IMG/VR virus record: IMGVR_UViG_3300021961_000020
Length of the DNA stretch: 64,000 nt
DNA from: a virus
Reading direction: 5' to 3' (one strand)
Each line of letters begins with the position of its first letter. Position 1 is the first letter of the stretch. The notes below the pieces were generated by a model. It was given only the letters and a program-made list of their open reading frames with translations, did not search any database and was not told the origin of the DNA. The position numbers were made by a program, and so were the translations under genes. Positions 1 to 64,000 of the stretch are shown here, piece after piece.

Positions 1-265
1 TAGCGAGCACCCCAGGAAAGACAGACGCGATGAAAGTCGGGTCAAGTTTCTGCTCGGGGATGCCAAGTGCGGGCGGCAACTTAATGTAAGCAAGGGTAAG
101 AATGCCACCAGACCAAATGAGGATGCCAAGACGCACGAAAGTGCTAAGGATGGCAAGGTGTTCCTCGCTGTCCCCAGCAGCACTTTTAAGCTTCCCGAAG
201 AGACCAGGCTTCTTTTCTACCTGTTTTTCCTCCTCTTTGGGAGATTCTTTGATTTCTTCTGCCAC
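1..265 (-). CDS. Conserved cyanophage small membrane protein (partial, runs off window)
   Basis: Translated by hand from GTG at 265: MAEEIKESPKEEEK...LAILSTFVRLGILIWSGGILTLAYI...KLDPTFIASVFPGVLA. It has hydrophobic helices and follows gp16, as is usual in cyanomyophages. Confidence 0.7.
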   Translation of the reverse strand, partial: MAEEIKESPKEEEKQVEKKPGLFGKLKSAAGDSEEHLAILSTFVRLGILIWSGGILTLAYIKLPPALGIPEQKLDPTFIASVFPGVLA

Positions 266-286
266 GATTTATATGACAAGGCTCTT

Positions 287-697
287 CTATTTATTTTTTG
301 ACATCTGTTTAAGCATCTTTTGAAGTTCAGCAGTGCTTCCTACAAACATCGCATTGTTTGTTACATTAGTCGGACCTTTACTCTCTTCGTTTACTTCTTT
401 AAGATCCTTCTGTAACTTCAAAAGTTTATCCGTAGTATCTGCAACGCTTTTTAAAAGTTGACCAGCAACTTCATATGCTCTAGGAGATTGAGTTTCCTCT
501 GCCAACTCCATAATACCATTAAGAGTTTCTTGACCCTTTTCAATCAATGAATATAAATTTGCTCTTGTATATTCGTAGTCTTTTGTAATGTCTTCGATTG
601 CTTTGGATTTTGGTTTCTCCTCTTTTACTGGAGTCACTTCAACAACTTCGCTAGTAGTGTTTAATGCCTCATCTATTTTGCTGAAGTCTTTCTTCAT
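287..697 (-). CDS. gp16: Terminase small subunit (T4 gp16-like)
   Basis: DYEYTRANLYSLIEKGQE...SPRAYEVAGQLLKSVADTTDKLL...TNNAMFVGSTAELQK; position directly after gp15. Confidence 0.9.
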   Translation of the reverse strand: MKKDFSKIDEALNTTSEVVEVTPVKEEKPKSKAIEDITKDYEYTRANLYSLIEKGQETLNGIMELAEETQSPRAYEVAGQLLKSVADTTDKLLKLQKDLKEVNEESKGPTNVTNNAMFVGSTAELQKMLKQMSKNK

Positions 698-1494
698 ACA
701 TCCTCCCTTCTAGTGGGGCTGTATACCTTACCATCAGAGAAGTCTGTAAATGTTTCAGAGAATCCAAAATCATCTCCTGGTTCAGCATCAATGGGATCAG
801 GAACTGCAGTGTATCTGACCTCTCTCTTGGCAGTTGTTGTGTCGGTATCGGCGTAGTAATCGACCTGAACCTTACGAATGAGACCTTCTGTGCTCTCTGC
901 GATAGGACCAAACAGATATGTTTTCGCTACAAAACTCAATGTATAAGTAAGAACTCTTCTTGTGGAAAAATCTCCCTCATACTCATCAGTGAAACTAATA
1001 TTTTCGAGAACGACGGGAATGTCTCTTTTCTCTCCAATACTATCGATCAAGTCAATAGTAACATTGAATGATGGTTGAAAGAATGGAAGAATTTGCTCAA
1101 TAATTTGGAGAGCGTCGTCATTCAACTTACACATAATATTGAGTTCAAATCCCACATTATATGGAACTGGAAGGAATACCTTCTTTACATTCCCACCATT
1201 GTCTACTGCCTTAAAGGACTTTGTTATTGATGTTTTTCTAGATCCATCATATGCCAGAGAACTCATTTCGAATGACATTCTCGGCAGAGAAATTGCAGTT
1301 GGTTTATTCAGGTCTTGCTGCTGCTCCAACTTTGCAAGAAACTTGGACCTAGGTCCATATGCAAGAGGAACTTTTAAATCACTAATTGTCGCACCAGCTT
1401 TGTTTTCTTTTTGGATATGAATATCATTAAACAGTGTACCAAAAGCAACAACTGTTTTGCGGAGAATTTCGTGATAAAAGTATGTGCCTAACAT
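694..1494 (-). CDS. gp15: Tail sheath stabilizer / tail completion protein (T4 gp15-like)
   Basis: MLGTYFYHEILRKTVVAFGTLFNDI...KVPLAYGP...LPRMSFE...PVPYN; gp13-14-15-16 synteny. Confidence 0.93.
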   Translation of the reverse strand: MLGTYFYHEILRKTVVAFGTLFNDIHIQKENKAGATISDLKVPLAYGPRSKFLAKLEQQQDLNKPTAISLPRMSFEMSSLAYDGSRKTSITKSFKAVDNGGNVKKVFLPVPYNVGFELNIMCKLNDDALQIIEQILPFFQPSFNVTIDLIDSIGEKRDIPVVLENISFTDEYEGDFSTRRVLTYTLSFVAKTYLFGPIAESTEGLIRKVQVDYYADTDTTTAKREVRYTAVPDPIDAEPGDDFGFSETFTDFSDGKVYSPTRREDV

Positions 1495-2924
1495 CAGAAG
1501 TTACCAAATGGATTAATTTCAGTGAAATCAAGAATATCGTCTGCTGCGATTTCTATTTCATCATTGAGCGTATATGGACTTGTAGTATCAATTCCAGTGT
1601 GTCTTAATACTTGATATCTGGCAGAAGATGCAGTTCCAGTAATAAACTCGCCAGGAGTAAATACTCCATTATTTATTGCAATTTCTAACTTTCTATCAGT
1701 TTCATTGAACGACTTAACATATCCTTCAGTTCCAGAGAGTGATCCAACAACTCTTTCGTTGAAGAAGAATGTTCCTATGCCAAGAGACAAAGGACTTCCA
1801 ATTGTAATGGTAGGAGTTGCTTCGTATCCAGATCCTGCATTTGTAAGATAGATTCTATTGATTTTATCGCCGCTGAGAGTTGCAACAGCAGTTGCTTGAA
1901 CTTGACCTGCTTTGATACCAACTACAGCACCAGTTGTTCCAATACCAACATCGGCAGGATGTTGAATGGTAATAACGGGAGGAGTTACATAGTTATTTCC
2001 AAGGTCTGTAATACGAATGGAAGTAATACCACTATTAGTAAGAGAAGCAGTAGCAGCAGCACCTGCTCCAGGACCGCCAAAAACAATCGCGGGTGGTATA
2101 GTGTATGCAAAACCAGGGTTGGTTAGTACGACTTGATCAATAGAATAGAGACCTGATCTTTCCGTGGTGAATGCAAAGGCAGTCGCTCTGGACGAAGTAA
2201 CACCAGCAGGAGAGGGTGCGATTGTGATATCGGGTGTGGAAGTAAAACCATATCCATCGTCGTTAAGGAAAATTCGTTGTAAAGCACCTTGGCTGGCAAA
2301 TGAATCAACAACAGCAATTGCGGTAGATCCAATACCCGCCAAAACAACGGTAGTGAGTTCTCCCTCTGTTGTGACTCTTTCGTCGATAAAGTCTACATTT
2401 GTATCGACATACTCATCTTCATAGCGGAAGAGTTCGCACTGAAGTTCATAGATATAGTTCTTTCCTAATTGATAGAAAGGATTCTCATGCTCTACATGTT
2501 TGATTTCGAATATTCTTTCACCCAATGGGAAATATATTAAGTCACCTTCTTTAGGTCTTTCTCCAAATACAATGTCAGTTCCAGCATTTCTGGCATCATG
2601 AGATACCACAAACGGAGCAATGAAGTCTTCGTATCTTTCTCTAGAAACAGTCAGTGTAATTTCATTTTGCAAGTTAATGCCAAACTTGCTCATGATATCA
2701 CTACCTTTTGCATATCCTTCGTAGTTGTTCAGATATGCTTCTAAAATATATGCATCTGTAAACTTAGACGATTGTACTTCTCCAAGCACATCGTCAGTAA
2801 CAATTAATTTTCTTGGGATGTAATATACATCCACCCCAAACATCCTCAGATGTTCGTCAATAAGCTGCTGAATGAGATTCTGCTCATTCGGAGATCCTTG
2901 GAGAAAGAAAGGATTTAAAGCCAT
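1494..2924 (-). CDS. gp14: Neck protein (T4 gp14-like) with a Gly/Thr-rich beta insertion
   Basis: LNPFFLQGS..EQNLIQQLIDEHLRMFGVDVYYIPR...PKEGDLIYFPL...FYQLGKNYIYELQCELF...DFTEINPFG. Confidence 0.92.
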   Translation of the reverse strand: MALNPFFLQGSPNEQNLIQQLIDEHLRMFGVDVYYIPRKLIVTDDVLGEVQSSKFTDAYILEAYLNNYEGYAKGSDIMSKFGINLQNEITLTVSRERYEDFIAPFVVSHDARNAGTDIVFGERPKEGDLIYFPLGERIFEIKHVEHENPFYQLGKNYIYELQCELFRYEDEYVDTNVDFIDERVTTEGELTTVVLAGIGSTAIAVVDSFASQGALQRIFLNDDGYGFTSTPDITIAPSPAGVTSSRATAFAFTTERSGLYSIDQVVLTNPGFAYTIPPAIVFGGPGAGAAATASLTNSGITSIRITDLGNNYVTPPVITIQHPADVGIGTTGAVVGIKAGQVQATAVATLSGDKINRIYLTNAGSGYEATPTITIGSPLSLGIGTFFFNERVVGSLSGTEGYVKSFNETDRKLEIAINNGVFTPGEFITGTASSARYQVLRHTGIDTTSPYTLNDEIEIAADDILDFTEINPFGNF

Positions 2925-3745
2925 TATCCAATAAGATCAAGGGGCGGGGTTTCGTATGTTGATAACATTTTGTCTTCAATACGCTGTAACTCCATTACAG
3001 CATCTTCATAAATTTGTCTGCCGTTTAATTCAACTCCACCAGGAAGTTTGACTCCTTGGAACTTGATCAAGTTCTGACCCCACTGCTTCTTAACTAAAGA
3101 AGTGAAGTACTTTTTCAAGAAAGAATCGTTGTAAACTCCAGCATAGTTTGCTGGATCCATAATTCTTTGGCAGTCAATAATTATGTAGGTGTCTTCTTTA
3201 GTTGATCCCCAGTCAATATCTAAGTAAAGTCTATTATTTCTTTTGTTATATCTAATTTGCTTATTTGTGGAAAGTAAGAAATCAATATCTTCGAGATATG
3301 TCTTTGTCATTGCATAACTCAAGAGTCCATCATATCCCAAGTTGAATGCAATGTCGTTCAGGAACATTTGATACTTGTAACTGAACATGTTATTTGAAAC
3401 ATGACTAGAGTCAAAGATAAAGACTCTTTCCACACCCAAAACTGCATCAGGCACAACTAAGAAGTTTGAGTTCTCTTCAAAGTCTCCAGATGATGTAGTA
3501 GAAGTAACGATACCAAGAGATTCTTGATTGCCTCTTGCTCTGCCTCTTTTGATGTCATCTGCAGTAACTTTGTACTTTAGATAGAGTCTTTCTACACCAT
3601 CAAAGTGACGCTCTTGGAAAAGTTGAAGAGCGTCATCTAGTGCATCGTCTACCTGTTCATCTGCGACATTTATCTCCAAGACAGGATACCCAAGTTGCCT
3701 CAGAGCATAATCCTTGAGTTCCTGTCTTGTAGTTGGCTTAGCCAT
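2924..3745 (-). CDS. gp13: Neck protein (T4 gp13-like)
   Basis: KPTTRQELKDYALRQLGYPVLEINVADEQ...KKQWGQNLIKFQGVKLPGGVELNGRQIY. Confidence 0.95.
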   Translation of the reverse strand: MAKPTTRQELKDYALRQLGYPVLEINVADEQVDDALDDALQLFQERHFDGVERLYLKYKVTADDIKRGRARGNQESLGIVTSTTSSGDFEENSNFLVVPDAVLGVERVFIFDSSHVSNNMFSYKYQMFLNDIAFNLGYDGLLSYAMTKTYLEDIDFLLSTNKQIRYNKRNNRLYLDIDWGSTKEDTYIIIDCQRIMDPANYAGVYNDSFLKKYFTSLVKKQWGQNLIKFQGVKLPGGVELNGRQIYEDAVMELQRIEDKMLSTYETPPLDLIG

Positions 3746-6700
3746 CAGAATGTACCCCCGTCGATAGAATCAGTCCAGATTGGGATGTTATTTTCGTCGG
3801 TTGTCAAGATGTAGTTGGAGGTTGTGAGGAATCCAACCGTGCTCAGACCACTGACGATCCTTCCATCATTTTCAAAGTAAGCAACACCATTAGGTCCGCT
3901 ATATCCAATACCGTTGATTCCATTCTGATCAGATCTGTAGTAGATACCGTCACGGAATGTACCGTAACCGATTACGCTCAGATCATCTTGGACAGTTACC
4001 TGACCAGCAGCAGAATCAAGGACCAGTTCACCGCTAAGGGTATTTATTTTGGTGGAAGAAGAACCAGCACCGATTGTAATGTTGGCGATCGTAGATACGC
4101 CAGTTACTTTCAGATTGTTAGTGGTTGTTACCCCAGAGATAAACAGGTTACGACCGTTGACCTCATCGTATCTAACATCCCCGACAATATTCAAATTGCC
4201 AGCAATATAAACATCGGTGTTGAAGGTGGCAATACCAACAACTGTCAGTCCAAGACCAATTACAGTATCGCTAGCAACATTTAACTTACCAGTTTGCAGT
4301 TCGCCAGAGACGCTAGCACCAATTGCCGTTGTCTCAAATCTCTTACCATTATCAAAGTTCAGTTGAACTTTGCCATCAGCAGTGAAGTTAGCGAGAGTCT
4401 CGCCAGTGTACTTCTGAAGTTCTACCTGATTGGAACGGATAGCAAGGGTTCCTGTGCCAGCATCATCGATGTAAGAGTTAAATCCATCGTGGTAGATTTG
4501 CAGATCATCGCCATCACCAAAGTTTGCCTTGACTCCATCCTTGTAGGTAACGATTCCAGTGAATACTGCATTGGTTACGGCAACACCTGTAATCTTGGCA
4601 TCAAAGGCATCGAGTGCCTCTGTATCGATTGTGGTGATGGTAGCAGCAGTACCAACGGTATCTGTTACTGCAAGACCAGTGATGTTTACATCACGAGCAT
4701 CTAAGGTCTCAATATCAACTGTAGTGATGGTAGCATAAGTACCAACCAGAGAAGTTACGAGACCAGTTACTACTCTAAGATTTTCAACGGTAAGAGTTGA
4801 CTCAAATTCAGAATCTCCAGTTACGGTCAGACCAGCACCAACGGTGAGGTTGGATGTGAAGGTAGCAACACCAGTGATCTTGAGATCTTCCAGCAGGGTA
4901 GATCCGAGAACATCGAGTCTTGCTCTTGGAGATGCAGTAGCGATACCCAGTAACTGACCAGGATCAAGACGCATACCCTCAACACCGTCAGTGTTGAAGC
5001 GGATAGTGCCGTCAGAACCAGAGTCATCGAGAGCAATGGAGGTGTCGCCCTTCTGGAAGGCATCCAACTGGATGACCGTAGCGGTCAGGATACCCAGGAC
5101 ATTGACATCGCCAGTGATGTTAATCGAACCAGCACCAGCAGGGTCGATGTTGATATCACCAGTGGTGGATTCGATGTTGTTTCCAGAGATCTGGATGTTA
5201 CCGAATGTGCCGCTGGTAGGAGTGATCGTGCTGCTGTCTACGCCATCAGTGATCTGGAGGGAAGACAGTGCTTGCAGACTGGTTACCTGCTGCGAGAATG
5301 CAACAGTACCAGACTCCTGATCGACATAGAAGGCATCGCCAACTCTGAAGTCACCCTTATGGTCGATGCTGACATAGGAGACATCGCCGTTGTTAACCTC
5401 AGTAACTTCGTTTGCCTGAATTGCAAGGTTAGGATCGTTGGAGAAGTCTCCGCCAGCACCAACATGGTTGAAGTTCAGAGCAAAGAGTCTCAAGGTTACG
5501 CCATCACCATCAGCAATGACACCCTTTTGACCATACTCAACAGCACATCCGACCGAACGCATGTCGGCACCGAATTCGCTGTAGTCGGCAAGGATAACCT
5601 TAGTAGCAGTTCCGATGCCACCACCCGCTTGAGTGATGCGAACATCTTGATATCTGATTACATCATCAGTTGTGGTTTGGATACCAGCAGATCCATCAAA
5701 GTGGAGGAGGAGTGCAGTATCCTTATCACCGAGCAACGCAGCGGTAGGAGCAGTAAATGCACCAGTGTACTTAGCGACTCCGTATTCGACTCTAACTTCG
5801 TCGATATAACCAGCAAGAGAGTTGCTAGTACCATCGAAGTCAGCACCGATTACAAGACCCTTAGAAGCACCATAATCGGTCGTATCGGATCCCTTAGTAC
5901 CTACTACAGCACCGTCAACAAACAGTCTGGTATCTGTTCCGCTTCTGGTTAAGGCAACATGATACCATGTTCCTGTGGAAATACCAGCACCAGAACCTTC
6001 GATAGCGGTTGTTGTACCAACACGCATATCGACTTCGCCAGCAGCACGGAAGGCAATGCTGATACCTCCAGCATCTGTTCCATTATCTCTGAAGTCAAGC
6101 AGAGTTGCAGAAGAAAGACCTGCTTGATAAGAGTTGACGAAGAATTCAACGGTGAAGTCGGTGTCAGTACCAAAACCGAGTGTGCCGCTAGAAGGGACGC
6201 TGACAGAATCATTAGTTCCATCAAGTTCAAGAGAAGCAGTACCAAACTTCTTAACAGTTGTGCTCAGTTGAGCATTACCATTAAATGTTACAGACTTAGC
6301 AGATCTGGCAGTAAGAACTTCGAATCCAGTCTGCTTGCCAGTTACATCGATGTAGGTGCCATCGTAGTTAGCAACAACAGCAGTAGCAAGACCAGTTACT
6401 CCATCGGTATCGTAGTAGGTGATAGTATCACCAACGCCCAGCGTGGTAATACCAGTCATTCTCAGTCTGGTTTCACCAGTAGAGGACAGACCGACAGATC
6501 CAGATACACCCTTAACAGCTTCGCTGGCAAAGTAGGTGAAACAGTTCAGGTACTCAATACGAGCACCGTTGGTCATTTCGAGACCCTTACCGCCAGGAAC
6601 GATGAAGGTACATTCGTTGAACAGGAAACCTGCCTCTAAGGACCCAGAAGCGACTTCCGAACCATCAACATAGGCACCACCACCCGAGATGTAAGAAGAC

Positions 6701-9700
6701 GGCGGAGAGTCCGCAGAACCGTATCCATAGGGATCGGTAGCAGTGATGTTGCTACCCTTGTTGAAGACGGTTACACGCTGGACATAAGGTGATCTGGTTG
6801 TGATCGCAATGCCAGGAGCATAACGGAACGCCCAACCTTGGTTACCAGCGGTATCGAAGTACTGACCAGCAACGGTGACATCTTCGACAACCGTTCTGTC
6901 GTTCATCAAGAATGCGTCCTTCTGCCTTGTGGCAAGAGAAGGCATAATCTTGGTAGCACGGAGACCAGCACCCTTGACCGTTACACCAGCAGGGATGGTC
7001 AGTGGGAAGGTTTCCTCATAAACGCCAGCATCAATGTTCAGAACCTCATTGACGCCAACCCCTGTCATTTGCTGCAGGGCATACTTAATCGTTCTGTAGG
7101 GTCTCTCAGGAGTTCTACCACGAGAGGCATCACCGTCATCAACACCATTCAGAGAGACATACCATGTGTCAGTTCTCTGGTTAATTGTAGCAATACCAAT
7201 CTGAGCAGGTTCGCGCCAGGTGATCGTGCCACCAGGATCAGTGCTCAGGATGTGCTGAGTATTAACACCGACAACTCCAGTGGAGTCATACAGCGAGGTG
7301 ATGAAACCAGAAGTGATGAACGCAGAGGTAGCGATACCAACCTGAGTTACCAGATTAGTGATAGCGAAGTCTGTGGCAAGACCAGCAGTGATCTTCGCAT
7401 CTTCAATATCCGCATTTACAAAGTCAACGGTTACGATAGTTGCAGCAGTGCCAACTACATCGGTAACAGCAAGACCAGTGATGTTTACATCACGAGCATC
7501 CAGGGTCTCAATATCTACTACTGTAATAGTAGCGTATGTGCCAACTTGAGATGTGATGATACCAGCGGTGATCTTCGCATCCAGTGCATCAAATACTTCG
7601 GTATCAAGAGTGGTGATAGTTGCAACACCACTAGTGATCAGATTTTGGATAGTACCAATTCCAGAGATGTTGATGTTTCTACCAACAACCTCGTCGTATT
7701 GAACATCACCGATGATATTCAGATTACCAGCGATGTAAACATCACTTTGGAATGTAGCAATTCCAGTTACTGTAGAAGCACCAGATACTTGAATATCGGT
7801 AACTGCTAAACCAGTAATATTGACATTACGAGCATCAAGAGTCTCGGTATCAAATACCGTGATCGTGGCATATGTACCAACGATACTTGTTACAACACCA
7901 GCAGTAATCTTAGCGTTTACAATGTCACCTTCGGTGGCATCGATTGTGGTGATTGTAGCGGCAGTACCGACGATATCCGTAACCGCCAGACCAGTGATGT
8001 TTACATCACGGGCATCGAGAGTCTCGATATCAACGGTTGTGATTGTGGCATAGGTGCCAACCTGAGATGTGATAATGCCTGCGGTGATCTTGACATCTCT
8101 GGCATCGAGAGTTTCAATGTCAACTGTAGTGATAGTCGCATAGGTGCCTACCTGACTGGTGATAATACCAGCAGTAATCTTGGCATCAATGATATCAGCA
8201 GCATCAAGGTGTGCAGTGCCGTCGATGTAGATATCTTTCCACTGACGATCGGTAGTACCGAGGTCAAGAACATTATCTTGATTAGGAATGAATCTAAGAT
8301 TAGACTCCCATGCTTGTCTCGGGAAGTCATACAGGAAGGTCTTATCACTCGTTCCCTTAAGAATAATACCACCGTTATCGGCTGCAGCATCAGAAGCAGG
8401 AGTTCCAGAAGTAATACCAATTTCAATGTTTTTGTCAGTTACTTGCAGAACCTGACTCTGAACAAAAGTGGTATTACCATTAACAGTCAGATCACCGACG
8501 ACTGTGAGAGCGCCGCCAACACGAACATCATCTTGGAAGTCCGCAACTTGGAAGGTTACATATGTACCAACCAAACTGGTGACAAGTCCAGTAGTAACCT
8601 TAAGGTCTACCGCGTCAAGATTATTGAAATCTGCGGTATTGTAGGTAATGCCATAACCAGTGATAGAGGTTACGACACCAGCAACAACCTTAATTGTATT
8701 GATATCGCCTTCGTTAGAATCGAAGGTTGTGATAGTCGCATATGTACCTACAAGGGATGTTACGAATCCAGTCGTAACTTTAATATCCTTGAGGTCTGCT
8801 GTCTCCGTATCAAATACGGTGATAGTAGCGTAGGTGCCTACCTGACTGGTAATAATACCAGCAGTGATCTTCGCTGCTTCGATATCTGCATTTACGAAAT
8901 CTACATTCGTAATAGTTGCAGCAGTACCGACGGTATCCGTGATGATACCAGACTGAATCTTAGCGTAAGTGATTGCAAAGTCAGTTGCCAAACCAGCAGT
9001 GACCTTGATATCCTCAACACCAATATCGTTGGCATCGATTTGAGGAACAGATGTTACGCCAGCGATTACTGTGTTACCAGTTCCCTTATCAACAATTACT
9101 ACACCACCGACATCGAGCAATCCGAAGGGTCGTGTGGTGCCGATACCGACATAACCAAGTTGGTTACCGTCGATCCAGTTGATATTCTGGTTACCAATTA
9201 CAAGTTGATTGTCACTATCTCCGATAGCAACATTTCTCTCATAACCGATAATAACATTGCCACTGCCATAAGTTTCGTTACCAGCAGAATAACCAATGGC
9301 AATGTTCTTGCTACCGTCCACTCTATACAGAGTATAAGGACCGATAGCAATGTTTCTTTGCTGTTGTCTAGATCCAGTACCACCACTCAGGAAGGTTCCG
9401 TTCTTGCTCGTTACAGAACCTGTAAGGGTCTGGAATCCGAAAGGCATGGTGAATGTATCACCAACCTCATAACCATCACCAGGAGCGATGATTTCAATAT
9501 TTGTAACAAGACCTGTAGGACCAGTCTGAAGTCTAACTAACAGACCCTGACCAGATCCACTAGTCTCTGTTACATCTTCAGTTTGGTCGTAGTTAGCAAG
9601 AGCAGTTTGATCGCCAACATTAATGCTTAGACTTACCGCATCAACAACGGGGAAAGTCTCACCGTACATTGCCTGGTTACCCAGAGCAATGTTCTCGTCG

Positions 9701-10617
9701 TTACCACTAGAAGATAAGGCAAAACCTACCTTATCACCGATCATCAGGTTCTTAGTACCTTGCAGTCTAAATCCTGCAAAGTTACCAATAGCAATATTAG
9801 ATTCTAATTCATCAAAGCTGGAAAGAATACCAGCATATTGCATTGCGCTGGCACCAATCGCAATATTGCGACGGTTGAGGACGGTTTGTCCCATGCCAGC
9901 AGCGGCATAGTCACCGATGAAGATCGATCCATCAGCACTGCTAAGACCTACAGCAGTATCACGACCAATCTTGATAATGTCATTGGCAAAGGTAACTTGG
10001 TTACTAAACGAACCAACACCTGTTACCTCTAGATTGTTAGCAGTGAGTGCATGTCCTACATTTACTTCATAGTAGTCAGCACTTGTACCACTCAATGTGG
10101 TTACAACACCTGTTACTGCAAACAGGTCTTCAATAATACCATTAGTAAAGGTAAAGTTTGTTGCCTCTAATGTAGCAGCAGTTGCAACACCAGTGATATT
10201 CCAATTTCTAGCATTTGCCTCATCATAAACGAGGTCGCCAGTTACATTGAGGTTACCACCTACGGTAAAGTCACTATTGACTGTACCAACACCTGCGACA
10301 TAAAAGTCGTCAATGACAGTCCACTTTGTAACTCTTGCGTCAGAGTCAAGTACAACGACTTTTGATGCTTCAGGTGTACCAAAGGAGGCAGGATTTTCTG
10401 GGAAAAGACTGGTATAATATTCACCACCGATCGGGATCGGAGATGCAGTAGGACCAGAAGGATTACCAATATATAACTTCTTGTACGACTTACCAGCACC
10501 TACATCGCTGGTATCATAAGTATAAACAAGTTCACCAAAGGATACGCCAGTACCTACAGGAGCAATGTTCGGCGGAGAAGTTCCAAGCGTTCTCTTGAGG
10601 AGGAGAGTTGCGGCCAT
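3745..10617 (-). CDS. Long tail fibre protein (2290 aa): N-terminal attachment domain, 10/30-aa repeat shaft, beta-helix-like domain with nested LamG/ConA-like domain
   Basis: N-terminal LLLKR...GELVY...KLYIG motif; repeats ITAGIITSQVGTYATITTVDIETLDARDV; LamG signature KKFGTASLELDG...DFTVEFF...WYHVALTRSG..TRLFVDG...GYIDEVRV; immediately upstream of gp13. Confidence 0.8.
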   Translation of the reverse strand: MAATLLLKRTLGTSPPNIAPVGTGVSFGELVYTYDTSDVGAGKSYKKLYIGNPSGPTASPIPIGGEYYTSLFPENPASFGTPEASKVVVLDSDARVTKWTVIDDFYVAGVGTVNSDFTVGGNLNVTGDLVYDEANARNWNITGVATAATLEATNFTFTNGIIEDLFAVTGVVTTLSGTSADYYEVNVGHALTANNLEVTGVGSFSNQVTFANDIIKIGRDTAVGLSSADGSIFIGDYAAAGMGQTVLNRRNIAIGASAMQYAGILSSFDELESNIAIGNFAGFRLQGTKNLMIGDKVGFALSSSGNDENIALGNQAMYGETFPVVDAVSLSINVGDQTALANYDQTEDVTETSGSGQGLLVRLQTGPTGLVTNIEIIAPGDGYEVGDTFTMPFGFQTLTGSVTSKNGTFLSGGTGSRQQQRNIAIGPYTLYRVDGSKNIAIGYSAGNETYGSGNVIIGYERNVAIGDSDNQLVIGNQNINWIDGNQLGYVGIGTTRPFGLLDVGGVVIVDKGTGNTVIAGVTSVPQIDANDIGVEDIKVTAGLATDFAITYAKIQSGIITDTVGTAATITNVDFVNADIEAAKITAGIITSQVGTYATITVFDTETADLKDIKVTTGFVTSLVGTYATITTFDSNEGDINTIKVVAGVVTSITGYGITYNTADFNNLDAVDLKVTTGLVTSLVGTYVTFQVADFQDDVRVGGALTVVGDLTVNGNTTFVQSQVLQVTDKNIEIGITSGTPASDAAADNGGIILKGTSDKTFLYDFPRQAWESNLRFIPNQDNVLDLGTTDRQWKDIYIDGTAHLDAADIIDAKITAGIITSQVGTYATITTVDIETLDARDVKITAGIITSQVGTYATITTVDIETLDARDVNITGLAVTDIVGTAATITTIDATEGDIVNAKITAGVVTSIVGTYATITVFDTETLDARNVNITGLAVTDIQVSGASTVTGIATFQSDVYIAGNLNIIGDVQYDEVVGRNINISGIGTIQNLITSGVATITTLDTEVFDALDAKITAGIITSQVGTYATITVVDIETLDARDVNITGLAVTDVVGTAATIVTVDFVNADIEDAKITAGLATDFAITNLVTQVGIATSAFITSGFITSLYDSTGVVGVNTQHILSTDPGGTITWREPAQIGIATINQRTDTWYVSLNGVDDGDASRGRTPERPYRTIKYALQQMTGVGVNEVLNIDAGVYEETFPLTIPAGVTVKGAGLRATKIMPSLATRQKDAFLMNDRTVVEDVTVAGQYFDTAGNQGWAFRYAPGIAITTRSPYVQRVTVFNKGSNITATDPYGYGSADSPPSSYISGGGAYVDGSEVASGSLEAGFLFNECTFIVPGGKGLEMTNGARIEYLNCFTYFASEAVKGVSGSVGLSSTGETRLRMTGITTLGVGDTITYYDTDGVTGLATAVVANYDGTYIDVTGKQTGFEVLTARSAKSVTFNGNAQLSTTVKKFGTASLELDGTNDSVSVPSSGTLGFGTDTDFTVEFFVNSYQAGLSSATLLDFRDNGTDAGGISIAFRAAGEVDMRVGTTTAIEGSGAGISTGTWYHVALTRSGTDTRLFVDGAVVGTKGSDTTDYGASKGLVIGADFDGTSNSLAGYIDEVRVEYGVAKYTGAFTAPTAALLGDKDTALLLHFDGSAGIQTTTDDVIRYQDVRITQAGGGIGTATKVILADYSEFGADMRSVGCAVEYGQKGVIADGDGVTLRLFALNFNHVGAGGDFSNDPNLAIQANEVTEVNNGDVSYVSIDHKGDFRVGDAFYVDQESGTVAFSQQVTSLQALSSLQITDGVDSSTITPTSGTFGNIQISGNNIESTTGDINIDPAGAGSINITGDVNVLGILTATVIQLDAFQKGDTSIALDDSGSDGTIRFNTDGVEGMRLDPGQLLGIATASPRARLDVLGSTLLEDLKITGVATFTSNLTVGAGLTVTGDSEFESTLTVENLRVVTGLVTSLVGTYATITTVDIETLDARDVNITGLAVTDTVGTAATITTIDTEALDAFDAKITGVAVTNAVFTGIVTYKDGVKANFGDGDDLQIYHDGFNSYIDDAGTGTLAIRSNQVELQKYTGETLANFTADGKVQLNFDNGKRFETTAIGASVSGELQTGKLNVASDTVIGLGLTVVGIATFNTDVYIAGNLNIVGDVRYDEVNGRNLFISGVTTTNNLKVTGVSTIANITIGAGSSSTKINTLSGELVLDSAAGQVTVQDDLSVIGYGTFRDGIYYRSDQNGINGIGYSGPNGVAYFENDGRIVSGLSTVGFLTTSNYILTTDENNIPIWTDSIDGGTF

Positions 10618-10829
10618 TAGAAGACACCTCCGTCAATGATAGCAGCTGGGAAATTTTTAGTTGTTATGAAAGTGTTTGTCGCTGCTTCATAAACTAAAAT
10701 ACTTCCATCTTGGAGATTAGTCGCGTCTACATCCGCGAGCAAAGTTAATCTACCACCAGATCCCCCTCCAAGGGCACCACTGGCAATAACTTTGACTTGA
10801 TTCGATGTGCCGATTCGTAATGCTGGCAT
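10617..10829 (-). CDS. Small virion/fibre-associated protein
   Basis: LADVDATNLQDGSILVY fibre-type motif; ends in IIDGGVF like the adjacent fibre; overlapping stop/start coupling. Confidence 0.7.
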   Translation of the reverse strand: MPALRIGTSNQVKVIASGALGGGSGGRLTLLADVDATNLQDGSILVYEAATNTFITTKNFPAAIIDGGVF

Positions 10830-11167
10830 TACCTTGTGACTCCTGCTCTGACTAGGACCATTCCTTCAACGACCTTGTACTTATAGCCACCAGAGTCTTC
10901 GAGGTTCACATCGTATACATAACGCCCTGGTTTTAAATCAACAGTTGCGGTAGACCCCAGAGAAATCTGGATCTGACCGTTTTCGGGATCGGTAACGGTA
11001 GATGCAAAAGATACGGCAGTGCTACTACCTGCCCACTTTCTCATTTGAGAAGTTGCCGTGTAGTTTGTTAAGTTTAAAAAACTTCCTGTGTCGTTATCTC
11101 CCAAACTGAAACCGTGTTGAAAATCAACTCCAGTATCAATTTGTAAATTAGCAATGTAAACTGCCAT
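10829..11167 (-). CDS. Conserved cyanophage virion structural protein (Ig-like, 112 aa)
   Basis: ANLQIDTGVDF...LTNYTATSQMRKW...GQIQISL....T..LKPGRYVYDV...VVEG pattern; late promoter upstream. Confidence 0.7.
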   Translation of the reverse strand: MAVYIANLQIDTGVDFQHGFSLGDNDTGSFLNLTNYTATSQMRKWAGSSTAVSFASTVTDPENGQIQISLGSTATVDLKPGRYVYDVNLEDSGGYKYKVVEGMVLVRAGVTR

Positions 11168-11190
11168 TCTTTACATCACGGATTATCCTA

Positions 11191-11355
11191 TTAGGTATTT
11201 AGTTTCCTTAATTCCTGTAATACTTGATGCATAGTAAGTTTAATCTCAGACAATTCTGCCCTTAGAATTTCTATTTCTGTGGGCGGAATATGATTTGTAT
11301 CTTGTATACCAAATCCGTGATATTTTAGAAATTCAGAATGTGGATCGCGGCTCAT
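11191..11355 (-). CDS. Hypothetical protein, 54 aa (not in ORF track)
   Basis: MSRDPHSEFLKYHGFGIQDTNHIPPTEIEILRAELSEIKLTMHQVLQELRKLNT; ATGA overlap with the upstream ORF. Confidence 0.6.
   Translation of the reverse strand: MSRDPHSEFLKYHGFGIQDTNHIPPTEIEILRAELSEIKLTMHQVLQELRKLNT
11195..11202 (-). promoter_or_regulatory. T4-like late promoter (CTAAATA)
   Basis: Minus-strand CTAAATAC about 28 nt upstream of the ATG at 11167. Confidence 0.5.
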
Positions 11356-11555
11356 AATTTTTCAATAATTTTACTCAACATACTTTTGATATCATCGATG
11401 TCTTTTCTCATAGACTCAATTTCTTGTCTTTCAGATTTTTTAGCATCTCTTTGTCTTATATATGCCTGATAATTGGAGTCATCGCCGTTAACGATGGCTC
11501 CAGTTTCAGAATCTCTCCAAAGGTAAGAGTGCCCTTCTACGGGAATCAAACTCAT
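11352..11555 (-). CDS. Conserved cyanophage hypothetical protein (coiled-coil C-terminus)
   Basis: IPVEGHSYLWRDSETGAIVN...Y..YI..R...EIESMRKDIDDIKSML; coupled to both neighbours. Confidence 0.75.
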   Translation of the reverse strand: MSLIPVEGHSYLWRDSETGAIVNGDDSNYQAYIRQRDAKKSERQEIESMRKDIDDIKSMLSKIIEKL

Positions 11556-14500
11556 GCTACAGCGATAACTCTCAGGTTTTTGATTACAGGATACTTCGCT
11601 TGATTAGTTCCGCTGAATACGATTTTAATTTGGAATCCATTGAAACTAGGAAGTTCATCTATAGAGTATGTATACTCTCTATATTGGGTCTCATCTGCAG
11701 GAACAAAAGAATCCGATCTTCCATCATTTTCATTCGGATCAATTACTTCATCACCAATACCGTCTCCATCAGTATCTCTAAGGTTGAGATATCCAGGGAA
11801 AAGTTCAAAGTCAGGAGTTACTTCACTAGAGTCTGTCTTAAGGATGCTATAGAGGCATCTGAAATCGCACTCAATTGGTCTGCGTGCTTCGAAGATAACC
11901 TTCAGGGAAGTAGCAGGGTTCTTAACATACACGGGGTTGGACATGTAGTAAGAAGCATGAGGATCATTATATCTGGAGTTCACTCTAGAGTCAGTTCTAT
12001 AATCCTCAACAGGATTATTCAATCTATTTTCATAGAATAGAGAAGTTGCAGCAGAAAGATCAATAACAGGAGAATTATATTCATCTCCGTTATTGGCTAA
12101 CTGGATTGTATATGTAAGAGATTTGTTTCTGGGAAGAGTTCCAAGTTTGTCTGCTTCATTTACGCGAGAAGAGAGAATTCTAGTAGAATCAAGTTGAGTA
12201 ATTCTATTAAGATCGACATCTTGGAATCCACCGTCAATATAAGCAGACTCAACTCCACTAGGAGAGGTGCCTGTGACGGTTCTCAACTGCAATGAAATGA
12301 AGTCTGTGGGTCCAAATGTGATCGCTTGGAATAGAGGTCTTACAGCGTCATACTGAATGTTCTTGGTAGCATGTACATTTTGTCCGCCACCAGAAGCTTC
12401 TTCTCTAAATGAAACCTGAGGAATAGAATTAGCAGTGTCATCACTTCCTCTGCTAGACCCTCTATCAATTTGAACATAGTAATTATCAATGTCTCTGAGA
12501 AGACTAGAAACTTCATGTTCTGTATTAATTCTTCTAAGAGATACTCCAGAGTATTCATACTTTTGAACGGGATCATTCTTAAGATGATTCAGTGCCTTAG
12601 TTCCATCAACTCCTCTTACAACACCACCAAGACTAGAAACACCAACTGTAGTGTAAGAAATAATCTCGCTATTAACAAGAGCATATCCAGTGTTTGCTGC
12701 ACTTACTGCAGCACCTTCAAATGTGGCAAACTGAGATGTGGAAGCAATGGAAAGTGTTGTTTCATTCGATGCTAGAGCAACCGACAGTTCTGTGGGAACA
12801 ACATCCGATTGAATATCCTGAAGCAGTACCTTGTTAGATGCACTGTGCATTCCATGGTTGCGATGATCTACTCTGAAATATTCTCCAGTGTAAACACTAC
12901 CTGTGGCATCGTATGTGAGGATATCTAATCCAGTATCAATGGTAGATCCACTATCATGATAATAGAGAAGATCATTAGTAGCAGTGTCAAACAACTCTGC
13001 TTGAACATCTGTCAAATACAGAGTATCGATACCACCAAGAGAGTTGATGCCAATGCGAACGCCAGAACCAGAGTTTCCTACATCAGCGGTTACAAGTCCA
13101 ACAACATCACCGACTTTATATCCACTACCAGAAGATGCAATAGATACTCCAGTGATAGCGGAAATACCAGATCCAACAGTAACGGTAAAGGTCAGTCCCT
13201 CTCCATTACCAACAATGTTATAAGTGCTTACTGGATTAGTGGGAGTTCCATAATTCTTACCACCAGTTACAATACCAGGAGTTCCAAGAACAGGACCACC
13301 CTTATCATTAATATAACCATATCTGTAAGTTTCGGTGCTCTCTCCGATCTTTCTACCCTGAGTAAATACTGTTCCGATTAAACCAGCATTGGATGTAGTT
13401 GTAATTCCAATCTTTGCTTGTTTAGGAATAGAAGTAATCGGGTTGAAGTTCAGAGGAGGAAGCAGTCCATTATTCGGTTCCAGAGGAGGATTGTAGAATG
13501 TAAGGAGACCAGTGTCCGAAGTAAATTTCGCTCTATAAAGTTTGAATGTCAGGTCTTCAAACTGAGAAGGTGTCCAAATTTCTCCGTTCTGTGATTTGAA
13601 CAGAGATCCCATTGCAAATTGCTGGGAGTAAATCTTACCTTGAGCAGACGGAAGCAGTTGGGTGTTAAGTGCCTTTTGACCCATTTCACCACAGAATACT
13701 TCATACTCATCGCTATCAGAAAGAAGGACAATAGCGTAAGTCGTATTAGGCTCAAGATAAACAGGACTCTTGAATCTGAATCTTGTGGGAACAGTTCCGT
13801 TTTCCGATGTTGTGATGTCGGACGGTCTTAAAGTTACGATAGCATTTCTATCGATAACAAACAGAGTCGGTGTACCAAGTTGTACGCTTCTGATTTGAAG
13901 GTTTACTGGGGTAGATCCAGAATTCTTCTTGGAGAAGTAAATATCAACCGATGTAGCCCATGCACCTTCTGGTCCTGTTACGATAGTTTGAGCAAGAGGG
14001 TCTCTTCTCTGTACCTGAACTGGACGGTTCTGGTTGACAACAATCGTCTGAGTTCTGTCAATAACTGTCGTGTTATTGATGATAACTGGCGGCGGCGGGG
14101 GAGGCGGAGGGGGAATCGTGCCTCTAATATCAATCGTAGAAAGATTGGTAATAGTTGTTGTCTCAAGGGTTGTAATTCTGATGTCAGTTTGGACAACTCT
14201 TGTCGTACCAGTTGCCGTATATCTGGCAAGTGCAGTAGAGATTAATGTGCTTCCAGGAGTCGGATTTTCATTTGTAAAACTAGAAGTAAGTTTGAAATCT
14301 CTATTACCAGATCTAATTCTGACTTGAGGTGTAGGAGTCTGATTAGGATCTCTAAGATAGATAGATCCAATAAGATCGCCAAAGTCATCAGAGATTAATC
14401 TGATTCTAGCGACAGTCGCTTGAGCACCACTTGTCAATCCTCTCAGAACCATTCCAGGAAGAACAAGACCAAAGAAAGCTCCTTGTGCCTGAGCAGCAAG

Positions 14501-17500
14501 TGCTACTGTGTCAATATTGAGAACTGTGGATGCTTGAGAGTATCCGTTAGGAAGTGTAGAAGTTGGATTATATGGGTTAATCGAGTATGTTTCTGTGGGA
14601 GCAGCAAATGGTCCAGACTTATGATTCGGAGTACAGAGTCTGAATTCAAAAGTATTGCCATTGATCGTGCCTCTAATGGTCTCTCCAACTTGGAAAGATC
14701 CAGAAACACTGGAAACTTCGAGAAGTTTTGGAACAATATCAAGACCACCTTGATTATCAAAGAAACCATAGAAATTAGTAAGAGGTTTCAGACCAATTCC
14801 TCTAAATTCAATATTTCTAGAACGGCAGAATGGATCAAATGTTTCTTCAGCAATAAATGTATTTTCAGATCTGATGTCATCTCTCTGAACAGTTCTACCA
14901 ACTTCTCTAGTAGATACCGTAGCAGATCCGCCGAGAACTCCGCCTCTTGTGAGACTGAAGTTGGCAGCAACTTGGTTGTTGAATACTGTAATTCCGATGG
15001 TGTTACGAATTACATTCTCAGTTCTTCTTGTATTGATCCAGTTGTCAATAGAAGGATTAAGTTTCAGTTCACCAGTGTAGGAAACAACATGGAAGGGGTT
15101 AATGTTGTTAACCTTAGTTGCAAACTCCTGTTTGATATATTCGACTTCTGTATACTTCAGAGAAAGGATATCTCCAGTCTTTTGAGTATTATTAAAATCA
15201 AGAAGTTCAAAGTCGGAGTTGTAATCAAGTTGAGAAGTGGGAAGATCTGTTCTAGGTGCAACTTGAAGATCAACCGAATCAAATTCTCTCAGAGGTCTTA
15301 ATTCTCCAAGTTCCCTATCAATCTCACAAGGAGAGCTGGGATCCATGAAATCAACTGTCTTAAAGTTGTCAACAAAGAATCCAGACTTAAATCTAGTGAG
15401 ACCTTGAGCATCTCTAATTTGTAAAGACTCCGCACTCTTCTCCAGAAGAGAAAGACTGGTAATTGTCTCAAGATTTTCAATTCTATCAGCAAGATCGCCA
15501 ATATCCCGCATTGTATATCTACGATTATCCTTAAGATATACTCTTGCTTCTTCTACATCCTTCAAATATGCAGGAAGAAGAATAGTTGCAAGTTCCATTC
15601 CCTTATTTGTCATAGTGGGAGGAACAGGTTGCCTTGCAGGTTTACCCTTCAAAATTGCAAAATTGCTATCAGGCAGAAGAACTAATTTATCAATTCTAGG
15701 TAGATAGAAATCATAGTCAAATGTCATCGACTCATTAGGAGTCAGAATTCTATCTGGTTTTCCAGAGAAATCTCTAGAAGTGTAGAAGAAAGGAGATACC
15801 GTTGCAGAAAGAGGATTGTATGTAGATACTCTAGGTCTAAAATCTAATACATCATGAGCAGGTGTCTGGGAAGGTCCAATGGCAGGGATATCCTTGGAAT
15901 ATCTTTGCGCATCGTAACTATTAACGGTAAATACATCTCCAGTATCTCCGCTAGGAACATCAAATCTATTGTAAACAATAAGGAGTTGTCTATGAGGAAC
16001 ATACGCTCCTCTGTTTCTTACAATTCTTGAATAGTCATAATACTGATTTCTCTGCCCCTTATCAAGCATATAGCTGCTTGTAATATCTCTATACTTACCA
16101 GGAGCAAATGCCTGAAGTACAGCAACTACTTTGGACTCTTCAAATTCCAGAGGTTCGAGAACAGAGAATCTATCATTAGTCAGATAAACAACTTCGATCT
16201 GACTATTAAGAGCATCGATAGAAACTACTTTAGCAATTCCCTTACTGGTTGTGCCAAAAATATTTTCTCCAATGATTGCACTGGTAAATACATCGTCAGT
16301 AGAAGAGAATGTCAACTTATCCAGAATCGGAGCAGATGTATCTAAAGATTCATAGATTGCTACGATATCTGTAACATCTGGATAATTGAGGCAGATGTCT
16401 CTATCTTGAACTCTAATTCCATAGAGTTCGCTATGATTCAGTCCGTCATTAACGCTAGTTGTGGGATCAGTTCCAGATCTTCTATTAGTAGATCTTGTGA
16501 TAGAAACTTTCTGGGATCTCTTGAATTCTTTTACCTTGTTCTTAATATTTGCCTTAGATACAGTCACATTGACTGTAATGTTAGATTGGCTACCAGTTAA
16601 TCCAGAGATCGTAAGAGAAGTAGGAGTGATGGATACTTGAGACTCATCAATGGTCGCAATAGCACCGCTAGAATACTGTACCTGATATCTCTCTTGGTCA
16701 AACGCTACGAAAGAAGCATCATCCAGATTTACGGAAGAAATCGGAACAACTAATACTCCGCCAGCAGTAGTAGTTTCGTTCTTTACTTGAGCAGAAAGAA
16801 GAAGTGTTGAAGAGGTAAAGTCTACATTAGAAACAGCCAGATCAGGAAGTCTTGTGATCAGAGATGCATTTTCTGTAGAGGAGTCCTGTACTCCAAAACT
16901 AATGGCACCATCATATGCCTTTACTCCACCATCAAACAGATTGGCAACAGTTGTCATTGCACCAACTTGCATAGATTGCAGGTCAGAAGCAACAGAGATA
17001 ACAACATTCTGAGAAGGAATGCTAATCGCACTACCAGCAGTGTTTACTGGAGAAGCATATCTGATAACATCTCCAGGTTTGAAGAACTGAAAACTTGCTC
17101 CTCTAGGAGATGTTACAGTTCCTGCAGTAGTAATTTTTACGGTTCCATTTCCAAATGCAGGAACTGGTCTATCAGTTAACTTCTTGCTAGCAGAGAATGT
17201 ATTGGACTGTTGGAAACTGTATACATCATTAATGCCATATACTTTAATTCCTTCAATAGATCTGGGAAGATCTTGATTGCCATTAATAATTAATGGTTCT
17301 CCAAGACGGAATCTTCCAGATGTTTGTGTAACATTGATCACACTGCTGCCAGCACCTGCTGATACCGCAAATCCATTTGCACCACTTTCCTTGCCTACGA
17401 GGAAAGCAGATTCAATCATTTCAGTTGCACTGACATTATCATTCAGTGTTAATGTTGTGTATGTTTGAATATCATACAGATACATGTTGAAATCTGTAGA

Positions 17501-18853
17501 TGCATTTTCATATTCTGCATCTTTTAATCCAAAATTATAGACCTTTGCATCACCAATCTTAGTGCTAGTTCCAGCTGCAACATTGGTAGCACCAGTATTA
17601 GGACCACCATAAAGACTAATTCTATTAGTAAGAGTAGAAAGACCTACAACATTATTAACAACAAACTTATTTCCCATTTCGAATGGGAATGCTTTGTTCT
17701 CTACCTTTTGAGTTTCTCTTGGTTTTAAGAAATCAATTGTAGTCGGACCATCAGTGGATACATCATATCCGTAAATATATGCCTTACCTGCACTAATCTT
17801 CAAACATGCAAGATCATCTGTAGGTGTATTGCCATCAAATGTTGTTTGATCCGAGAAGTATACTCCATTATTTCCCTGTCTGTCGTTCAAACACTCAGAG
17901 ACATTAACCAGAAACTTGTTTACAGCATAGTTTCCAGATTCATCATAAGTTCTTGAAGCAATATAGTCCCTAATTCTAGAATATTCAGTGTCTTTCTTAA
18001 TAGAAAGAATGGTTCCATTGCTAATACGAAGAACCTCTACAAAGTCGGTATCTTCAAAATCGTCAACTGATTTCTTTGTCAGAACGAGATTGATTTGAAG
18101 TCTATCAGCACCAGGAGCAGCAAAGTTAGAAAATCCCTTTGCATTATCATATAGGGTATTATCTGCCTTTGCACTGATAGCACTTTCTACAATTCTCAGT
18201 CCAACACGATAAGATGGTTGAGAATTATACTGATCGAGAATAATAGTTTGCTTATTTACTCTTACAAAATTTCCTCTAACAAAATAAACTCCAGCATCAA
18301 CTGAAGCAGCAGATCCAATCGTGCATGAATTCAATGAGATGGTCGATGCAAAAGTTCCACCTACATTGATGGTAGTTCCACCATAAGTAAATGCCTCTTC
18401 AGCAACTAAAACTTCATTATCACCAAAGAAATTAAAATCTCCACTAGTGGAGGAATTGATATATTTTACAAAGAAAGTGTCATAATCATTATCAGAATCT
18501 GTAGCACTAATATAATTGATTACCTTAGCGGTAACTCCACTTGTTTGTCCCTTGATTTTTTTGCCAACAACTTGTTTCGCATAAGCACCAATATCTACAC
18601 CCAAATGGGTGGGATTGACCTGAACAGCGTAGTATTGACCATCAAAAGTAATCGACCCAGGAATAACAATGGATCCTTCCTTGAAGATGTGACTACCAAA
18701 TGTTTCTACCTGATTTTGCAGGATAGATTGTAAAGTAGAAAGTTCTCTTGCCTGAACAGGAAATCCTGGTTTAAACAGAACGCGATGATAACCCTTTGTG
18801 GGGTCAAAATCGTCATAGTATGGACTTACATTGAGGTTAGTCTGTTGTGGCAT
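11552..18853 (-). CDS. Large virion structural protein, DUF4815-type (2433 aa)
   Basis: MPQQTNLNVSPYYDDFD...YHRVLFKPG.PVQARELSTLQSILQNQ, APGADR, RTYDESGNY, RFKSGFFVDNF, RDPLAQT motifs; follows gp8. Confidence 0.85.
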   Translation of the reverse strand: MPQQTNLNVSPYYDDFDPTKGYHRVLFKPGFPVQARELSTLQSILQNQVETFGSHIFKEGSIVIPGSITFDGQYYAVQVNPTHLGVDIGAYAKQVVGKKIKGQTSGVTAKVINYISATDSDNDYDTFFVKYINSSTSGDFNFFGDNEVLVAEEAFTYGGTTINVGGTFASTISLNSCTIGSAASVDAGVYFVRGNFVRVNKQTIILDQYNSQPSYRVGLRIVESAISAKADNTLYDNAKGFSNFAAPGADRLQINLVLTKKSVDDFEDTDFVEVLRISNGTILSIKKDTEYSRIRDYIASRTYDESGNYAVNKFLVNVSECLNDRQGNNGVYFSDQTTFDGNTPTDDLACLKISAGKAYIYGYDVSTDGPTTIDFLKPRETQKVENKAFPFEMGNKFVVNNVVGLSTLTNRISLYGGPNTGATNVAAGTSTKIGDAKVYNFGLKDAEYENASTDFNMYLYDIQTYTTLTLNDNVSATEMIESAFLVGKESGANGFAVSAGAGSSVINVTQTSGRFRLGEPLIINGNQDLPRSIEGIKVYGINDVYSFQQSNTFSASKKLTDRPVPAFGNGTVKITTAGTVTSPRGASFQFFKPGDVIRYASPVNTAGSAISIPSQNVVISVASDLQSMQVGAMTTVANLFDGGVKAYDGAISFGVQDSSTENASLITRLPDLAVSNVDFTSSTLLLSAQVKNETTTAGGVLVVPISSVNLDDASFVAFDQERYQVQYSSGAIATIDESQVSITPTSLTISGLTGSQSNITVNVTVSKANIKNKVKEFKRSQKVSITRSTNRRSGTDPTTSVNDGLNHSELYGIRVQDRDICLNYPDVTDIVAIYESLDTSAPILDKLTFSSTDDVFTSAIIGENIFGTTSKGIAKVVSIDALNSQIEVVYLTNDRFSVLEPLEFEESKVVAVLQAFAPGKYRDITSSYMLDKGQRNQYYDYSRIVRNRGAYVPHRQLLIVYNRFDVPSGDTGDVFTVNSYDAQRYSKDIPAIGPSQTPAHDVLDFRPRVSTYNPLSATVSPFFYTSRDFSGKPDRILTPNESMTFDYDFYLPRIDKLVLLPDSNFAILKGKPARQPVPPTMTNKGMELATILLPAYLKDVEEARVYLKDNRRYTMRDIGDLADRIENLETITSLSLLEKSAESLQIRDAQGLTRFKSGFFVDNFKTVDFMDPSSPCEIDRELGELRPLREFDSVDLQVAPRTDLPTSQLDYNSDFELLDFNNTQKTGDILSLKYTEVEYIKQEFATKVNNINPFHVVSYTGELKLNPSIDNWINTRRTENVIRNTIGITVFNNQVAANFSLTRGGVLGGSATVSTREVGRTVQRDDIRSENTFIAEETFDPFCRSRNIEFRGIGLKPLTNFYGFFDNQGGLDIVPKLLEVSSVSGSFQVGETIRGTINGNTFEFRLCTPNHKSGPFAAPTETYSINPYNPTSTLPNGYSQASTVLNIDTVALAAQAQGAFFGLVLPGMVLRGLTSGAQATVARIRLISDDFGDLIGSIYLRDPNQTPTPQVRIRSGNRDFKLTSSFTNENPTPGSTLISTALARYTATGTTRVVQTDIRITTLETTTITNLSTIDIRGTIPPPPPPPPPVIINNTTVIDRTQTIVVNQNRPVQVQRRDPLAQTIVTGPEGAWATSVDIYFSKKNSGSTPVNLQIRSVQLGTPTLFVIDRNAIVTLRPSDITTSENGTVPTRFRFKSPVYLEPNTTYAIVLLSDSDEYEVFCGEMGQKALNTQLLPSAQGKIYSQQFAMGSLFKSQNGEIWTPSQFEDLTFKLYRAKFTSDTGLLTFYNPPLEPNNGLLPPLNFNPITSIPKQAKIGITTTSNAGLIGTVFTQGRKIGESTETYRYGYINDKGGPVLGTPGIVTGGKNYGTPTNPVSTYNIVGNGEGLTFTVTVGSGISAITGVSIASSGSGYKVGDVVGLVTADVGNSGSGVRIGINSLGGIDTLYLTDVQAELFDTATNDLLYYHDSGSTIDTGLDILTYDATGSVYTGEYFRVDHRNHGMHSASNKVLLQDIQSDVVPTELSVALASNETTLSIASTSQFATFEGAAVSAANTGYALVNSEIISYTTVGVSSLGGVVRGVDGTKALNHLKNDPVQKYEYSGVSLRRINTEHEVSSLLRDIDNYYVQIDRGSSRGSDDTANSIPQVSFREEASGGGQNVHATKNIQYDAVRPLFQAITFGPTDFISLQLRTVTGTSPSGVESAYIDGGFQDVDLNRITQLDSTRILSSRVNEADKLGTLPRNKSLTYTIQLANNGDEYNSPVIDLSAATSLFYENRLNNPVEDYRTDSRVNSRYNDPHASYYMSNPVYVKNPATSLKVIFEARRPIECDFRCLYSILKTDSSEVTPDFELFPGYLNLRDTDGDGIGDEVIDPNENDGRSDSFVPADETQYREYTYSIDELPSFNGFQIKIVFSGTNQAKYPVIKNLRVIAVA

Positions 18854-18857
18854 CTTC

Positions 18858-20432
18858 TTAGAATTCTAAAACGATTTTGATGTCTTCTTTTTGACGCTCA
18901 TTCCTTGTAATAGAAGGTCTATTGTCAAGGTAAATGATCTCACCAGTCCTTTTATTTATTTCTGCTGGAGCGAGTCCGTTAGTAAACTGCACACCAAGGT
19001 CAACCACTTTGCCAGAAGGAGTAGTTGTGGAGATTCCAGAGAATCCAGAATCAATGTTTACGCTAAATCCGCCAGAAGAAGTAACAGCATTTCCAGAGGA
19101 ACTAAACTCTAAAACTGGCGCATCACCAGCAACTCCAATACTATCTGTAGCATCATAAAAGACTTGATTCACATACAGATTTCTATCTTGGAAATACTTA
19201 ATAACTCTGGTAGATGTGTCATAGGATGCCACATAACCCTTAGCAGTTCCTACTCCAGAAATTGCCTGCTCAATTTTTGTACCAATTGCTAAAGATTGAG
19301 ATGTGTTTCCAGTAAACTTAATTGCTTTAGCTGCAGAAAATTCAGAGGTATTCAATACTGCTGTAGATCCAGCACCAGCAGCGATCGGATTTTTAATTAC
19401 TCCAATCTGAGCAAATGTTGTATCTGAAGCAAAATCGTAACTAGAATTATCAAATCTAGAATAAATCAGAACCTTATCAGTTCCTAGTTCTTTATACAAG
19501 TCATACCCATGACCTCTAGAAGGAGGAATAATGGGAGTTAACTTGGCAAATTTAGTGGCAGCACCGTTAATGGAGGAGAGGTCAACTCTACCAAAACTAT
19601 AACCTTGACCACCAGCAGTTACAGTTGCAGAAATAATCTGACCATTTGTATTGGTTTGGACTCTAACTTTACCACCAGATCCATCACCAAGGATATCTAC
19701 TTCGATGGGACTAGACAAGAAGGCATAACCTTCTCCTTGCTCATCGATAGAAACTACCTTGATTTGGTTGTTATTTACTGTTGAGTCTCCATTATCTCTA
19801 ACAACCTTAATTTCATTTGTGGTTGAAGACGCCCACTCGTTAGGAACCGCTACATATTCGGTTGAGTCAAACTTAACAATGTCTGAGGGAGGAACAGTGA
19901 AAAGATATTTCCACAGATAACCGTCACCACTCACACCAGCAGCAGATGGTTCCAAATCAGTAAATGTTGGTTCATCGAGAGATGCGTTAGCTGTCGATGT
20001 AATACCAGCAGAACCGTTGTCAATGCAAATATAGACTCTAAAGTCTTTGTTAATAATATAGTAGTTTGCAGAATACAATCTACTAGAGTTAGAAACAAGA
20101 GATCTATTATTTGTGCTGTAGTCGTGGCGGTACATATCATAGGATGTACCTTTAGTCCATTGAACTTTACGAATCAGTCTCCTAACATCACCTGGCAATA
20201 CCTTTCGCCCGAAAAGCATTGTGTCGTACACATGGTTGACATAACTAATGTTGTCAATCGGAGAGGGTGGTTGTACTGTCGTACTATTCCAAGTGCTAGT
20301 TCTTCCATAACCCGTGATAGTCGGATTAGCAAGACCCAAAAAAGTATAATATGAATTAGTTCCATCAATTACGGAGTCAACAAAGTTATTCGCGTTAATG
20401 ACCCTAAATTGATCGGTGATAATGGCTGCCAT
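18858..20432 (-). CDS. gp8: Baseplate wedge subunit (T4 gp8-like)
   Basis: MAAIITDQFR...YDMYRHDY...YVYICIDNG-like FRVYICIDNG...DGYLWKYLFT...GEIIYLDNRPSITR...KEDIKIVLEF. Confidence 0.9.
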   Translation of the reverse strand: MAAIITDQFRVINANNFVDSVIDGTNSYYTFLGLANPTITGYGRTSTWNSTTVQPPSPIDNISYVNHVYDTMLFGRKVLPGDVRRLIRKVQWTKGTSYDMYRHDYSTNNRSLVSNSSRLYSANYYIINKDFRVYICIDNGSAGITSTANASLDEPTFTDLEPSAAGVSGDGYLWKYLFTVPPSDIVKFDSTEYVAVPNEWASSTTNEIKVVRDNGDSTVNNNQIKVVSIDEQGEGYAFLSSPIEVDILGDGSGGKVRVQTNTNGQIISATVTAGGQGYSFGRVDLSSINGAATKFAKLTPIIPPSRGHGYDLYKELGTDKVLIYSRFDNSSYDFASDTTFAQIGVIKNPIAAGAGSTAVLNTSEFSAAKAIKFTGNTSQSLAIGTKIEQAISGVGTAKGYVASYDTSTRVIKYFQDRNLYVNQVFYDATDSIGVAGDAPVLEFSSSGNAVTSSGGFSVNIDSGFSGISTTTPSGKVVDLGVQFTNGLAPAEINKRTGEIIYLDNRPSITRNERQKEDIKIVLEF

Positions 20433-20465
20433 TATTATGAGCGGGCGAAAGGTCTAACTTTTTTG

Positions 20466-20473
20466 TATTTATA
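20466..20473 (-). promoter_or_regulatory. T4-like late promoter TATAAATA for gp8
   Basis: Exact TATAAATA on the minus strand overlapping the gp7 stop codon, about 33 nt before the gp8 ATG. Confidence 0.8.
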
Positions 20474-23400
20474 ATCGTTTCGGAAGACCCCCTGTTCCTC
20501 TCAGTCCAACACCTCTCCTTTGTACGATAGGATAGTTGTTAAGTTGAGGATCATAATTCAATCCTTTGAGGTTTGCATAGACTGCAGGAGTGCCACGGCT
20601 GATGTCACCAAATCTACCCCAAGTAAAGTAGCAGTAAGGACCAGCAGTAGAACCAACCCCAACAAAATCGGTAGTATCAGTGTAAGAAGCAATATTTGCC
20701 GTAATTACACCAAGACGACTTCCAGATCCAGGAACAAAGGAAATTGCAGATGCGTAGTAAATGTTATCACCATTAAATGTGCTGATACCAACAATATCAG
20801 TATCGTGAGTGTCAATACTTGTTACAGCAGCACCAGCGGTATTGATTCCAGTTCCATATAATTTGAATGGATAGTTCGTTCCAAAACCAGTAGGATCATT
20901 TCCGTCATTGACATAAGATTGAACATCAAATTGAATCAGAAGACCAAGGTCAGTTCCAATTCCAGGGCAAGTGCTAATACCAGTTACAACACCGATGTAT
21001 CCTTGAACATTTGCAACCAGAGGTTCAATACCCGTCATATTTTCAAAGTTAATGCCAGAGACGGCAGTTGTACCAAATCCAACTTCAGCAATATACGCTA
21101 AGTTAAAGTTCTCGTTCAGTAGACCATCAGTATCTTTGAACAAAGCAGTGGAATCAACAAAGATAAACGCATCGGTTGTACTCACAACTCCAATTACGCT
21201 AGCAATCGGACTAATTTGTGCTTCAATAGAGTCTCTCGCTTTGGATACTACACTACCATCGATTAAGATGTCTTTCTTTTGCTTAATCCATGTAAGAGGT
21301 TTGTAGTTGTCATTACTAATACCAACTCCTTGATAGAAGGGAGTTTCGACAGTAACAGCACTGTCAATTCTCTTAACGATTCTATCTTCAGATTGAGCAA
21401 AGTTCTCGGCACTTTGAGAAACTCTGTTTAGTTCTACTTCACTACTCTTATTGAGTCTAATAGAGTCTCCAACCTTAATAACCTCATTGACATCGAACAA
21501 GAAACTATCTTGACCGATTGTTCCTCTGTAGAAGAAGATAACAACATTATCTTCTGCAGTAGGTGCTGTACTAAACTCAAGAACTGATCCACCATTGAAG
21601 GTATAATTCACTCCAGGTTCTTGAATTACTCCGTTGATAAAGATTAGGAGAACTGCAGAAAGGTCAATCTCTTTAGAATCTGCATCATTTCTATCAATCT
21701 CAAAACTGACGATAGATCTTTGATACTCAAGAATAAATCTCTTCTGATCTCCATTTTGATAGCGTTTGATATTATCAAGATAGTCAATGTTACCAAACTG
21801 CCAAGAGGCAACTTGATCGGTAAAGACATCAACGACTTCGAGTTCGAACTGTTGGAAGTCATCTCCAGCAGAAGGATCAGTAGAAAGACCCGTTACAGTA
21901 AATATATCTCCACGCTTAAATCCGTATCCTTTCTTAGAGAACTCCCAGTTTGCTACTTGATAATAATTTGATCCTATTCCAGTTGATGTAGAAACACCAG
22001 CAATCTGGACGGAAACTGAGCATCCAACTCCAGTTACAGTGGTAGCACCCAAACCGATTCTAGATACACCGACGATGGGAAGATTTTCACCATTAGGATC
22101 GGGGGGAAGAACCAGATCATCCTCAGTATAATTGGTTCCAGGTCCAACAACACTGAATACAAGAGAACCACCAGCACCAACAACAGCAGTAATAGTCGCT
22201 CCAGTGCCCGTAGAAGAGGTCACAGCAATGCCAATTGTGCCAGTGTTAGTATTGTATCCAGAACCGAAGGTTAAGGGGTGCCACTGGGCAGCGGTGCCGC
22301 CACTTACATAAGTGTGACCGAATGTGGAAGGTCCAACATTAGTTTTGAATTGAGTTGCCGAAATAACACCAACAACAGCAAACGGATCATCATGATCTGG
22401 GAAGATATTTGTAGTGATGCCCGTTTGAACTTGACCGCCACCAGCATAGGTATGAGCGATAGTGGAAATACCAACATTGGTGACAAAGGATGTAGTAGTT
22501 CCAACAGAATTTACAGGATAGAAATATCCTTGAGTTCCATCGGGGAAGATCGTTGTAGTTACACCCGCGTGAGGGGCAGAGCAACTAAATCCAATGTATG
22601 CCAGTTTGACATCATCACCAGCAATCAATCCATGATTACCAACAGTAAATACGGTAGCAATACCTGTAGATTCGTCGTATTGGAAGTCATAGACGCTATA
22701 TGTTGCTCCGTAACCAGGACATGTGAATGCAAGACCAACTAACTTGACTTGATCTTCGAGAAGAAGATTGTGAGATGTAGCAGTAGTGACTGTCATAATG
22801 CCAGTCCTATTGTCATAGAATGCCTCAGTGATATTCACGGAGGGTCCTGCAGTCGATACTCCAATAATATTGGTAATAGTACCACCAGTGCCAACTTCAA
22901 GTCTTACTGAGGCACCTTCGAATGGAGCATATCCTCTACCAGGAGTAGAAGCAACAGAAATGATAATTCCGCCTCTAGGTAACTGGTTCTGGTTGATGTC
23001 ATCTGGATCGATAATTAAGTCCGTAAATCCTACTGATGTAATACCAGTGAATTGAATACTAGCGGCAGTAGATACAGGTTCTTCAATAATCTTGAAGTTA
23101 GACACACCTTCGTTATTTTCGCCAAACGGTGCTTGGAAAATACCATTGATAAACAGCACACCATTACCGCCAGTTGTACCAATACCAGTTACAGCGGCAC
23201 CAGTTGCAGTTAATGGGAAAGTATTTTGAAGACCATCAAACTGGTCGGAGAAATCATCAAACAGTTCATTTGTACCATAGTCAACTCTCAGATAAGTTCT
23301 TCCACCAAAGGATGCTCTGGGATAAGGAAGGTTACTTGGGTCAGTAATTCCAAGGTCACCACCAAGAGGAGCATCGGTAAAGTGTACCTGACTATTGAGA

Positions 23401-26400
23401 ATTTGGAATGCACCTCTATGAATTCTACCTACAGTTCCAGCAGGGTGATCAGTTGCAGCAGTTCCAACTGCTCCTCTTTCTACCTCAGCGATGCTCCATG
23501 TACCGATTCCAGTAATAGGACCAGTAGAAGTGCTGGCAAAACCAACAGTTCTTACAATGGTATATTCGTCTTCAAGTTTCAGAAGGTCTCCAGAAGTAAT
23601 AGTGCTAAGACCACTTAGAGCGAAAGAGGTGACAATGCCATTAACTGCTACATCAAGATCATATGTAATTTGAGTATATGTGATCGGTTTTTGTACAATT
23701 CCGCCGAGAGCCAGAATTGTTTTCTGATCTCTCTTCTCCATGGTAAATCTGTGCTTGTTACCACTTCCAGTTCCAGGTTGGAAGGTAACAGCAATACCCA
23801 ATCTAGCGTCAGTAATAGTTGTAGAAATAAAGAACTGACTATTGTTGTTCTTTACAATGTAAACTGTAGAAGGAAGTTCAGTAGAACCATATCCAGTCAC
23901 ATAATGTAGGGCACTAGCGGCAATACCAATAATGTTGGAGTCTGGGGTATAAGTTACTTGCTCAGTGTTAGAGAAGAAGTGCTTAAAGCTAATCAGACCA
24001 GTTCCGTAGTCAATCTGAGTGGGATTTTGTGGGTTAAGGTCTCTTTCGTAAATAGGAGTTCCTTGATATGTAAGATCGAAAGTCCTGATATTTCTATTGT
24101 TAATGCCAAGGTAAGTATTCTGAGTTACATTCTCAAATACCTTACCATAATCAAACGAACCGATGCCAGCAAGAGTTCCGTTCGGATCAAGATCCTTATA
24201 CAGAATTTCATTGTAAGAGAAGATGCTAACAATTCCAGTTACGCCAGGATCAGGATAGAATTCAAGATTTACCTTTCCTGCAGAGAATTCGGCACCAAAT
24301 GTACCAATTCCAGTCGTTGTTCCAACGGCAGCAATAGGTGCTTGAGAAATAAATGTATCCTGCTTCTCTGGATCTGACAGTACATAGAATTGATGTAAGG
24401 TTTGGGTAGATCCATAAGAAACATGAACTGTAGATTTGAAGGAAAGATCAATGTTGCTAGATACGCCAACAACAGTGGCAATGCCAGTGGTTGCAGAAGA
24501 ACCAACAACAATTCTTCCTGTTCTCTCAGTTCCTTCTGGTGTAAACTCTAAGTTAAAATGTCTAACACTAGTTGTACCAAGACCAACATTTTCAAAAGAA
24601 ACAAACTTACATCTAATATCAACACTGGTAGTATTGGTATGAACATAATCAATCTTTACAACACCACTTTCAATGCTAGATGTGAATGTTCCCATAAATG
24701 TGGGACCAGACAATCCACCTAAACTCTGTCTAGTATTAAAAGATGCCAGTTCTGTCAAATAAGTATCAACACCATCTGTTTGTAATACGAGTTCATGATA
24801 ATCAATCTTATTGTCTGCTTTATCAACAACTAAGAAATGTCCAATACCAGAAACAAAAGTGGTTGTACTAAATCCAATAATTTCAGTTGTAGTGCCAATA
24901 CTGACAACTTTATTTACGGAGGAGTTTACAACATTACCAGTGTTTGTGCTGCCAATACCAACATCAGAGGAGAATCCTTGCTGAAGAACTTTGATGTCAT
25001 AGTCGGTATCGAAAGTTTCATATGGTTTGATTCTTAATTCTGTAACATTTTCATTTACATTGAAGAAAGAGAAGAACTCAGCATATCCAGTAGCAAGACC
25101 AACATTGTTGGTATTGTTGACATGTGATTTTTGCAGCAAATAAGTATTGCCATTTACAACCACAAGGATCAACTCATTAAATTGATATTGATTGTTCAGT
25201 GGATTTTCTGCATCATGAGTGGTTTGTACCAGATATCTGGAGAAGTTTCTACCTGCGACTGCAGCAGCAATAGTTCTATCATCACTCAAATCATTAGACT
25301 CATTGCTAACAAACAGGGGACTGATATCATCATGAACAAGAACTCTGTTTGTCTTGTTTAAGATAAAGTCGGACAGTCTTGTAGATCTTAATTCAACGAA
25401 CTTAGAAACATTATCAGCAGCATCTACATCTCTGGATTGGTCGAATCCATAAATTGCATCCACTCTTAACGGATCACTAATAAAGTCCAGAACAAATCCG
25501 CCAGCATCATCTGCGGGTTGTGTAGACTCACCAGCATTACCTACAGAAAGAATTTGTGTATTTGCAAAATTCTTCATGCCAGCTGGGTGAGCAATATTGT
25601 TCACATAGGTGACAATTTCATTGTAGGTCTTTTCACTCTCAATAGCATAAGACATATTTTGATAATAATCATTATCTGGCAAATATTGATTGCTATCTCC
25701 AATCAGTCCGATATCATCAGACCATCCTAAATTGGTATCAATCGTTGCAGAGATATTAAAGTATCCATCAAACTCCTCAACAACATCAACTTCAGCTCTA
25801 TCGCCACTATTTGTTCCGACAAGAACATCATCGGGTTCTAATGGTCTAGAACCTTCAATAACCAAAACTCCTGTAGCGGTGTCAACAGATCTCAATACAA
25901 GGTCTGTTACAAGATCATCATTTCTTCTAAGATTTTCATTTTGAGCAAACTCTGAGAAAGACTTAGTAACAGAGAATCTAGCAAGATCATTAGATTTTAC
26001 AATCTGACCAAATCCAGGTCTAACTGTAGCACCTGTACCAACATTAGTAGTAAGACCAGTGTATGTAAATGTTACTTGTCTTGGGTTTACAGCAGAATTG
26101 TAATCTGCAATGGTAAAGTCTGCGAACTTATAATCGCCAGAGTTAAATCCATCACCATCATTGTTGAATTCAATACCTTCAAGATATACAATTTCTCCAG
26201 TAGTGAAAGGTTCATCAATATATCCTAAAATTGGAGTGGTAATCTTACAGGTAAGAACACCGACATCAGAGAAAGCCTCAATAATGGAAATTCCATTACT
26301 GTTTCTAAGAGGAGCAAGTCCATAATCATTATTTGTTAATCCTCTTGGTTGAACGACGACATTTACAGTATTAACTGCAGAATCGCTCAGATCGCAAGTA

Positions 26401-29400
26401 ACCAAACCATTGTTTACGATTTCTCCACTAGAAAGATCGTAAAGAACCAGCGATGGTGCGTTCAGATACGATCTACCACCATAAACTACAGAAGCTTCAA
26501 TGACTTTATCAGCATTTTTAATCTTAACAACTCTAGGCAGGAATGCATCTGGTTTCAGAGTGTTATCAGCAGGGTATCCATAAACATCCGTTGGAACACT
26601 AACAGACTCTAAAAGATTAATAGATTTACTAATCAGTTGCAACTCAGCACTAGTTCCGCTATTTCCGATAGAAGTAATTGCTGGGAATTTCGAATAACCA
26701 AATCCTCCATTGTTCAGTCTTACCTGAGCAATGCCTCCAGTTGCTCCAATTGCAGTTGTTGTATATTCTAAAACTTCACAATCTTTAGCAAGATACTGCG
26801 AAGCTTCTGGTTCATATACTAAGGTTGCTTCAAATGTGGTTGATCCTATTCCAGAAATAGTGTAATTTCCAGTAAAGGCACTATCATAATAAGCAATTTT
26901 TATACGATCATCTACATCTCTATCTGCGGTGGACATGAATCCACCTCTTTCCAATCCATAATACAGTTCATGTCTTAAAAGTCTACTATAATTAACGGTT
27001 AATGTTGGCGCATCTGAGGGATTTGTCGTTCCAATACCGACAGTTCCAAAACCAACAACTTCCAAGTTGTCAGTAGATCCAGTTCCAACATATTCATTAA
27101 AATAATTGCGATCATAGAAAATCTTCAACTTAGATCCAACAAGACTCGGATCATTCAAATCGAATACAAGATTATTTCTTCTTACTACTTTAATTGGAGG
27201 ATTGATTGGGTTTAATGTTTGTCCTTCAGTTCCAAAATCATTGATACTTACTACTTCTGGGGGATTAGTGCGTAATTGCTTTTTGGAATCTGTAAGTTGG
27301 AATGTATCGTTATCGATTCTAAGGACAAAATAGTTTCTCTGCTCCAATCCATCTGGCAAACTGGTAGAAATGCCACCAGCACCATATGCAAGGACTTTGA
27401 ATCCAGTTTCTAAATTATGATCAGAAACTGTAAAAGTATTTGTAGTCGTATTGATACCTGTTGTAGAAATTCCAATAGGATTTACGATCAATTGACCATC
27501 AAGATACTTAACAACAGCAGTAGTGGATGCTCCAATACCAGTTGTGAGTCCAGGACGAACTGTAAGGGTAACTTTATCATTTACTTCCAGATCATGATCT
27601 TCTTCAGTTACTACTGTTAGAATACTTCTTTCAACATCTGCCGTTTCTTGGGCATAATTGGTGACGAATGAATAATTTGCTTTATTATCACCAGTGTTCG
27701 TAAAGAACAGTTCTGGACCGTCTGGGAGGGTTTTGATGCCGATGGTACTATCGGTCTTCTTCACCACATAATAGTTCCCTGAGAGGGCGCTAGGGGTCGT
27801 ATACGGACTAATAGAGTCTGTAGCAAAGATATCAGCATTACCTCTCTTATCAAAGGTAATCAGATCATTATTTTTAAGACCATGATTGGCGAGGAAGATG
27901 GATTGAGACAAGATGGATCTGATCTTAGTTACTCCGTTAAGAGAAACATTAACAGAGGTAGAGAATCCGACAGTTGTTCCAACACCAACCGCTTCTTTGG
28001 GGTTGAAGTAGTAGATATCTTGGAATCTAGACTTAAATGGTTCAATATTGGTAAGAGGAACAGTAAACTTACTATTGAAGAAAGTTACTGCTGCACCAGC
28101 AGATGCTGTAGTAAATCCTGCATATCTTTCAACTCTCAGAATTTTTTCTGAAGGGAATGCATTCAAAAGTCTCATTATTTCTGTTCCGATTCCAATGGAA
28201 TCTCCCGCAGAAACTACTGGAGAAATAAAATCAACACGGATATCGGTAATAATTCCAGTGTATCCATCATCGGTGAGATTTGTCTTAAACAGTGGAGTGT
28301 TGATGGGATTGTAACCCTCAAGACCTCTTACATAAGTAGAAATACCACTGATGCCAACGCTATCATTTGTTTGGAATTCATGATATGGAGTTACCTTAAA
28401 AACAATTCCATTTCTATTGTACTCCATGGGTACATTAGAAAATCTAGTGATAGAACTAGTTACTCTGTCAATGGTTTTTCCATAAATCTTCTGAACTTCA
28501 GCACTAAGACCACCACCATTTGTTCCAGTCTCATCAAATACGAATTGATCTTTTACAGTGTATCCTTCTCCAGGATTGAGAACCTCAATTGAAGTTACAG
28601 ACCCTACTCCCAGTTTATCTGGAAGAGAAACTTGATTGTTTGTGTTGTATGGTTGGAAAACATAATCATATGCCTTTCCATCACCAAACAAATTATATGG
28701 GAAAGTATTTCTAACTAAGGCAGATTTCTCAAAGTTAAAATTGATTTGATCAATTAGAAGACCTCTTACAGTATTTTCTCTAATTGCAAAACTACGGAAA
28801 GTGTCTCCGATGTAGTATGGGAATACTGGATTATAAAGATTATCTACAGTTGCAAAATATGCATAAATTCCATTGGGAAATTCGGGAGTTTTTGTAAATC
28901 TTCCGTTGTGATCATCTAAATCGCCAGATCCTTTATAGACATAATCTGCGACAAAAGATCCATATGGGAAAATTGCTGTAGATGGTCTATTTGAAATATT
29001 TGTCGAACTGATCTCATAACTAGAGACCATTCTCTTAACATCAGACTGAATGTTGTCGGGATCTTCGAGTCCAAAAGGTCCGTAAATTGGATTTCCGTCA
29101 TACGCCCATCCAATGATAGGAGAATGACCAGATCCATCATCACCGAAGGAAGATCTTATAGAATTTCCATATCCAATTGAGTTAACAGCAAGACCTTCTC
29201 CAATTGGAGCAAGATAATTTAACTGCGTTTGATTCAGTCCATACGCTTTGTTAATAATAAGTCTTCTCAGAGAAGCTCTAAACTTCAGTCCAGATCCAGG
29301 AGGAGTAATTCTAATTGTGGTGGTAGCGTCAGTATATCCCGCGCCTCCAGAAATTACTTTTACTGAGCTAATCACTCCATTTGCTACTTCAGCGCGAAGA

Positions 29401-32400
29401 ACCGCACCACTAGCAGTAGAACTCGTGCTAAGAACTTCAACCTCTGGTGGACCAGAGTATCCAGTACCTCCAGCTAAAACAAACGCAGATATAATTCTTC
29501 CATTAGAAATAATAACAGCAATTTGACCCAGTGTTCCGCTAGGAATAGAAATTGTTGGAGCATTTTCAAAATTCAAAATCGTGGATCCATAATTAGATCC
29601 TTTTTCATACAGAATAGTATCTACAATTTCTCCTCTAACAATTGGAGTAGCTGTAAGTTCTTCCTCTTTTTGGTTTTTGGTTAAGATCTTAACCTTGCAC
29701 TCAACTGGCGGATAGTAAAATCTTTGGTATCCAGAACCAGAAGAGTCCAAGTATACATGAATACCTTTACTATAATTTGTCGTTACTGGATCTCTATCAC
29801 CCTTATTTCCAGATTCTGCCAATCTAAATCTATTGTCATCAAGTTTAATTACTTGATATTGCTTTGTCGTACTTAATCCAGTAATACCAGAAGTATCATA
29901 TGCATAATTAATTACTTCGCCATCAGAAAATCCGTGATTTTCGAACTGAACAAAATCTCTCTCAGTATTAATACCCGAAGATTTTACAATCAGATGTCTA
30001 TTAGTGTATCCCTCACCAGGATCCTCTACACTAATTCTTCCAAGTGCGGTTCTCTTTTCATATGTTCTTAAGATATGCAGACCATTATTTGCTGCTGCAG
30101 CATCTTCAGTAATCTGAACACTACTAATTCCAAGAATAGCATCGTTCTTGGAATAATACAGAGAGACAGACTTTTCAGAATTTGCATGGACATAATAATC
30201 TTGTCCACTCATTAAGGTGAGTTCTTCTTTAGAAGATCCAGTAGTTGCAATACCTAAATTAGAATTCCCATTATTGTCATAGACAATTCTATCGCCAGTC
30301 AGTAAATTGTGGTCATCATCAAAAGTGATTACATCATTTGTTGCATTGAGGTCTCCACCAGAGAGTGTGCTAATGCCACTGAAAGAAAGTTCTCTAAATC
30401 TTTCTTCTGTTACTGCTCTACCTCTAGCACCTTTTCCATTTCCACCATAAATTTCAACACTGATAATAGTGTCAATATCAAAACCAACGGGGTCTACGAG
30501 GATATTTTTAATATTACCAGATACAACTGCCAATGCCGCAGCAGTATTAGCAGCACTAACATTGGGTTCATTGATTGTTATGCTGGGCGGGAAAGAAACA
30601 TCATAGTTAGTTCCACTACCCAGAATATCTATTGACTTTAATTCGCCAAAATAAACGCTATCTTCGCCTTTATAGTTTAGAACTTCAGTACCATTGATCA
30701 GCATTCCAGTGTTGCCGTCAGCAGTAGATTCTGAAGTGGTTTGTTCTTCCTTTCCACTCTCAAGATCCTGCTCAAGAATAAATCTACGAATAGGTCTGGA
30801 CGGGAAAACATTCTTAGCACCTTGACTACTAAGAATAAAATCATGAGTACCAATCAGACCATCGGGCGGATTGAAATATACAGGCAAGTCAGCCTTGATG
30901 AATGCAAGGGAGGAGAAAAGTTGAATCCTATTAGCAGGAGACAATACTTTTACATAGTAGTCTCCCTGAGCAAGACCTCCGATAACTGGAGTACCTTCTC
31001 CAGGAGTATAATATACTTTATCTCCAGTTTTAAAGGGAACATTATTTGAAAATGCAATAATACTATAAGCATTTTCTACACTGGAGAATCCATCCCAGTT
31101 TCCTAATGCAAAAGATGGATTTATGAGTACTGAATGAATTTTATCCGTAATAATCGGATAACTCGGTAAAGAGCTAGATGCTACATATGCCTCTCTCTTT
31201 CCACTTGGAGATTCATTTTCTGAGATAATGTAAGTATTGTTAATATCCGAAAGAAGTTGGTTCTGCCCACCTCTAATTGGAACGATGGTAGATGTTGCTT
31301 TGTTCTGTACCCTTCTTATGTCATAAGAGAGGAAAGAATTAAGAGTTGGGATAGTTCCCGACAGTGTTACCGTTCTTGTCGTAGTATTTACATTAGTTAC
31401 AATGAGATTACTAGCAATAACCTGAGTATTGCCTCTCAGCAAAAGTTCTACCTTATCTCCTAACTTTAAACTAGATTTATCGATAGTGCCGTCAAGGACA
31501 AACTGAGATCCAGAGAAAGAATCGACATAGTAACGAGAAGATGTGTTGTAAATCCAAGAGTTGAAGAAAATCTCCTCATAAGACTTATCAACTTCAGGAT
31601 TGTCGATGTATCTTCCTAAGTTTTTGACTCTAATGGATGATGTGGCATCTAAGTTTTGGAGACCTTGGTTTGTAACAAACTCATTCAAAACTCCAGTGAT
31701 GCGCATCTCTACCTTTTTGGTGAGATCTCCGTTTTCATACCCATAAACAATATTAGGAGCAGAAATCTTACTATTATCTGGGATAGTAGTAGAAACAGGA
31801 GGAGTTACATCAAAAAACTGATTGATGCTCTTTGTCCCGTAAGAAACTGTTTGGAAATAAGAATCTCCAGGATTTCCTAATTTCAGTGTGCCAGTGCTTG
31901 AAAAACCAATGGTGGAATCAACTGTAATTACAGATGCGCCAAGACCAACTTCTCCAACATTTCTTGTTCTTCCAGGAACTCTGAAGATTCCATCAGTTAA
32001 GGATCTCTCGTCAAAACCCGTAAACAGTGAGATTTTGTAATAGCCCTCTCTGATGTTTGATACTTCAGAAATAGGACCAGATGCAGCATTAAAGTTTGGA
32101 TTAATTGGATCGTTATCTTGGAAAAGAGTTTCTCCAATCAGATTGACAGGATTTCCAGAAATTAACTCTACAGAGATAGTTTTCCTACGAACATAATTTG
32201 CGTAAGACGGTTTGATCAGGAATTTTTCAAGATCATTAATTTTAGGATCAATTCCGAATAATGCCTTGAAAAGGATTTTGAACGAACTTTCGGTTCCCTT
32301 TGCTTCGTATAAACTTCTTGCTTCTTTTAAAAAATTATTGATATTGAGGTCAGGAGAAAGAGTTACGCCCTCCAGTCCAGGAGCGTACATTGCTTTCAAC

Positions 32401-32912
32401 TTTTTATAAAATTCCTTTAGGAAGAGAGCACTTACATTAATGACAGTAGATCCAGAAGTATGAGGTGCTGCGACTGTCTTTTGCCAGGCTACATTACCAT
32501 CATTTCTGGAATTATATGTGCTAATTCCACTAAATCCTCTAGTACACCCAACAAAGGATGTGCTGGTTTTATCTGTGTAGGTGATAATTTCATTATCTAC
32601 CTTTAAAAGTCCATGACTTTTCGGATATCCATCAGTACTGCTAACATAGACAGTATCATCGGTCGTAGAGAGATCCGCAGTCAGATTAGTAGAACCTCGG
32701 ATTACATCCGTGGTTAAATTATCTAACTTAATGTATGCATCAATATTTTCAGCAATATCTGCAGGACCACCTTGATAGTCCTGAGAGATATAGTACTGTT
32801 TTAGGAATTCGACAAACGCAGGGTTCTCCGAAACTGCAAATTCAGGTACAGCTTCACTTACTACTTGATAAGTCTTGATTCTGGGACTTAAAGGCGAATT
32901 TGTCTCGATCAT
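20469..32912 (-). CDS. gp7: Baseplate wedge initiator (gp7-like giant cyanophage protein, 4147 aa)
   Basis: Between gp6 and gp8; VPEFAVSENPAFVEFLKQYYISQ...ARSLYEAKGT..SFKILFKALFG; IIGWAYDGNPIYGP; LDDHNGRF..TPEFPNG.YAYF; YYQNMSYAIES...HPAGMKNF. Confidence 0.85.
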   Translation of the reverse strand: MIETNSPLSPRIKTYQVVSEAVPEFAVSENPAFVEFLKQYYISQDYQGGPADIAENIDAYIKLDNLTTDVIRGSTNLTADLSTTDDTVYVSSTDGYPKSHGLLKVDNEIITYTDKTSTSFVGCTRGFSGISTYNSRNDGNVAWQKTVAAPHTSGSTVINVSALFLKEFYKKLKAMYAPGLEGVTLSPDLNINNFLKEARSLYEAKGTESSFKILFKALFGIDPKINDLEKFLIKPSYANYVRRKTISVELISGNPVNLIGETLFQDNDPINPNFNAASGPISEVSNIREGYYKISLFTGFDERSLTDGIFRVPGRTRNVGEVGLGASVITVDSTIGFSSTGTLKLGNPGDSYFQTVSYGTKSINQFFDVTPPVSTTIPDNSKISAPNIVYGYENGDLTKKVEMRITGVLNEFVTNQGLQNLDATSSIRVKNLGRYIDNPEVDKSYEEIFFNSWIYNTSSRYYVDSFSGSQFVLDGTIDKSSLKLGDKVELLLRGNTQVIASNLIVTNVNTTTRTVTLSGTIPTLNSFLSYDIRRVQNKATSTIVPIRGGQNQLLSDINNTYIISENESPSGKREAYVASSSLPSYPIITDKIHSVLINPSFALGNWDGFSSVENAYSIIAFSNNVPFKTGDKVYYTPGEGTPVIGGLAQGDYYVKVLSPANRIQLFSSLAFIKADLPVYFNPPDGLIGTHDFILSSQGAKNVFPSRPIRRFILEQDLESGKEEQTTSESTADGNTGMLINGTEVLNYKGEDSVYFGELKSIDILGSGTNYDVSFPPSITINEPNVSAANTAAALAVVSGNIKNILVDPVGFDIDTIISVEIYGGNGKGARGRAVTEERFRELSFSGISTLSGGDLNATNDVITFDDDHNLLTGDRIVYDNNGNSNLGIATTGSSKEELTLMSGQDYYVHANSEKSVSLYYSKNDAILGISSVQITEDAAAANNGLHILRTYEKRTALGRISVEDPGEGYTNRHLIVKSSGINTERDFVQFENHGFSDGEVINYAYDTSGITGLSTTKQYQVIKLDDNRFRLAESGNKGDRDPVTTNYSKGIHVYLDSSGSGYQRFYYPPVECKVKILTKNQKEEELTATPIVRGEIVDTILYEKGSNYGSTILNFENAPTISIPSGTLGQIAVIISNGRIISAFVLAGGTGYSGPPEVEVLSTSSTASGAVLRAEVANGVISSVKVISGGAGYTDATTTIRITPPGSGLKFRASLRRLIINKAYGLNQTQLNYLAPIGEGLAVNSIGYGNSIRSSFGDDGSGHSPIIGWAYDGNPIYGPFGLEDPDNIQSDVKRMVSSYEISSTNISNRPSTAIFPYGSFVADYVYKGSGDLDDHNGRFTKTPEFPNGIYAYFATVDNLYNPVFPYYIGDTFRSFAIRENTVRGLLIDQINFNFEKSALVRNTFPYNLFGDGKAYDYVFQPYNTNNQVSLPDKLGVGSVTSIEVLNPGEGYTVKDQFVFDETGTNGGGLSAEVQKIYGKTIDRVTSSITRFSNVPMEYNRNGIVFKVTPYHEFQTNDSVGISGISTYVRGLEGYNPINTPLFKTNLTDDGYTGIITDIRVDFISPVVSAGDSIGIGTEIMRLLNAFPSEKILRVERYAGFTTASAGAAVTFFNSKFTVPLTNIEPFKSRFQDIYYFNPKEAVGVGTTVGFSTSVNVSLNGVTKIRSILSQSIFLANHGLKNNDLITFDKRGNADIFATDSISPYTTPSALSGNYYVVKKTDSTIGIKTLPDGPELFFTNTGDNKANYSFVTNYAQETADVERSILTVVTEEDHDLEVNDKVTLTVRPGLTTGIGASTTAVVKYLDGQLIVNPIGISTTGINTTTNTFTVSDHNLETGFKVLAYGAGGISTSLPDGLEQRNYFVLRIDNDTFQLTDSKKQLRTNPPEVVSINDFGTEGQTLNPINPPIKVVRRNNLVFDLNDPSLVGSKLKIFYDRNYFNEYVGTGSTDNLEVVGFGTVGIGTTNPSDAPTLTVNYSRLLRHELYYGLERGGFMSTADRDVDDRIKIAYYDSAFTGNYTISGIGSTTFEATLVYEPEASQYLAKDCEVLEYTTTAIGATGGIAQVRLNNGGFGYSKFPAITSIGNSGTSAELQLISKSINLLESVSVPTDVYGYPADNTLKPDAFLPRVVKIKNADKVIEASVVYGGRSYLNAPSLVLYDLSSGEIVNNGLVTCDLSDSAVNTVNVVVQPRGLTNNDYGLAPLRNSNGISIIEAFSDVGVLTCKITTPILGYIDEPFTTGEIVYLEGIEFNNDGDGFNSGDYKFADFTIADYNSAVNPRQVTFTYTGLTTNVGTGATVRPGFGQIVKSNDLARFSVTKSFSEFAQNENLRRNDDLVTDLVLRSVDTATGVLVIEGSRPLEPDDVLVGTNSGDRAEVDVVEEFDGYFNISATIDTNLGWSDDIGLIGDSNQYLPDNDYYQNMSYAIESEKTYNEIVTYVNNIAHPAGMKNFANTQILSVGNAGESTQPADDAGGFVLDFISDPLRVDAIYGFDQSRDVDAADNVSKFVELRSTRLSDFILNKTNRVLVHDDISPLFVSNESNDLSDDRTIAAAVAGRNFSRYLVQTTHDAENPLNNQYQFNELILVVVNGNTYLLQKSHVNNTNNVGLATGYAEFFSFFNVNENVTELRIKPYETFDTDYDIKVLQQGFSSDVGIGSTNTGNVVNSSVNKVVSIGTTTEIIGFSTTTFVSGIGHFLVVDKADNKIDYHELVLQTDGVDTYLTELASFNTRQSLGGLSGPTFMGTFTSSIESGVVKIDYVHTNTTSVDIRCKFVSFENVGLGTTSVRHFNLEFTPEGTERTGRIVVGSSATTGIATVVGVSSNIDLSFKSTVHVSYGSTQTLHQFYVLSDPEKQDTFISQAPIAAVGTTTGIGTFGAEFSAGKVNLEFYPDPGVTGIVSIFSYNEILYKDLDPNGTLAGIGSFDYGKVFENVTQNTYLGINNRNIRTFDLTYQGTPIYERDLNPQNPTQIDYGTGLISFKHFFSNTEQVTYTPDSNIIGIAASALHYVTGYGSTELPSTVYIVKNNNSQFFISTTITDARLGIAVTFQPGTGSGNKHRFTMEKRDQKTILALGGIVQKPITYTQITYDLDVAVNGIVTSFALSGLSTITSGDLLKLEDEYTIVRTVGFASTSTGPITGIGTWSIAEVERGAVGTAATDHPAGTVGRIHRGAFQILNSQVHFTDAPLGGDLGITDPSNLPYPRASFGGRTYLRVDYGTNELFDDFSDQFDGLQNTFPLTATGAAVTGIGTTGGNGVLFINGIFQAPFGENNEGVSNFKIIEEPVSTAASIQFTGITSVGFTDLIIDPDDINQNQLPRGGIIISVASTPGRGYAPFEGASVRLEVGTGGTITNIIGVSTAGPSVNITEAFYDNRTGIMTVTTATSHNLLLEDQVKLVGLAFTCPGYGATYSVYDFQYDESTGIATVFTVGNHGLIAGDDVKLAYIGFSCSAPHAGVTTTIFPDGTQGYFYPVNSVGTTTSFVTNVGISTIAHTYAGGGQVQTGITTNIFPDHDDPFAVVGVISATQFKTNVGPSTFGHTYVSGGTAAQWHPLTFGSGYNTNTGTIGIAVTSSTGTGATITAVVGAGGSLVFSVVGPGTNYTEDDLVLPPDPNGENLPIVGVSRIGLGATTVTGVGCSVSVQIAGVSTSTGIGSNYYQVANWEFSKKGYGFKRGDIFTVTGLSTDPSAGDDFQQFELEVVDVFTDQVASWQFGNIDYLDNIKRYQNGDQKRFILEYQRSIVSFEIDRNDADSKEIDLSAVLLIFINGVIQEPGVNYTFNGGSVLEFSTAPTAEDNVVIFFYRGTIGQDSFLFDVNEVIKVGDSIRLNKSSEVELNRVSQSAENFAQSEDRIVKRIDSAVTVETPFYQGVGISNDNYKPLTWIKQKKDILIDGSVVSKARDSIEAQISPIASVIGVVSTTDAFIFVDSTALFKDTDGLLNENFNLAYIAEVGFGTTAVSGINFENMTGIEPLVANVQGYIGVVTGISTCPGIGTDLGLLIQFDVQSYVNDGNDPTGFGTNYPFKLYGTGINTAGAAVTSIDTHDTDIVGISTFNGDNIYYASAISFVPGSGSRLGVITANIASYTDTTDFVGVGSTAGPYCYFTWGRFGDISRGTPAVYANLKGLNYDPQLNNYPIVQRRGVGLRGTGGLPKRL

Positions 32913-32913
32913 C

Positions 32914-34833
32914 CTACTGTCTAATTAGCGATCCGTTGGAGTAGCTAGAAGTGACTTGATATCCAATGCCAGAAATTTGCTGACCAGAAGAAATCGTATC
33001 TCTCACGATATTTATCTCAGAGTTTGAGAGGTCTAGACTCAAGTAAAGATCCTTAAGACCAATAACATCATTTGATTCTGGATATGCTTGAACCTCTACG
33101 GTATCGTTGCCCTTAAGGGTGCTTGTAATATTGACCGCATTGATCAAAATCTCCCCTTTAAGGTAATCTACAGTTCCTGCAGACTTAATAACAACTTCTG
33201 CAAACCCACCCTCAACTTTGGGTGGTTTGAAAATAGCAATATCGCCATATTGACCATCACCTCTAGGAATATCGGTCAAATAGACAATTTCTGTGCTACC
33301 AGCAATCGTGAATCCTGTAGATTTAATGGTTCCTCCACCAGACAGAATGTGGAAGCGGTTACCAAAGCACAATTCATATTGCGCGACCTGATTGACGAGG
33401 CATTTCAGGTCTCTACGAACTTTAACACGCATAATGTTCGATGTGATCGAACTATTTGCACGATCTACGACCCTTTGTGCCTCAGAATACTTAAATCTGC
33501 CACCAAACTTATTAAGATTTGCAGAACCACCGTATTCTGTCAATGCCTGAAGAATTTCTGCCTTCAATTCGCTGGCATCATCGAAAACACTGTTGTTGTA
33601 ATAAACAGCAGTGTCAAGTTCAACATAGAGAAGTTTCAAATCTTCGATTCTTTGATTAATTCCAGCAATCGAGTAACTCTTGAGTTGTCTTAAAATGTTT
33701 TGTTTGGTAAAATCGGACAAAAATGTGCCGTTTCTAGGTTTGATACTCAAAACCACCGTTCCGAACTCTGGGGGATCTAATTCTTCCCCACCGACAACAG
33801 AAACTGACTCAGTATTCGGATAAATGGACTGAACGATCGCTTCATAATCGCGTGGTGTGACCGCTCTGTTCTGCGCTGAGTACATTCTAGGGGCAAAGTA
33901 CCTAACAGAGTCCACAGACTCGATATCTGCCCCATTACGGGCACTCTGAGAGGTGATTACACTTACTACTGAACGAGGAGCAATGCTAGATCCAGCGTCA
34001 TTTACAATATTTCCCGAAAATGCAAAATTTCTACCTTCGTTTCCTGCTTTTCCATCAGTAATGATGTAAGAAATGTCTACAGTATCTCCAACTTCTAACT
34101 TAGTTCCAAAAATTCCATCACCGAAGAGTAATTCGTAAGTCTCATTCGACGATTCTTGAATTAAGAAGATATTTGAGTCGGATTTTATATCAATAATGTT
34201 ATCTACCTTGGAAAAAGCAAGACCAGCAGATGCTCCAGACTTTCTAACTGTTACTCTGAGGGTGCCAATGTCAACAAATGGGTTTTCAATCAAAAATCTT
34301 TGATCTGTACTCCCATCAACGACCCATTGCTTAGTTAAAAGTGTCCCTTGATATACAGTTAGACCAGAAAATCTTGCAGTGCGCGGAGGATTTGCACCAG
34401 CAACACCTCCAGCATCAATCGGACTGGCAACCGTTACATCTTCTGGGATAGAAAAGACATAAGAAGTATTATTTACGCTTCCAACTACGACTAATCCGCG
34501 CTTAAGGGTTACTGTTGTGGAGTTTCCGTCAAAAGGATAGTTAAAATCAATAACTGCTTCCGCGCTTTTTCTAGATCTGGGTACATATCCAATGTTTCTT
34601 GCGAGAGAAACGACATTTTCTCTTAAAGTTGCAGAGTCAAGGAACGATTCATTAGCAACCATGTTGCTATTGAACGCGGTAATGTAGGTATTGTATGCCA
34701 ATATGTCAATTAAAATCGACATATTAGACCCTTCGAAGTCAAAATCAGAAAAATCTGAATTTGATTTCAGGTAATCTTTGATCGACTGCTTAATTTGGTC
34801 GAAATCTAGGTTAGTATACTTGAAGGATGGCAT
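32914..34833 (-). CDS. gp6: Baseplate wedge subunit (T4 gp6-like)
   Basis: LDFDQIKQSIKDYL...FSDFDFEGSNMSILIDILAYNT...ESFLDSATLRENVVSLARNIGYVPRS...SAQNRAVT..DYE. Confidence 0.95.
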   Translation of the reverse strand: MPSFKYTNLDFDQIKQSIKDYLKSNSDFSDFDFEGSNMSILIDILAYNTYITAFNSNMVANESFLDSATLRENVVSLARNIGYVPRSRKSAEAVIDFNYPFDGNSTTVTLKRGLVVVGSVNNTSYVFSIPEDVTVASPIDAGGVAGANPPRTARFSGLTVYQGTLLTKQWVVDGSTDQRFLIENPFVDIGTLRVTVRKSGASAGLAFSKVDNIIDIKSDSNIFLIQESSNETYELLFGDGIFGTKLEVGDTVDISYIITDGKAGNEGRNFAFSGNIVNDAGSSIAPRSVVSVITSQSARNGADIESVDSVRYFAPRMYSAQNRAVTPRDYEAIVQSIYPNTESVSVVGGEELDPPEFGTVVLSIKPRNGTFLSDFTKQNILRQLKSYSIAGINQRIEDLKLLYVELDTAVYYNNSVFDDASELKAEILQALTEYGGSANLNKFGGRFKYSEAQRVVDRANSSITSNIMRVKVRRDLKCLVNQVAQYELCFGNRFHILSGGGTIKSTGFTIAGSTEIVYLTDIPRGDGQYGDIAIFKPPKVEGGFAEVVIKSAGTVDYLKGEILINAVNITSTLKGNDTVEVQAYPESNDVIGLKDLYLSLDLSNSEINIVRDTISSGQQISGIGYQVTSSYSNGSLIRQ

Positions 34834-34837
34834 TTTT

Positions 34838-35236
34838 TTACCTAGTTGACTCTAGAATAAACTCAAATTCTTGACTATCAAAACTTTCGCCAACAATATC
34901 GTAGGCAATTCTAATATCAAAGGAGTTATCATCTGGACTTGGGTTAACTTGGACCTTAGTATTGGCAATTCTTCCCTCAAAACCAGATAAGACATCGATA
35001 ATTTGTTGAGAAATTACCCCTGCCGAACCATAATCCACAAAATCAAAGAGAGAACGAGTCACATCCGTCCCAATATTGGACGCAAATGGTCGTTCTCCTA
35101 CAATTGTTTGCACTAAATTCCTAACAGCACGCTTAATTGCCTTCTCATTCTTGAGAATAGGCAGATCTCCTGTAACAGGATGCGCTTTAAAGGTCAAATC
35201 AATGTCCTTAAACGCCCGTGAGTTAGACTCAGCCAT
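34838..35236 (-). CDS. gp25: Baseplate wedge subunit (T4 gp25-like)
   Basis: FKDIDLTFKAHPVTGDL..LKNEKAIKRAVRNLVQT..GERPF...FEGRI; precedes gp6. Confidence 0.92.
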   Translation of the reverse strand: MAESNSRAFKDIDLTFKAHPVTGDLPILKNEKAIKRAVRNLVQTIVGERPFASNIGTDVTRSLFDFVDYGSAGVISQQIIDVLSGFEGRIANTKVQVNPSPDDNSFDIRIAYDIVGESFDSQEFEFILESTR

Positions 35237-35259
35237 GAATTGGCACTATATATCGAGAT

Positions 35260-35267
35260 TATTTATA
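35260..35267 (-). promoter_or_regulatory. T4-like late promoter TATAAATA for the gp25-gp6-gp7 operon
   Basis: Exact TATAAATA on the minus strand, 24 nt upstream of the gp25 ATG. Confidence 0.8.
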
Positions 35268-35502
35268 CCTTCTTCCCGTAGCTTGGTTCTGTACCATACT
35301 CCCAATCGTCGTAATCTTCATCATTACGAATCTGTTCGTGGAGTAAAGTCTGTTTTTTTAAGTCGTGTTTGTGATCTCCGACTACTTCACGCAATAAATT
35401 GTCGGATTTTGGGTCTGTAATAAGATATTCGGTTCCAAAATCTTCCCGCATCATGTCACGATTGTGGTCGGGAACAGGATGATTAGACATTTTGTCCTCC
35501 AA
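35263..35502 (-). CDS. Conserved cyanophage hypothetical protein
   Basis: HPVPDHNRDMMREDFGTEYLITD...LLREVVGD; GGAGG Shine-Dalgarno precedes the ATG at 35490, the likely start. Confidence 0.65.
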   Translation of the reverse strand: MEDKMSNHPVPDHNRDMMREDFGTEYLITDPKSDNLLREVVGDHKHDLKKQTLLHEQIRNDEDYDDWEYGTEPSYGKKV

Positions 35503-35549
35503 AAGTTCGTTTTGAGAACTTTTAAAGGGGTTGCTATCCCTAAAATTAT

Positions 35550-36320
35550 TTATTCTGCGTTAATACAGCGAGGATCGCACTCATATTGACCGCAATTAGG
35601 GCATGCAACCCTTACAAGTGATTGAGTAAAGTCGTCTGGAATGTCTGGATACATGGAATTTAGGTAATCCTGTTGAATTTCTTCCTCAGTTTTCCAAAAA
35701 TACTCAGTATTATCACCCAATCTACCCCATCTTACACCTTGTTCGACTTGGAAAATGTGTGTACTGACCTTAAAATCAGGAACGAGCGGCGTTTCGGGGG
35801 TGAGAGACAGGTCATAGATCCTTGTTCTATTGTTAGGATAGAGACAAAACTGCCCATTGTCAAGTTCTATGCAATTATGAGACTTATGTTCGTCAGGAAT
35901 TTCACTGACATTGCAGTTTGTAGTGTCTAAGTCAGGGTGAAAGTTATCTAAGGTGAACTTGTATGCCCCTTTAAGGGTCCCGAAATTGCGTGTGCGTACC
36001 TCGAAGTCCATTGAAGTGATAAAGGACTTCTCAAGGCATCTGACGCCATAGTCCATACAGTTCCAAAACTGTAGATTAGGGAGGTCTAGATCAGGGTCAG
36101 GCAGTTCGGGACGCGCCAAAAAGGCAGAAATAGGGAGTTTGTCATACATTGCACCATACTTAGGCAAGTATGTCTCAAAATAAAAAGCGCGTCCAGGGAT
36201 CGACTTAACCGATACCCAGACGCCCTCTACAAATTCACCATATCCATCGTGGAAATCTCTAAGGTATTCTTTACGAACCCAGACTTTCTGCGGGGGAAGA
36301 TTGATGATTAGTTGACTCAT
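35550..36320 (-). CDS. Conserved cyanomyophage hypothetical protein with C-terminal CxxC-x3-C tail
   Basis: NLPPQKVWVRKEYLRD...GEFVEGVWVSVKSIPGRAFYFETYLP.YGAMYDKLPISAF...EHKSHNCIEL.NGQF.LYPNNR. Confidence 0.75.
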   Translation of the reverse strand: MSQLIINLPPQKVWVRKEYLRDFHDGYGEFVEGVWVSVKSIPGRAFYFETYLPKYGAMYDKLPISAFLARPELPDPDLDLPNLQFWNCMDYGVRCLEKSFITSMDFEVRTRNFGTLKGAYKFTLDNFHPDLDTTNCNVSEIPDEHKSHNCIELDNGQFCLYPNNRTRIYDLSLTPETPLVPDFKVSTHIFQVEQGVRWGRLGDNTEYFWKTEEEIQQDYLNSMYPDIPDDFTQSLVRVACPNCGQYECDPRCINAE

Positions 36321-36474
36321 TGTCTTGTGTGTAAGTTGCTGGATGGAAATTACAATACTCGTTGAAGGTAATCTTCATCTCTTTATTACTTAGGTTACAA
36401 TGCTGTGCTGCCTTAGGAAGATTCCATTTGGCAGTGAACAGCATTTCCATTGCTTCACGAGTTTCTGGTCTCAC
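36271..36474 (-). CDS. Conserved cyanophage hypothetical protein (possible HTH)
   Basis: MRPETREAMEMLFTAKWNLPKAAQHCNLSNKEMKITFNEY. Confidence 0.65.
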   Translation of the reverse strand: MRPETREAMEMLFTAKWNLPKAAQHCNLSNKEMKITFNEYCNFHPATYTQDNESTNHQSSPAESLGS

Positions 36475-36617
36475 TTACCTTGACCACGATACTTCTTCTT
36501 AGCCGAGTTACGCGCCGTCGCGCTATATTTTGTATTCTTAGAGTTGCCTTGACGAGTGTTTTTGGGTTTGTGCTCAATGATCTTTTTGTTGGTCAGAGAG
36601 GACTTCATTTTAGCCAT
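36471..36617 (-). CDS. Small highly basic protein, 48 aa (not in ORF track)
   Basis: MAKMKSSLTNKKIIEHKPKNTRQGNSKNTKYSATARNSAKKKYRGQGK; coupled to the next ORF. Confidence 0.7.
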   Translation of the reverse strand: MAKMKSSLTNKKIIEHKPKNTRQGNSKNTKYSATARNSAKKKYRGQGK

Positions 36618-36768
36618 TTTCTTTCATCCTATAAGAAATATCGTGGAGAGCAGGAACTCCTGTTTCGTAATGATTATACGCGAGTTCCTGCATAATGTCA
36701 AAGAATTCGTCTTCACTTACATCGGTGTACCTCTCAGTACCTTCTATGTAGATCGTGTAGACTGTCAT
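36610..36768 (-). CDS. Hypothetical protein, 52 aa (not in ORF track)
   Basis: MTVYTIYIEGTERYTDVSEDEFFDIMQELAYNHYETGVPALHDISYRMKENG; fills the gap within the operon. Confidence 0.6.
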   Translation of the reverse strand: MTVYTIYIEGTERYTDVSEDEFFDIMQELAYNHYETGVPALHDISYRMKENG

Positions 36769-36774
36769 ATTATA

Positions 36775-37527
36775 TCAGATGACACGCATCTTTTCGTGAC
36801 CGACTCTAATACGAGGGTCGCACCAGATCTCGTAACCTGCTTCGATAGCGTCGAGACAGAAACTCACATCCTCGCCGCACATGTCCTGAACATCGCCAGA
36901 CTCAAAGACTTGCATCTTCGGAGCAAACCAGGGATACTTCATCTCAGGGTTCTCAAAGACTCCATGCTTAATGAGCACCCATCCGAAACCAGTGTAGTCA
37001 ACCGTGAAGGGCTTCTTACGCTTGGACATCGTTTCGCCAGTCTCGTGATTCATGACGCCACCGTTGTTACGGAAGTCACCTTCCTCCAACCAGTGTGCTA
37101 CAGAGGTGGTACGACCGTCTTCAGTCATGTACCAACCAGCAGCAATGTCCTTGTCCATGAGAACCAGCTGCAGGAACTTCTCGGTGTTGAAGACAATATC
37201 CGAGTCAATCCACAGTTGGTAGTCATACTTAAGTTTGCCATCCCAGGGAATCTGATCAGGACCCCGAAGGACATTCGCGCCCAGACACTTACAACGAGCA
37301 AAGTTAACCATGCTGCTGTAGTCTTGGGAAATCTGAATACTTGCCCCCATCTGAACCAGATCAAAGCTCAGTTGAAGGAAAGACTTCAGGAATTGAAAGG
37401 AGCAACCACGACCAGGAAGACAGAAGACGATTGCTTTACCACGGAGCATCTCCCGTGCGGCATCATAATCCCATTCTTGTTCTTTCTGTTCTGGCGCTTT
37501 TGCTTTTACAGTAAATCCTTTAGCCAT
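36775..37527 (-). CDS. Putative glycosyltransferase (GT-A fold), conserved in cyanomyophages
   Basis: IVFCLPG...SSMVNFARCKC...YDYQLWIDSDIVF (DxD motif)...VDYTGFGWVLIK.GVFE...GEDVSFC.DA..AG.EIW.DPRIRVGHEK. Confidence 0.75.
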   Translation of the reverse strand: MAKGFTVKAKAPEQKEQEWDYDAAREMLRGKAIVFCLPGRGCSFQFLKSFLQLSFDLVQMGASIQISQDYSSMVNFARCKCLGANVLRGPDQIPWDGKLKYDYQLWIDSDIVFNTEKFLQLVLMDKDIAAGWYMTEDGRTTSVAHWLEEGDFRNNGGVMNHETGETMSKRKKPFTVDYTGFGWVLIKHGVFENPEMKYPWFAPKMQVFESGDVQDMCGEDVSFCLDAIEAGYEIWCDPRIRVGHEKMRVI

Positions 37528-37550
37528 AATGTGTGTACTAGTACTTCATC

Positions 37551-37579
37551 ATTCTAACAGTATTATGTAGGTTAGTCAA
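37551..37579 (-). promoter_or_regulatory. sigma70-type promoter for the glycosyltransferase operon
   Basis: TTGACT-17 nt-TAGAAT with TG extended -10 on the minus strand. Confidence 0.7.
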
Positions 37580-37743
37580 TATGACGCCTCTCTGAATTTT
37601 TTATCTTCTACTGCAACAATCTCATGGTCCACAATATCAATCTCATCATTCAGAACTTTCTCTGCAAGAGAGTGATTACTGAGACTATGAGCGACGACTT
37701 TGTTGTCTTTATCGTAGACATGAAAGATAGTATCATTCGTCAT
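37576..37743 (-). CDS. Hypothetical protein, 55 aa (not in ORF track)
   Basis: MTNDTIFHVYDKDNKVVAHSLSNHSLAEKVLNDEIDIVDHEIVAVEDKKFREASY. Confidence 0.6.
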   Translation of the reverse strand: MTNDTIFHVYDKDNKVVAHSLSNHSLAEKVLNDEIDIVDHEIVAVEDKKFREASY

Positions 37744-37912
37744 GATATTCCTCCTCTAGGAACACTCCATCGGCATCGAGATTCATGATGATCTCAGTGC
37801 CTTCATACCAATCCAGTTCATTACAGAAACTCTCAGGTAGACTTACAACATACTCACTGAAAACTGGATCGAACCTTATGGCGGTTTTAATTCTGTGAGA
37901 TTTTTTTTCCAT
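37733..37912 (-). CDS. AbrB/MazE-like swapped-hairpin DNA-binding protein, 59 aa (not in ORF track)
   Basis: ...DPVFSEYVVSLPESFCNELDWYEGTEIIMNLDADGVFLEEE fits the AbrB pattern (x)V.LP..(F/I)...L.W..G..(hydrophobic). Confidence 0.6.
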   Translation of the reverse strand: MEKKSHRIKTAIRFDPVFSEYVVSLPESFCNELDWYEGTEIIMNLDADGVFLEEEYHDE

Positions 37913-38039
37913 TCTATGAACCTGTGAGTCAATTTTATATATGGAAAATTTTTTTTATTAGAGTGATATAGCTCTCTCGAATTTGGTTCGTTGTAGGTTA
38001 GAAGGACCCATCGAATTTAAACCACTGTCTTATAAGAAT

Positions 38040-38420
38040 CAGTGTGATACTCAGTGATACTCAGAGCACTGCATGTAGGTCCCCCTCAGTGTTACTCAGA
38101 GTGTCACAGAATGACTGTCAGTTCTTTATAGTCTATGGCATGTGATTGGAGTGCCTGTGCTGTCTACCTGCACATTCTACCATGTACTGCCAGACTATGC
38201 AATGTGTCTCAGTGGGTCTCATTGGTCCTGTGTGGGATTTTGTACTTTTGTGGGGGTAATACTTGACAATCTGCGAGTTCCATAGTACACTCGCTAAGTC
38301 AACATCCTCTGAGCACCTTTTTGACACATTTATTACTCAATGAACAAAACACGCAACTACATTTTTTTAACTATTTTAAATGTTTCCGCATAACTCACTC
38401 AGAGGACACTCAGAGACACT
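38040..38420. repeat. Short iteron-like repeats ((A/T)CTCAG(A/T)G) in two clusters in a gene-free region
   Basis: gatactcagt-gatactcagag at 38046-38065; ctcagtgttactcagagtg at about 38085-38103; actcagagg-acactcagag-acactcagagg at 38397-38425. Confidence 0.6.
38263..38291 (+). promoter_or_regulatory. Consensus sigma70 promoter oriented opposite to all flanking genes
   Basis: TTGACA (38263-68), 17 nt, TACACT (38286-91). Confidence 0.7.
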
Positions 38421-38430
38421 CAGAGGGGTG

Positions 38431-38616
38431 CTATTTGCTGTCTAGGACATACACTTCGCATTGTTGTTCAGGGTACACCAAGAGGCAACAATAGGTCTCT
38501 CCGTTAATACCATCAGACGCATACTTCTTGAAACAGATTGTTATGTATGCGTCGCTGATGAAATTAACAAATCCACTCAATCCTTTGTAAGTTACTGACT
38601 GTCCTTCAATGAACAT
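38431..38616 (-). CDS. Cyanophage hypothetical protein
   Basis: MFIEGQSVTYKGLSGFVNFISDAYITIC...CCLLVYP; last ORF of the early array. Confidence 0.65.
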   Translation of the reverse strand: MFIEGQSVTYKGLSGFVNFISDAYITICFKKYASDGINGETYCCLLVYPEQQCEVYVLDSK

Positions 38617-38783
38617 GAGTTGACAAGTTGATAATCAGTGGAGTCTAATAGGTCTGCGATATGTGTAGGCAATTTGCCCTTACTTCCCCAGACATGTCTA
38701 TACTGAATGATGAGTGCTCTGAGCATACTTAACTGCTGGTGAGTTAGTTGTACTGTTAAGATAGACTCTTGAGATGTCATCAT
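38592..38783 (-). CDS. Hypothetical protein
   Basis: ORF in the co-oriented early array. Confidence 0.45.
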   Translation of the reverse strand: MMTSQESILTVQLTHQQLSMLRALIIQYRHVWGSKGKLPTHIADLLDSTDYQLVNSCSLKDSQ

Positions 38784-38861
38784 TTTTTGCGTCGTCGATT
38801 GTTTTGTAATAATGGAGAATCTCTTTGTATAGAGAATCAGGATAATAATAAGGCGACTGAC

Positions 38862-39026
38862 TTACCATGTGGTGAGACATTCAATTTTAGGATATGAGGG
38901 GACATTTTCATCGACAGTATAATCGTCTTGAAGAATGTTCCCTTTCTTATTATACCACAGATGATCAGGAATGTCATCCATTAGGGCATCAACTTTGTCG
39001 AAATAAATCCAATCGATCTTAGACAT
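38862..39026 (-). CDS. Hypothetical protein, 54 aa (not in ORF track)
   Basis: MSKIDWIYFDKVDALMDDIPDHLWYNKKGNILQDDYTVDENVPSYPKIECLTTW. Confidence 0.5.
   Translation of the reverse strand: MSKIDWIYFDKVDALMDDIPDHLWYNKKGNILQDDYTVDENVPSYPKIECLTTW
38949..38977 (-). promoter_or_regulatory. sigma70-type promoter (extended -10)
   Basis: ATGACA-17 nt-TATAAT with TG extension (TGGTATAAT). Confidence 0.55.
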
Positions 39027-39028
39027 GT

Positions 39029-39313
39029 TTAATACTCCTCTGAAGAAATGATTTCCAGGTTGGTGACATCAATGTCCTCTGACATTATATCACAAATACG
39101 GGCGATTTCCTTAGATGATGATGCATTGAGATTGAACACAAAAACATCATCTTCATGGCGATTGATTATGATATTCACATGTTCTTCATATTTAGAGATG
39201 AAGTTAGCAACTGTGTGGGGGTCATCTTGACTGAATTGAATTGCGATTTGAGAGTTAGCGCCATTGTGAAACTTGATACCCTCAGCGAGTTTTTCAATCG
39301 AGAGACGAGACAT
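39029..39313 (-). CDS. Hypothetical protein
   Basis: 94 aa ORF tightly packed in the early array. Confidence 0.55.
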   Translation of the reverse strand: MSRLSIEKLAEGIKFHNGANSQIAIQFSQDDPHTVANFISKYEEHVNIIINRHEDDVFVFNLNASSSKEIARICDIMSEDIDVTNLEIISSEEY

Positions 39314-39316
39314 AAT

Positions 39317-39565
39317 TTAATCGGAAGAACGACGGGAATTGATGAAATCAGAAATGTGCAGTTCTGCTTCTTTCAGTGTATCATACTTTGCGAGTTCTGA
39401 ATACTGATCTTCTTCTCCTCTGACATGAATTGTATAACGAGGAGATGCATCATTGTCATAACTCACTTTGAACTCAGGAAAACATTCATCGGGCGTTCCA
39501 TATTCATTCTCAGTATAACATTCGAGAACAAATGGAGGTTTATCTAATCTGAGAAAGTTTGTCAT
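39317..39565 (-). CDS. Hypothetical protein
   Basis: 82 aa ORF tightly packed in the early array. Confidence 0.55.
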   Translation of the reverse strand: MTNFLRLDKPPFVLECYTENEYGTPDECFPEFKVSYDNDASPRYTIHVRGEEDQYSELAKYDTLKEAELHISDFINSRRSSD

Positions 39566-39599
39566 TGTTGAATGTGAAATGCGATGTAATTATGTAGTT

Positions 39600-39899
39600 T
39601 CACTCTGCATTGAGATCAGGAATGAAAGTCCATTCATAATGTCCATCCTCAGGATCTTGATCATCTACAATGAACTCAGAATGAATAGCATCAGCATTTC
39701 CAATGTTATCATCCTCCACATGCAAATAGAGTTGATTCAGCAAATGTGCGGACATTTGATCAATGCTCTCTTGACGATCGTTGATATGATCAAAATAACG
39801 AATCTCGCCCGTTTGAATATCATCGAGGACATTCAGCAATTCTTGACCATTAGATGCGAATTGATCGAGGCACTGAATGAAGAATTGAGTTTGAGTCAT
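39600..39899 (-). CDS. Acidic hypothetical protein
   Basis: 99 aa, about 22 D/E against 2 R and no K. Confidence 0.65.
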   Translation of the reverse strand: MTQTQFFIQCLDQFASNGQELLNVLDDIQTGEIRYFDHINDRQESIDQMSAHLLNQLYLHVEDDNIGNADAIHSEFIVDDQDPEDGHYEWTFIPDLNAE

Positions 39900-39901
39900 G
39901 A

Positions 39902-40066
39902 TCAGTTAGCGGTGGATTGAATGAGGTTAGCAGTCATGTGAAGTGCTTCACCAGTATTGTAACGAACGCCAGGAAAGACAATAAAACAAACAACGAAGAT
40001 GATGCCAATGAGTTTCACTTTTTTAGGATCAGGTTTTTTGAATGTGAGATGCTTACGGCGTGACAT
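39902..40066 (-). CDS. Small single-pass membrane protein, 54 aa (not in ORF track)
   Basis: MSRRKHLTFKKPDPKKVKLIGIIFVVCFIVFPGVRYNTGEALHMTANLIQSTAN: basic N-terminus followed by a hydrophobic helix. Confidence 0.6.
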   Translation of the reverse strand: MSRRKHLTFKKPDPKKVKLIGIIFVVCFIVFPGVRYNTGEALHMTANLIQSTAN

Positions 40067-40068
40067 AA

Positions 40069-40392
40069 TCAGGCGAAGATGTAACCGTTCTCGAAAGGAC
40101 GCACCACATTGTTGTCACGAATGAACCACTCATGATTCTTCTGAAAGATACCATCTTTGAGTGCATCTGCATGTGCATTGATGATAGCATTGAGGCGAGA
40201 TTTGGTGGTGACAGACTGCCAACCGCCATCAAACACTTCGAGGAAGTTATCACCCACAGTGGCAATATGATTGCCGTGCAGATATACTTTGCTGGTGTCA
40301 TTCTCTGCGATATACTCTACACTAGTGTTCGCAGATTTCCAGGAGATGCACTTCTGGATTGCGGCGTTCATTTGTGCTTCGATCTTGCGCAT
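40069..40392 (-). CDS. Conserved phage early protein (GWQSxTTKSRLNA family)
   Basis: MRKIEAQMNAAI...VYLHGNHIA...DGGWQSVTTKSRLNAI...IFQKN.EWFI; first gene after an early promoter. Confidence 0.75.
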   Translation of the reverse strand: MRKIEAQMNAAIQKCISWKSANTSVEYIAENDTSKVYLHGNHIATVGDNFLEVFDGGWQSVTTKSRLNAIINAHADALKDGIFQKNHEWFIRDNNVVRPFENGYIFA

Positions 40393-40442
40393 GGTTTGAG
40401 AGTGTTAGTGAGTGGGGGTCGGTGTCCCTCCCCCTGATGTAC

Positions 40443-40505
40443 ATAGTATGGCACCTCTAGGGGGTCTGTGGGGGGTTTGGTGGACAGTTTGTCCTACTGG
40501 CACAC
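40443..40505 (-). promoter_or_regulatory. Early promoter P1: GTGCCAGT-N7-ACTGTCCAC, about 29 nt, -10 (CATACT/TACTAT)
   Basis: One of seven copies of the same architecture upstream of early genes. Confidence 0.75.
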
Positions 40506-40519
40506 CCCAGAGCATTTCT

Positions 40520-40726
40520 CTACACATTGCCCCCGATAATACCATTCAGCACACTATCATCATAGAGATCTAAGATTTCATCTTTGAGTTCTTCCTCTGT
40601 ACAATCTTTGTATGCATCCATTAACAAATCATGGCACATTTGAATGAGATCATTCATGTCCATTTGATCAACAATCATCTCGCAATAGTTAGATTTGAAC
40701 TGTTGAAGTTGCTCGGGAGTCATCAT
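40520..40726 (-). CDS. Acidic hypothetical protein (start re-assigned to 40726)
   Basis: MMTPEQLQQFKSNYCEMIVDQMDMNDL...CTEEELKDEILDLYDD; ATGA overlap with the upstream micro-ORF. Confidence 0.65.
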   Translation of the reverse strand: MMTPEQLQQFKSNYCEMIVDQMDMNDLIQMCHDLLMDAYKDCTEEELKDEILDLYDDSVLNGIIGGNV

Positions 40727-40800
40727 GCGTGGTTGACGAAGTTTTTGATGAAGATATACAGAAGGATCACAATACAGATCCAAACAATGAAACTAATCAT
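40723..40800 (-). CDS. 25-aa transmembrane microprotein (not in ORF track)
   Basis: MISFIVWICIVILLYIFIKNFVNHA; ATGA overlaps at both ends. Confidence 0.6.
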   Translation of the reverse strand: MISFIVWICIVILLYIFIKNFVNHA

Positions 40801-41117
40801 GCTAAGATTGCCATTTCCATGTTGAGATTGTTGACACAAACTACACCACAGTAGTATGCATCCAACCAGTTATCAAAGGTCTCGATAACTTTACTCTCAG
40901 AAGAGAGAACATTACCACTCTCGTGATATTCTGTGATTTGGTATTGGCAGACAACAAATTGATCGACCCATTCGCTATCACTCAGCACAGCAGTGTGGAT
41001 GATAGAAATATCATCGTTTTCTTTGAAACGATATACAGAACGAGAGTTCATGTGTGTGGCGCGGAGTTCATCGCCCCAGACAGTTTCTGCTTTCCAACCT
41101 TGAGAAAAAAGTGACAT
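40797..41117 (-). CDS. Hypothetical protein
   Basis: 106 aa ORF in the early array. Confidence 0.6.
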   Translation of the reverse strand: MSLFSQGWKAETVWGDELRATHMNSRSVYRFKENDDISIIHTAVLSDSEWVDQFVVCQYQITEYHESGNVLSSESKVIETFDNWLDAYYCGVVCVNNLNMEMAILA

Positions 41118-41153
41118 TTGTGTGTTAGTTAAGTGTGCGTGAGTTAGTGTTAA

Positions 41154-41390
41154 TCAGTCGTCCAATCCTTGAGTGGTGTCCCACATATCGTAGAACAAAT
41201 CCCATGCAGGACCATCAGCAACAAAGGAGGAACATTCTGCCTGATCGCATACCCAATCGTATGCCATATCGATGTCTGCGTTGTTAGCGTAGACGAAAGA
41301 TTGCAGACCTTCGATTGCACTAATGAAGGCAGGATCTTGCACCAGGGAGATGTAGACTTTGCCTTCAGGATTTCGGAGAATGGTGTTCAT
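41154..41390 (-). CDS. Acidic hypothetical protein
   Basis: First gene after promoter P2; ADIDMAYDWVCDQA...WDLFYDMWD. Confidence 0.65.
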   Translation of the reverse strand: MNTILRNPEGKVYISLVQDPAFISAIEGLQSFVYANNADIDMAYDWVCDQAECSSFVADGPAWDLFYDMWDTTQGLDD

Positions 41391-41437
41391 TTGAGAGAGT
41401 TAAGGGATTGTGGGGAGCGGTCCCCCCCGATGCAACT

Positions 41438-41497
41438 AATATAGGGCATTGGGGGGCGCTGTGCGCGTTTAGTGGACAGTTTGACCAACTGGCACAC
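41438..41497 (-). promoter_or_regulatory. Early promoter P2: GTGCCAGT-N7-ACTGTCCAC, 28 nt, TATATT
   Basis: Repeat of the early-promoter motif. Confidence 0.75.
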
Positions 41498-41498
41498 C

Positions 41499-41666
41499 TC
41501 AGAAGAGGTGAGTCCATTGTTTATGCTTTGCTGCTGTAATCCTTCCCTCTGCTAACATGTTGTCGCACACATTACAGAAAACTTGAAACTTTTCCTCACG
41601 GGTAAGTGTATGCGGTTGAGCACAAGTTGCGATGACTTTGAGCATTTGTGCCTTGGAAGTAATCAT
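41499..41666 (-). CDS. Hypothetical protein, 55 aa (not in ORF track); paralogue of 42362-42547
   Basis: MITSKAQMLKVIATCAQPHTLTREEKFQVFCNVCDNMLAEGRITAAKHKQWTHLF. Confidence 0.65.
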   Translation of the reverse strand: MITSKAQMLKVIATCAQPHTLTREEKFQVFCNVCDNMLAEGRITAAKHKQWTHLF

Positions 41667-41878
41667 GGAAAAATAGGAGTGAGGATGTGACGATAGTCGA
41701 TGGATTTGATACAGTAACCTGCGGCAGATGTGATTTCTTCGACTAGATCATCGCCATCATCTGCCTCCCAGAAAGTTCCAACATAGTCATCACAAAAGTC
41801 CTCAGTTTCTTGTTCAGTCATAGGATACAAATCATCCCCAAAGTCAAACTCAATGTAAGTGATTTGGAATTGCATCAA
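41663..41878 (-). CDS. Acidic hypothetical protein
   Basis: FQITYIEFDF...WEADDGDDLVEEITSAAGYCIKSIDY; 18 D/E in 71 aa. Confidence 0.65.
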   Translation of the reverse strand: MMQFQITYIEFDFGDDLYPMTEQETEDFCDDYVGTFWEADDGDDLVEEITSAAGYCIKSIDYRHILTPIFP

Positions 41879-42159
41879 ACCATCTCCAATTTAGGGGCGT
41901 TGGTAACTTCGAAGTTGTTGAAGTCTTTCATTCTTACAGACACATTAGGGGGCAACATGCTGAAAGAGTCATACAAAACCCAGTCATCTTCATGCTCTGC
42001 AATAACAGCAAAACCGAAGATTCCTGCGGTTGGCATCATAAACAAACCATGCTTTTCTGCATCTTTGAGTGATGCAAACCCTCTTGCAGTTATAGTCCAG
42101 GTGATGCCAGATTGATCACCACCAAAGTATGCACAAATGAAATCAGTCATGTTAATCAA
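41875..42159 (-). CDS. Hypothetical protein
   Basis: 94 aa ORF coupled to its neighbours. Confidence 0.55.
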   Translation of the reverse strand: MINMTDFICAYFGGDQSGITWTITARGFASLKDAEKHGLFMMPTAGIFGFAVIAEHEDDWVLYDSFSMLPPNVSVRMKDFNNFEVTNAPKLEMV

Positions 42160-42323
42160 CCTCCGAACATTTCTTCGAACAGTGGAGTTTCTTGAAACTT
42201 TTGCTGATCATACTGATCACGAACCATCCAGATCTCTTGCTCAATCCATGCAAGTTCTGCGCGTTTCTTATCAAGTTTGACGCGAAGATCGTAGAGTTTT
42301 TGATTGCGTTCAGTGAGTGTCAT
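42156..42323 (-). CDS. Coiled-coil hypothetical protein, 55 aa (not in ORF track)
   Basis: MTLTERNQKLYDLRVKLDKKRAELAWIEQEIWMVRDQYDQQKFQETPLFEEMFGG. Confidence 0.65.
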   Translation of the reverse strand: MTLTERNQKLYDLRVKLDKKRAELAWIEQEIWMVRDQYDQQKFQETPLFEEMFGG

Positions 42324-42361
42324 TGCAGGAAAAGCGGAGAGTTTAATGCGGTTTTTGCGGA

Positions 42362-42547
42362 TCAGAAGGGGTTAGTCCAGCGATCGTATTGTGAGTCGGT
42401 GATGTAACCTTCTTTGCAAAGTTGATCGGTGAAGTTATTCCATGCTTCACGCTTAGCGATAGTGTCGCCTTTCCACTGAGGTTTCTGAATTGTGAACACT
42501 TTCCAGTTGTAGCGGAATTGTGTGAGTGCTTGTGCTTTGGTAGTCAT
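42362..42547 (-). CDS. Phage early hypothetical protein (start re-assigned to 42547)
   Basis: MTTKAQALTQFRYNWKV...DTIAKREAWNNFTDQLCKEGYITDSQYDRWTNPF; first gene after P3. Confidence 0.7.
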   Translation of the reverse strand: MTTKAQALTQFRYNWKVFTIQKPQWKGDTIAKREAWNNFTDQLCKEGYITDSQYDRWTNPF

Positions 42548-42590
42548 CAGAGTTAAGAGCGGTGGGGGTGGTTCCCTCCCCCTGATGCCT

Positions 42591-42653
42591 ATAGTATGGC
42601 ACAAAAAAACGCCCCTGAGGGGCGCTGGTGGACAGTTTGACCAACTGTCTACC
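42591..42653 (-). promoter_or_regulatory. Early promoter P3: TAGACAGT-N7-ACTGTCCAC, about 29 nt, CATACT/TACTAT
   Basis: Repeat of the early-promoter motif; shares GTGCCATACTAT...CATCAGGGGAGGGA with P1. Confidence 0.75.
42603..42625 (-). terminator. Rho-independent terminator nested in promoter P3
   Basis: GCGCCCC-TCA-GGGGCGT followed by a T7 run on the minus strand, just after the stop at 42649. Confidence 0.75.
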
Positions 42654-42939
42654 CAAATGCTGCCATGAGCGGATTTAGGTTAAGTTTCATGGCAGTGTAG
42701 GGGCGAGTATCATTAATGTCCACAATCTTTCCTACTTGCGTTGAATTAATTGGGGCGTAATATTGTTGTGTCTTTGGGGCATAAAATCCCCAGATAGTGC
42801 TAACCTGATCGCTGTTATAACTGTACCTCCGATGATGAAGCAACCAAATACTAAGCATGCCCCTTTTGAAAGTTTTGACGGTGTAGGTATATCCTTCTGG
42901 GGCATCATGTATAAAAGAGGGAGGAAGTTCGAGTGTCAT
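42649..42939 (-). CDS. Conserved cyanophage hypothetical protein
   Basis: HDAPEGYTY.V..FKR...SIWL.HH..Y.Y....VSTIWGFY..KT..YYAPIN...GK.VDI..TRPYTAM.LNLNPL.AAF. Confidence 0.75.
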   Translation of the reverse strand: MTLELPPSFIHDAPEGYTYTVKTFKRGMLSIWLLHHRRYSYNSDQVSTIWGFYAPKTQQYYAPINSTQVGKIVDINDTRPYTAMKLNLNPLMAAFG

Positions 42940-43256
42940 TCGTCAGTGAGATGATCTTGGCATGCTATAGTATTTGGGTCACATTGTACATTCTCAGGTT
43001 TAACAAATCCTTGCATCCGACAATAAAGATCAGCAGACTTCATCAAACCTTTTTCATAATAATCAACCCATGATTTCAATTCATCAACTACATCATCATA
43101 GAACATTTCAGGTGTCAGATTCTCATCACTAACATATTCTGCAATAATATCACAGAGACGATCTTTCAGATGTTGACGATAATCAGAATGTGTAGATGTA
43201 GGCACAGGATCACTCCAAAAGTCTTCCAAATCCTTGTCAGTTGCAGTAGTAATCAC
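42936..43256 (-). CDS. Hypothetical protein
   Basis: 106 aa ORF with overlapping stop/start coupling. Confidence 0.6.
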   Translation of the reverse strand: MITTATDKDLEDFWSDPVPTSTHSDYRQHLKDRLCDIIAEYVSDENLTPEMFYDDVVDELKSWVDYYEKGLMKSADLYCRMQGFVKPENVQCDPNTIACQDHLTDE

Positions 43257-43405
43257 TTACAAATCTCCATGAGTTTATCCATAACAGGGCGAAGATCTTC
43301 CTCTTCAGTAGCACTGAGATCGATAAACATTTGCTCAATACACCAGAGCATCAAATCTGCTTGAGATTTGGTGACTTCAATAGTATTGAAAGTTGAGGTT
43401 GTCAT
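43253..43405 (-). CDS. Hypothetical protein, 50 aa (not in ORF track)
   Basis: MTTSTFNTIEVTKSQADLMLWCIEQMFIDLSATEEEDLRPVMDKLMEICK. Confidence 0.55.
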   Translation of the reverse strand: MTTSTFNTIEVTKSQADLMLWCIEQMFIDLSATEEEDLRPVMDKLMEICK

Positions 43406-43441
43406 TGATAGTTGAAAAGAATGAACTACAGTTGTATTTAA

Positions 43442-43678
43442 TCAGCAACAAGCGGGAGAATAGTTGCTGGGTTCGGTGAGGAAATCAGTCACCTCATAGT
43501 TAAGATCAAGACGAGCATTGACAGTTTCGATCATCTCTTTTTTGCTCATCAAACGCATGGATTTGGTTTGCTCATCGCCCATGAACTTGAGAGTATAAAC
43601 AAACTTGTTGGAGAGAATAGCGTGAGGGCGAAACTCAACAACCATAGCGCGGGATTGACCTTGTGAAGTGAGTTGCAT
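43442..43678 (-). CDS. Conserved cyanophage early hypothetical protein
   Basis: MQLTSQG..RAMVVEFRPH.IL..KFVYTLKF...MRL..KKEMIETVNARL..NY.VTDF; first gene after P4. Confidence 0.7.
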   Translation of the reverse strand: MQLTSQGQSRAMVVEFRPHAILSNKFVYTLKFMGDEQTKSMRLMSKKEMIETVNARLDLNYEVTDFLTEPSNYSPACC

Positions 43679-43702
43679 TTGATCGGTGTTCCTTTGACTC
43701 TC

Positions 43703-44242
43703 TTATAATACGGGAGGAGGGGGGGCAATGGGGTGAATGGTGGACACCTCGGCAACTGGCACAACAGTTTTGAACCGACTTGCATAATTGTATGCATAAC
43801 GGGTACGATTACCGTGGATTCCCCACCCTAACCAATACCACGATTTGTCCATATAATACTCGATAGATCTACCAGACTTCTTTAGAATCGGTTCGAGTTG
43901 TTTCCACTGAGATTCATTAACCATGTACCGAAGTTGTCCATCGAGACTGTTAGGATTGCAGTTGTACTTACGGCAGAATCTACCTAATCCAAAATAGCGA
44001 TTCTCTGTAGTCCATTGAATCAAACCAAAACCACCACGCATGCATCGATTGTAGGGAACTCTTGCTCCACCTTCACAGATATTGGTCTTAAATCCACTTT
44101 CTGCCTTTATATTGCCCATGACAGTTGCGAGAGCATTAACACCTCTAATTCCTCTCTTTTGTAGAAACTTGAGTGTTGCTTTCTCATTGTCGTTGCAATT
44201 AACGCATTGGACAATGGGGGCAGGAGGATGATCGTAAAGCAT
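43703..44242 (-). CDS. Phage tail-type lysozyme (Phage_lysozyme2-like)
   Basis: ALATVMGNIKAESGF...GGFGLIQWT..NRY.GL..F.......NSLDGQLRYM..E; catalytic Glu in AESG. Confidence 0.8.
   Translation of the reverse strand: MLYDHPPAPIVQCVNCNDNEKATLKFLQKRGIRGVNALATVMGNIKAESGFKTNICEGGARVPYNRCMRGGFGLIQWTTENRYFGLGRFCRKYNCNPNSLDGQLRYMVNESQWKQLEPILKKSGRSIEYYMDKSWYWLGWGIHGNRTRYAYNYASRFKTVVPVAEVSTIHPIAPPPPVL
43705..43763 (-). promoter_or_regulatory. Early promoter P4: GTGCCAGT-N7-GGTGTCCAC, 29 nt, TATTAT
   Basis: Repeat of the early-promoter motif, overlapping the 3' end of the lysozyme ORF. Confidence 0.65.
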
Positions 44243-44327
44243 TAAATCCGCCGTGTGTTATTCACGGAGTATAGAACATCTCTATATCGACTATAAAAAC
44301 TGAATTGCTGTCGATTAGAGCACAAAA

Positions 44328-44359
44328 GGTAGAACAGCAAAGTTCATTGCCATTCTACC
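44328..44359 (-). terminator. Hairpin/terminator downstream of the HicA-like gene
   Basis: GGUAGAAUGGCAA-UGAACU-UUGCUGUUCUACC, a 13-bp stem with 2 G-U pairs, followed by UUUU. Confidence 0.5.
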
Positions 44360-44364
44360 ATAAT

Positions 44365-44550
44365 TTATTTCATTTGTGCAAGTATGTTTTTCTCTATTTC
44401 TTTCAACCAACGCGCTTTACCTGGCGTTTTAGATGTAACAACGATTGCACCATTAGGACCGTGCCATGTATAATGACTGCCGATCCTATGTAACACAAAC
44501 TCATACGATTTCATGAGTTTTCGTAGATCTTTGTCGATTTTGGGGTTCAT
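44365..44550 (-). CDS. HicA-like mRNA interferase-fold protein (start re-assigned to 44550)
   Basis: KDLRKLMKSYEFVLHRIGSHYTWHGPNGAIVVTSKTPGKARWLKEIEKNI: HicA GSH motif in an alpha-beta-beta-beta-alpha arrangement. Confidence 0.65.
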   Translation of the reverse strand: MNPKIDKDLRKLMKSYEFVLHRIGSHYTWHGPNGAIVVTSKTPGKARWLKEIEKNILAQMK

Positions 44551-44588
44551 AATGAAGAGAGTGCGGGGGGACTCGATCCCACCTTTCC

Positions 44589-44627
44589 AATATACAGCAA
44601 AACAGACCCCAGGGCGAGGTCTGTCAA
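44589..44627 (-). promoter_or_regulatory. Promoter upstream of the HicA-like gene (TTGACA, ACAGACC/GGTCTGT inverted repeat, TATATT)
   Basis: Extended -10 TGCTGTATATT; TTGACA lies 27 nt upstream, with an inverted repeat in the spacer. Confidence 0.5.
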
Positions 44628-44648
44628 CAAATCGAAACAATAAATTAG

Positions 44649-44852
44649 TCACCCATATGTACGCATGAAATCATCAAGAGTGAAGATGTCATCGGTACAA
44701 GTTTCTGCAACTAATTCATCGTAAGACATATCTTTGAGCATCTCTTGATGCTCTTCTAAAGATAGATCTTCTTCAGGATCAAAGTCATCATGACATAAGA
44801 AATCATACTCTGCCTGAAGTGCATCAATTAACTCCTGCTTAGTATAATTCAT
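44649..44852 (-). CDS. Highly acidic hypothetical protein
   Basis: YTKQELIDALQAEYDFLCHDDFDPEED...; 21 D/E in 67 aa. Confidence 0.7.
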   Translation of the reverse strand: MNYTKQELIDALQAEYDFLCHDDFDPEEDLSLEEHQEMLKDMSYDELVAETCTDDIFTLDDFMRTYG

Positions 44853-45097
44853 AGATTGAGTGATCCTTTACTCTTAGACTTTTTACTAGCAGTCTCTAAT
44901 TTCTTGATATAGTTCATGGCACTGTGATAGTCTCTACAGAGTTTATCCTGCTGACCATCAACAATGACCATGAACTTTTTGCTTTGAATGACACGGATAG
45001 CAGCAAATCTACCATCCTTGCTAACATATCCTTCGTAAGGATTGTCAGCGTCTAAAATGCATGAATTGATGCAATAGAAGTCCTGATAATTAGACAT
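44849..45097 (-). CDS. Cyanophage hypothetical protein
   Basis: GYVSKDGRFAAI....SKKFMVIVDGQQDKLCRDY.SA.NYI. Confidence 0.6.
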   Translation of the reverse strand: MSNYQDFYCINSCILDADNPYEGYVSKDGRFAAIRVIQSKKFMVIVDGQQDKLCRDYHSAMNYIKKLETASKKSKSKGSLNL

Positions 45098-45254
45098 TCA
45101 TGTTGATCCGCATCACTTGCACATTTCCATATTGTTCTTTAATAATTTGCTCTGCACCTTGGCGACTTTGAGCGGGAACTCTTACAGTCTGCATACCAGT
45201 ATTGACAGAGTAAAATGTCACATCAGCAGTGCGAGTGTTGTTGAAACCGAACAT
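45090..45254 (-). CDS. Small beta-beta-alpha-beta protein, 54 aa (not in ORF track)
   Basis: MFGFNNTRTADVTFYSVNTGMQTVRVPAQSRQGAEQIIKEQYGNVQVMRINMNV. Confidence 0.6.
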   Translation of the reverse strand: MFGFNNTRTADVTFYSVNTGMQTVRVPAQSRQGAEQIIKEQYGNVQVMRINMNV

Positions 45255-45256
45255 GA

Positions 45257-45424
45257 TTAAGATTTAGATGGAACAGTAGTCAGAACTTTTTCAATTTTGC
45301 CATTAGGAAAAGCATCTTGAAACTTTTCCTTTGCTAGACTTACAGATTCTGCCATGATAACAGTTTCACGGACAGGACCAGAACCGTCAATACGGTAAGT
45401 AATAGTGTGCGCGAACTTTGCCAT
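45257..45424 (-). CDS. Small beta-beta-alpha-beta protein, 55 aa (not in ORF track)
   Basis: MAKFAHTITYRIDGSGPVRETVIMAESVSLAKEKFQDAFPNGKIEKVLTTVPSKS. Confidence 0.65.
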   Translation of the reverse strand: MAKFAHTITYRIDGSGPVRETVIMAESVSLAKEKFQDAFPNGKIEKVLTTVPSKS

Positions 45425-45430
45425 TTTCTA

Positions 45431-45598
45431 TCAACCTTTAGATGTACCGAGAATAGTTTTGATGGATACTACTTCTGCTGTAGGTTCCTCAGAAAGAAGA
45501 ACACGCTGAGCAGCAGCAGGAGAGTTTTTCATGATGGTTTTCTCTTTTTGAACACCATCTACAGTGTAAGTTACTACTTGTTGAAAATTGTTTGCCAT
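45431..45598 (-). CDS. Small beta-beta-alpha-beta protein, 55 aa (start re-assigned to 45598)
   Basis: MANNFQQVVTYTVDGVQKEKTIMKNSPAAAQRVLLSEEPTAEVVSIKTILGTSKG. Confidence 0.65.
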   Translation of the reverse strand: MANNFQQVVTYTVDGVQKEKTIMKNSPAAAQRVLLSEEPTAEVVSIKTILGTSKG

Positions 45599-45602
45599 GA
45601 GT

Positions 45603-46874
45603 TTATGCGAATGAATGAGCGGGGAGACCATCAACAAAGATGAGATCAATAACTTTCTGGAGACGATTTCTCGTTGCCAGTGATGCTTTGCCACAAAGAG
45701 GAACAGTTACAACACCGTGAGATTTACGGTACATTTGATACTGACCAGGGACAAGTTTGCCCTCCGCAATATCTTTTGCATCATCTTTATGTAGGCGAAT
45801 AACACGCCCAATAGTTTGTGCCATCTCAATGATGGGCAGATTACGCAGTAGAATAGTATGCGTCAGACCAGGCACATTGATACCCTCAGAGAGAATAGAA
45901 TAGTGGAAAACGATGAACTTTTTGTCATCATCACGACCCCATTCGTTGAGAGTCTCGAAGAACTTCTCACGACCAACTTTCTCACGGTTGACATATGCAC
46001 CGTGCTTGCTGGTGATGTGAAGAATGTCGTAACCCATCTCGTTGAGAGTGTCGAGAATGTCTGTACGAGAAAGCATCTGCCACAGCACACGAGTATTAGG
46101 TGCAGCAACAAGAACTTTAGCAGATTGTTCTGCATCAAGATCGTCAATGATGTTGAGCACCATCTCACGATCTACATCAGCAGCGTTATGCTTGTTACGC
46201 ACAAGTTCAGTCTCATGCACAACAAGTTGTGGGGGAATGATGCTACCATTGGCAACAAGTTCGGGAGCAGGAACAGTCTCCAGAGTATCACCGAAGACGA
46301 GTTTATTGTTCATGCCATTGGCATAAGGATTGCGAGAGAACTTGGGAGTCGCAGTAAAGAAGAAACTGTTATCTGCACTCATGGAAGTAGCAGCAACACC
46401 GACAAAGTGTGCTTTCTGAGTTGCATTGTGTGCCTCATCACAATACATCACATTGACAGCGATACCGCTATCAACAATGCGATGGAGACTGTGATAGGTA
46501 GTGAAGATCAGTTGATGCACATTAAGATTCTGACAAATCTCATTGTAACGAACAATGTTGTTTGCTTTGGTAGTCTTAACATGCACAGTCTCTCCACTGT
46601 GAACATGCATCACAGTAAAGTTCTCTTTGTAGACATACCTGTCAGTATGATCAAGATACTCCATGAACTCGGAGCAAAGTTGATTGGCAAGAAGAATACG
46701 AGGAGCAACAACAACAATAGTTTGTGCTTGTTCTGCATTATCAAGACGACGCACACAATCTTCCATCATGATGACAGTCTTGCCGCCACCAGTAGGAACA
46801 TAGACACAACCTTTCTGCGCGTCCTTGAGTGCATCAAGAGCGCGAGATTGGTGGGGTCGGAGAGTAAAAGGCAT
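45603..46874 (-). CDS. Superfamily 2 (DEAD/DEAH, ResIII-like) helicase
   Basis: Q-motif LRPHQ; Walker A PTGGGKT; VVAPRILLANQL; DEAH; TATP; ILSEGINVP; QTIGRVIR. Confidence 0.92.
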   Translation of the reverse strand: MPFTLRPHQSRALDALKDAQKGCVYVPTGGGKTVIMMEDCVRRLDNAEQAQTIVVVAPRILLANQLCSEFMEYLDHTDRYVYKENFTVMHVHSGETVHVKTTKANNIVRYNEICQNLNVHQLIFTTYHSLHRIVDSGIAVNVMYCDEAHNATQKAHFVGVAATSMSADNSFFFTATPKFSRNPYANGMNNKLVFGDTLETVPAPELVANGSIIPPQLVVHETELVRNKHNAADVDREMVLNIIDDLDAEQSAKVLVAAPNTRVLWQMLSRTDILDTLNEMGYDILHITSKHGAYVNREKVGREKFFETLNEWGRDDDKKFIVFHYSILSEGINVPGLTHTILLRNLPIIEMAQTIGRVIRLHKDDAKDIAEGKLVPGQYQMYRKSHGVVTVPLCGKASLATRNRLQKVIDLIFVDGLPAHSFA

Positions 46875-46894
46875 GTGTTTTTGTCGATGATGTA

Positions 46895-46953
46895 ATCATA
46901 GCAGGTCCAGATCCTTCCCAGACCGCATGGTGTGCGGTTTGTCTGCTGTCACA
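46895..46953 (-). promoter_or_regulatory. Early promoter P5: GTGACAGC-N7-ACCGCACAC, 29 nt, TATGAT
   Basis: Degenerate copy of the motif directly upstream of the helicase, with TG-extended -10. Confidence 0.6.
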
Positions 46954-47144
46954 GCGTCGAGCAGTGCCCGTTTGTTATAGTATTCAATCTCTCGCATATT
47001 ATATGCGCGATTTCTATCTTTTTCTGACATGATCTTGGTCGATTCTTCCCACCAAGGATGCTCATATTCCTTATTCATATTGATCTCTACCCACTCTTTG
47101 AGTGCAAAATAGCGATCTTTCCAGATTTGTGCCTCTTCAGTCAT
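46896..47144 (-). CDS. Hypothetical protein
   Basis: ORF with ATGA overlap to the DUF4385 stop codon. Confidence 0.5.
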   Translation of the reverse strand: MTEEAQIWKDRYFALKEWVEINMNKEYEHPWWEESTKIMSEKDRNRAYNMREIEYYNKRALLDAVTADKPHTMRSGKDLDLL

Positions 47145-47635
47145 TCTGCGTCTCTCCATTCTTTCCTCATTTTAACATATTCTGGGTCTGTTGCGACAAT
47201 ATCGCGCACAGTCTTAAAAATAGACGCTGCTTGTGCCTTTTCATTGGTCAAAGCATCTTTTTCTTGCGGAAGAATAGGTGCTCCTCCTCTATCACCAGTG
47301 TGATAGTAGGGAGGTTTGGTTGCATACTTCTGACCAGATTTATGATTAGCATAACGACGAGCGCGTGTGAATCCCATTTCTAGAAACTTACGGCACATAT
47401 CCATGCCAATAAAGTCTTTGTTCTCTTTATACATTGAGAACAGACCATAGATTGCGCGGGATGACTTTTCTGCTACTTCAATATTCCTGAATCTCCAATG
47501 TTCGCAAATAATGTGAGTGTAAGGGCGTACCAATAGCACTCCTTGCTCTCCCCTTCCAATACGATAAAGTCCACGAATTTCTGGATCTGTAAAGTCAAGA
47601 TTCTCATAATCGAGATCATAATCAAACTCTTTCAT
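47141..47635 (-). CDS. DUF4385 family protein
   Basis: FDYDLDY..LDF.....RGLYRIGRGEQGVLLVRPY...IC.HWRF...DFIGMDMCRKFLEMGFTRARRYANHKSG. Confidence 0.85.
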   Translation of the reverse strand: MKEFDYDLDYENLDFTDPEIRGLYRIGRGEQGVLLVRPYTHIICEHWRFRNIEVAEKSSRAIYGLFSMYKENKDFIGMDMCRKFLEMGFTRARRYANHKSGQKYATKPPYYHTGDRGGAPILPQEKDALTNEKAQAASIFKTVRDIVATDPEYVKMRKEWRDAE

Positions 47636-47801
47636 CAAATGCCTCAGGATAAGCAATGGGTTGAAGTTTGGTCAGAATGTTACTAAGTTGATAATACTCA
47701 GGACTATCAATAGGAGCACCAAGTAAGGTCTTTTGATACTTCCTACATGCATGAAACATCAGTCTAAGATCATCAGTTGTGAAGTTTTGCAAGTCTAACA
47801 T
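47622..47801 (-). CDS. Hypothetical protein, 59 aa (not in ORF track)
   Basis: MLDLQNFTTDDLRLMFHACRKYQKTLLGAPIDSPEYYQLSNILTKLQPIAYPEAFDERV. Confidence 0.55.
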   Translation of the reverse strand: MLDLQNFTTDDLRLMFHACRKYQKTLLGAPIDSPEYYQLSNILTKLQPIAYPEAFDERV

Positions 47802-47965
47802 TAATCATACTCCTTGTCATTAAGATAACGAATGACCGCTAATACTCTTTCGTTTGGATATAGATGTCTGATGTATTGTTCTGCATCTTCATAATCAATA
47901 GCATCAGTCACATCATGATAACGAGTGCAATGGAATTGCTCGTCCCAGGTTTCTACTGAATACAT
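47801..47965 (-). CDS. Small hypothetical protein (start re-assigned to 47965)
   Basis: MYSVETWDEQFHCTRYHDVTDAIDYEDAEQYIRHLYPNERVLAV. Confidence 0.6.
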   Translation of the reverse strand: MYSVETWDEQFHCTRYHDVTDAIDYEDAEQYIRHLYPNERVLAVIRYLNDKEYD

Positions 47966-47966
47966 T

Positions 47967-48191
47967 TTACTCGAAGATAGGTTTAACTGGAGGATTCCAT
48001 TCATCTCTCACTGCTTTCATCACATGTTTGGGAACACCATAATAACCCATGTGCATCCAAATGCAGTCAATATAGCGCAAATCTTCACGATCCGCGTCAA
48101 GAGTGAAAGCATCACAATACTGGACGATATCATAAGGAACTTGGACCTTTTTCCAGGTGATAGGTTCTTCAATAAAGAATGGTACGGTCAT
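47967..48191 (-). CDS. Cyanophage hypothetical protein
   Basis: PFFIEEPITWKKV.VPYDIVQYCD...DLRYIDCIWMHMGYYGVP. Confidence 0.65.
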   Translation of the reverse strand: MTVPFFIEEPITWKKVQVPYDIVQYCDAFTLDADREDLRYIDCIWMHMGYYGVPKHVMKAVRDEWNPPVKPIFE

Positions 48192-48336
48192 TTCTTATAG
48201 TGAATGATGTAATTGTTTTGCTCTCAATATGGGCAAGACATGATTCTAACACAAACCATTCAGAAGCGTATGAATCAACTCTGTGCTCTGAGATAGAACC
48301 ATCCACATATTTTACCCTAATGAGATACTTATTCAT
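48169..48336 (-). CDS. Hypothetical protein, 55 aa (not in ORF track)
   Basis: MNKYLIRVKYVDGSISEHRVDSYASEWFVLESCLAHIESKTITSFTIRNDRTILY. Confidence 0.5.
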   Translation of the reverse strand: MNKYLIRVKYVDGSISEHRVDSYASEWFVLESCLAHIESKTITSFTIRNDRTILY

Positions 48337-48704
48337 TCAGGATCTGATTTGTTAAATGCCACTGAACTCTCAGGATGACACCATTCATCATGCTGTGCCA
48401 TTGCTTCTTTGAGTGCTTCTGTTACATTCTCTTTGAAAGAACGATAAGGAATGAACAACTCATCATCCTCAGTCTTATAGTCCTGGTGTGTTTCTTTGAA
48501 CTTACGATCTACATCATACAGGAGATTTGATACGATGTCATTGATGACTTCAATAGACTTTGCGGTAAGTCCGTTCCAGGATGTATTGGGGAACATATCA
48601 TCCTTGACACGATCTAGCAGTGCTTTCTTACAATGCCACTGACTATCAAAGATTTGGGTAAATGCTTCCCAGTCATGTTGGGATTTGAAATGTGGGATAC
48701 TCAT
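48333..48704 (-). CDS. Cyanophage hypothetical protein
   Basis: MSIPHFKSQHDWEAFTQIFDSQWHCKKALLDRVKDDMFP. Confidence 0.65.
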   Translation of the reverse strand: MSIPHFKSQHDWEAFTQIFDSQWHCKKALLDRVKDDMFPNTSWNGLTAKSIEVINDIVSNLLYDVDRKFKETHQDYKTEDDELFIPYRSFKENVTEALKEAMAQHDEWCHPESSVAFNKSDPE

Positions 48705-48946
48705 TTTTTCTCCTTAACTACTTGATTCCATGCTTCTTTAAACTTACGATCCCAGTTGTCAGTATAAACGGGGAGGAAAGCATTGAGAGCAAGAGATACA
48801 TCTACCATTTTATCATAGTTATTGCTATCTACTGCTTCTTGTAGTTGTTCCATCATAAAACTGATGGAATTGATGTTGGAAAATGCTTCTTCCAACTTGT
48901 TCATCACATCCCAGTGTTCAGAGATTTGGTTGTTCATAAGGTACAT
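48701..48946 (-). CDS. Hypothetical protein
   Basis: WDVMNKLEEAFSNINSISFMMEQLQEA...NWDRKF.EAW. Confidence 0.6.
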   Translation of the reverse strand: MYLMNNQISEHWDVMNKLEEAFSNINSISFMMEQLQEAVDSNNYDKMVDVSLALNAFLPVYTDNWDRKFKEAWNQVVKEKK

Positions 48947-49298
48947 CCTTCACAGATTGAATAATGCCGTTGTCAAATAGAATTAACTTTCTAGGAAATG
49001 GTGCATAGTAAGCATCCCACTTTGCGGGGTAAATCTCAATGACCTTGAATATACTAATTGCTCTAACTACTCCATGTCGTCCATTGGGAACAGTTTTGAA
49101 TAGATTCCATGGAGTATTTCTTTCTTCTTTTGGTACATCAACAAAGTCATGAGTTCCAGAGTAATCAACTTCAAATAATTCACCAGCAGGACTAATCCAA
49201 TACTCACACATACAACACTCTAGATCTTTCGTCTGCAAGTCCTTTGAGAATCCAGGACCGAGATCATACGATGATCTAACAGTGTCGTACATGCCCAT
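48918..49298 (-). CDS. Conserved phage hypothetical protein
   Basis: MGMYDTVRSSY.LG...DLQTKDLEC.M.EYWISPAG.LFE. Confidence 0.7.
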   Translation of the reverse strand: MGMYDTVRSSYDLGPGFSKDLQTKDLECCMCEYWISPAGELFEVDYSGTHDFVDVPKEERNTPWNLFKTVPNGRHGVVRAISIFKVIEIYPAKWDAYYAPFPRKLILFDNGIIQSVKDVPYEQPNL

Positions 49299-49299
49299 G

Positions 49300-50004
49300 T
49301 TACTGATAAATGTGAAACATCATTCCATGATAACCAGAATTGTACTTTTTGCCAGATCCTTTCATCTGTAGGTGAAACAATTTGTCACCATCAAAAGTAC
49401 GAAACTCAAGAGTCGTGTTATTTAGTTTCCATTCACCAGTTTGAGTCAGTTTGTCAAGATCTGCAATAGAAATGAACTTAACATTGTTAGTCTTTTTGTT
49501 ACGCCAGATCATCGTAGAGACAGGATAACCATCATCAAGACCACGACGCACAATGACATCGAATATATCCATCTTATTGGCGTTCATAAACCCCAGGAAG
49601 GCGTCTTTAATGTGCTGAGGGATATTCTCTGCATAGACGCGATTCTGACGCTTCTCAGCGTCACTCAGGGCAATGTCCTTATACTGAAGGTGAACCAAAG
49701 ACATACCAAGATTGTTAGGCATGCCAAAGAACATCCTAATGAAAGACTCACAATCAGTACCCTGAAGTCCGAAATGCTCAACAAACTTACGGGAAGAGAG
49801 TAAGGCAACTTGGGTGTGATTCTTGCTGACATTCTTGACAGAATAGGCAATACCTGAATCGTTGTCATAAACATCAACCTTAGTCGCAGGACGACCGTCA
49901 GTTACATGATCGCCACCGAACAATTCATTCAGATAAGCAGGCAAATCGTCCTCATATTTGTGACCCTCTGCCTTTGCTAGTCGTCCCGCTTCGATAGCGT
50001 TCAT
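49300..50004 (-). CDS. PD-(D/E)xK endonuclease, HinP1I/MspI-like
   Basis: GRLAKAEGHKYE (E18)...TKVD...YSVK...TQV...F.HLQMKGSG; resembles HinP1I along its length as recalled; has a GGAGG Shine-Dalgarno and its own early promoter. Confidence 0.7.
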   Translation of the reverse strand: MNAIEAGRLAKAEGHKYEDDLPAYLNELFGGDHVTDGRPATKVDVYDNDSGIAYSVKNVSKNHTQVALLSSRKFVEHFGLQGTDCESFIRMFFGMPNNLGMSLVHLQYKDIALSDAEKRQNRVYAENIPQHIKDAFLGFMNANKMDIFDVIVRRGLDDGYPVSTMIWRNKKTNNVKFISIADLDKLTQTGEWKLNNTTLEFRTFDGDKLFHLQMKGSGKKYNSGYHGMMFHIYQ

Positions 50005-50025
50005 GTGTCCTCCGTTGATGCTCTT

Positions 50026-50084
50026 ATTATAGCAGCATCAGCAGGGTGTGGTCACTTTTTGGTCCGCTTCTTGAACTGTCCACC
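50026..50084 (-). promoter_or_regulatory. Early promoter P6: GTGGACAGT-N7-GCGGAC, about 29 nt, TATAAT
   Basis: Motif copy upstream of the nuclease; TGCTATAAT extended -10. Confidence 0.7.
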
Positions 50085-51452
50085 CATAATTGGATCTAAT
50101 CTAATCTCTCCATGCTTCTCAGGAGGATCGATCAATGGAGACATGAGAGGAAACTTATGTGCATAAGGTGCGCCTAATCCATATGCTGCCTGAACAAAAC
50201 TTTGATATGCTCCTAACATTCTGTAGGGTTCATCTGAGTCAGGAGACATTCTCTGACGCAGGAAGTATTCATCCTCTGCTTGTCTCCTAAAGTAATCAAG
50301 TCTGATATTCTCATGGCGGGGAATCTGCGCAAGTTTCTCATACACTTCAGCACGATTGAGAGAGTGCAGTTGATGATTCTCCAGAAGTGCGCATGCACTC
50401 AGTCTAGTCTGCTCCCAGAACTTTGACTTGTATCTAGAACCAAACTGCATGTAAAATGCCATGACAGTGGCAGTATCAACCTGACTATCTTCCCATCTCT
50501 CCTCTACCTCAAGTCTGTGGAAGTTTGATTGCTGTCTATCAGGATCATAGAACAAATACTCTCCAAGAGCATTAGCAATATCAGACTCAGTGTAACTATT
50601 GAAACCAGTGAAGTCGTCGTTAATACCTAACGCACGACCACATCTTGCGTATTTGTTATTCTTGTGAATGGCATACTCAGATACTTTATGATCCGATTCG
50701 TTCTTTCTATAAGAACAATGCTTCTTAACTTCACAGTGAGCATTAAAGTCTGCTACTGCTTCTTCTTCAGTTGTAATATCACTATCGTAAGAATAGATCC
50801 ATGTTTGTGCATCTTGTGTGGGAATACCAGTTAAGTAACCATGCTCACATGCAACATGCACAGTATAATCCCACTCACCAGGCAACTTACGATTAACTGT
50901 CAGTTTTGTATCTGTTGGGTTGAAATATGCATCTTTATATGCTTTCTTATCCCATAGTGCTCCCTTCACACAATCAATAACAAAACTGTATGCTTCACCA
51001 TCGATGTATGCATTGTCATCATCAAAAGTGAGTGACTTAATTCTCTTATCAATCAGTTTTACTTTACGATGCTGATTGGTAACATTCTCCCAGAAGAAGT
51101 CAACAAACTTACCTTCATCAAAGTGCAATCCAATTTCAGTGGGATCAAACATTGTATAGAAGTTCTTGTCTCTACGATTACCGAGACCAACAAACTTCAT
51201 GCCAAGTTTTTGTACTGCATCAAATCTTTGATAATAGTCGATTGCACTAATTGTGGTGTTTTGAGCAACAGAAGTAACCCAAATTGGACTCGTTTGGACT
51301 CCGAAATTGGGAACTTGATGAGAGCAATCCCGTATCCATGTAATTTCGTCATCTTGATATACACTATCCTGAAGGTCTCTATGACTGATAAGTTGAACCA
51401 GAGTGATCACAGCATCTGCACCAGCACCAATAATAGCAATTTTTCTACTCAT
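50052..51452 (-). CDS. Divergent tryptophan-halogenase-like flavoprotein
   Basis: N-terminal Rossmann KIAIIGAGAD; LHFDEGKF; YSFVIDC.G; GYLTGIP; Y.FGSRY.S.FW, resembling cyanophage PrnA-like proteins. Confidence 0.65.
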   Translation of the reverse strand: MSRKIAIIGAGADAVITLVQLISHRDLQDSVYQDDEITWIRDCSHQVPNFGVQTSPIWVTSVAQNTTISAIDYYQRFDAVQKLGMKFVGLGNRRDKNFYTMFDPTEIGLHFDEGKFVDFFWENVTNQHRKVKLIDKRIKSLTFDDDNAYIDGEAYSFVIDCVKGALWDKKAYKDAYFNPTDTKLTVNRKLPGEWDYTVHVACEHGYLTGIPTQDAQTWIYSYDSDITTEEEAVADFNAHCEVKKHCSYRKNESDHKVSEYAIHKNNKYARCGRALGINDDFTGFNSYTESDIANALGEYLFYDPDRQQSNFHRLEVEERWEDSQVDTATVMAFYMQFGSRYKSKFWEQTRLSACALLENHQLHSLNRAEVYEKLAQIPRHENIRLDYFRRQAEDEYFLRQRMSPDSDEPYRMLGAYQSFVQAAYGLGAPYAHKFPLMSPLIDPPEKHGEIRLDPIMGGQFKKRTKK

Positions 51453-51481
51453 CAGTCTTCAGAAATCTTTCTATTCGTCGT

Positions 51482-51488
51482 TATTTAG
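51482..51488 (-). promoter_or_regulatory. T4-like late promoter (CTAAATA) for the halogenase-like gene
   Basis: CTAAATAA about 30 nt upstream of the ATG at 51452, overlapping the upstream stop codon. Confidence 0.5.
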
Positions 51489-51637
51489 TTCAGAACAGGT
51501 AAAATGTCATAACTCTCGATTCCCTGCTTCTTCAGTTCTTCAATCCACCAAAGAACATCCTCTTGATTGTAAAAGACTGCTTTCTGAAAGGATGAATAAC
51601 CTTTCTTGGGACGCTTCCACTCAACTGCAAATTTCAT
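51485..51637 (-). CDS. Conserved cyanophage hypothetical protein, 50 aa (start re-assigned)
   Basis: MKFAVEWKRPKKGYSSFQKAVFYNQEDVLWWIEELKKQG. Confidence 0.65.
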   Translation of the reverse strand: MKFAVEWKRPKKGYSSFQKAVFYNQEDVLWWIEELKKQGIESYDILPVLN

Positions 51638-51677
51638 ACTCAAAGCTATACTTGTGGTGATCTTTGACAAAGATAGT

Positions 51678-52856
51678 CTACTTGGAATCCCAGGACTTGT
51701 CAACCGTGATGTTAGCAAGACGAAACTCATCGTCAACAAACTTCATCATGGACTTGTCATTGTGGACGACATAACCTTCAGGAGAAGTAGGATTGCGACC
51801 GATGAAGGTTTGGATGTTACCAACTTTGTTGAGTTGAGTAATAACCATCTTCTTAGCAGTACGGATAGAGATATATGCAGCAATCAGGAAATAGAGTTCT
51901 TTCTGATGATGAGAGATGAACATGAGACCATTGACTTTCATGTCATCATACTTATTCTGTGCAGCAAGAGTCTTCTTCTTTGCTTTCTCTGCATCAAGAG
52001 TCTGTCTGTAGAATACAGCAAACTCAGCAATGATCTTCTTGGTGTCAAGAACACCGCGACCAGAACGAATACGCTGATTGAAGAAACGCTTGAGTAGCAG
52101 ATTCATCATGAAAGTAGTTTGTCCCTCAGTTTGAATAAGATCGAGGAACTTAGAGCATTGCTTCAGCGCACCATTTGCTTTGTTGATGTGTGTGTTGAAG
52201 AGGAACACATCGCCTGCATCAAATAGAGCAGCACCAGTGGCATCAACAAAATTCGCACTGGCAACATAAACATCTTGAGTGCAAAGATACTTAGGTGCTT
52301 TCTTCTGCGGTACAACTTGTGCAGTCTGTAGAGTATCGCCCTTGTAAATCGTATGAAACACGATGCCAACCTTGGCGAGATGCACCGCATTACCTTCTCT
52401 GGAATTACGATTAACAGCGTAAGTGATAGTATTAGGAGTAAAGCAAATAACTCGCTTTCCACCGACAACACCGCTTCTCTTATCTTCTTGAGTGAAGAGT
52501 AGGTCACCTTGAACAATACCTGTGATGTTGAGTTGAGGTAGATACTTGAGGCAATCTTTGAGTTTGCTTGCAAGTTGACCAGTGTAGAAACGATCTACAT
52601 CGGTGTCATCAAAACAAATCTTTGGATTGACTTTATTGAACACAGACTTAGTGCCAACAAAGAAACGACCGCTGATGGGTTCCGTGCCACAAACAACGGC
52701 AGGAGCACCATCCCACTTTGTAGTGATACTCAAATCACTATCTTTGCCAGACAACATGTCACTGAACTGACGCAGGAAGTTGATAACATTGAACCCGCCA
52801 GCGGTGCCGCTGTTCAGGATCTCGTCTTCCAGGTGCTCTAGGTGAGTGTTCTTCAT
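51678..52856 (-). CDS. DUF6267-like protein; putative ligase-fold nucleotidyltransferase (start re-assigned to 52856)
   Basis: MKNTHLEHLEDEIL...ITTKWDGAPA...FFVGTKSVFNK...QGDLLFT...FTPNTITY...PEGYVV...KFV. Confidence 0.75.
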   Translation of the reverse strand: MKNTHLEHLEDEILNSGTAGGFNVINFLRQFSDMLSGKDSDLSITTKWDGAPAVVCGTEPISGRFFVGTKSVFNKVNPKICFDDTDVDRFYTGQLASKLKDCLKYLPQLNITGIVQGDLLFTQEDKRSGVVGGKRVICFTPNTITYAVNRNSREGNAVHLAKVGIVFHTIYKGDTLQTAQVVPQKKAPKYLCTQDVYVASANFVDATGAALFDAGDVFLFNTHINKANGALKQCSKFLDLIQTEGQTTFMMNLLLKRFFNQRIRSGRGVLDTKKIIAEFAVFYRQTLDAEKAKKKTLAAQNKYDDMKVNGLMFISHHQKELYFLIAAYISIRTAKKMVITQLNKVGNIQTFIGRNPTSPEGYVVHNDKSMMKFVDDEFRLANITVDKSWDSK

Positions 52857-52862
52857 GCTCTT

Positions 52863-52915
52863 ATTATAGGTCCTGACAGGGGTTGTGGGGTGCTCAGTGT
52901 GCCACTTCTTCATTT
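52863..52915 (-). promoter_or_regulatory. Early promoter P7: ...AAGTGGCACAC, 28 nt, TATAAT
   Basis: Half-conserved motif upstream of DUF6267; the AATAAGAGCAT downstream of the -10 is shared with P6. Confidence 0.6.
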
Positions 52916-53512
52916 GAACCCAGGACCATTTGCCCAGACCACCAGGGAGCGGCGAGTCCCACCAGTCACAGGGGTGACACGATGTAAGACATAACTCGGA
53001 AATACTATTACAGAACCGCGTTTGTTGTTGCCAATATGTATATCTCCGTCATTGAATTGCAACTCTCCACCTTCATATTCTGATGGATCTGATAGTTGTA
53101 CTGACATGCTCAACTTCCTCGGTGGCATGTCAGACATCATCATATTGTCTACATGCCAATTATAGCATGAATTATCGTCATGATATACAGTATATTGCAA
53201 ATCTTCGTGGAATCCATGAATATCATATCTCCAATACATTCCATTCATGCATCTAAGGATTCTTCCTAATTTCTCATAGATCCACTCACTATCTTCCTCC
53301 AATGTAATCCATGCATTTTTAGACTTTCTGATGCTTTCTACTACCGTCGTATTATCATCATTAGATCCTACTGTAGATGATCTAGGACCCAAAGATTCTC
53401 CATACTGGACAATACGATCACATTCCTCAGGAGTAAATCCATCCTCCCAAGATTCATAAAGAGTTTCACCCATCCCAAAGTTGGGAGGAGGACATAATTT
53501 ATAGATTCCCAT
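52910..53512 (-). CDS. 2OG-Fe(II) oxygenase (prolyl 4-hydroxylase/PKHD-like)
   Basis: YNWHVD...RKLSMSVQLSDPSEYEGGELQF...GSVIVFPSYVLHRVTPVTGGTRRSLVVW (HxD...H triad and 2OG-binding Arg). Confidence 0.92.
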   Translation of the reverse strand: MGIYKLCPPPNFGMGETLYESWEDGFTPEECDRIVQYGESLGPRSSTVGSNDDNTTVVESIRKSKNAWITLEEDSEWIYEKLGRILRCMNGMYWRYDIHGFHEDLQYTVYHDDNSCYNWHVDNMMMSDMPPRKLSMSVQLSDPSEYEGGELQFNDGDIHIGNNKRGSVIVFPSYVLHRVTPVTGGTRRSLVVWANGPGFK

Positions 53513-53521
53513 GATAAAAAG

Positions 53522-55222
53522 TTAGTAAATTACTCTGATGTCTCCAGATCCACCCTCATTGGGTCCGTTAATTACCTCATAATACTGATTAGATGAAGGT
53601 CCAGTGCCTTTAACAGCACGACCAGCAGCACCACCACCGCCAGGAACTGCCTGCCCAATAAATGAACCACTTCCGCCAGGAAGTCCCCAGTTTCCACCCG
53701 ATCCTCCAGGTCTTCCAGGTGTGCCAGGTTGTCCAGGAGTTCCAGCGGTTCCAGGTGTGCCAGGTTGTCCAGGTTGACCGTTACCTCCTCTGCTTCCAGG
53801 AGTTCCAGGAGTTCCAGGTTGTCCAGTTCCTCCAGGTTGACCAGGAGTACCAGCAGAGCAACCAGCAGCACCGCCAGGTTGTCCAGCCCTTCCAGAACCG
53901 CCAGGAGTGCCACTGCCGCCAGGTTGTCCACTTCCACCAGGAGTGCCAGGTTGACCAGACCCACCGCCACCTCCAGGGGTGCCAGGAGTGCCAGGAGTGC
54001 CAGGTTGACCCGTTATAACACTCGTTGGATAGTTCCATCCTCTACCACTTGTAGAGATGCCTAAAACGCCTTTGATACCGCCAGTGCCATTGTATCCGCT
54101 GGCGCCGCCAGCGCCACCAGATCCGCCGCCACCACCAGATCCACCAGAACCACCAGATCCTCCGCCGCCACCAGCACCGCCAGCACCACCAGAACCACCA
54201 GAACACCAAGTTCTTGCCTGTGCCTGAGATCTTTGCTGTGCTCCGCTTCTTTGTTGGTAACTTTGTCTATTCTGCCAACCTGCCCTTCTTTGTCTGGGCC
54301 AACCACCATTCGGGCGTCTATCGTTTCTTCTATTTCTCTCAGTTCTTCTTTGTTGGAAACCTCTTCTTTGTTGATAAGATGCTCTCTGTTGACCAGGAGA
54401 ACCAGGAGCACCGTTAGCACCAGAAGATCCACTAGATCCATTAGATCCACTAGACCCAGGACTACCAGAAGAACCATTAGATCCTCTTACACCAGCAGCA
54501 GCACCAGATCCATTAATACCATTAACGCCATCAATACCATCAATTCCGCCGCCACCACCAGCATAAATGCGAGCATCTGAACCCTCACATTCTACAAATA
54601 CTTTACGAATTGCAGGTGCTCCAGGATTATCGACATCGATAGCATGCCCTCCAGGTTGTCCACCAGTTGCACCACCAGCAGAATAGATTCCGTAACCAGG
54701 AGGAGTATTTGCTACAAATACTTTTAGGTTAGATGTTGCCTGATCGACAATCAAAGATGCTGTGCCAACAGTAGAACTAACGATTCTACCTTTTAATGTA
54801 AGATATTTGGTGATATTTTTATTTAAATTTCCATTCCAAGATGCATCAACAGATGGAGTGGTAGGACTACTTAAAGTAGCAGCGTTAAAGTTCTCTTCCT
54901 GAGTTGCAGATGCCTGCTCAATGACATACTCTTTAATAACACCTCTCAAGTCTTGAGGTGAAATAGCACCAGTAGTTCCGACACCTACATTTTCGGTTGC
55001 ATCCAACACATAAGGAAGGTGCGCTGAACCAGTAGATGATGGATATTTGCCAGTTGCATAATCATATGGTGCATCAAGATCAGTAACTCGATGCAACTCA
55101 CGAGCAGAAATTGGTGCTGTTGTGTCACCAATCGCTGCTCTAATTTCACCATAAGAGATGCGAGTCCCAGGAGTACCTGTTAGGAGTTGTTGAGTTTTTT
55201 CGCTCCAATCTCCAAAAGCCAT
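53522..55222 (-). CDS. Glycine-rich receptor-binding adhesin, T-even gp38-like, with G-X-P repeats and an Arg/Gln-rich insert
   Basis: GIYSAGG...PGGHAI, IYAGGGGG, GGSGGNWGLPGG, GGAAGRAVKG match the glycine-rich motif order of gp38; downstream of the fibre genes. Confidence 0.7.
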   Translation of the reverse strand: MAFGDWSEKTQQLLTGTPGTRISYGEIRAAIGDTTAPISARELHRVTDLDAPYDYATGKYPSSTGSAHLPYVLDATENVGVGTTGAISPQDLRGVIKEYVIEQASATQEENFNAATLSSPTTPSVDASWNGNLNKNITKYLTLKGRIVSSTVGTASLIVDQATSNLKVFVANTPPGYGIYSAGGATGGQPGGHAIDVDNPGAPAIRKVFVECEGSDARIYAGGGGGIDGIDGVNGINGSGAAAGVRGSNGSSGSPGSSGSNGSSGSSGANGAPGSPGQQRASYQQRRGFQQRRTERNRRNDRRPNGGWPRQRRAGWQNRQSYQQRSGAQQRSQAQARTWCSGGSGGAGGAGGGGGSGGSGGSGGGGGSGGAGGASGYNGTGGIKGVLGISTSGRGWNYPTSVITGQPGTPGTPGTPGGGGGSGQPGTPGGSGQPGGSGTPGGSGRAGQPGGAAGCSAGTPGQPGGTGQPGTPGTPGSRGGNGQPGQPGTPGTAGTPGQPGTPGRPGGSGGNWGLPGGSGSFIGQAVPGGGGAAGRAVKGTGPSSNQYYEVINGPNEGGSGDIRVIY

Positions 55223-55234
55223 GTATACTTAACC

Positions 55235-57952
55235 TCAGACAAGATTTAGGGTAGCAGAACCAACACCAGCAATCGTGATGAATACTTTGGTTCCAGTGCT
55301 ATCTAATTCAATATTTAGTGCGGAAGTAGCGGAGGAAACATAAGATCTGAAAATACTTGCATCTCCCCAATATGTTCCTTGCTGGGTTGCATACTGGTGT
55401 TTATTATATGCCTGGTTATAAAGCATATGTGCTGTACCAAATCCAACAGCACTAGAAATTCCAGGGAATGTAGGTCCAGGTTGAATTTCATTATCTACAT
55501 TATCACGAATTAGAAAAGATCTCGCAGAATCACTGCTAACTATACCACCAAGGAATCCAATTTCTTCAATATATTGAATTGGATCATGCATTCTACTGCG
55601 AACTGACATAACACCAACAGACTGAGAGGTGTTATCAAGATATTCTAACCTGTTTCCACCATCGCCAGAGGCATAATTGAACCAGAGACCACCAGTTTTT
55701 GCTCCGTCTGGAGATGTCCCGTTTGTTCTGGAAAGAATAATACAACCAGGCGCTTCTCCAAGGTCTATTGTAGATCCTGGTTCGGCAGTATTAAATCCAA
55801 CTCTAACAAGACCGCTACCAGCAGTAGCATCAGTACCACCGACTCCAGTATGGTTGCCGAAGAATGTTACATCCTTATAAACTTCAACGCGGTTGCTATC
55901 TACAAGGTCAACTTTAGTACCAATACCAATACCACCTTCAAATATTGTACCGCCACCGATAAACTCTCCACCAGTATCTCTTCTTAGTCCAACATAGAAA
56001 TCAATATCAGAATCTCTTCCGCCACTTGTTGTGCCGATACCGATACCAGCAGCACCGAGCATTGCGATCTCAGCATTATCATAGAAAGCGATACCTTCTT
56101 GTACGCCAATGCTGGTAGTATTGAATCCAATCTTATTCAGCAGCAGTGTAGTCGATGTGCCGTCAGTAATACTGAGGTTAGCAACAGTTGTAATACCACC
56201 AGAAGAAATCAGATTGATACACTCAATAGTTCCACTGGATTGAATATCTCCACAAGAAACAATGCCAGTAACTCCATCGAGTTCGATAGAACCAAATGTA
56301 GCGATAGCACCACCAGTATAACTGAAATTACCAGTGATAATGATGTCAGAACAGGAAACTGTTCCAGTTGTAATAATTCCACTAAGATTAGCAAACAGAG
56401 TACCAGCAGCAGATACTTGAGTGGTTGCACTTCCAAACTGAAGAGTTGAAGTATTGAGGACACATGTTCCTCCAACAGTTACAGCACCAAAGGATGCAGA
56501 TTCTGAAACTGTTTGAGTGATGCTGCCAGTGATAGTTGTATCGTTAAGGATTGCACTAGAACTAGATGTTCCAGACATAATCCCAGTGACAATCAACTCA
56601 TTGACCGTGGCATCAGTGATATCAAGAGAACCACCGAATGTGCCACCAACGGAGAGATTTCCACCAACTACAAGATCACCAGAGAAAGATCCGTCACCGT
56701 CAAAGTCACCGTCTCCAATAACACCAAGACCCTTACCAAGTGCAGATGTTGTGTTACCAACACCGATGAAGTTGGTTGCTTTTAGTTCTCCACCAAATGT
56801 TGATATACCAGTATTTCTAATATAGATTGTGTTAATACCAGGAGATGTAATTTCATCAACGATGATATCAGGAGTGCCAGTTAATCCTTGTGCTAAACCA
56901 GCAACACCAGTGATGTCACCAATAACATTACCAATAAATCCACCAGAAGCACCAACAGTTCCAGTGAATGTACCAGTTCCTACTACATCAACAGCATAAT
57001 TTGTTCTTGCTCTAGATGTTCCTACACCTACATTACCTTCTCTAGTAACAACAACTCTAGGAACATAAGTTGTATTGTTATCACCCCAGATCTCAATCTG
57101 TCCACCTTCTGTACCAGCGGTGCCAGTTACACTACCATTGTAGAGAATGGCAGACTTAACACTGCCAGATGTTTCAATGAATCTGATGCCAGTGCTTCTA
57201 TCAAGATTGGCAAAGTTCCCATTGAAATCAATAAACTTATTAGATCCTCTTAAAGTTAATCCACCAGTGGTGCCAATCATGACGCCAGTGGCAATATTCA
57301 GGTTGCCAAAGGATCCAACACCACTAAACTCAGCGTTACCACTACCAGTGACAGTTTGAACACCAGTAATAGACCCAACCATGGAAAGATTGCCCTGTTG
57401 GGCATTTCCAGTTAGAGTTAAATTCTTTGCACTTAGTCCTTCAAATGTACCAACACCACTAATTGCATCGACTTCAATCAGGTCACCTACCGCAAAATCT
57501 GCTTGCGGGAAAGTAATAGCAACACCTACAGGTCTAAATGCATAGATTGTAGTTCCTGCTCCAGGATTATCATTCTGCCACACCGATGTGGGAAGATTGG
57601 TCAGTGCAGCACCATCACCAACAAAAGCAACAGCAGTGACTGTACCATCAGCATCGATAGTTACACCCGTTGTGCCTACACCAACTTGGAAGGTTGCCTC
57701 TGGAACTGTTGTACCGATACCGACCGAATAACCTACAGCAACATTAACATTACCGTAATGAGTTTGATAACCAACTACCTTTACATCTCTAAGTGTCGTC
57801 TGATTCTCAATGATAGCATTGCCACGAACATCTAATTCTTCTCGCGGAATAGTCGTGCCGATTCCGACCAGACCATTCTGCGAGATTAGATCATTTGCAT
57901 CAACTTGGATACCATCTCTAAAGTTGATGATTGTCTTATAATTCGTAGGCAT
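55235..57952 (-). CDS. Tail fibre protein (905 aa)
   Basis: NFRDGIQVD...GLVGIGTTIPREELDVRGN; repeated VGIGT motifs; C-terminal IAGVGSATLNL. Confidence 0.75.
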   Translation of the reverse strand: MPTNYKTIINFRDGIQVDANDLISQNGLVGIGTTIPREELDVRGNAIIENQTTLRDVKVVGYQTHYGNVNVAVGYSVGIGTTVPEATFQVGVGTTGVTIDADGTVTAVAFVGDGAALTNLPTSVWQNDNPGAGTTIYAFRPVGVAITFPQADFAVGDLIEVDAISGVGTFEGLSAKNLTLTGNAQQGNLSMVGSITGVQTVTGSGNAEFSGVGSFGNLNIATGVMIGTTGGLTLRGSNKFIDFNGNFANLDRSTGIRFIETSGSVKSAILYNGSVTGTAGTEGGQIEIWGDNNTTYVPRVVVTREGNVGVGTSRARTNYAVDVVGTGTFTGTVGASGGFIGNVIGDITGVAGLAQGLTGTPDIIVDEITSPGINTIYIRNTGISTFGGELKATNFIGVGNTTSALGKGLGVIGDGDFDGDGSFSGDLVVGGNLSVGGTFGGSLDITDATVNELIVTGIMSGTSSSSAILNDTTITGSITQTVSESASFGAVTVGGTCVLNTSTLQFGSATTQVSAAGTLFANLSGIITTGTVSCSDIIITGNFSYTGGAIATFGSIELDGVTGIVSCGDIQSSGTIECINLISSGGITTVANLSITDGTSTTLLLNKIGFNTTSIGVQEGIAFYDNAEIAMLGAAGIGIGTTSGGRDSDIDFYVGLRRDTGGEFIGGGTIFEGGIGIGTKVDLVDSNRVEVYKDVTFFGNHTGVGGTDATAGSGLVRVGFNTAEPGSTIDLGEAPGCIILSRTNGTSPDGAKTGGLWFNYASGDGGNRLEYLDNTSQSVGVMSVRSRMHDPIQYIEEIGFLGGIVSSDSARSFLIRDNVDNEIQPGPTFPGISSAVGFGTAHMLYNQAYNKHQYATQQGTYWGDASIFRSYVSSATSALNIELDSTGTKVFITIAGVGSATLNLV

Positions 57953-57980
57953 TATCTTTTAATGAGGAACACCCTTTTAC

Positions 57981-60900
57981 TTATTTATCCTTTAGTTCAT
58001 CAACCTGTTTCGAAAGGTCCTTAACTGCCTCAATCAGGAGAGGAATAAGTTTGTTATAGTGAACGCCCTTAGTTCCATCAGGTTTAGTAGAAACAGCCTC
58101 AGGAAGTACTTTCTCAACATCTTGAGCAATGACTCCAATGTCATGACCCCTGTAACTCTTATGACCTTCCTTCCAGTCATACTCTGTACCACGGATTTGC
58201 ATAACCTTAGCGAGAGGATCTTCCAGGGTGGAGATATTCTCTTTCAGCAGAGCATCAGAAGGAGAACCATAGAAAGCAACAATATCATCATAAACATGGA
58301 GAGGACCACCATTGTATGTGAATCCAGCACCACTCATGTAGACATCACCAGAGAATGTGGTGAATCCATTGATGTTAACTTGCTGTTCAAATGTTACCTG
58401 AGCACTGTATTTAGTGTCAGTTGCAATAGCAACAGCGAATCCAGAAGCAGCATTAAGAACAAGGTCGCCTGTTCCAGGTGCAGATCTGATCTCAGTGTTT
58501 TGTGTGCCAACACCAGCAAGAACATTGTTAAGTTTAGCACCACTCGGGAAAGTACCAGTGATTTCAATAGAACCGCCAAGGTCAACTGTTCCGCTGGTGA
58601 TTAAATCATCAGTGAAGTTGACATCATTGGAGAATGTAACAGGACCATCAAATTGAGACAGAATGTTTTGCTGAGGACCACCCTCAACAATAATTCTTTG
58701 TCTTACGATAACTTCGTCAAATACGACAGAGTTACTAGATGCAGTCTCACCAGTTACAGTGGGAATAGGAATACCGAAGGAAGATTCTTGACCACTGGAA
58801 GAAGAAATACGCTTGTTACCAATGTAGAAGTCACCTTCGTTATTCAGACCAGTGTAGACAATTACACCAGCAGATCTTTCTTGTGCCTGAGACAGATACT
58901 CTTCATCATCAGTCAGAGTTCTATTCTGTACTTGGGGGAGACCAGTGGAGTAGTTACCAGGACCATAACCAAGATATTCAAATGTATGACCAGATGCACG
59001 GAGAATAGAAGGACGACGCAATTCAATGGCAAGAGCATTGACCTTTCTGATTAAAGAACCAGCGGAATGATGAGCAGGGAGAGTTCCCAGCGCACCACGA
59101 ATTACTGTCAATGTATCACCACCACCACCGCTCAGTCCTTGAGAAGAAATTCTCATGATCTCAGCATCAACTTCGATGTAGTCTCCCAGTTTGAATCTTT
59201 GATCTGTTCCAATACCAGAGTTAGGAACTTGCAGTCTGACGGATGTTGTTGTGTTGTTCAAGTCATCCTTAACAGTAGCAATCTCTCCAGCATACAGATT
59301 GTTATATCTAGATCCGATTCTTTCGGAAAGAGCTACAGGTTGATTTTGTCCTTCAAATACACCCTGATACAGTTTATGTCCAGCAGCATAGTTGATATCA
59401 TTTACTGTGGTCGATGTAAATGTATTGATACCAGCAATGGTATCAACAATAAAATCACCAATCTTGTTACTGTTAGTATCGACGACTCTAAACTTAGATC
59501 CTCTTCTGAGTCCATGTGGACGCGATGTTGTAATTGTCGTGATACCAGTTGTAATGTCGAAATGAGTAGAAGCGATAGCAACAGAAGGAGAAACTCTAAA
59601 TGCATACTGACCACCAACAATTAAAGGATCGCCAGATGTTACTGCAATAGCAACGCTTGTCTTAGTTGGTACGGATGCAATTCTATACAGACCATCTGTA
59701 GTTGTGCCAATACCAGTAACGGCAAGAACATCACCAACTGCGGAAGAAATACCAGCAGTGGGAACACCAATACTAGAACCACTAAATCCATCAATAGTGA
59801 GAGATTCGCCACCGACAAATCCAGAACCAGGAGCGGCAATTTCAAGTCCTGTGATTGTAGTAGATCCAACACCAACAGTTACAGTAGCAGTAGCACCGTT
59901 CCAGTTTCCACCATTAAGCAGTTTTACATTATACTTAGTGGTCTCAGCATAACCAACACCAGAAACGAGATTCTCGTAAGTAACAAGACCATTCAGATTG
60001 TGCTGGTTTGTGAATGTTACAGTTACGATACCAGCAGAGAAAGCAGTTACACTAGAGACGGCAAGTCCAACATTAAATGTCTTCAAGAACTTGTCAGATG
60101 CCTCTCTTGTAATAGATCTCTTGAGATCATCAATTTCAACTTTTCCAAGAGGAGCACGCTTAGCAAAAGATCTAGATGCAGAAGGATTAACTACGATATT
60201 ATCTCTGTCCTGCTGAGGATAATAGTAAGTAACATTCTGCTCATACTTCTTAGGAGTAAACTCCTGAGGTGGAGCATAATCAGCAGCAAGAAGTTCGATC
60301 AGATAAACACCATCGTTCTGATCTCTAACATAAGGTTCTACAACTGTAGTACGATATACAGAGAGATTCTTTTGGTTATTGTTAATAGAGAATCTGGGGA
60401 GGAAAAGATTTCTAGTGTTTGTGGTATCTACATAAGTACCAGTGTTTCTCTCTACACCATCATTGTCAGTATTGGGATAAGTAAACTGATATCCATCAAT
60501 AATTCCAGAGACAGTAAAGTATCCGTTGTATCCTCTATTAGGGAGTCCATCAGTATTGTTAGAATCTTGGATATTCTCAACATAAATGATATCACCAACC
60601 TCTACCATGTGCGGCAGTTCGGTTCTAACAGTAACAACAGATGATGTCTCACTAACTTCAGCAATGAACTGATTATTTCTTCTGAAGTTATTGTCGTCGA
60701 GTGTGATAGATGTTGCAGTAGGATCAGCAGTTTTTGCAAATCCAGTCAAACCAGAGTTTTGAATAATGAATCCTGGTGCAGGATCTCTAGAGTTTCCTGC
60801 TTCCTTAGGAATAACATATCTGAACTTATACAGTTTATCTTCAACACTTCTATTATCTTCGAATCTCTCAATGTAAGAGATGTTTGTGCCTGCACCATCG

Positions 60901-63215
60901 GTCAGGTTGATGTTGCTCTGAATCTGAGGGAAGATATTGTTAGAAGTATTAACATGCAAGAACCACTGATTTTGATTCAAGTCCCACTGAATTGGGTGAC
61001 CAATTTCTCCAGCACTCTTATCAGATACTCTACTCTCTAATCTAAGATTACTTCCACCATACAGTTCAATAGGAACATTGTTGATAGCATTAGAGAATGT
61101 CGTTGCTACTTTAATCTGAGTGGGAGATACGACGATAGCATAGTATACTCTATCAAATTCGAGATTTTCGGGAAGATCTCCATCATCACTGAAAATTCTA
61201 ATCTTCTCGCCAGTTACCAGTCCAATGGAACTGACTGTCATTGCGAAGTTTACATTAGGAACACTTAACTTACTAGATTTAGTTCCTGTTCTAGATCCAA
61301 TAGATGCAGTTGCAACACCAGCAATAATATTTTCTGTCATACTGACAGGAGCATCATAAACAGTATTGCCGATGGAAACATAAAGTTTCTCATCGAGTCT
61401 GGCACCAACTCTGAAACCCTGAGACAAACTCAACGGCGGATCATCTTCTCTATCAAATCCGAAGATGTAAAGGTGACTGGAAAGTCCAACATTCTTAGTC
61501 TTACTTACATCCAACTGGTAGAAACTTACAGTATCAACTACACTTCTAGATGTGTTGACATGCTGAGGAGATGCAATGTGTGTTACATATCCTTGGTCAT
61601 CTCTTGGGAATGCTTCATTTCTAAATCCATCAGCAACCAGAGAGAATTGACCGAAGTTGGAGTTAGAGTTGGTGATAGATGCGTCAGCACCACTCTCACC
61701 TACAAAGTGACCATTGAAACCAATGGCAAACACGGAAACAACCTGAATAACAGCGTTGTTTGACATCTTAATGTGGGACTGTTCCCAACCTTGACGGTAA
61801 ATAGCACCAGAATCAAGGTGATAAACAGTTGCAGCATCTGTAGAAGATGACTGAGATGCTAACTCAGCACCAGAAACGGTAGGATAGGTAATACCTTCAT
61901 ACAATCTGGAAACTGGATTATACTTGACAAATGCTCTATCGTCTTTTTGGAGAGAGATGCCCGTGAACTGGGCAACAACCATTGAACGGAAACCTTGAGA
62001 CTTGCTGCCATCGGCATGCATGCCGTTCATACCATAAACGGAACGCAGAGAGATGTTAAAGATATACGGAGATGCACCAGTTACAGTATCAGATTCGATG
62101 GTAACTACAGCACTCGTGATGTTAGACGGAGTTGCAGGTAAGTTATTCGGGAATGTAGGCAGAGAATATGTAAATGTTGTTGCATCTACAATAGATTGAA
62201 CAACGGTAGAAATATTATACTGAGATACATTGACTCCACTAATCTTGATCGGAGTACCAGCACTTAATCCATGCTCTTGTTCAGTGACGACGGTAACTTG
62301 AGATGTGGGGCTAAGACCATCACCAGAGACAATGCTAGCAATCTCCAGGGGATCAGTACCAAGAGCACCAACAATCTCAAATTCAGGACGAACTTTCTCA
62401 AAGTCACCCTGATTCTCGGGCCATTCGTATGTAATAGCACGACCAGATGCCTCTTGGAAGGCATATGTCAGCTTGTAATAATACATGCTGAGGTCTGTGT
62501 GGTCGTAACCCTTAACCTCATTAACACCATCAGCATACTCAAAGCATGTCAGTTTGTGGTGAGAGAATGAAGGTAAAGATCTGTTATCATCATTAAATTG
62601 CTGGTGGTCGGTATATACTAAACGGTCACCTTTACCATCAAACAGAGAGAACTGCCAGAGATAGCAGTTACCAGTGATTCTGAAGATTGCAGAATCAGGT
62701 ACATCATCATCTGTAGGGTTCGGTACATACAGAGGACGGATCTTAGTCTTTCTGAGGTCAAGACCAACAATAGATGTACCACGAGGCACAACACATCCAC
62801 CGTTGACGGAGTTAAATCTATAAAGAATATTATTTTCTACAGTAAGGTCGAATTCGCTAGTTAGAGATAGAGCAAATTCTGAAGTCGCTAATGTTTCAGC
62901 ACCAATGGGAGATACGCCAACTGCTCTACTAGGATCAGAAGGATCTTTTTTAATTGCAAATCCAGGTCTGTTGTCAATGAAGTGATCCCCAGGGAACAGG
63001 AGAATCGTTGTTTTATCGGTAATATCGTTATCGAATCCAGTCTGATATGAGAATCTTGCCGACTCTAATAATGCCCGCTGAATAGTTTTGAAGGGTTTCG
63101 TCAGCGAGTTACCCTGGTTCGTGATACTGTCTGTAGCATCAAGATCATTAGGGTTAACATAAAGAATTTTACCCTCAGTATTCTTGATGAAATTCTCTAA
63201 CTTATTAAGTGGCAT
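57981..63215 (-). CDS. Long tail fibre/virion protein (1744 aa) with beta-helix-like N-terminus and C-terminal peptidase S74 intramolecular chaperone
   Basis: YVNPNDLDATDS..NQGNSLTKPFKTIQRALLE...GTSIVGLDLRKTKIRP; C-terminal SDALLKENI...IRGTEYDWK...DIGVIAQDVEKVLPEAV...V.YNKLIPLLIEAVKDL. Confidence 0.85.
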   Translation of the reverse strand: MPLNKLENFIKNTEGKILYVNPNDLDATDSITNQGNSLTKPFKTIQRALLESARFSYQTGFDNDITDKTTILLFPGDHFIDNRPGFAIKKDPSDPSRAVGVSPIGAETLATSEFALSLTSEFDLTVENNILYRFNSVNGGCVVPRGTSIVGLDLRKTKIRPLYVPNPTDDDVPDSAIFRITGNCYLWQFSLFDGKGDRLVYTDHQQFNDDNRSLPSFSHHKLTCFEYADGVNEVKGYDHTDLSMYYYKLTYAFQEASGRAITYEWPENQGDFEKVRPEFEIVGALGTDPLEIASIVSGDGLSPTSQVTVVTEQEHGLSAGTPIKISGVNVSQYNISTVVQSIVDATTFTYSLPTFPNNLPATPSNITSAVVTIESDTVTGASPYIFNISLRSVYGMNGMHADGSKSQGFRSMVVAQFTGISLQKDDRAFVKYNPVSRLYEGITYPTVSGAELASQSSSTDAATVYHLDSGAIYRQGWEQSHIKMSNNAVIQVVSVFAIGFNGHFVGESGADASITNSNSNFGQFSLVADGFRNEAFPRDDQGYVTHIASPQHVNTSRSVVDTVSFYQLDVSKTKNVGLSSHLYIFGFDREDDPPLSLSQGFRVGARLDEKLYVSIGNTVYDAPVSMTENIIAGVATASIGSRTGTKSSKLSVPNVNFAMTVSSIGLVTGEKIRIFSDDGDLPENLEFDRVYYAIVVSPTQIKVATTFSNAINNVPIELYGGSNLRLESRVSDKSAGEIGHPIQWDLNQNQWFLHVNTSNNIFPQIQSNINLTDGAGTNISYIERFEDNRSVEDKLYKFRYVIPKEAGNSRDPAPGFIIQNSGLTGFAKTADPTATSITLDDNNFRRNNQFIAEVSETSSVVTVRTELPHMVEVGDIIYVENIQDSNNTDGLPNRGYNGYFTVSGIIDGYQFTYPNTDNDGVERNTGTYVDTTNTRNLFLPRFSINNNQKNLSVYRTTVVEPYVRDQNDGVYLIELLAADYAPPQEFTPKKYEQNVTYYYPQQDRDNIVVNPSASRSFAKRAPLGKVEIDDLKRSITREASDKFLKTFNVGLAVSSVTAFSAGIVTVTFTNQHNLNGLVTYENLVSGVGYAETTKYNVKLLNGGNWNGATATVTVGVGSTTITGLEIAAPGSGFVGGESLTIDGFSGSSIGVPTAGISSAVGDVLAVTGIGTTTDGLYRIASVPTKTSVAIAVTSGDPLIVGGQYAFRVSPSVAIASTHFDITTGITTITTSRPHGLRRGSKFRVVDTNSNKIGDFIVDTIAGINTFTSTTVNDINYAAGHKLYQGVFEGQNQPVALSERIGSRYNNLYAGEIATVKDDLNNTTTSVRLQVPNSGIGTDQRFKLGDYIEVDAEIMRISSQGLSGGGGDTLTVIRGALGTLPAHHSAGSLIRKVNALAIELRRPSILRASGHTFEYLGYGPGNYSTGLPQVQNRTLTDDEEYLSQAQERSAGVIVYTGLNNEGDFYIGNKRISSSSGQESSFGIPIPTVTGETASSNSVVFDEVIVRQRIIVEGGPQQNILSQFDGPVTFSNDVNFTDDLITSGTVDLGGSIEITGTFPSGAKLNNVLAGVGTQNTEIRSAPGTGDLVLNAASGFAVAIATDTKYSAQVTFEQQVNINGFTTFSGDVYMSGAGFTYNGGPLHVYDDIVAFYGSPSDALLKENISTLEDPLAKVMQIRGTEYDWKEGHKSYRGHDIGVIAQDVEKVLPEAVSTKPDGTKGVHYNKLIPLLIEAVKDLSKQVDELKDK
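57982..57988 (-). promoter_or_regulatory. T4-like late promoter (ATAAATA)
   Basis: GATAAATAA about 30 nt upstream of the ATG at 57952, overlapping the upstream stop codon. Confidence 0.6.
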
Positions 63216-63246
63216 CTCTCTTCAGACTGAGATAGTTGTGCTCCTC

Positions 63247-63267
63247 TTATTTAGACATCAATAAATA
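63247..63267. promoter_or_regulatory. Back-to-back late promoters (CTAAATA on minus, ATAAATA on plus)
   Basis: ttatttag at 63247-63254 and ataaata at 63261-63267 in the 73-nt divergent gap. Confidence 0.6.
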
Positions 63268-63288
63268 GCTCGACTATTATTTTTTAGC

Positions 63289-63405
63289 ATGGCACAATCT
63301 GTTCGAAGGAGAAAAAGAGACGACTCTAACGATAAATTCTTTCTCTATGTTGCTTTTCATTCCGTATTGACTGCTATTGTCAACTTATTCAGAGATGACG
63401 ATTGA
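63289..63405 (+). CDS. 38-aa protein with basic N-terminus and hydrophobic helix (not in ORF track)
   Basis: MAQSVRRRKRDDSNDKFFLYVAFHSVLTAIVNLFRDDD, following a late promoter. Confidence 0.6.
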   Translation: MAQSVRRRKRDDSNDKFFLYVAFHSVLTAIVNLFRDDD

Positions 63406-63706
63406 ACACAAGTTCGAACATCAATGGGGTGGCGAAGACACTTGGTACACCAAAGGCAAGAGATGGGCAAACAAACAAAAGTTCCCAATCAATCATCTTG
63501 CCTTAGGTTTTATTGAGTGGTTGTGGCAACATTGGGTTGATGGTAGAGTTGAGATGGAAATGCAGTCTGTTGATAAACAGGCAGAAGAAATTAAAAAACA
63601 ATGGGAAGAAGAACCACAAACTATTGTTAAATCAACACCATCAGAAGTTGATGGACTTGACATTATAGAAATAAAAAGTCCATGGAGTGATAATGGAAAT
63701 ACCTAA
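63395..63706 (+). CDS. Conserved cyanophage hypothetical protein (start re-assigned to 63395)
   Basis: MTIEHKFEHQWGGEDTWYTKGKRWA...LALGFIEWLWQHWVDGRV.MEM..VD.QAEEI. Confidence 0.65.
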   Translation: MTIEHKFEHQWGGEDTWYTKGKRWANKQKFPINHLALGFIEWLWQHWVDGRVEMEMQSVDKQAEEIKKQWEEEPQTIVKSTPSEVDGLDIIEIKSPWSDNGNT

Positions 63707-64000
63707 CATCGGAATCAGAAAAAATCAGATCAGAGAACTTAACATTCCGCCAGTTCCTGATTACTTAATGACTCCATCATATTCACTTCCAGTTGCTCCA
63801 TCAGTAACTTTAGAAATTGGTACTCCGATTGTTAATGTTCCTGGTTGTGTAGAGACACATGAAGCGAATAATGGATCAAAAACGCTTCAAAGCGATGATC
63901 CTAACGGAACATTAACATTTTGTGATGGAAATGTACCATCATTCAATCCGATTGAGTATTCTCCTAATCAGATGCTGCCTACTCAGCGTCCTAAGGTAGA
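63693..64000 (+). CDS. Conserved cyanophage hypothetical protein (partial)
   Basis: MEIPNIGIR...IPPVPDYL...PSVTLEIGTPIVNVPGCVETHE...DDPNG.LTFCDGNVPSFNPIEY; open to the end of the window. Confidence 0.65.
   Translation, partial: MEIPNIGIRKNQIRELNIPPVPDYLMTPSYSLPVAPSVTLEIGTPIVNVPGCVETHEANNGSKTLQSDDPNGTLTFCDGNVPSFNPIEYSPNQMLPTQRPKV

What the first reader, a model, noticed from the sequence alone, without database searches (positions are those of the whole stretch)
49300..50084. Solitary HinP1I/MspI-like restriction endonuclease under its own early promoter, with no methyltransferase nearby
The 234-aa protein resembles R.HinP1I as I recall it along its length: N-terminal G..AK..G.K.E with Glu at position 18, K.D, (S/Q)VK, ..F.G..P, R.....(F/L)..N...I...I.R.G and .Q.KG. 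No DNA methyltransferase is present in the 64 kb window. GCGC, the HinP1I site, does occur in this window (for example near 9844 and 41456), so the specificity probably differs or the phage DNA is protected in another way. Inference: a phage-encoded sequence- or modification-dependent nuclease for host-genome degradation, superinfection exclusion or competition with other phages.
Basis: partly seen in the sequence, partly recalled or inferred. Interest (0 to 1): 0.7.

Follow-up and report, generated by a model that had tools for sequence, protein, structure and literature searches.

The report
Phage restriction enzyme; genome lacks ACGT
This marine cyanophage carries a HinP1I/MspI-type restriction enzyme with no protecting methylase, and it and about sixty relatives with the same lone gene have removed the 4-letter word ACGT from their DNA, so the enzyme probably cuts ACGT in host or rival-phage DNA while sparing the phage.

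Summary
ORF 49300-50004 (-) encodes a 234-aa protein whose predicted structure matches R.HinP1I over its full length (Z 18.2) and MspI (Z 12.0). Family profiles hit only HinP1I in the PDB.

It keeps HinP1I's catalytic positions (E18, D44, SxK55-57) and the two residues that read the inner C:G pair (Q65, K215). It replaces the Lys that reads the outer G with an invariant Leu. No Pfam, NCBIfam or PADLOC model covers it. The family is almost wholly viral.

The new result is that the window has 0 ACGT sites against 96 expected.
- 62 loci with a solitary homologue: 5 observed, 1133 expected.
- A 93%-complete 180-kb relative: 0 of 267.
- 33 related loci without the gene, including six cultured cyanophages: 1019 of 1227.
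- Sister clades where the nuclease abuts an N4/N6 methyltransferase: ACGT is tolerated, 172 of 395.

CCGG is also absent from the window, but it is equally absent from phages that lack the nuclease.

My reading is a methylase-less restriction enzyme that most likely cuts A^CGT, with the phage protected by site purging. It would be used against host DNA or competing phages. Cleavage, specificity and biological role are inferred, not shown. Earlier first-stage notes of this scan flagged similar genes in other genomes, but none made the ACGT link.

The parts
49300..50004 (-). Coding sequence of the 234-aa HinP1I/MspI-fold nuclease. Catalytic candidates are E18, D44, S55 and K57. Candidate base-reading residues are Q65 and K215. 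Invariant L68 sits where HinP1I has K96.
   Evidence: ORF. Family alignment invariants. Profile hit to HinP1I only, E 0.006 and 7e-6. AF2 model pLDDT 88. Foldseek and VIA-align top hits are HinP1I and MspI. dN/dS 0.09-0.16 against relatives.
50009..50013 (-). Shine-Dalgarno GGAGG, 4 nt upstream of the ATG.
   Evidence: Read directly from the sequence.
50026..50055 (-). Sigma-70-like promoter candidate: -35 GTGACC (50055-50050), 18-nt spacer with TG, -10 TATAAT (50031-50026). The -35 overlaps the stop codon of the upstream gene.
   Evidence: Consensus scan, 10 of 12 matches. The scan is not enriched over shuffles. TATAAT is conserved at this position in relatives even where the upstream gene differs. 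Function not shown.
1..64000 (.). ACGT-free DNA: 0 ACGT in 64 kb against 96 expected, removed by synonymous codon choice in all three codon phases.
   Evidence: Codon context: NAC codons before Val 0 of 246, against 35% elsewhere; Thr ACG before a T-starting codon 0, against 109 elsewhere; Arg CGT after an A-ending codon 0, against 136 elsewhere.

Best explanation
The gene encodes a small restriction endonuclease of the HinP1I/MspI structural family, probably acting as a monomer. It has one PD-(D/E)xK-type active site (E18 on helix 1, D44, S55-x-K57) and a second sheet that reads the bases. It most likely recognises ACGT and, by analogy with HinP1I (G^CGC) and MspI (C^CGG), cuts A^CGT one strand at a time. 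The phage has no cognate methyltransferase. Instead its genome contains no ACGT, so its own DNA has no substrate. Any ACGT-containing DNA in the infected cell, such as the host chromosome, co-infecting phages or plasmids, would be cut. The gene appears to be transcribed from its own host-type promoter in the variable early-gene region next to uvsW. Shown here: the fold, the conserved residues, the absence of a methylase, the ACGT purge and its link to the gene. Inferred: cleavage activity, ACGT specificity, cut position, timing of expression, and which DNA is the biological target.
For: (1) Fold. HinP1I Z 18.2 and MspI Z 12.0, with the next best at Z 6.9. Foldseek E 5e-11. HinP1I is the only PDB hit of two family profiles.
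(2) Residues. E18, D44 and K57 are invariant or nearly so in 63 diverse members. Q65 and K215 align with HinP1I Q93 and K223. The HhaI structure paper (PMC7026639) says these read the G2:C2 pair, while K96 reads the outer G. K96 corresponds to an invariant Leu here. This fits a site with a kept central CG and a changed outer pair.
(3) Site purge. ACGT counts (observed/expected) are 0/96 in the window, 0/267 in a 93%-complete relative, and 0/161 and 0/129 in two other large contigs. Pooled over 62 solitary-nuclease loci they are 5/1133, with 58 loci at zero.
(4) Controls. 33 related loci without the gene give 1019/1227 and none is at zero. They include cultured S-ShM2, S-RIM8, Syn19, S-CAM3, S-RIM2 and DSL-LC02. 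A complete 251-kb relative lacks the gene and has 442/540.
(5) Not simple shared ancestry. On a UvsW tree, nuclease-bearing ACGT-zero lineages interleave with nuclease-less ACGT-normal ones, for example L050 against L131 and L058 against L126/L129. A divergent branch in a different genome background has 0/42 ACGT with every other palindrome normal.
(6) Methylase logic. Where the nuclease abuts or overlaps a PF01555 methyltransferase, or an unclassified SPPY-motif gene in L077/L078, ACGT is tolerated at 172/395. An archaeal homologue overlaps a C5 methyltransferase.
(7) Selection. dN/dS is 0.09-0.16, and ACGT is removed synonymously in all three codon phases.
Against: No biochemical data exist for any member of this family. 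The third catalytic position is Ser, not Glu, Gln or Asn, so activity could be weak or altered. The two profile alignments disagree on the 44-70 segment. I preferred the one that fits the catalytic spacing and the model's strands, but I could not inspect a residue-level structural superposition. Other 4-mers are also fully absent from the window without any link to this gene (CCGG 0/69), so host restriction alone can purge a site completely. Three loci with an abutting methylase (L063, L064, L067) still have 0 ACGT. Four solitary loci have 1-2 sites, and contig G003 has 8 against 145 expected. Loci are at most 20 kb, so 'no nuclease' is proven for the whole genome only for G006. Host ACGT content and methylation were not examined.
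Confidence: 0.7

Rival explanations
1. The nuclease and the ACGT purge are linked only indirectly. These phages avoid ACGT because their hosts carry ACGT-specific restriction systems, and the phage nuclease recognises some other, probably longer, sequence.
For: Complete purges that do not depend on this gene exist in the same genomes. CCGG is 0 in the window and in five cultured phages lacking the nuclease, and GCGC is 0 in the low-GC relatives. Site avoidance driven by host restriction is well documented.
Against: ACGT is the only palindromic 4-mer whose absence tracks the gene: 58 of 62 loci against 0 of 33. This includes sister-lineage contrasts and an unrelated genome background (L073-75). 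ACGT returns where a methylase abuts the nuclease. The conserved inner-CG-reading residues fit an NCGN site.
Confidence: 0.13
2. It is a free-standing homing endonuclease or selfish mobile gene with a long asymmetric target, spreading between phages during co-infection.
For: The gene has a patchy distribution and sits in a hypervariable region between conserved genes. A PD-(D/E)xK homing enzyme, I-Ssp6803I, appears among the weaker fold matches at Z 6.9. One distant relative is a domain of a protein that a source names 'intein/homing endonuclease'.
Against: The full-length two-domain match is to 4-bp restriction enzymes, and the homing-enzyme match covers only the catalytic core. A long-site enzyme would not select for removing a 4-mer across the whole genome. 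Sister clades are classical R-M gene pairs.
Confidence: 0.05
3. It is a catalytically dead or repurposed DNA-binding protein, or a nicking-only enzyme.
For: Ser replaces the Glu, Gln or Asn of the (E/Q/N)xK motif. HinP1I itself is known as a nicking, sequential cutter (title of Horton et al. 2006, cited).
Against: E18, D44 and K57 are conserved across the family, and dN/dS is low. A harmless binder would not select for a total purge of its site.
Confidence: 0.07
4. It is a modification-dependent nuclease that cuts methylated or otherwise modified host DNA.
For: The enzyme is solitary, as Type IV and Type IIM enzymes are.
Against: The fold relatives are modification-blocked Type IIP enzymes. 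Relatives are paired with methyltransferases, which fits only if methylation protects. A sequence-level purge is not needed if the phage simply lacks the modification.
Confidence: 0.03

Closest known systems
R.HinP1I (G^CGC), PDB 1YNM/2FKC
   Same: Full-length fold (Z 18.2, 208 of 234 residues aligned). It shares the N-terminal helix Glu18, the K-x-D motif, the x-V-K motif, and the Gln and Lys that read the inner C:G pair.
   Different: About 18% identity and no Pfam PF11463 hit. The motif is D-X10-SxK rather than D-X18-QxK. The outer-G-reading K96 is Leu. The two residues that include HinP1I's intercalating Phe fall in an alignment gap. GCGC is not avoided (49 sites). There is no partner methylase, and the gene is phage-borne.
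R.MspI (C^CGG), PDB 1SA3
   Same: Same two-domain monomeric architecture (Z 12.0).
   Different: More distant than HinP1I. CCGG is absent from the window, but close relatives with a near-identical nuclease have normal CCGG (128/165 in G001), and phages without the nuclease also lack CCGG. CCGG is therefore not the target.
MaeII / HpyCH4IV (A^CGT) restriction systems
   Same: They have the predicted specificity and the expected 5'-CG overhang. MaeII pairs with an m5C methylase in a methanogen (PMC10113651). The one cellular homologue found here overlaps a C5 methylase in an archaeal MAG.
   Different: Those are cellular R-M systems with a methylase.
Virus-encoded restriction-modification systems (chlorella viruses; phage R-M pairs such as the S-RIM12 locus found here)
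   Same: A virus-encoded site-specific nuclease. Chlorella-virus enzymes are generally thought to degrade host DNA (my own knowledge). Sister clades of this family are phage R-M pairs.
   Different: Those viruses protect themselves by methylation. This clade has no cognate methylase and protects itself by having no sites.
T4 endonucleases II and IV (denA, denB), host-DNA degradation
   Same: The proposed role is the same: selective destruction of host DNA by a T4-like phage.
   Different: T4 tells self from host by base modification (hydroxymethylcytosine; my own knowledge) and uses unrelated nuclease folds. Here the distinction would be the absence of a 4-bp word.

Membership tests
HinP1I/MspI structural family of monomeric PD-(D/E)xK Type IIP restriction endonucleases | Two-sheet fold (catalytic sheet plus recognition sheet) superposable over the full length | tested here: met
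   VIA-align Z 18.2 (HinP1I) and 12.0 (MspI), next best 6.9. Foldseek E 5e-11 and 1e-4. Model pLDDT 88.
HinP1I/MspI structural family of monomeric PD-(D/E)xK Type IIP restriction endonucleases | Catalytic constellation: Glu on the first helix, Asp at the start of strand 2, and (E/Q/N)-x-Lys on strand 3 | tested here: met
   E18, D44 and K57 are invariant or nearly so and align to HinP1I E18, D62 and K83. The variable third residue is Ser55. HinP1I has Gln and HhaI has Glu; Asn in MspI is from my own knowledge. The assignment of the HinP1I catalytic residues rests on my knowledge of Yang et al. 2005, which is not held in the library.
HinP1I/MspI structural family of monomeric PD-(D/E)xK Type IIP restriction endonucleases | Sequence-family membership (Pfam PF11463 R-HINP1I or PF09208 Endonuc-MspI) | tested here: not met
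   No Pfam hit at E up to 1 apart from a chance DUF1666 match. Ten distant family members also have no Pfam domain. Only family profiles reach HinP1I.
HinP1I isoschizomer (GCGC specificity) | Conservation of all base-reading residues (Q93, K96, K223), with the site avoided or protected in the carrier genome | tested here: not met
   Q93 and K223 are kept as Q65 and K215. K96 is an invariant Leu. GCGC is present 49 times with no methylase.
Type II restriction-modification system | Cognate DNA methyltransferase encoded next to the endonuclease | tested here: not met
   None in the 64-kb window. In the 93%-complete relative G001 the only DNA methylase found is a D12-class enzyme about 80 kb away. 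The feature is met in sister clades.
Type II restriction endonuclease (activity) | Mg-dependent cleavage at a defined position in a short specific site | not testable with these tools
   Specificity for ACGT is inferred from genome-wide site absence tied to the gene and from residue conservation.
MaeII/HpyCH4IV (A^CGT) enzyme families | Detectable sequence similarity to a characterised ACGT-cutting enzyme | not tested
   No reference sequence was available. A profile search of 400 genomes of the archaeal phylum found only the MAG already known.
Homing endonuclease | Long (over 12 bp) asymmetric target in the empty allele of related genomes | not testable with these tools
   Indirect evidence against: the 4-mer purge and the R-M-paired relatives.

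The most novel reading that the evidence does not exclude
This would be restriction without modification used as a phage weapon. A widespread clade of uncultured marine T4-like cyanophages would tell self from non-self DNA by having deleted every copy of one 4-bp word (ACGT) from genomes of roughly 180 kb. A lone A^CGT endonuclease could then shred the host chromosome and co-infecting phages. The family would also record the evolutionary path from phage-borne R-M pairs (nuclease plus abutting methylase, ACGT tolerated) to methylase loss plus a complete purge.
Probability: 0.55. Interest if true: 0.85.

Novelty: new variant of a known kind. Interest (0 to 1): 0.74.

Why it matters
If the enzyme cuts ACGT, it shows a simple and so far undescribed way for a virulent phage to aim a nuclease at everything except itself. 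No base modification, inhibitor or compartment is needed; the phage simply lacks the word. That bears on how cyanophages without modified bases degrade host DNA selectively and recycle nucleotides in nutrient-poor oceans. It also bears on how co-infecting phages exclude one another. It explains a striking compositional signature (0 ACGT in 180 kb) that can serve as a marker in metagenomes. It adds an uncharacterised, Pfam-less branch to the HinP1I/MspI family, with a probable new specificity that would let base-reading residues be compared across NCGN sites. It also identifies an unannotated restriction gene in the cultured phage S-RIM12. The prediction can be tested directly by cell-free expression and digestion.

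Tried and rejected
Tools and sources that gave nothing:
- Direct sequence searches gave no named family: Pfam, NCBIfam, PADLOC and a single-sequence PDB search. PHROGs gave only phrog_25220, of unknown function.
- No whole genome is held for the window.
- The two original HinP1I papers are not held. Residue roles came from the HhaI paper and from my own knowledge.

Ideas tested and dropped:
- CCGG as the target. Close relatives with the same enzyme have normal CCGG, and nuclease-less cultured phages also lack CCGG.
- GCGC as the target. It is present 49 times.
- DUF6267 as a linked partner. It occurs in 470 phage records, against 11 for distant nuclease homologues.
- The abutting 126-aa downstream ORF as an inhibitor or partner. 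It also occurs in nuclease-less loci and is missing from many nuclease loci.
- A second depleted word that could be the true site. Among 4-, 5- and 6-mers, only RGCY words and GGTACC were depleted besides ACGT and CCGG. GGCC and AGCT vary among relatives and are also low in phages lacking the gene. AGCC and GGTACC were not compared across relatives.

Searches that found nothing:
- Archaeal relatives that might link to MaeII: none among 400 sampled genomes.
- Names for distant members: only 'hypothetical protein'.
- Literature on cyanophage ACGT avoidance, or on phage nucleases protected by site absence: nothing found in the held library. That is not proof of absence.

The apparent exceptions L095 and L100 were resolved. 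In L095 the nuclease region is replaced by foreign DNA that holds both of its ACGT sites. L100 starts just downstream of the gene's position.

Full report
THE GENE

The ORF listing gives a 234-aa ORF at 49300-50004 on the minus strand. A GGAGG ribosome-binding site lies 4 nt upstream of its ATG. A 47-bp spacer separates it from the stop codon of a 466-aa tryptophan-halogenase-like gene. The window is a T4-like cyanomyovirus of the Kyanoviridae type. It encodes gp6, gp8, gp25, a neck protein, a tail-sheath stabiliser, the Kyano_Gp96 protein, UvsW, DUF4385, DUF6267 and a 2OG-Fe(II) oxygenase. The nuclease sits in the small-gene region about 2.4 kb upstream of uvsW.

WHAT THE PROTEIN IS

Single-sequence searches find no named family. 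The only hit is phrog_25220, of unknown function. Homologues number at least 120 clusters at 90% identity, almost all unnamed and from marine metagenomes.

An exhaustive profile search of 1.84 billion representatives gives 187 clusters. Ten distant members carry no Pfam domain. Those that have a name are called 'hypothetical protein'.

A profile of 30 members hits only R.HinP1I in the PDB (E 0.006). A profile of 63 diverse members hits only HinP1I, at E 7e-6 and across the full length.

The AlphaFold model (pLDDT 88, pTM 0.85) matches HinP1I at Foldseek E 5e-11 and MspI at 1e-4. A second look with VIA-align gives HinP1I Z 18.2 (rmsd 2.9 over 208 residues) and MspI Z 12.0. All other chains score Z 6.9 or less. 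The ESM Atlas lists viral 'hypothetical' clusters first and a PF11463 R-HINP1I cluster of giant viruses at rank 29.

RESIDUES

E18, K42, D44, S55, K57, Q65, G94, R122, Q213, K215 and F230 are invariant or nearly so across the 63 diverse members. L68 is invariant in the 30-member alignment and conserved in the clade comparison.

The alignments place the residues as follows:

| Window protein | HinP1I |
|---|---|
| E18 | E18 |
| K42-x-D44 | K60-S-D62 |
| S55-V-K57 | Q81-V-K83 |
| T64-Q65 | N92-Q93 |
| L68 | K96 |
| Q213-M-K215-G | Q221-R-K223-G |

The HhaI structure paper states that HinP1I K96 reads the outer guanine, and that K223 with Q93 reads the G2:C2 pair (PMC7026639). The two residues that include HinP1I's DNA-intercalating Phe fall in an alignment gap.

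One caveat applies. The two HMM alignments differ for residues 44-70. I prefer the register because it matches the catalytic D...xK spacing and the strands of the model. No residue-level superposition was available.

dN/dS against ungapped relatives is 0.09-0.16, so the gene is under purifying selection.

NO METHYLASE

Pfam scans of 20 window ORFs found no DNA methyltransferase. Motif scans for amino-methylase motif IV and the C5 PCQ motif, run over the 55 non-overlapping ORFs of 60 aa or more, found nothing. Neither did tblastn with three phage methylases.

A relative contig of 179,846 bp (G001) is rated 93% complete and has a nuclease 77% identical to the window's. It has no PF00145, PF01555 or PF05869 gene. 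Its only DNA methylase is a D12-class enzyme about 80 kb from the nuclease.

THE ACGT PURGE

A palindrome census of the window shows 0 ACGT against 96 expected under a second-order Markov model. It also shows 0 CCGG (69 expected), 3 GGCC (45 expected) and 33 AGCT (138 expected). GCGC is near normal at 49 of 69. One-mismatch neighbours of ACGT are common, at 78-381 copies each.

The purge works through synonymous choices in all three codon phases:
- NAC codons are never used before Val (0 of 246, against 35% elsewhere).
- Thr ACG is never followed by a codon starting with T (0, against 109 uses elsewhere).
- Arg CGT never follows a codon ending in A (0, against 136 elsewhere).

LINK BETWEEN THE PURGE AND THE GENE

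I fetched 79 viral loci and one cellular locus carrying homologues. I also fetched 57 loci anchored on UvsW, six large contigs in full and seven stretches of cultured cyanophages.

Whole contigs:

| Contig | Nuclease | ACGT observed/expected |
|---|---|---|
| G001 | solitary | 0/267 |
| G002 | solitary | 0/161 |
| G004 | solitary | 0/129 |
| G003 | solitary | 8/145 |
| G006 (complete, 251 kb) | none | 442/540 |
| G007 | none | 183/193 |

Pooled loci:

| Category | Loci | ACGT observed/expected | Loci with zero ACGT |
|---|---|---|---|
| Solitary nuclease (974 kb) | 62 | 5/1133 | 58 |
| Nuclease with abutting N4/N6-type methylase | 14 | 172/395 | 3 |
| Nuclease with abutting phage Dam | 3 | 0/42 | 3 |
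| No nuclease in locus | 33 | 1019/1227 | 0 |

No other palindrome separates these classes. Cultured S-ShM2, S-RIM8, Syn19, S-CAM3 and S-RIM2 lack the gene. They have ACGT at 0.77-0.92 of expectation, yet CCGG at 0 and low GGCC and AGCT. So the CCGG, GGCC and AGCT avoidance is a general trait of marine Synechococcus myoviruses. Only the ACGT purge goes with the nuclease. G001 and G002 carry the nuclease with normal CCGG (128/165 and 93/109).

The link is not simple shared ancestry.
- G003 is more distant from the window by UvsW (43% identity) than the nuclease-less G006 and G007 (52-56%), yet it carries the gene and the purge.
- On the UvsW tree, nuclease-bearing ACGT-zero lineages sit as sisters to nuclease-less ACGT-normal lineages. 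L050 (0/12) is sister to L131 (35/45). L058 (0/15) is sister to L126 (21/35) and L129 (5/7).
- Two apparent exceptions dissolve. L100 begins just downstream of where the gene would be. L095 is 97.6% identical to a nuclease-bearing contig up to the point just downstream of where that contig's nuclease gene ends. Beyond it, 1.7 kb of unrelated DNA takes the nuclease's place and holds both of the contig's ACGT sites.

METHYLASE-LINKED RELATIVES

In loci L063-L071 and L079 and in cultured cyanophage S-RIM12, the nuclease gene abuts or overlaps, by 3-13 bp, a 239-272-aa TSPPY methyltransferase. In L072 that gene lies about 1.2 kb away. It is PF01555, at E 4e-45 and 1e-45 for the two copies scanned.

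In L077 and L078 the nuclease abuts a 417-425-aa SPPY protein. In the one cellular hit, an archaeal MAG, it overlaps by 4 bp a C5 methyltransferase that lies among ordinary cellular genes.

These are classical R-M arrangements, which supports the view that the family are true restriction enzymes. The key residues are the same in the solitary clade and in the L063-L072 and L079 loci, so the specificity is probably shared. The S-RIM12 copy is much more divergent, with K215 replaced by Glu. It is not annotated in the GenBank record.

PROMOTER

The spacer holds GTGACC, 18 nt (with TG), then TATAAT. Consensus matches of this kind are not enriched in the region. The TATAAT is, however, conserved before the gene in relatives, even where the upstream gene differs. 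Low-GC relatives (L041, L045) carry GACA-N10-(T/C)GTC upstream. Earlier notes of this scan call that the cyanophage early-promoter cassette. 'Own promoter' is therefore plausible and 'early' is inferred.

INTERPRETATION

The best reading is a solitary HinP1I-fold restriction endonuclease that recognises ACGT, probably cutting A^CGT. The phage's own DNA is immune because it has no sites. Host DNA and typical competing cyanophages, at roughly two ACGT per kb, would be cut many times.

Which of these is the main target cannot be decided here. I give about 0.95 to the fold and nuclease assignment, about 0.75 to ACGT as the site, and about 0.7 to the whole account.

The main rival is that host restriction drives the ACGT purge and the phage enzyme has another target. 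The complete CCGG purges, which do not depend on this gene, keep that rival alive.

I found no paper in the held library that describes this gene family, ACGT-free cyanophages, or a phage nuclease protected by site absence. First-stage notes of this scan had flagged the same kind of gene in two other genomes without the ACGT link.

Noticed in passing
window 1-64000: Besides ACGT, the window has 0 CCGG (69 expected) and 0 GGTACC (30 expected, both strands). It is strongly depleted in RGCY words: GGCC 0.06, AGCC/GGCT 0.19 and AGCT 0.23 of expectation. CCGG, GGCC and AGCT avoidance is shared by five cultured marine Synechococcus myoviruses that lack the nuclease, so it probably reflects host restriction systems (RGCY is a CviJI-like site).
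   Followed up: partly
L136:19863-20531 (Cyanophage S-RIM12 KX349327.1, about 37786-38454): An unannotated 222-aa ORF with a GTG start is a divergent homologue of the nuclease. It overlaps by 4 bp the annotated 'putative DNA modification methylase'. This looks like an overlooked R-M gene pair in a cultured cyanophage. S-CAM22 and Sf-CH1b carry the same type, annotated as hypothetical.
   Followed up: partly
L095:1-1757 against L094: The contig is 97.6% identical to a nuclease-bearing relative from the point just downstream of where that relative's nuclease gene ends. Beyond it, 1.7 kb of unrelated DNA takes the nuclease's place and holds the contig's only two ACGT sites. It is either a natural recombinant that lost the gene or a chimeric assembly.
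   Followed up: partly
L001:3714-5857 (archaeal MAG NZWD01000043.1): This is the only cellular hit found by the pattern-based scan of 185,579 species genomes. A C5 cytosine methyltransferase overlaps a nuclease homologue by 4 bp, among ordinary cellular genes. The arrangement recalls the MaeII (A^CGT, m5C) system of a methanogen, but I did not test the link.
   Followed up: partly
L073, L074, L075: A divergent branch of the nuclease abuts a small phage Dam-type methylase (PF05869). The genomes have normal CCGG, GCGC and GGCC but 0 ACGT (0/42 pooled). It is an independent genome background with the same signature.
   Followed up: partly
G004 (L159-L164) and loci L022-L045: The low-GC (about 35%) relatives, probably Prochlorococcus-type, also lack GCGC, CGCG and CCGG entirely (0/36, 0/16 and 0/33 in 110 kb). 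G006 is strongly depleted in GATC (217/956) and CCGG (1/147).
   Followed up: no
G003 (L165-L171), positions 10486, 26899, 29413, 29935, 30054, 38588, 45105, 70618: This 126-kb contig carries a solitary nuclease (45% identical) and still has 8 ACGT sites against 145 expected. I did not check whether they lie in recently acquired DNA or the enzyme there is weakened.
   Followed up: no
proteins P0217 (1299 aa) and P0191 (1099 aa): Distant family members occur as domains of very large proteins. In P0217 it is the C-terminal domain (residues 1095-1293) of a protein that one source names 'intein/homing endonuclease', on a 249-kb contig.
   Followed up: no
window 51678-52913 (-): The DUF6267 protein contains a K-W-D-G motif like motif I of nucleotidyl-transferase ligases. 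Homologues occur in 470 phage records, mostly cyanophages, so it is not specifically linked to the nuclease.
   Followed up: partly
window 48918-49298 (-): A 126-aa ORF starts 1 nt after the nuclease stop codon, so the two may be translationally coupled. Homologues also occur in nuclease-less loci, so it is not an obligate partner.
   Followed up: yes

What the first reader, a model, noticed from the sequence alone, without database searches (positions are those of the whole stretch)
51678..52856. DUF6267-like early protein carries the motif set of a covalent nucleotidyltransferase (ligase fold)
Seen in sequence, in order: T-T-K-W-D-G (motif I KxDG, the adenylated Lys), FFVGTKS (Ia-like), IVQGDLL (III, cf. 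ilDGEL/VFGEF), SPEGYVV (IV, EGxVV) and MMKFV (V). Established knowledge: these motifs define ATP-dependent DNA/RNA ligases and capping enzymes such as T4 Rnl1 and Rnl2. The gene has its own early promoter (P7). Inference: an uncharacterised RNA ligase or nucleotidyltransferase, possibly repairing tRNA or other RNA cut by host defence nucleases, or adding nucleotides to another substrate during takeover.
Basis: partly seen in the sequence, partly recalled or inferred. Interest (0 to 1): 0.75.

Follow-up and report, generated by a model that had tools for sequence, protein, structure and literature searches.

The report
Ligase-fold enzyme in marine phage
An uncharacterised protein family (DUF6267) found in most marine T4-like cyanophages is predicted to fold like the catalytic domain of RNA/DNA ligases and keeps their key residues, so it is probably a new kind of ligase-type enzyme in phages that carry no recognisable ligase.

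Summary
The gene lies on the minus strand (51678-52856, 392 aa) and is a full-length DUF6267 member (E 2e-113). All five quoted motifs are present. Their key residues (K47, D49, G50, K70, D118, E360, G361, K372) are invariant in 104 diverse homologues.

- **Unusual architecture:** a 130-residue helical module splits the catalytic domain between motifs IIIa and IV. There is no OB domain. An invariant N-terminal HLEHxED motif is present.
- **Partner enzyme:** outside the window's clade the gene is almost always followed by, or fused to, a PPAT/NMNAT-like adenylyltransferase. The window's clade lacks this partner nearby.
- **No other ligase:** six of seven complete phage genomes carrying DUF6267 encode no known DNA ligase; the four tested for RNA ligases have none either.

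I read it as a new ligase-type family. The substrate is unresolved (RNA favoured, DNA possible). First readers of this scan flagged the same motifs on other genomes.

The parts
51678..52856 (-). CDS, 392 aa plus stop: DUF6267 protein, predicted ligase-type nucleotidyltransferase
   Evidence: PF19782 E 2e-113; AF2 pLDDT 94.3; RNA ligases are the top structural matches
52857..52913 (-). Possible 19-codon N-terminal extension from an upstream ATG that overlaps the stop of the 2OG-oxygenase gene (ATGA). Probably not translated as part of the protein
   Evidence: The Pfam model starts at residue 22 of the long form. Most relatives are 392 aa. The stretch is poorly conserved
52863..52868 (-). TATAAT hexamer ending 6 nt before the ATG. 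Candidate -10 box of a promoter without a -35 box, implying a near-leaderless mRNA
   Evidence: invariant in 12/12 related loci; not called by the generic scan; the same 14-mer TATAATAAGAGCAT recurs at 50031
52824..52844 (-). N-terminal motif HLEHLED (residues 5-11). H5, E7, H8, E10 and D11 are invariant or nearly so
52701..52724 (-). Motif I equivalent, TTKWDGAP (residues 45-52). K47 is the predicted nucleotidylated lysine, at the end of strand 43-47 before a loop and strand 53-58
52644..52664 (-). Motif Ia-like FFVGTKS (residues 65-71), with K70 invariant. Compare FKSKGS in T4 Rnl1
52494..52517 (-). Motif III equivalent IVQGDLLF (residues 114-121). D118 is invariant and takes the place of the usual Glu
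52419..52442 (-). FTPNTITY (residues 139-146), a family-specific conserved strand and candidate motif IIIa. Y146 is invariant; F139, P141, N142 and T143 are nearly invariant
52344..52361 (-). VFHTIY (residues 166-171). H168 and T169 are invariant. Family-specific strand of unknown role
51831..52217 (-). All-helical module (residues 214-342, six helices) inserted into the nucleotidyltransferase domain between motif IIIa and motif IV. It is shorter in the 296-320-aa forms of the family
51765..51785 (-). Motif IV equivalent SPEGYVV (residues 358-364), with E360 and G361 invariant. EGYV is identical to T4 Rnl1 residues 227-230
51729..51749 (-). Motif V equivalent MMKFVDD (residues 370-376), with K372 invariant. 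It has a single Lys instead of K-x-K

Best explanation
The gene encodes a new, highly divergent family of ligase-type covalent nucleotidyltransferase. By analogy with ATP-dependent ligases, Lys47 in KWDG attacks the alpha-phosphate of a nucleotide cofactor (ATP assumed) to form enzyme-Lys-AMP. Asp118 (motif III), Glu360 (motif IV) and Lys372 (motif V) hold the nucleotide and metal. AMP then goes to a 5'-phosphate end, which a 3'-OH attacks to seal the strand.

I favour RNA ends as the substrate, that is RNA joining or repair during infection. The closest folds are RNA ligases, there is no OB domain, and an all-helical accessory module is present, as in T4 Rnl1 and Rnl2. Here that module is inserted inside the catalytic domain.

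In most phages the enzyme works as a unit with a PPAT/NMNAT-like adenylyltransferase, encoded next to it or fused to it.

- **Shown:** family membership, motif invariance, predicted fold, and the linkage to the partner.
- **Inferred:** adenylation, substrate, and biological role.

My odds are about 0.8 for ligase-superfamily fold, about 0.55 for a polynucleotide substrate, and about 0.35-0.4 for RNA specifically.
For: **Family and motifs**
- Full-length DUF6267.
- K47, D49, G50, K70, D118, E360, G361 and K372 are among only 16 invariant columns in 104 homologues. They also hold in fused forms and short forms.

**Fold**
- The AF2 model has pLDDT 94.3 and pTM 0.91.
- More than ten DNA ligases follow.
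- The aligned ranges run from before motif I to about 10 residues after motif V in both the model and the ligases.
- The weak tail of the BFVD search is also enriched in viral RNA ligases.
- The best Pfam-named language-model neighbour is a cluster in which 48% of members carry RNA_ligase PF09414.
- Motif IV-V spacing and residues resemble T4 Rnl1: EGYV, then 8-9 residues, then K.

**Context**
- Some partner proteins carry an AAA_33 P-loop kinase or a Pol-beta nucleotidyltransferase, which are typical RNA-repair companions.
- Four complete cyanophage genomes with the gene have no Rnl1, Rnl2, ATP-dependent or NAD-dependent DNA ligase. The T4 control is positive for all three ATP-dependent ligase families it encodes.
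Against: - There is no sequence-level link to any ligase: Pfam/NCBIfam find only DUF6267; phmmer and a profile against PDB sequences find none; hhalign against an Rnl2 alignment gives probability 0.5%; the local alignment to T4 Rnl1 is not significant (89 of 500 shuffles reach its score).
- Foldseek against the PDB found nothing.
- Motif III has Asp rather than Glu, and motif V has one Lys rather than two.
- Most phages with the gene lack a polynucleotide kinase/phosphatase, which is needed to repair nuclease-cut RNA.
- The near-universal partner is an adenylyltransferase for small phosphorylated molecules, which has no known role in RNA repair.
- The gene usually lies in the DNA replication module.
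- I could not verify the pocket geometry.
Confidence: 0.4

Rival explanations
1. It is the missing DNA ligase of the Kyanoviridae-type marine myoviruses. In this reading it seals Okazaki fragments and recombination nicks in place of T4 gp30, using the helical insert instead of an OB domain to hold DNA.
For: - In S-CAM1, DSL-LC02, Melnitz, HTVC008M, Syn9, S-RIM8 and S-SZBM1 the gene sits in the replication module, between gp41 helicase/MazG and gp61 primase.
- Six of seven complete DUF6267 phage genomes have no PF01068 DNA ligase. The four also tested for PF01653 have none, while T4 is positive for PF01068.
- The literature lists gp30 as a non-cyanophage core gene, absent from marine cyanophages (PMC5349666, PMC2993671).
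- DNA ligases are among the structural matches.
Against: - Stenotrophomonas phage DLP6 has both a gp30-type ligase and the DUF6267-plus-partner pair.
- RNA ligases outrank DNA ligases structurally.
- No OB or known DNA-binding domain is present.
- In the window's clade the gene lies next to fibre, oxygenase and halogenase-like genes, not replication genes.
- The host NAD-dependent LigA could serve replication.
Confidence: 0.2
2. It is a ligase-fold enzyme that does not join polynucleotides. Together with the PPAT/NMNAT-like adenylyltransferase it forms a two-step nucleotide-transfer pathway. Possibilities are making, using or recycling an adenylylated dinucleotide cofactor (NAD-like), capping or 5'-adenylylating RNA, or AMPylating a protein or small molecule.
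For: - **Tight linkage to the partner.** In the broad IMG/VR sample a partner gene lies 1-5 genes downstream in almost every locus that holds several downstream genes.
- Fusions occur in both orders: 72 of 144 long forms carry the partner domain, 50 N-terminal and 22 C-terminal.
- The PHROG 455 profile spans both parts.
- **Partner identity.** It has the HxGH-type FGRFNPPTxGH and SxSKxR motifs. Its fold is closest to PPAT, NadM and NadD, and its nearest PDB sequences are archaeal NMNAT and NadR. These enzymes attack ATP with a substrate phosphate, the same chemistry as ligase step 2.
- Other shuffled modules occur in the locus: DUF5824, SET, and small domains.
Against: - No known precedent exists for a ligase-fold enzyme acting with a HIGH-type adenylyltransferase.
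- The window's whole clade keeps the gene with no partner within 10 kb or on five 74-112-kb contigs. It can therefore function alone or at a distance.
- All characterised members of the fold act on nucleic-acid ends.
Confidence: 0.2
3. It is not an active nucleotidyltransferase. The ligase resemblance would be a shared scaffold, and the protein would have a structural, assembly or binding role. One example is help with fibre attachment, the second function of T4 gp63/Rnl1.
For: - In the window's clade the gene follows the fibre and collagen-like genes.
- T4 Rnl1 is also the tail-fibre attachment protein (established knowledge).
Against: - Strict invariance of exactly the catalytic-type residues across more than 2000 clusters at 50% identity argues for catalysis.
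- DUF6267 itself was not found in the S-SZBM1 virion proteome.
- In most phages the gene lies among replication genes, not structural genes.
Confidence: 0.1

Closest known systems
T4 RNA ligase 1 (Rnl1, gp63; PF09511)
   Same: - Both have KxDG (KEDG in Rnl1, KWDG here), a Lys-bearing Ia segment (FKSKGS against FVGTKS), an identical EGYV motif IV, and a short 8-9-residue spacer to the motif V Lys.
- Neither has an OB domain, and both have an all-helical accessory module.
   Different: - No detectable sequence homology.
- The helical module is inserted between motifs IIIa and IV here, not appended at the C-terminus.
- Motif V has one Lys.
- There is an extra invariant HLEHxED N-terminus, and extra PNTxxY and FHTxY strands.
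- T4 pairs Rnl1 with Pnkp. This family pairs with a PPAT/NMNAT-like enzyme.
Rnl5 (Naegleria gruberi NgrRnl, 5cot) and Rnl2-type nick-sealing RNA ligases (T4 Rnl2, TbREL1; PF09414)
   Same: - An N-terminal L-E-x-H segment precedes motif I in both Rnl2 (SLENH) and this family (HLEH).
   Different: - hhalign probability against the Rnl2 alignment is 0.5%, and there is no PF09414 match.
- Motif IV-V spacing differs (about 21 residues in Rnl2 against 12 here).
- This family has no N-terminal OB domain (Rnl5) and no C-terminal helical domain (Rnl2).
ATP-dependent DNA ligases (T4 gp30, Chlorella virus ligase; PF01068 plus an OB domain)
   Different: - No OB domain with motif VI: the protein ends 20 residues after motif V.
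- No PF01068 match.
- It co-occurs with a true gp30-type ligase in phage DLP6.
Pfam DUF6267 (PF19782) / PHROG 455
   Same: Full-length member.
   Different: - The family has no assigned function, and no paper in the searchable library mentions it.
- The window's clade differs from most members in lacking the adjacent adenylyltransferase gene.

Membership tests
DUF6267 (PF19782) | Match to the Pfam model above the gathering score, over its full length | tested here: met
   380 bits against a cut-off of 27, model positions 1-376 of 376
Covalent nucleotidyltransferase superfamily (ATP/NAD ligases, capping enzymes) | Nucleotidyltransferase-domain fold | tested here: met
   [not shown]
Covalent nucleotidyltransferase superfamily | Motif I KxDG with a conserved lysine nucleophile | tested here: met
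   K47-W-D49-G50, with K, D and G invariant in 104, 60 and 8 sequences
Covalent nucleotidyltransferase superfamily | Motifs III, IIIa, IV and V in order with their acidic and basic residues | tested here: inconclusive
   The order is kept. IV (E360-G361) and the V Lys (K372) are invariant. III has Asp118 in place of Glu, V lacks the second Lys, and the IIIa assignment is uncertain. Residue-level superposition was not available
Covalent nucleotidyltransferase superfamily | Motif residues line one nucleotide pocket | not testable with these tools
   Model coordinates are not exposed to the script box
Covalent nucleotidyltransferase superfamily | Formation of a covalent Lys-NMP intermediate | not testable with these tools
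   Needs radiolabelled nucleotide and a K47A control
Rnl1 family (PF09511) | Sequence-profile match | tested here: not met
   No Pfam hit at E up to 1. The local alignment to T4 Rnl1 is not significant
Rnl2/Rnl5 family (PF09414) | Sequence-profile match | tested here: not met
   No Pfam hit. hhalign probability 0.5% against an alignment of 19 Rnl2 sequences, which is shallow at 56% identity or more
ATP-dependent DNA ligases | PF01068 catalytic domain followed by an OB domain with motif VI | tested here: not met
   No PF01068 hit. The secondary structure shows only one helix after motif V
T4-type RNA repair system (Rnl1 plus Pnkp) | A polynucleotide kinase/phosphatase encoded in the same genome | tested here: inconclusive
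   In four complete DUF6267 cyanophage genomes, only one has an AAA_33 kinase above the cut-off, fused to the partner protein. T4 is positive. The window's own genome is not held

The most novel reading that the evidence does not exclude
DUF6267 is a previously unrecognised family of polynucleotide ligase and the only ligase that the abundant marine T4-like phages of cyanobacteria, SAR11 and OM43 encode. Its catalytic domain is split by a helical substrate-binding module. It acts as an obligate pair with a PPAT/NMNAT-like adenylyltransferase that makes or recycles its cofactor in situ. One example would be NMN plus ATP giving NAD+, which would make this the first NAD-type RNA ligase, or a ligase that supplies its own cofactor.
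Probability: 0.12. Interest if true: 0.85.

Novelty: new variant of a known kind. Interest (0 to 1): 0.62.

Why it matters
**Size and reach of the family**
- The family has at least 2084 clusters at 50% identity.
- It occurs in 470 cultured phage genomes, nearly all of them marine cyanophages.
- It also occurs in pelagiphage HTVC008M, OM43 phage Melnitz and Stenotrophomonas phage DLP6.

**Why the assignment would matter**
- These phages have long been noted to lack T4's DNA ligase.
- A ligase-type enzyme with a new domain layout and an unprecedented adenylyltransferase partner would add a new branch to the ligase superfamily.
- It would fill a gap in the replication or repair toolkit of some of the ocean's most abundant viruses.
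- It could also yield a new enzyme for nucleic-acid work.

The hypothesis is directly testable with a simple adenylation assay.

Tried and rejected
**Sequence and structure searches that found no ligase link**
- phmmer of the protein and hmmsearch of the 104-sequence profile against all PDB sequences gave no ligase, only low-complexity helical noise.
- NCBIfam gave no hit.
- Foldseek against the PDB returned only meaningless carbonic-anhydrase rows with TM about 0.07.
- hhalign against a T4 Rnl2 alignment gave probability 0.5%. That alignment is shallow because the homologue search lists only close relatives.
- Smith-Waterman of the motif I-Ia and IV-V segments against T4 Rnl1 placed IV-V correctly, but the score is not significant.
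- The ESM Atlas gave only a weak lead to an RNA_ligase cluster, score 0.75.

**Ideas tested and dropped**
- Strict complementarity with DNA ligase is rejected, because DLP6 has both.
- A conserved upstream partner gene is rejected. The upstream genes are not homologous across phages.
- An NtcA site or a -35 box upstream of the TATAAT is absent.

**Searches for the partner**
- It is not in the 64-kb window.
- It was not found on five 74-112-kb contigs of the window's clade. Only one of these contigs holds the gp41 helicase gene that marks the replication module, at its very end, so absence from the genome is not shown.

**Tools and papers not available**
- No whole genome is held for the window.
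- Metagenome records could not be searched whole.
- The Burroughs and Aravind 2016 paper and the Doron 2016 paper are not in the library.
- Model coordinates could not be read, so pocket geometry and residue-level superposition were not done.

Full report
**1. What is at the coordinates**

The finding's coordinates hold an ORF on the minus strand. From the ATG at 52856 it encodes 392 aa (MKNTHLEHLEDE...). An upstream in-frame ATG at 52913 would give 411 aa and overlaps the stop of the preceding gene in an ATGA.

The shorter start is the likely one. The Pfam DUF6267 model matches the long form from residue 22 over its complete length, E 2e-113. PHROG 455, of unknown function, matches too. Most close relatives are 392 aa, and the extension is not conserved.

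The window is a T4-like cyanomyovirus. The nearest cultured homologue of this protein is only 47.7% identical, in Synechococcus phage DSL-LC02.

**2. The motifs**

The family is large.
- There are 2084 representatives at 50% identity.

In 104 homologues at 30-81% identity only 16 columns are invariant: H8, K47, D49, G50, P52, G57, F66, K70, D118, Y146, H168, T169, E360, G361, K372 and F378. Half of these are the residues that would be the catalytic ones of ligase motifs I, Ia, III, IV and V.

The same residues are kept in two other sets.
- 60 long fused forms.
- The short 296-320-aa forms of S-RIM8, Syn9 (gp183) and P-SSM2.

The family also has an invariant N-terminal H-L-E-H-x-E-D motif, plus PNTxxY and FHTxY strands that are not classical ligase motifs.

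**3. Fold**

AlphaFold2 on the 104-sequence alignment gave a very confident model: pLDDT 94.3, pTM 0.91. Its layout is as follows.
- A beta-rich core spans residues 43-199.
- Six helices span residues 214-342.
- Strands at 349-374 carry motifs IV and V.
- K47 sits at the end of a strand before a loop and the next strand, as in ligases.

Foldseek against the PDB found nothing meaningful. The Foldseek-independent search of 48,161 PDB representatives put RNA ligases at ranks 1 to 9.

|---|---|---|
| 5cot | NgrRnl | 7.9 (183 residues, rmsd 4.2) |
| 6n0t | Trl1 | 7.1 |
| 2hvq / 1s68 | T4 Rnl2 | 6.6 / 6.4 |
| 5d1o | archaeal RNA ligase | 6.4 |
| 1xdn | TbREL1 | 6.3 |
| 9r3w | Trl1 | 6.1 |
| 9do4 | T4 Rnl1 | 6.0 |
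| 8uce | thermophilic RNA ligase | 6.0 |

Two weaker observations agree.
- The tail of the BFVD search is enriched in viral RNA ligases.
- A language-model search gives an RNA_ligase-containing cluster as the best Pfam-named neighbour.

**4. What did not work**

No sequence method connects the family to ligases. I could not read model coordinates. I treat homology to ligases as likely (about 0.8), not proven.

**5. Architecture**

Compared with every characterised ligase, the layout is unusual.
- A 130-residue helical module is inserted inside the nucleotidyltransferase domain, between the IIIa region and motif IV. It is not appended after motif V.
- There is no OB domain.
- Motif III has Asp instead of Glu.
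- Motif V has one Lys instead of two.

The motif IV-V segment (EGYV, 8-9 residues, then Lys) looks most like T4 Rnl1. I read the T4 Rnl1 sequence from the T4 genome to check this.

**6. Genomic context in the wider family**

In the broad IMG/VR sample (35-53% identical to the query), almost every locus that holds several downstream genes carries a 'cytidylyltransferase-like' gene. It is usually the very next gene, often overlapping, and sometimes up to five genes away.

Fusions occur in both orders. Of 144 DUF6267 proteins of 500 aa or more, 72 carry this domain, 50 at the N-terminus and 22 at the C-terminus. The PHROG 455 profile itself spans both parts.

The partner looks like an adenylyltransferase for small phosphorylated molecules.
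- It has the FGRFNPPTxGH and SASKxR signatures of HIGH-type nucleotidyltransferases.
- Its nearest PDB sequences are archaeal NMNAT MJ0541 and NadR, both weak.
- Its AF2 model (pLDDT 80) matches PPAT/CoaD and the NMNATs NadM and NadD at E 1e-5 to 1e-4.
- It ends in a small beta-barrel domain that has been mis-annotated as ribonucleotide reductase.

Occasional extra modules in the partner proteins are an AAA_33 P-loop kinase (Pnk-like), a Pol-beta nucleotidyltransferase, DUF5824, SET, and small shuffled domains.

In cultured phages the pair lies in the replication module, between gp41 helicase/MazG and gp61 primase.

**7. The window's own clade differs**

About 38 metagenomic loci are 52-85% identical to the window protein. 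In all of them the gene has no partner within 10 kb. It sits in a conserved block with this gene order:
1. a fibre-like protein of about 1500-1744 aa
2. a protein of about 905 aa
3. a collagen-like protein
4. one or two 2OG-Fe(II) oxygenases
5. DUF6267
6. a small ORF
7. one or two Trp-halogenase-like flavoproteins
8. a 234-aa protein

The 64-kb window has no partner. Five 74-112-kb contigs of the clade have none either. Only one of those contigs holds the gp41 helicase gene that marks the replication module, at its very end. A distant partner therefore cannot be excluded. The protein evidently can work without an adjacent partner.

**8. Other ligases in these phages**

Four complete cyanophage genomes with DUF6267 have no ATP-dependent DNA ligase, NAD-dependent ligase, Rnl1 or Rnl2. 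T4, the control, is positive for its three ligases and negative for DUF6267.

Melnitz and HTVC008M also lack PF01068. Stenotrophomonas phage DLP6 has both a gp30-type ligase and the DUF6267 pair.

Published comparisons list gp30 among genes absent from marine cyanophages (PMC2993671, PMC5349666). Only one of the four cyanophage genomes has a convincing Pnk-like kinase.

**9. Promoter**

A TATAAT hexamer ending 6 nt before the ATG is invariant in 12 of 12 relatives, while the flanks vary. A second conserved element (GAACTGTCCAC-like) follows the upstream stop codon.

There is no -35 box, and the generic scan is silent. The identical 14-mer TATAATAAGAGCAT recurs before gene 49300-50004.

This supports an own promoter of the -10-only type, which is common in marine picocyanobacteria (my own knowledge), with a near-leaderless mRNA. 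'Early' timing is untested.

**10. Interpretation**

The best-supported reading is a new, very divergent family of ligase-type covalent nucleotidyltransferase, with K47 as the nucleotidylated lysine.

I favour a polynucleotide substrate, and RNA over DNA, for three reasons:
- RNA ligases are the closest folds.
- There is no OB domain.
- The accessory module is helical.

The replication-module location and the lack of any other ligase keep DNA nick sealing a serious rival. The universal PPAT/NMNAT-like partner points to chemistry not seen in known repair systems.

The tRNA-repair or anti-defence story is possible but has no specific support here.

**11. Novelty**

No paper in the searchable library mentions DUF6267, and the cyanophage literature treats the partner as an unexplained 'cytidylyltransferase'. 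First readers of this scan flagged the same motif set on several other genomes. Those are unchecked notes, not independent evidence.

I class it as a new variant of a known kind: a new family and architecture within the ligase superfamily.

Noticed in passing
window 51485-51637 (-): A small ORF of about 50 aa (MKFAVEWKRPKKGY...) lies between the DUF6267 gene and the halogenase-like gene. It is conserved at 73-98% in close relatives and has no family assignment. The longer 84-aa TTG reading overlaps the end of DUF6267.
   Followed up: partly
window 50018-50031 (-) and 52855-52868 (-): The identical 14-mer TATAATAAGAGCAT precedes two genes (49300-50004 and DUF6267). Each has an AAGTG(G/A)C..CAC element upstream at a different spacing. 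This may be a repeated promoter cassette.
   Followed up: partly
window 52890-52905 (-): A conserved intergenic element (consensus GAACTGTCCAC) lies just after the stop of the 2OG-oxygenase gene, about 27 nt upstream of the TATAAT. It is kept in 11 of 12 relatives. It is not an NtcA site or a -35 box.
   Followed up: no
window 50052-51452 (-): A 466-aa flavoprotein with a weak Trp-halogenase match (Pfam E 8e-6, PHROG 2928). It is present in one or two copies immediately downstream of DUF6267 throughout the window's clade.
   Followed up: partly
window 52910-53512 (-) and 53522-55222 (-): A 2OG-Fe(II) oxygenase (P4H-like) lies directly downstream of a 566-aa Gly/Pro-rich collagen-like protein. 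The order is conserved across the clade, and some relatives have two oxygenases. Another first-reader note covers this.
   Followed up: no
L003:4001-5215, L009:2774-3772 and other partner genes: The adenylyltransferase partner ends in a five-strand beta-barrel domain (WEIAPKLD...VGxxVE...RGxNYxI). PHROG 4808 and some GenBank records label it 'ribonucleotide reductase alpha subunit', which is probably a mis-annotation. In S-CAM-type phages it is a separate 91-aa gene.
   Followed up: partly
S-SZBM1 genes 139-141 (L267): A published virion proteome of S-SZBM1 detected the partner (gene 140) and the next gene (139) at low abundance, but not the DUF6267 protein (gene 141) (PMC9146016).
   Followed up: partly
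window 3745-10617, 11552-18853, 20469-32912, 57981-63215 (-): Four giant ORFs (2290, 2433, 4147 and 1744 aa) fill much of the window. They are presumably fibre or baseplate proteins of the cyanomyovirus.
   Followed up: no
P0442 and BFVD A0A218ML49: Some long DUF6267 fusion proteins carry a SET (lysine methyltransferase) domain. Others have 370-420-aa N-terminal extensions with no known domain.
   Followed up: no
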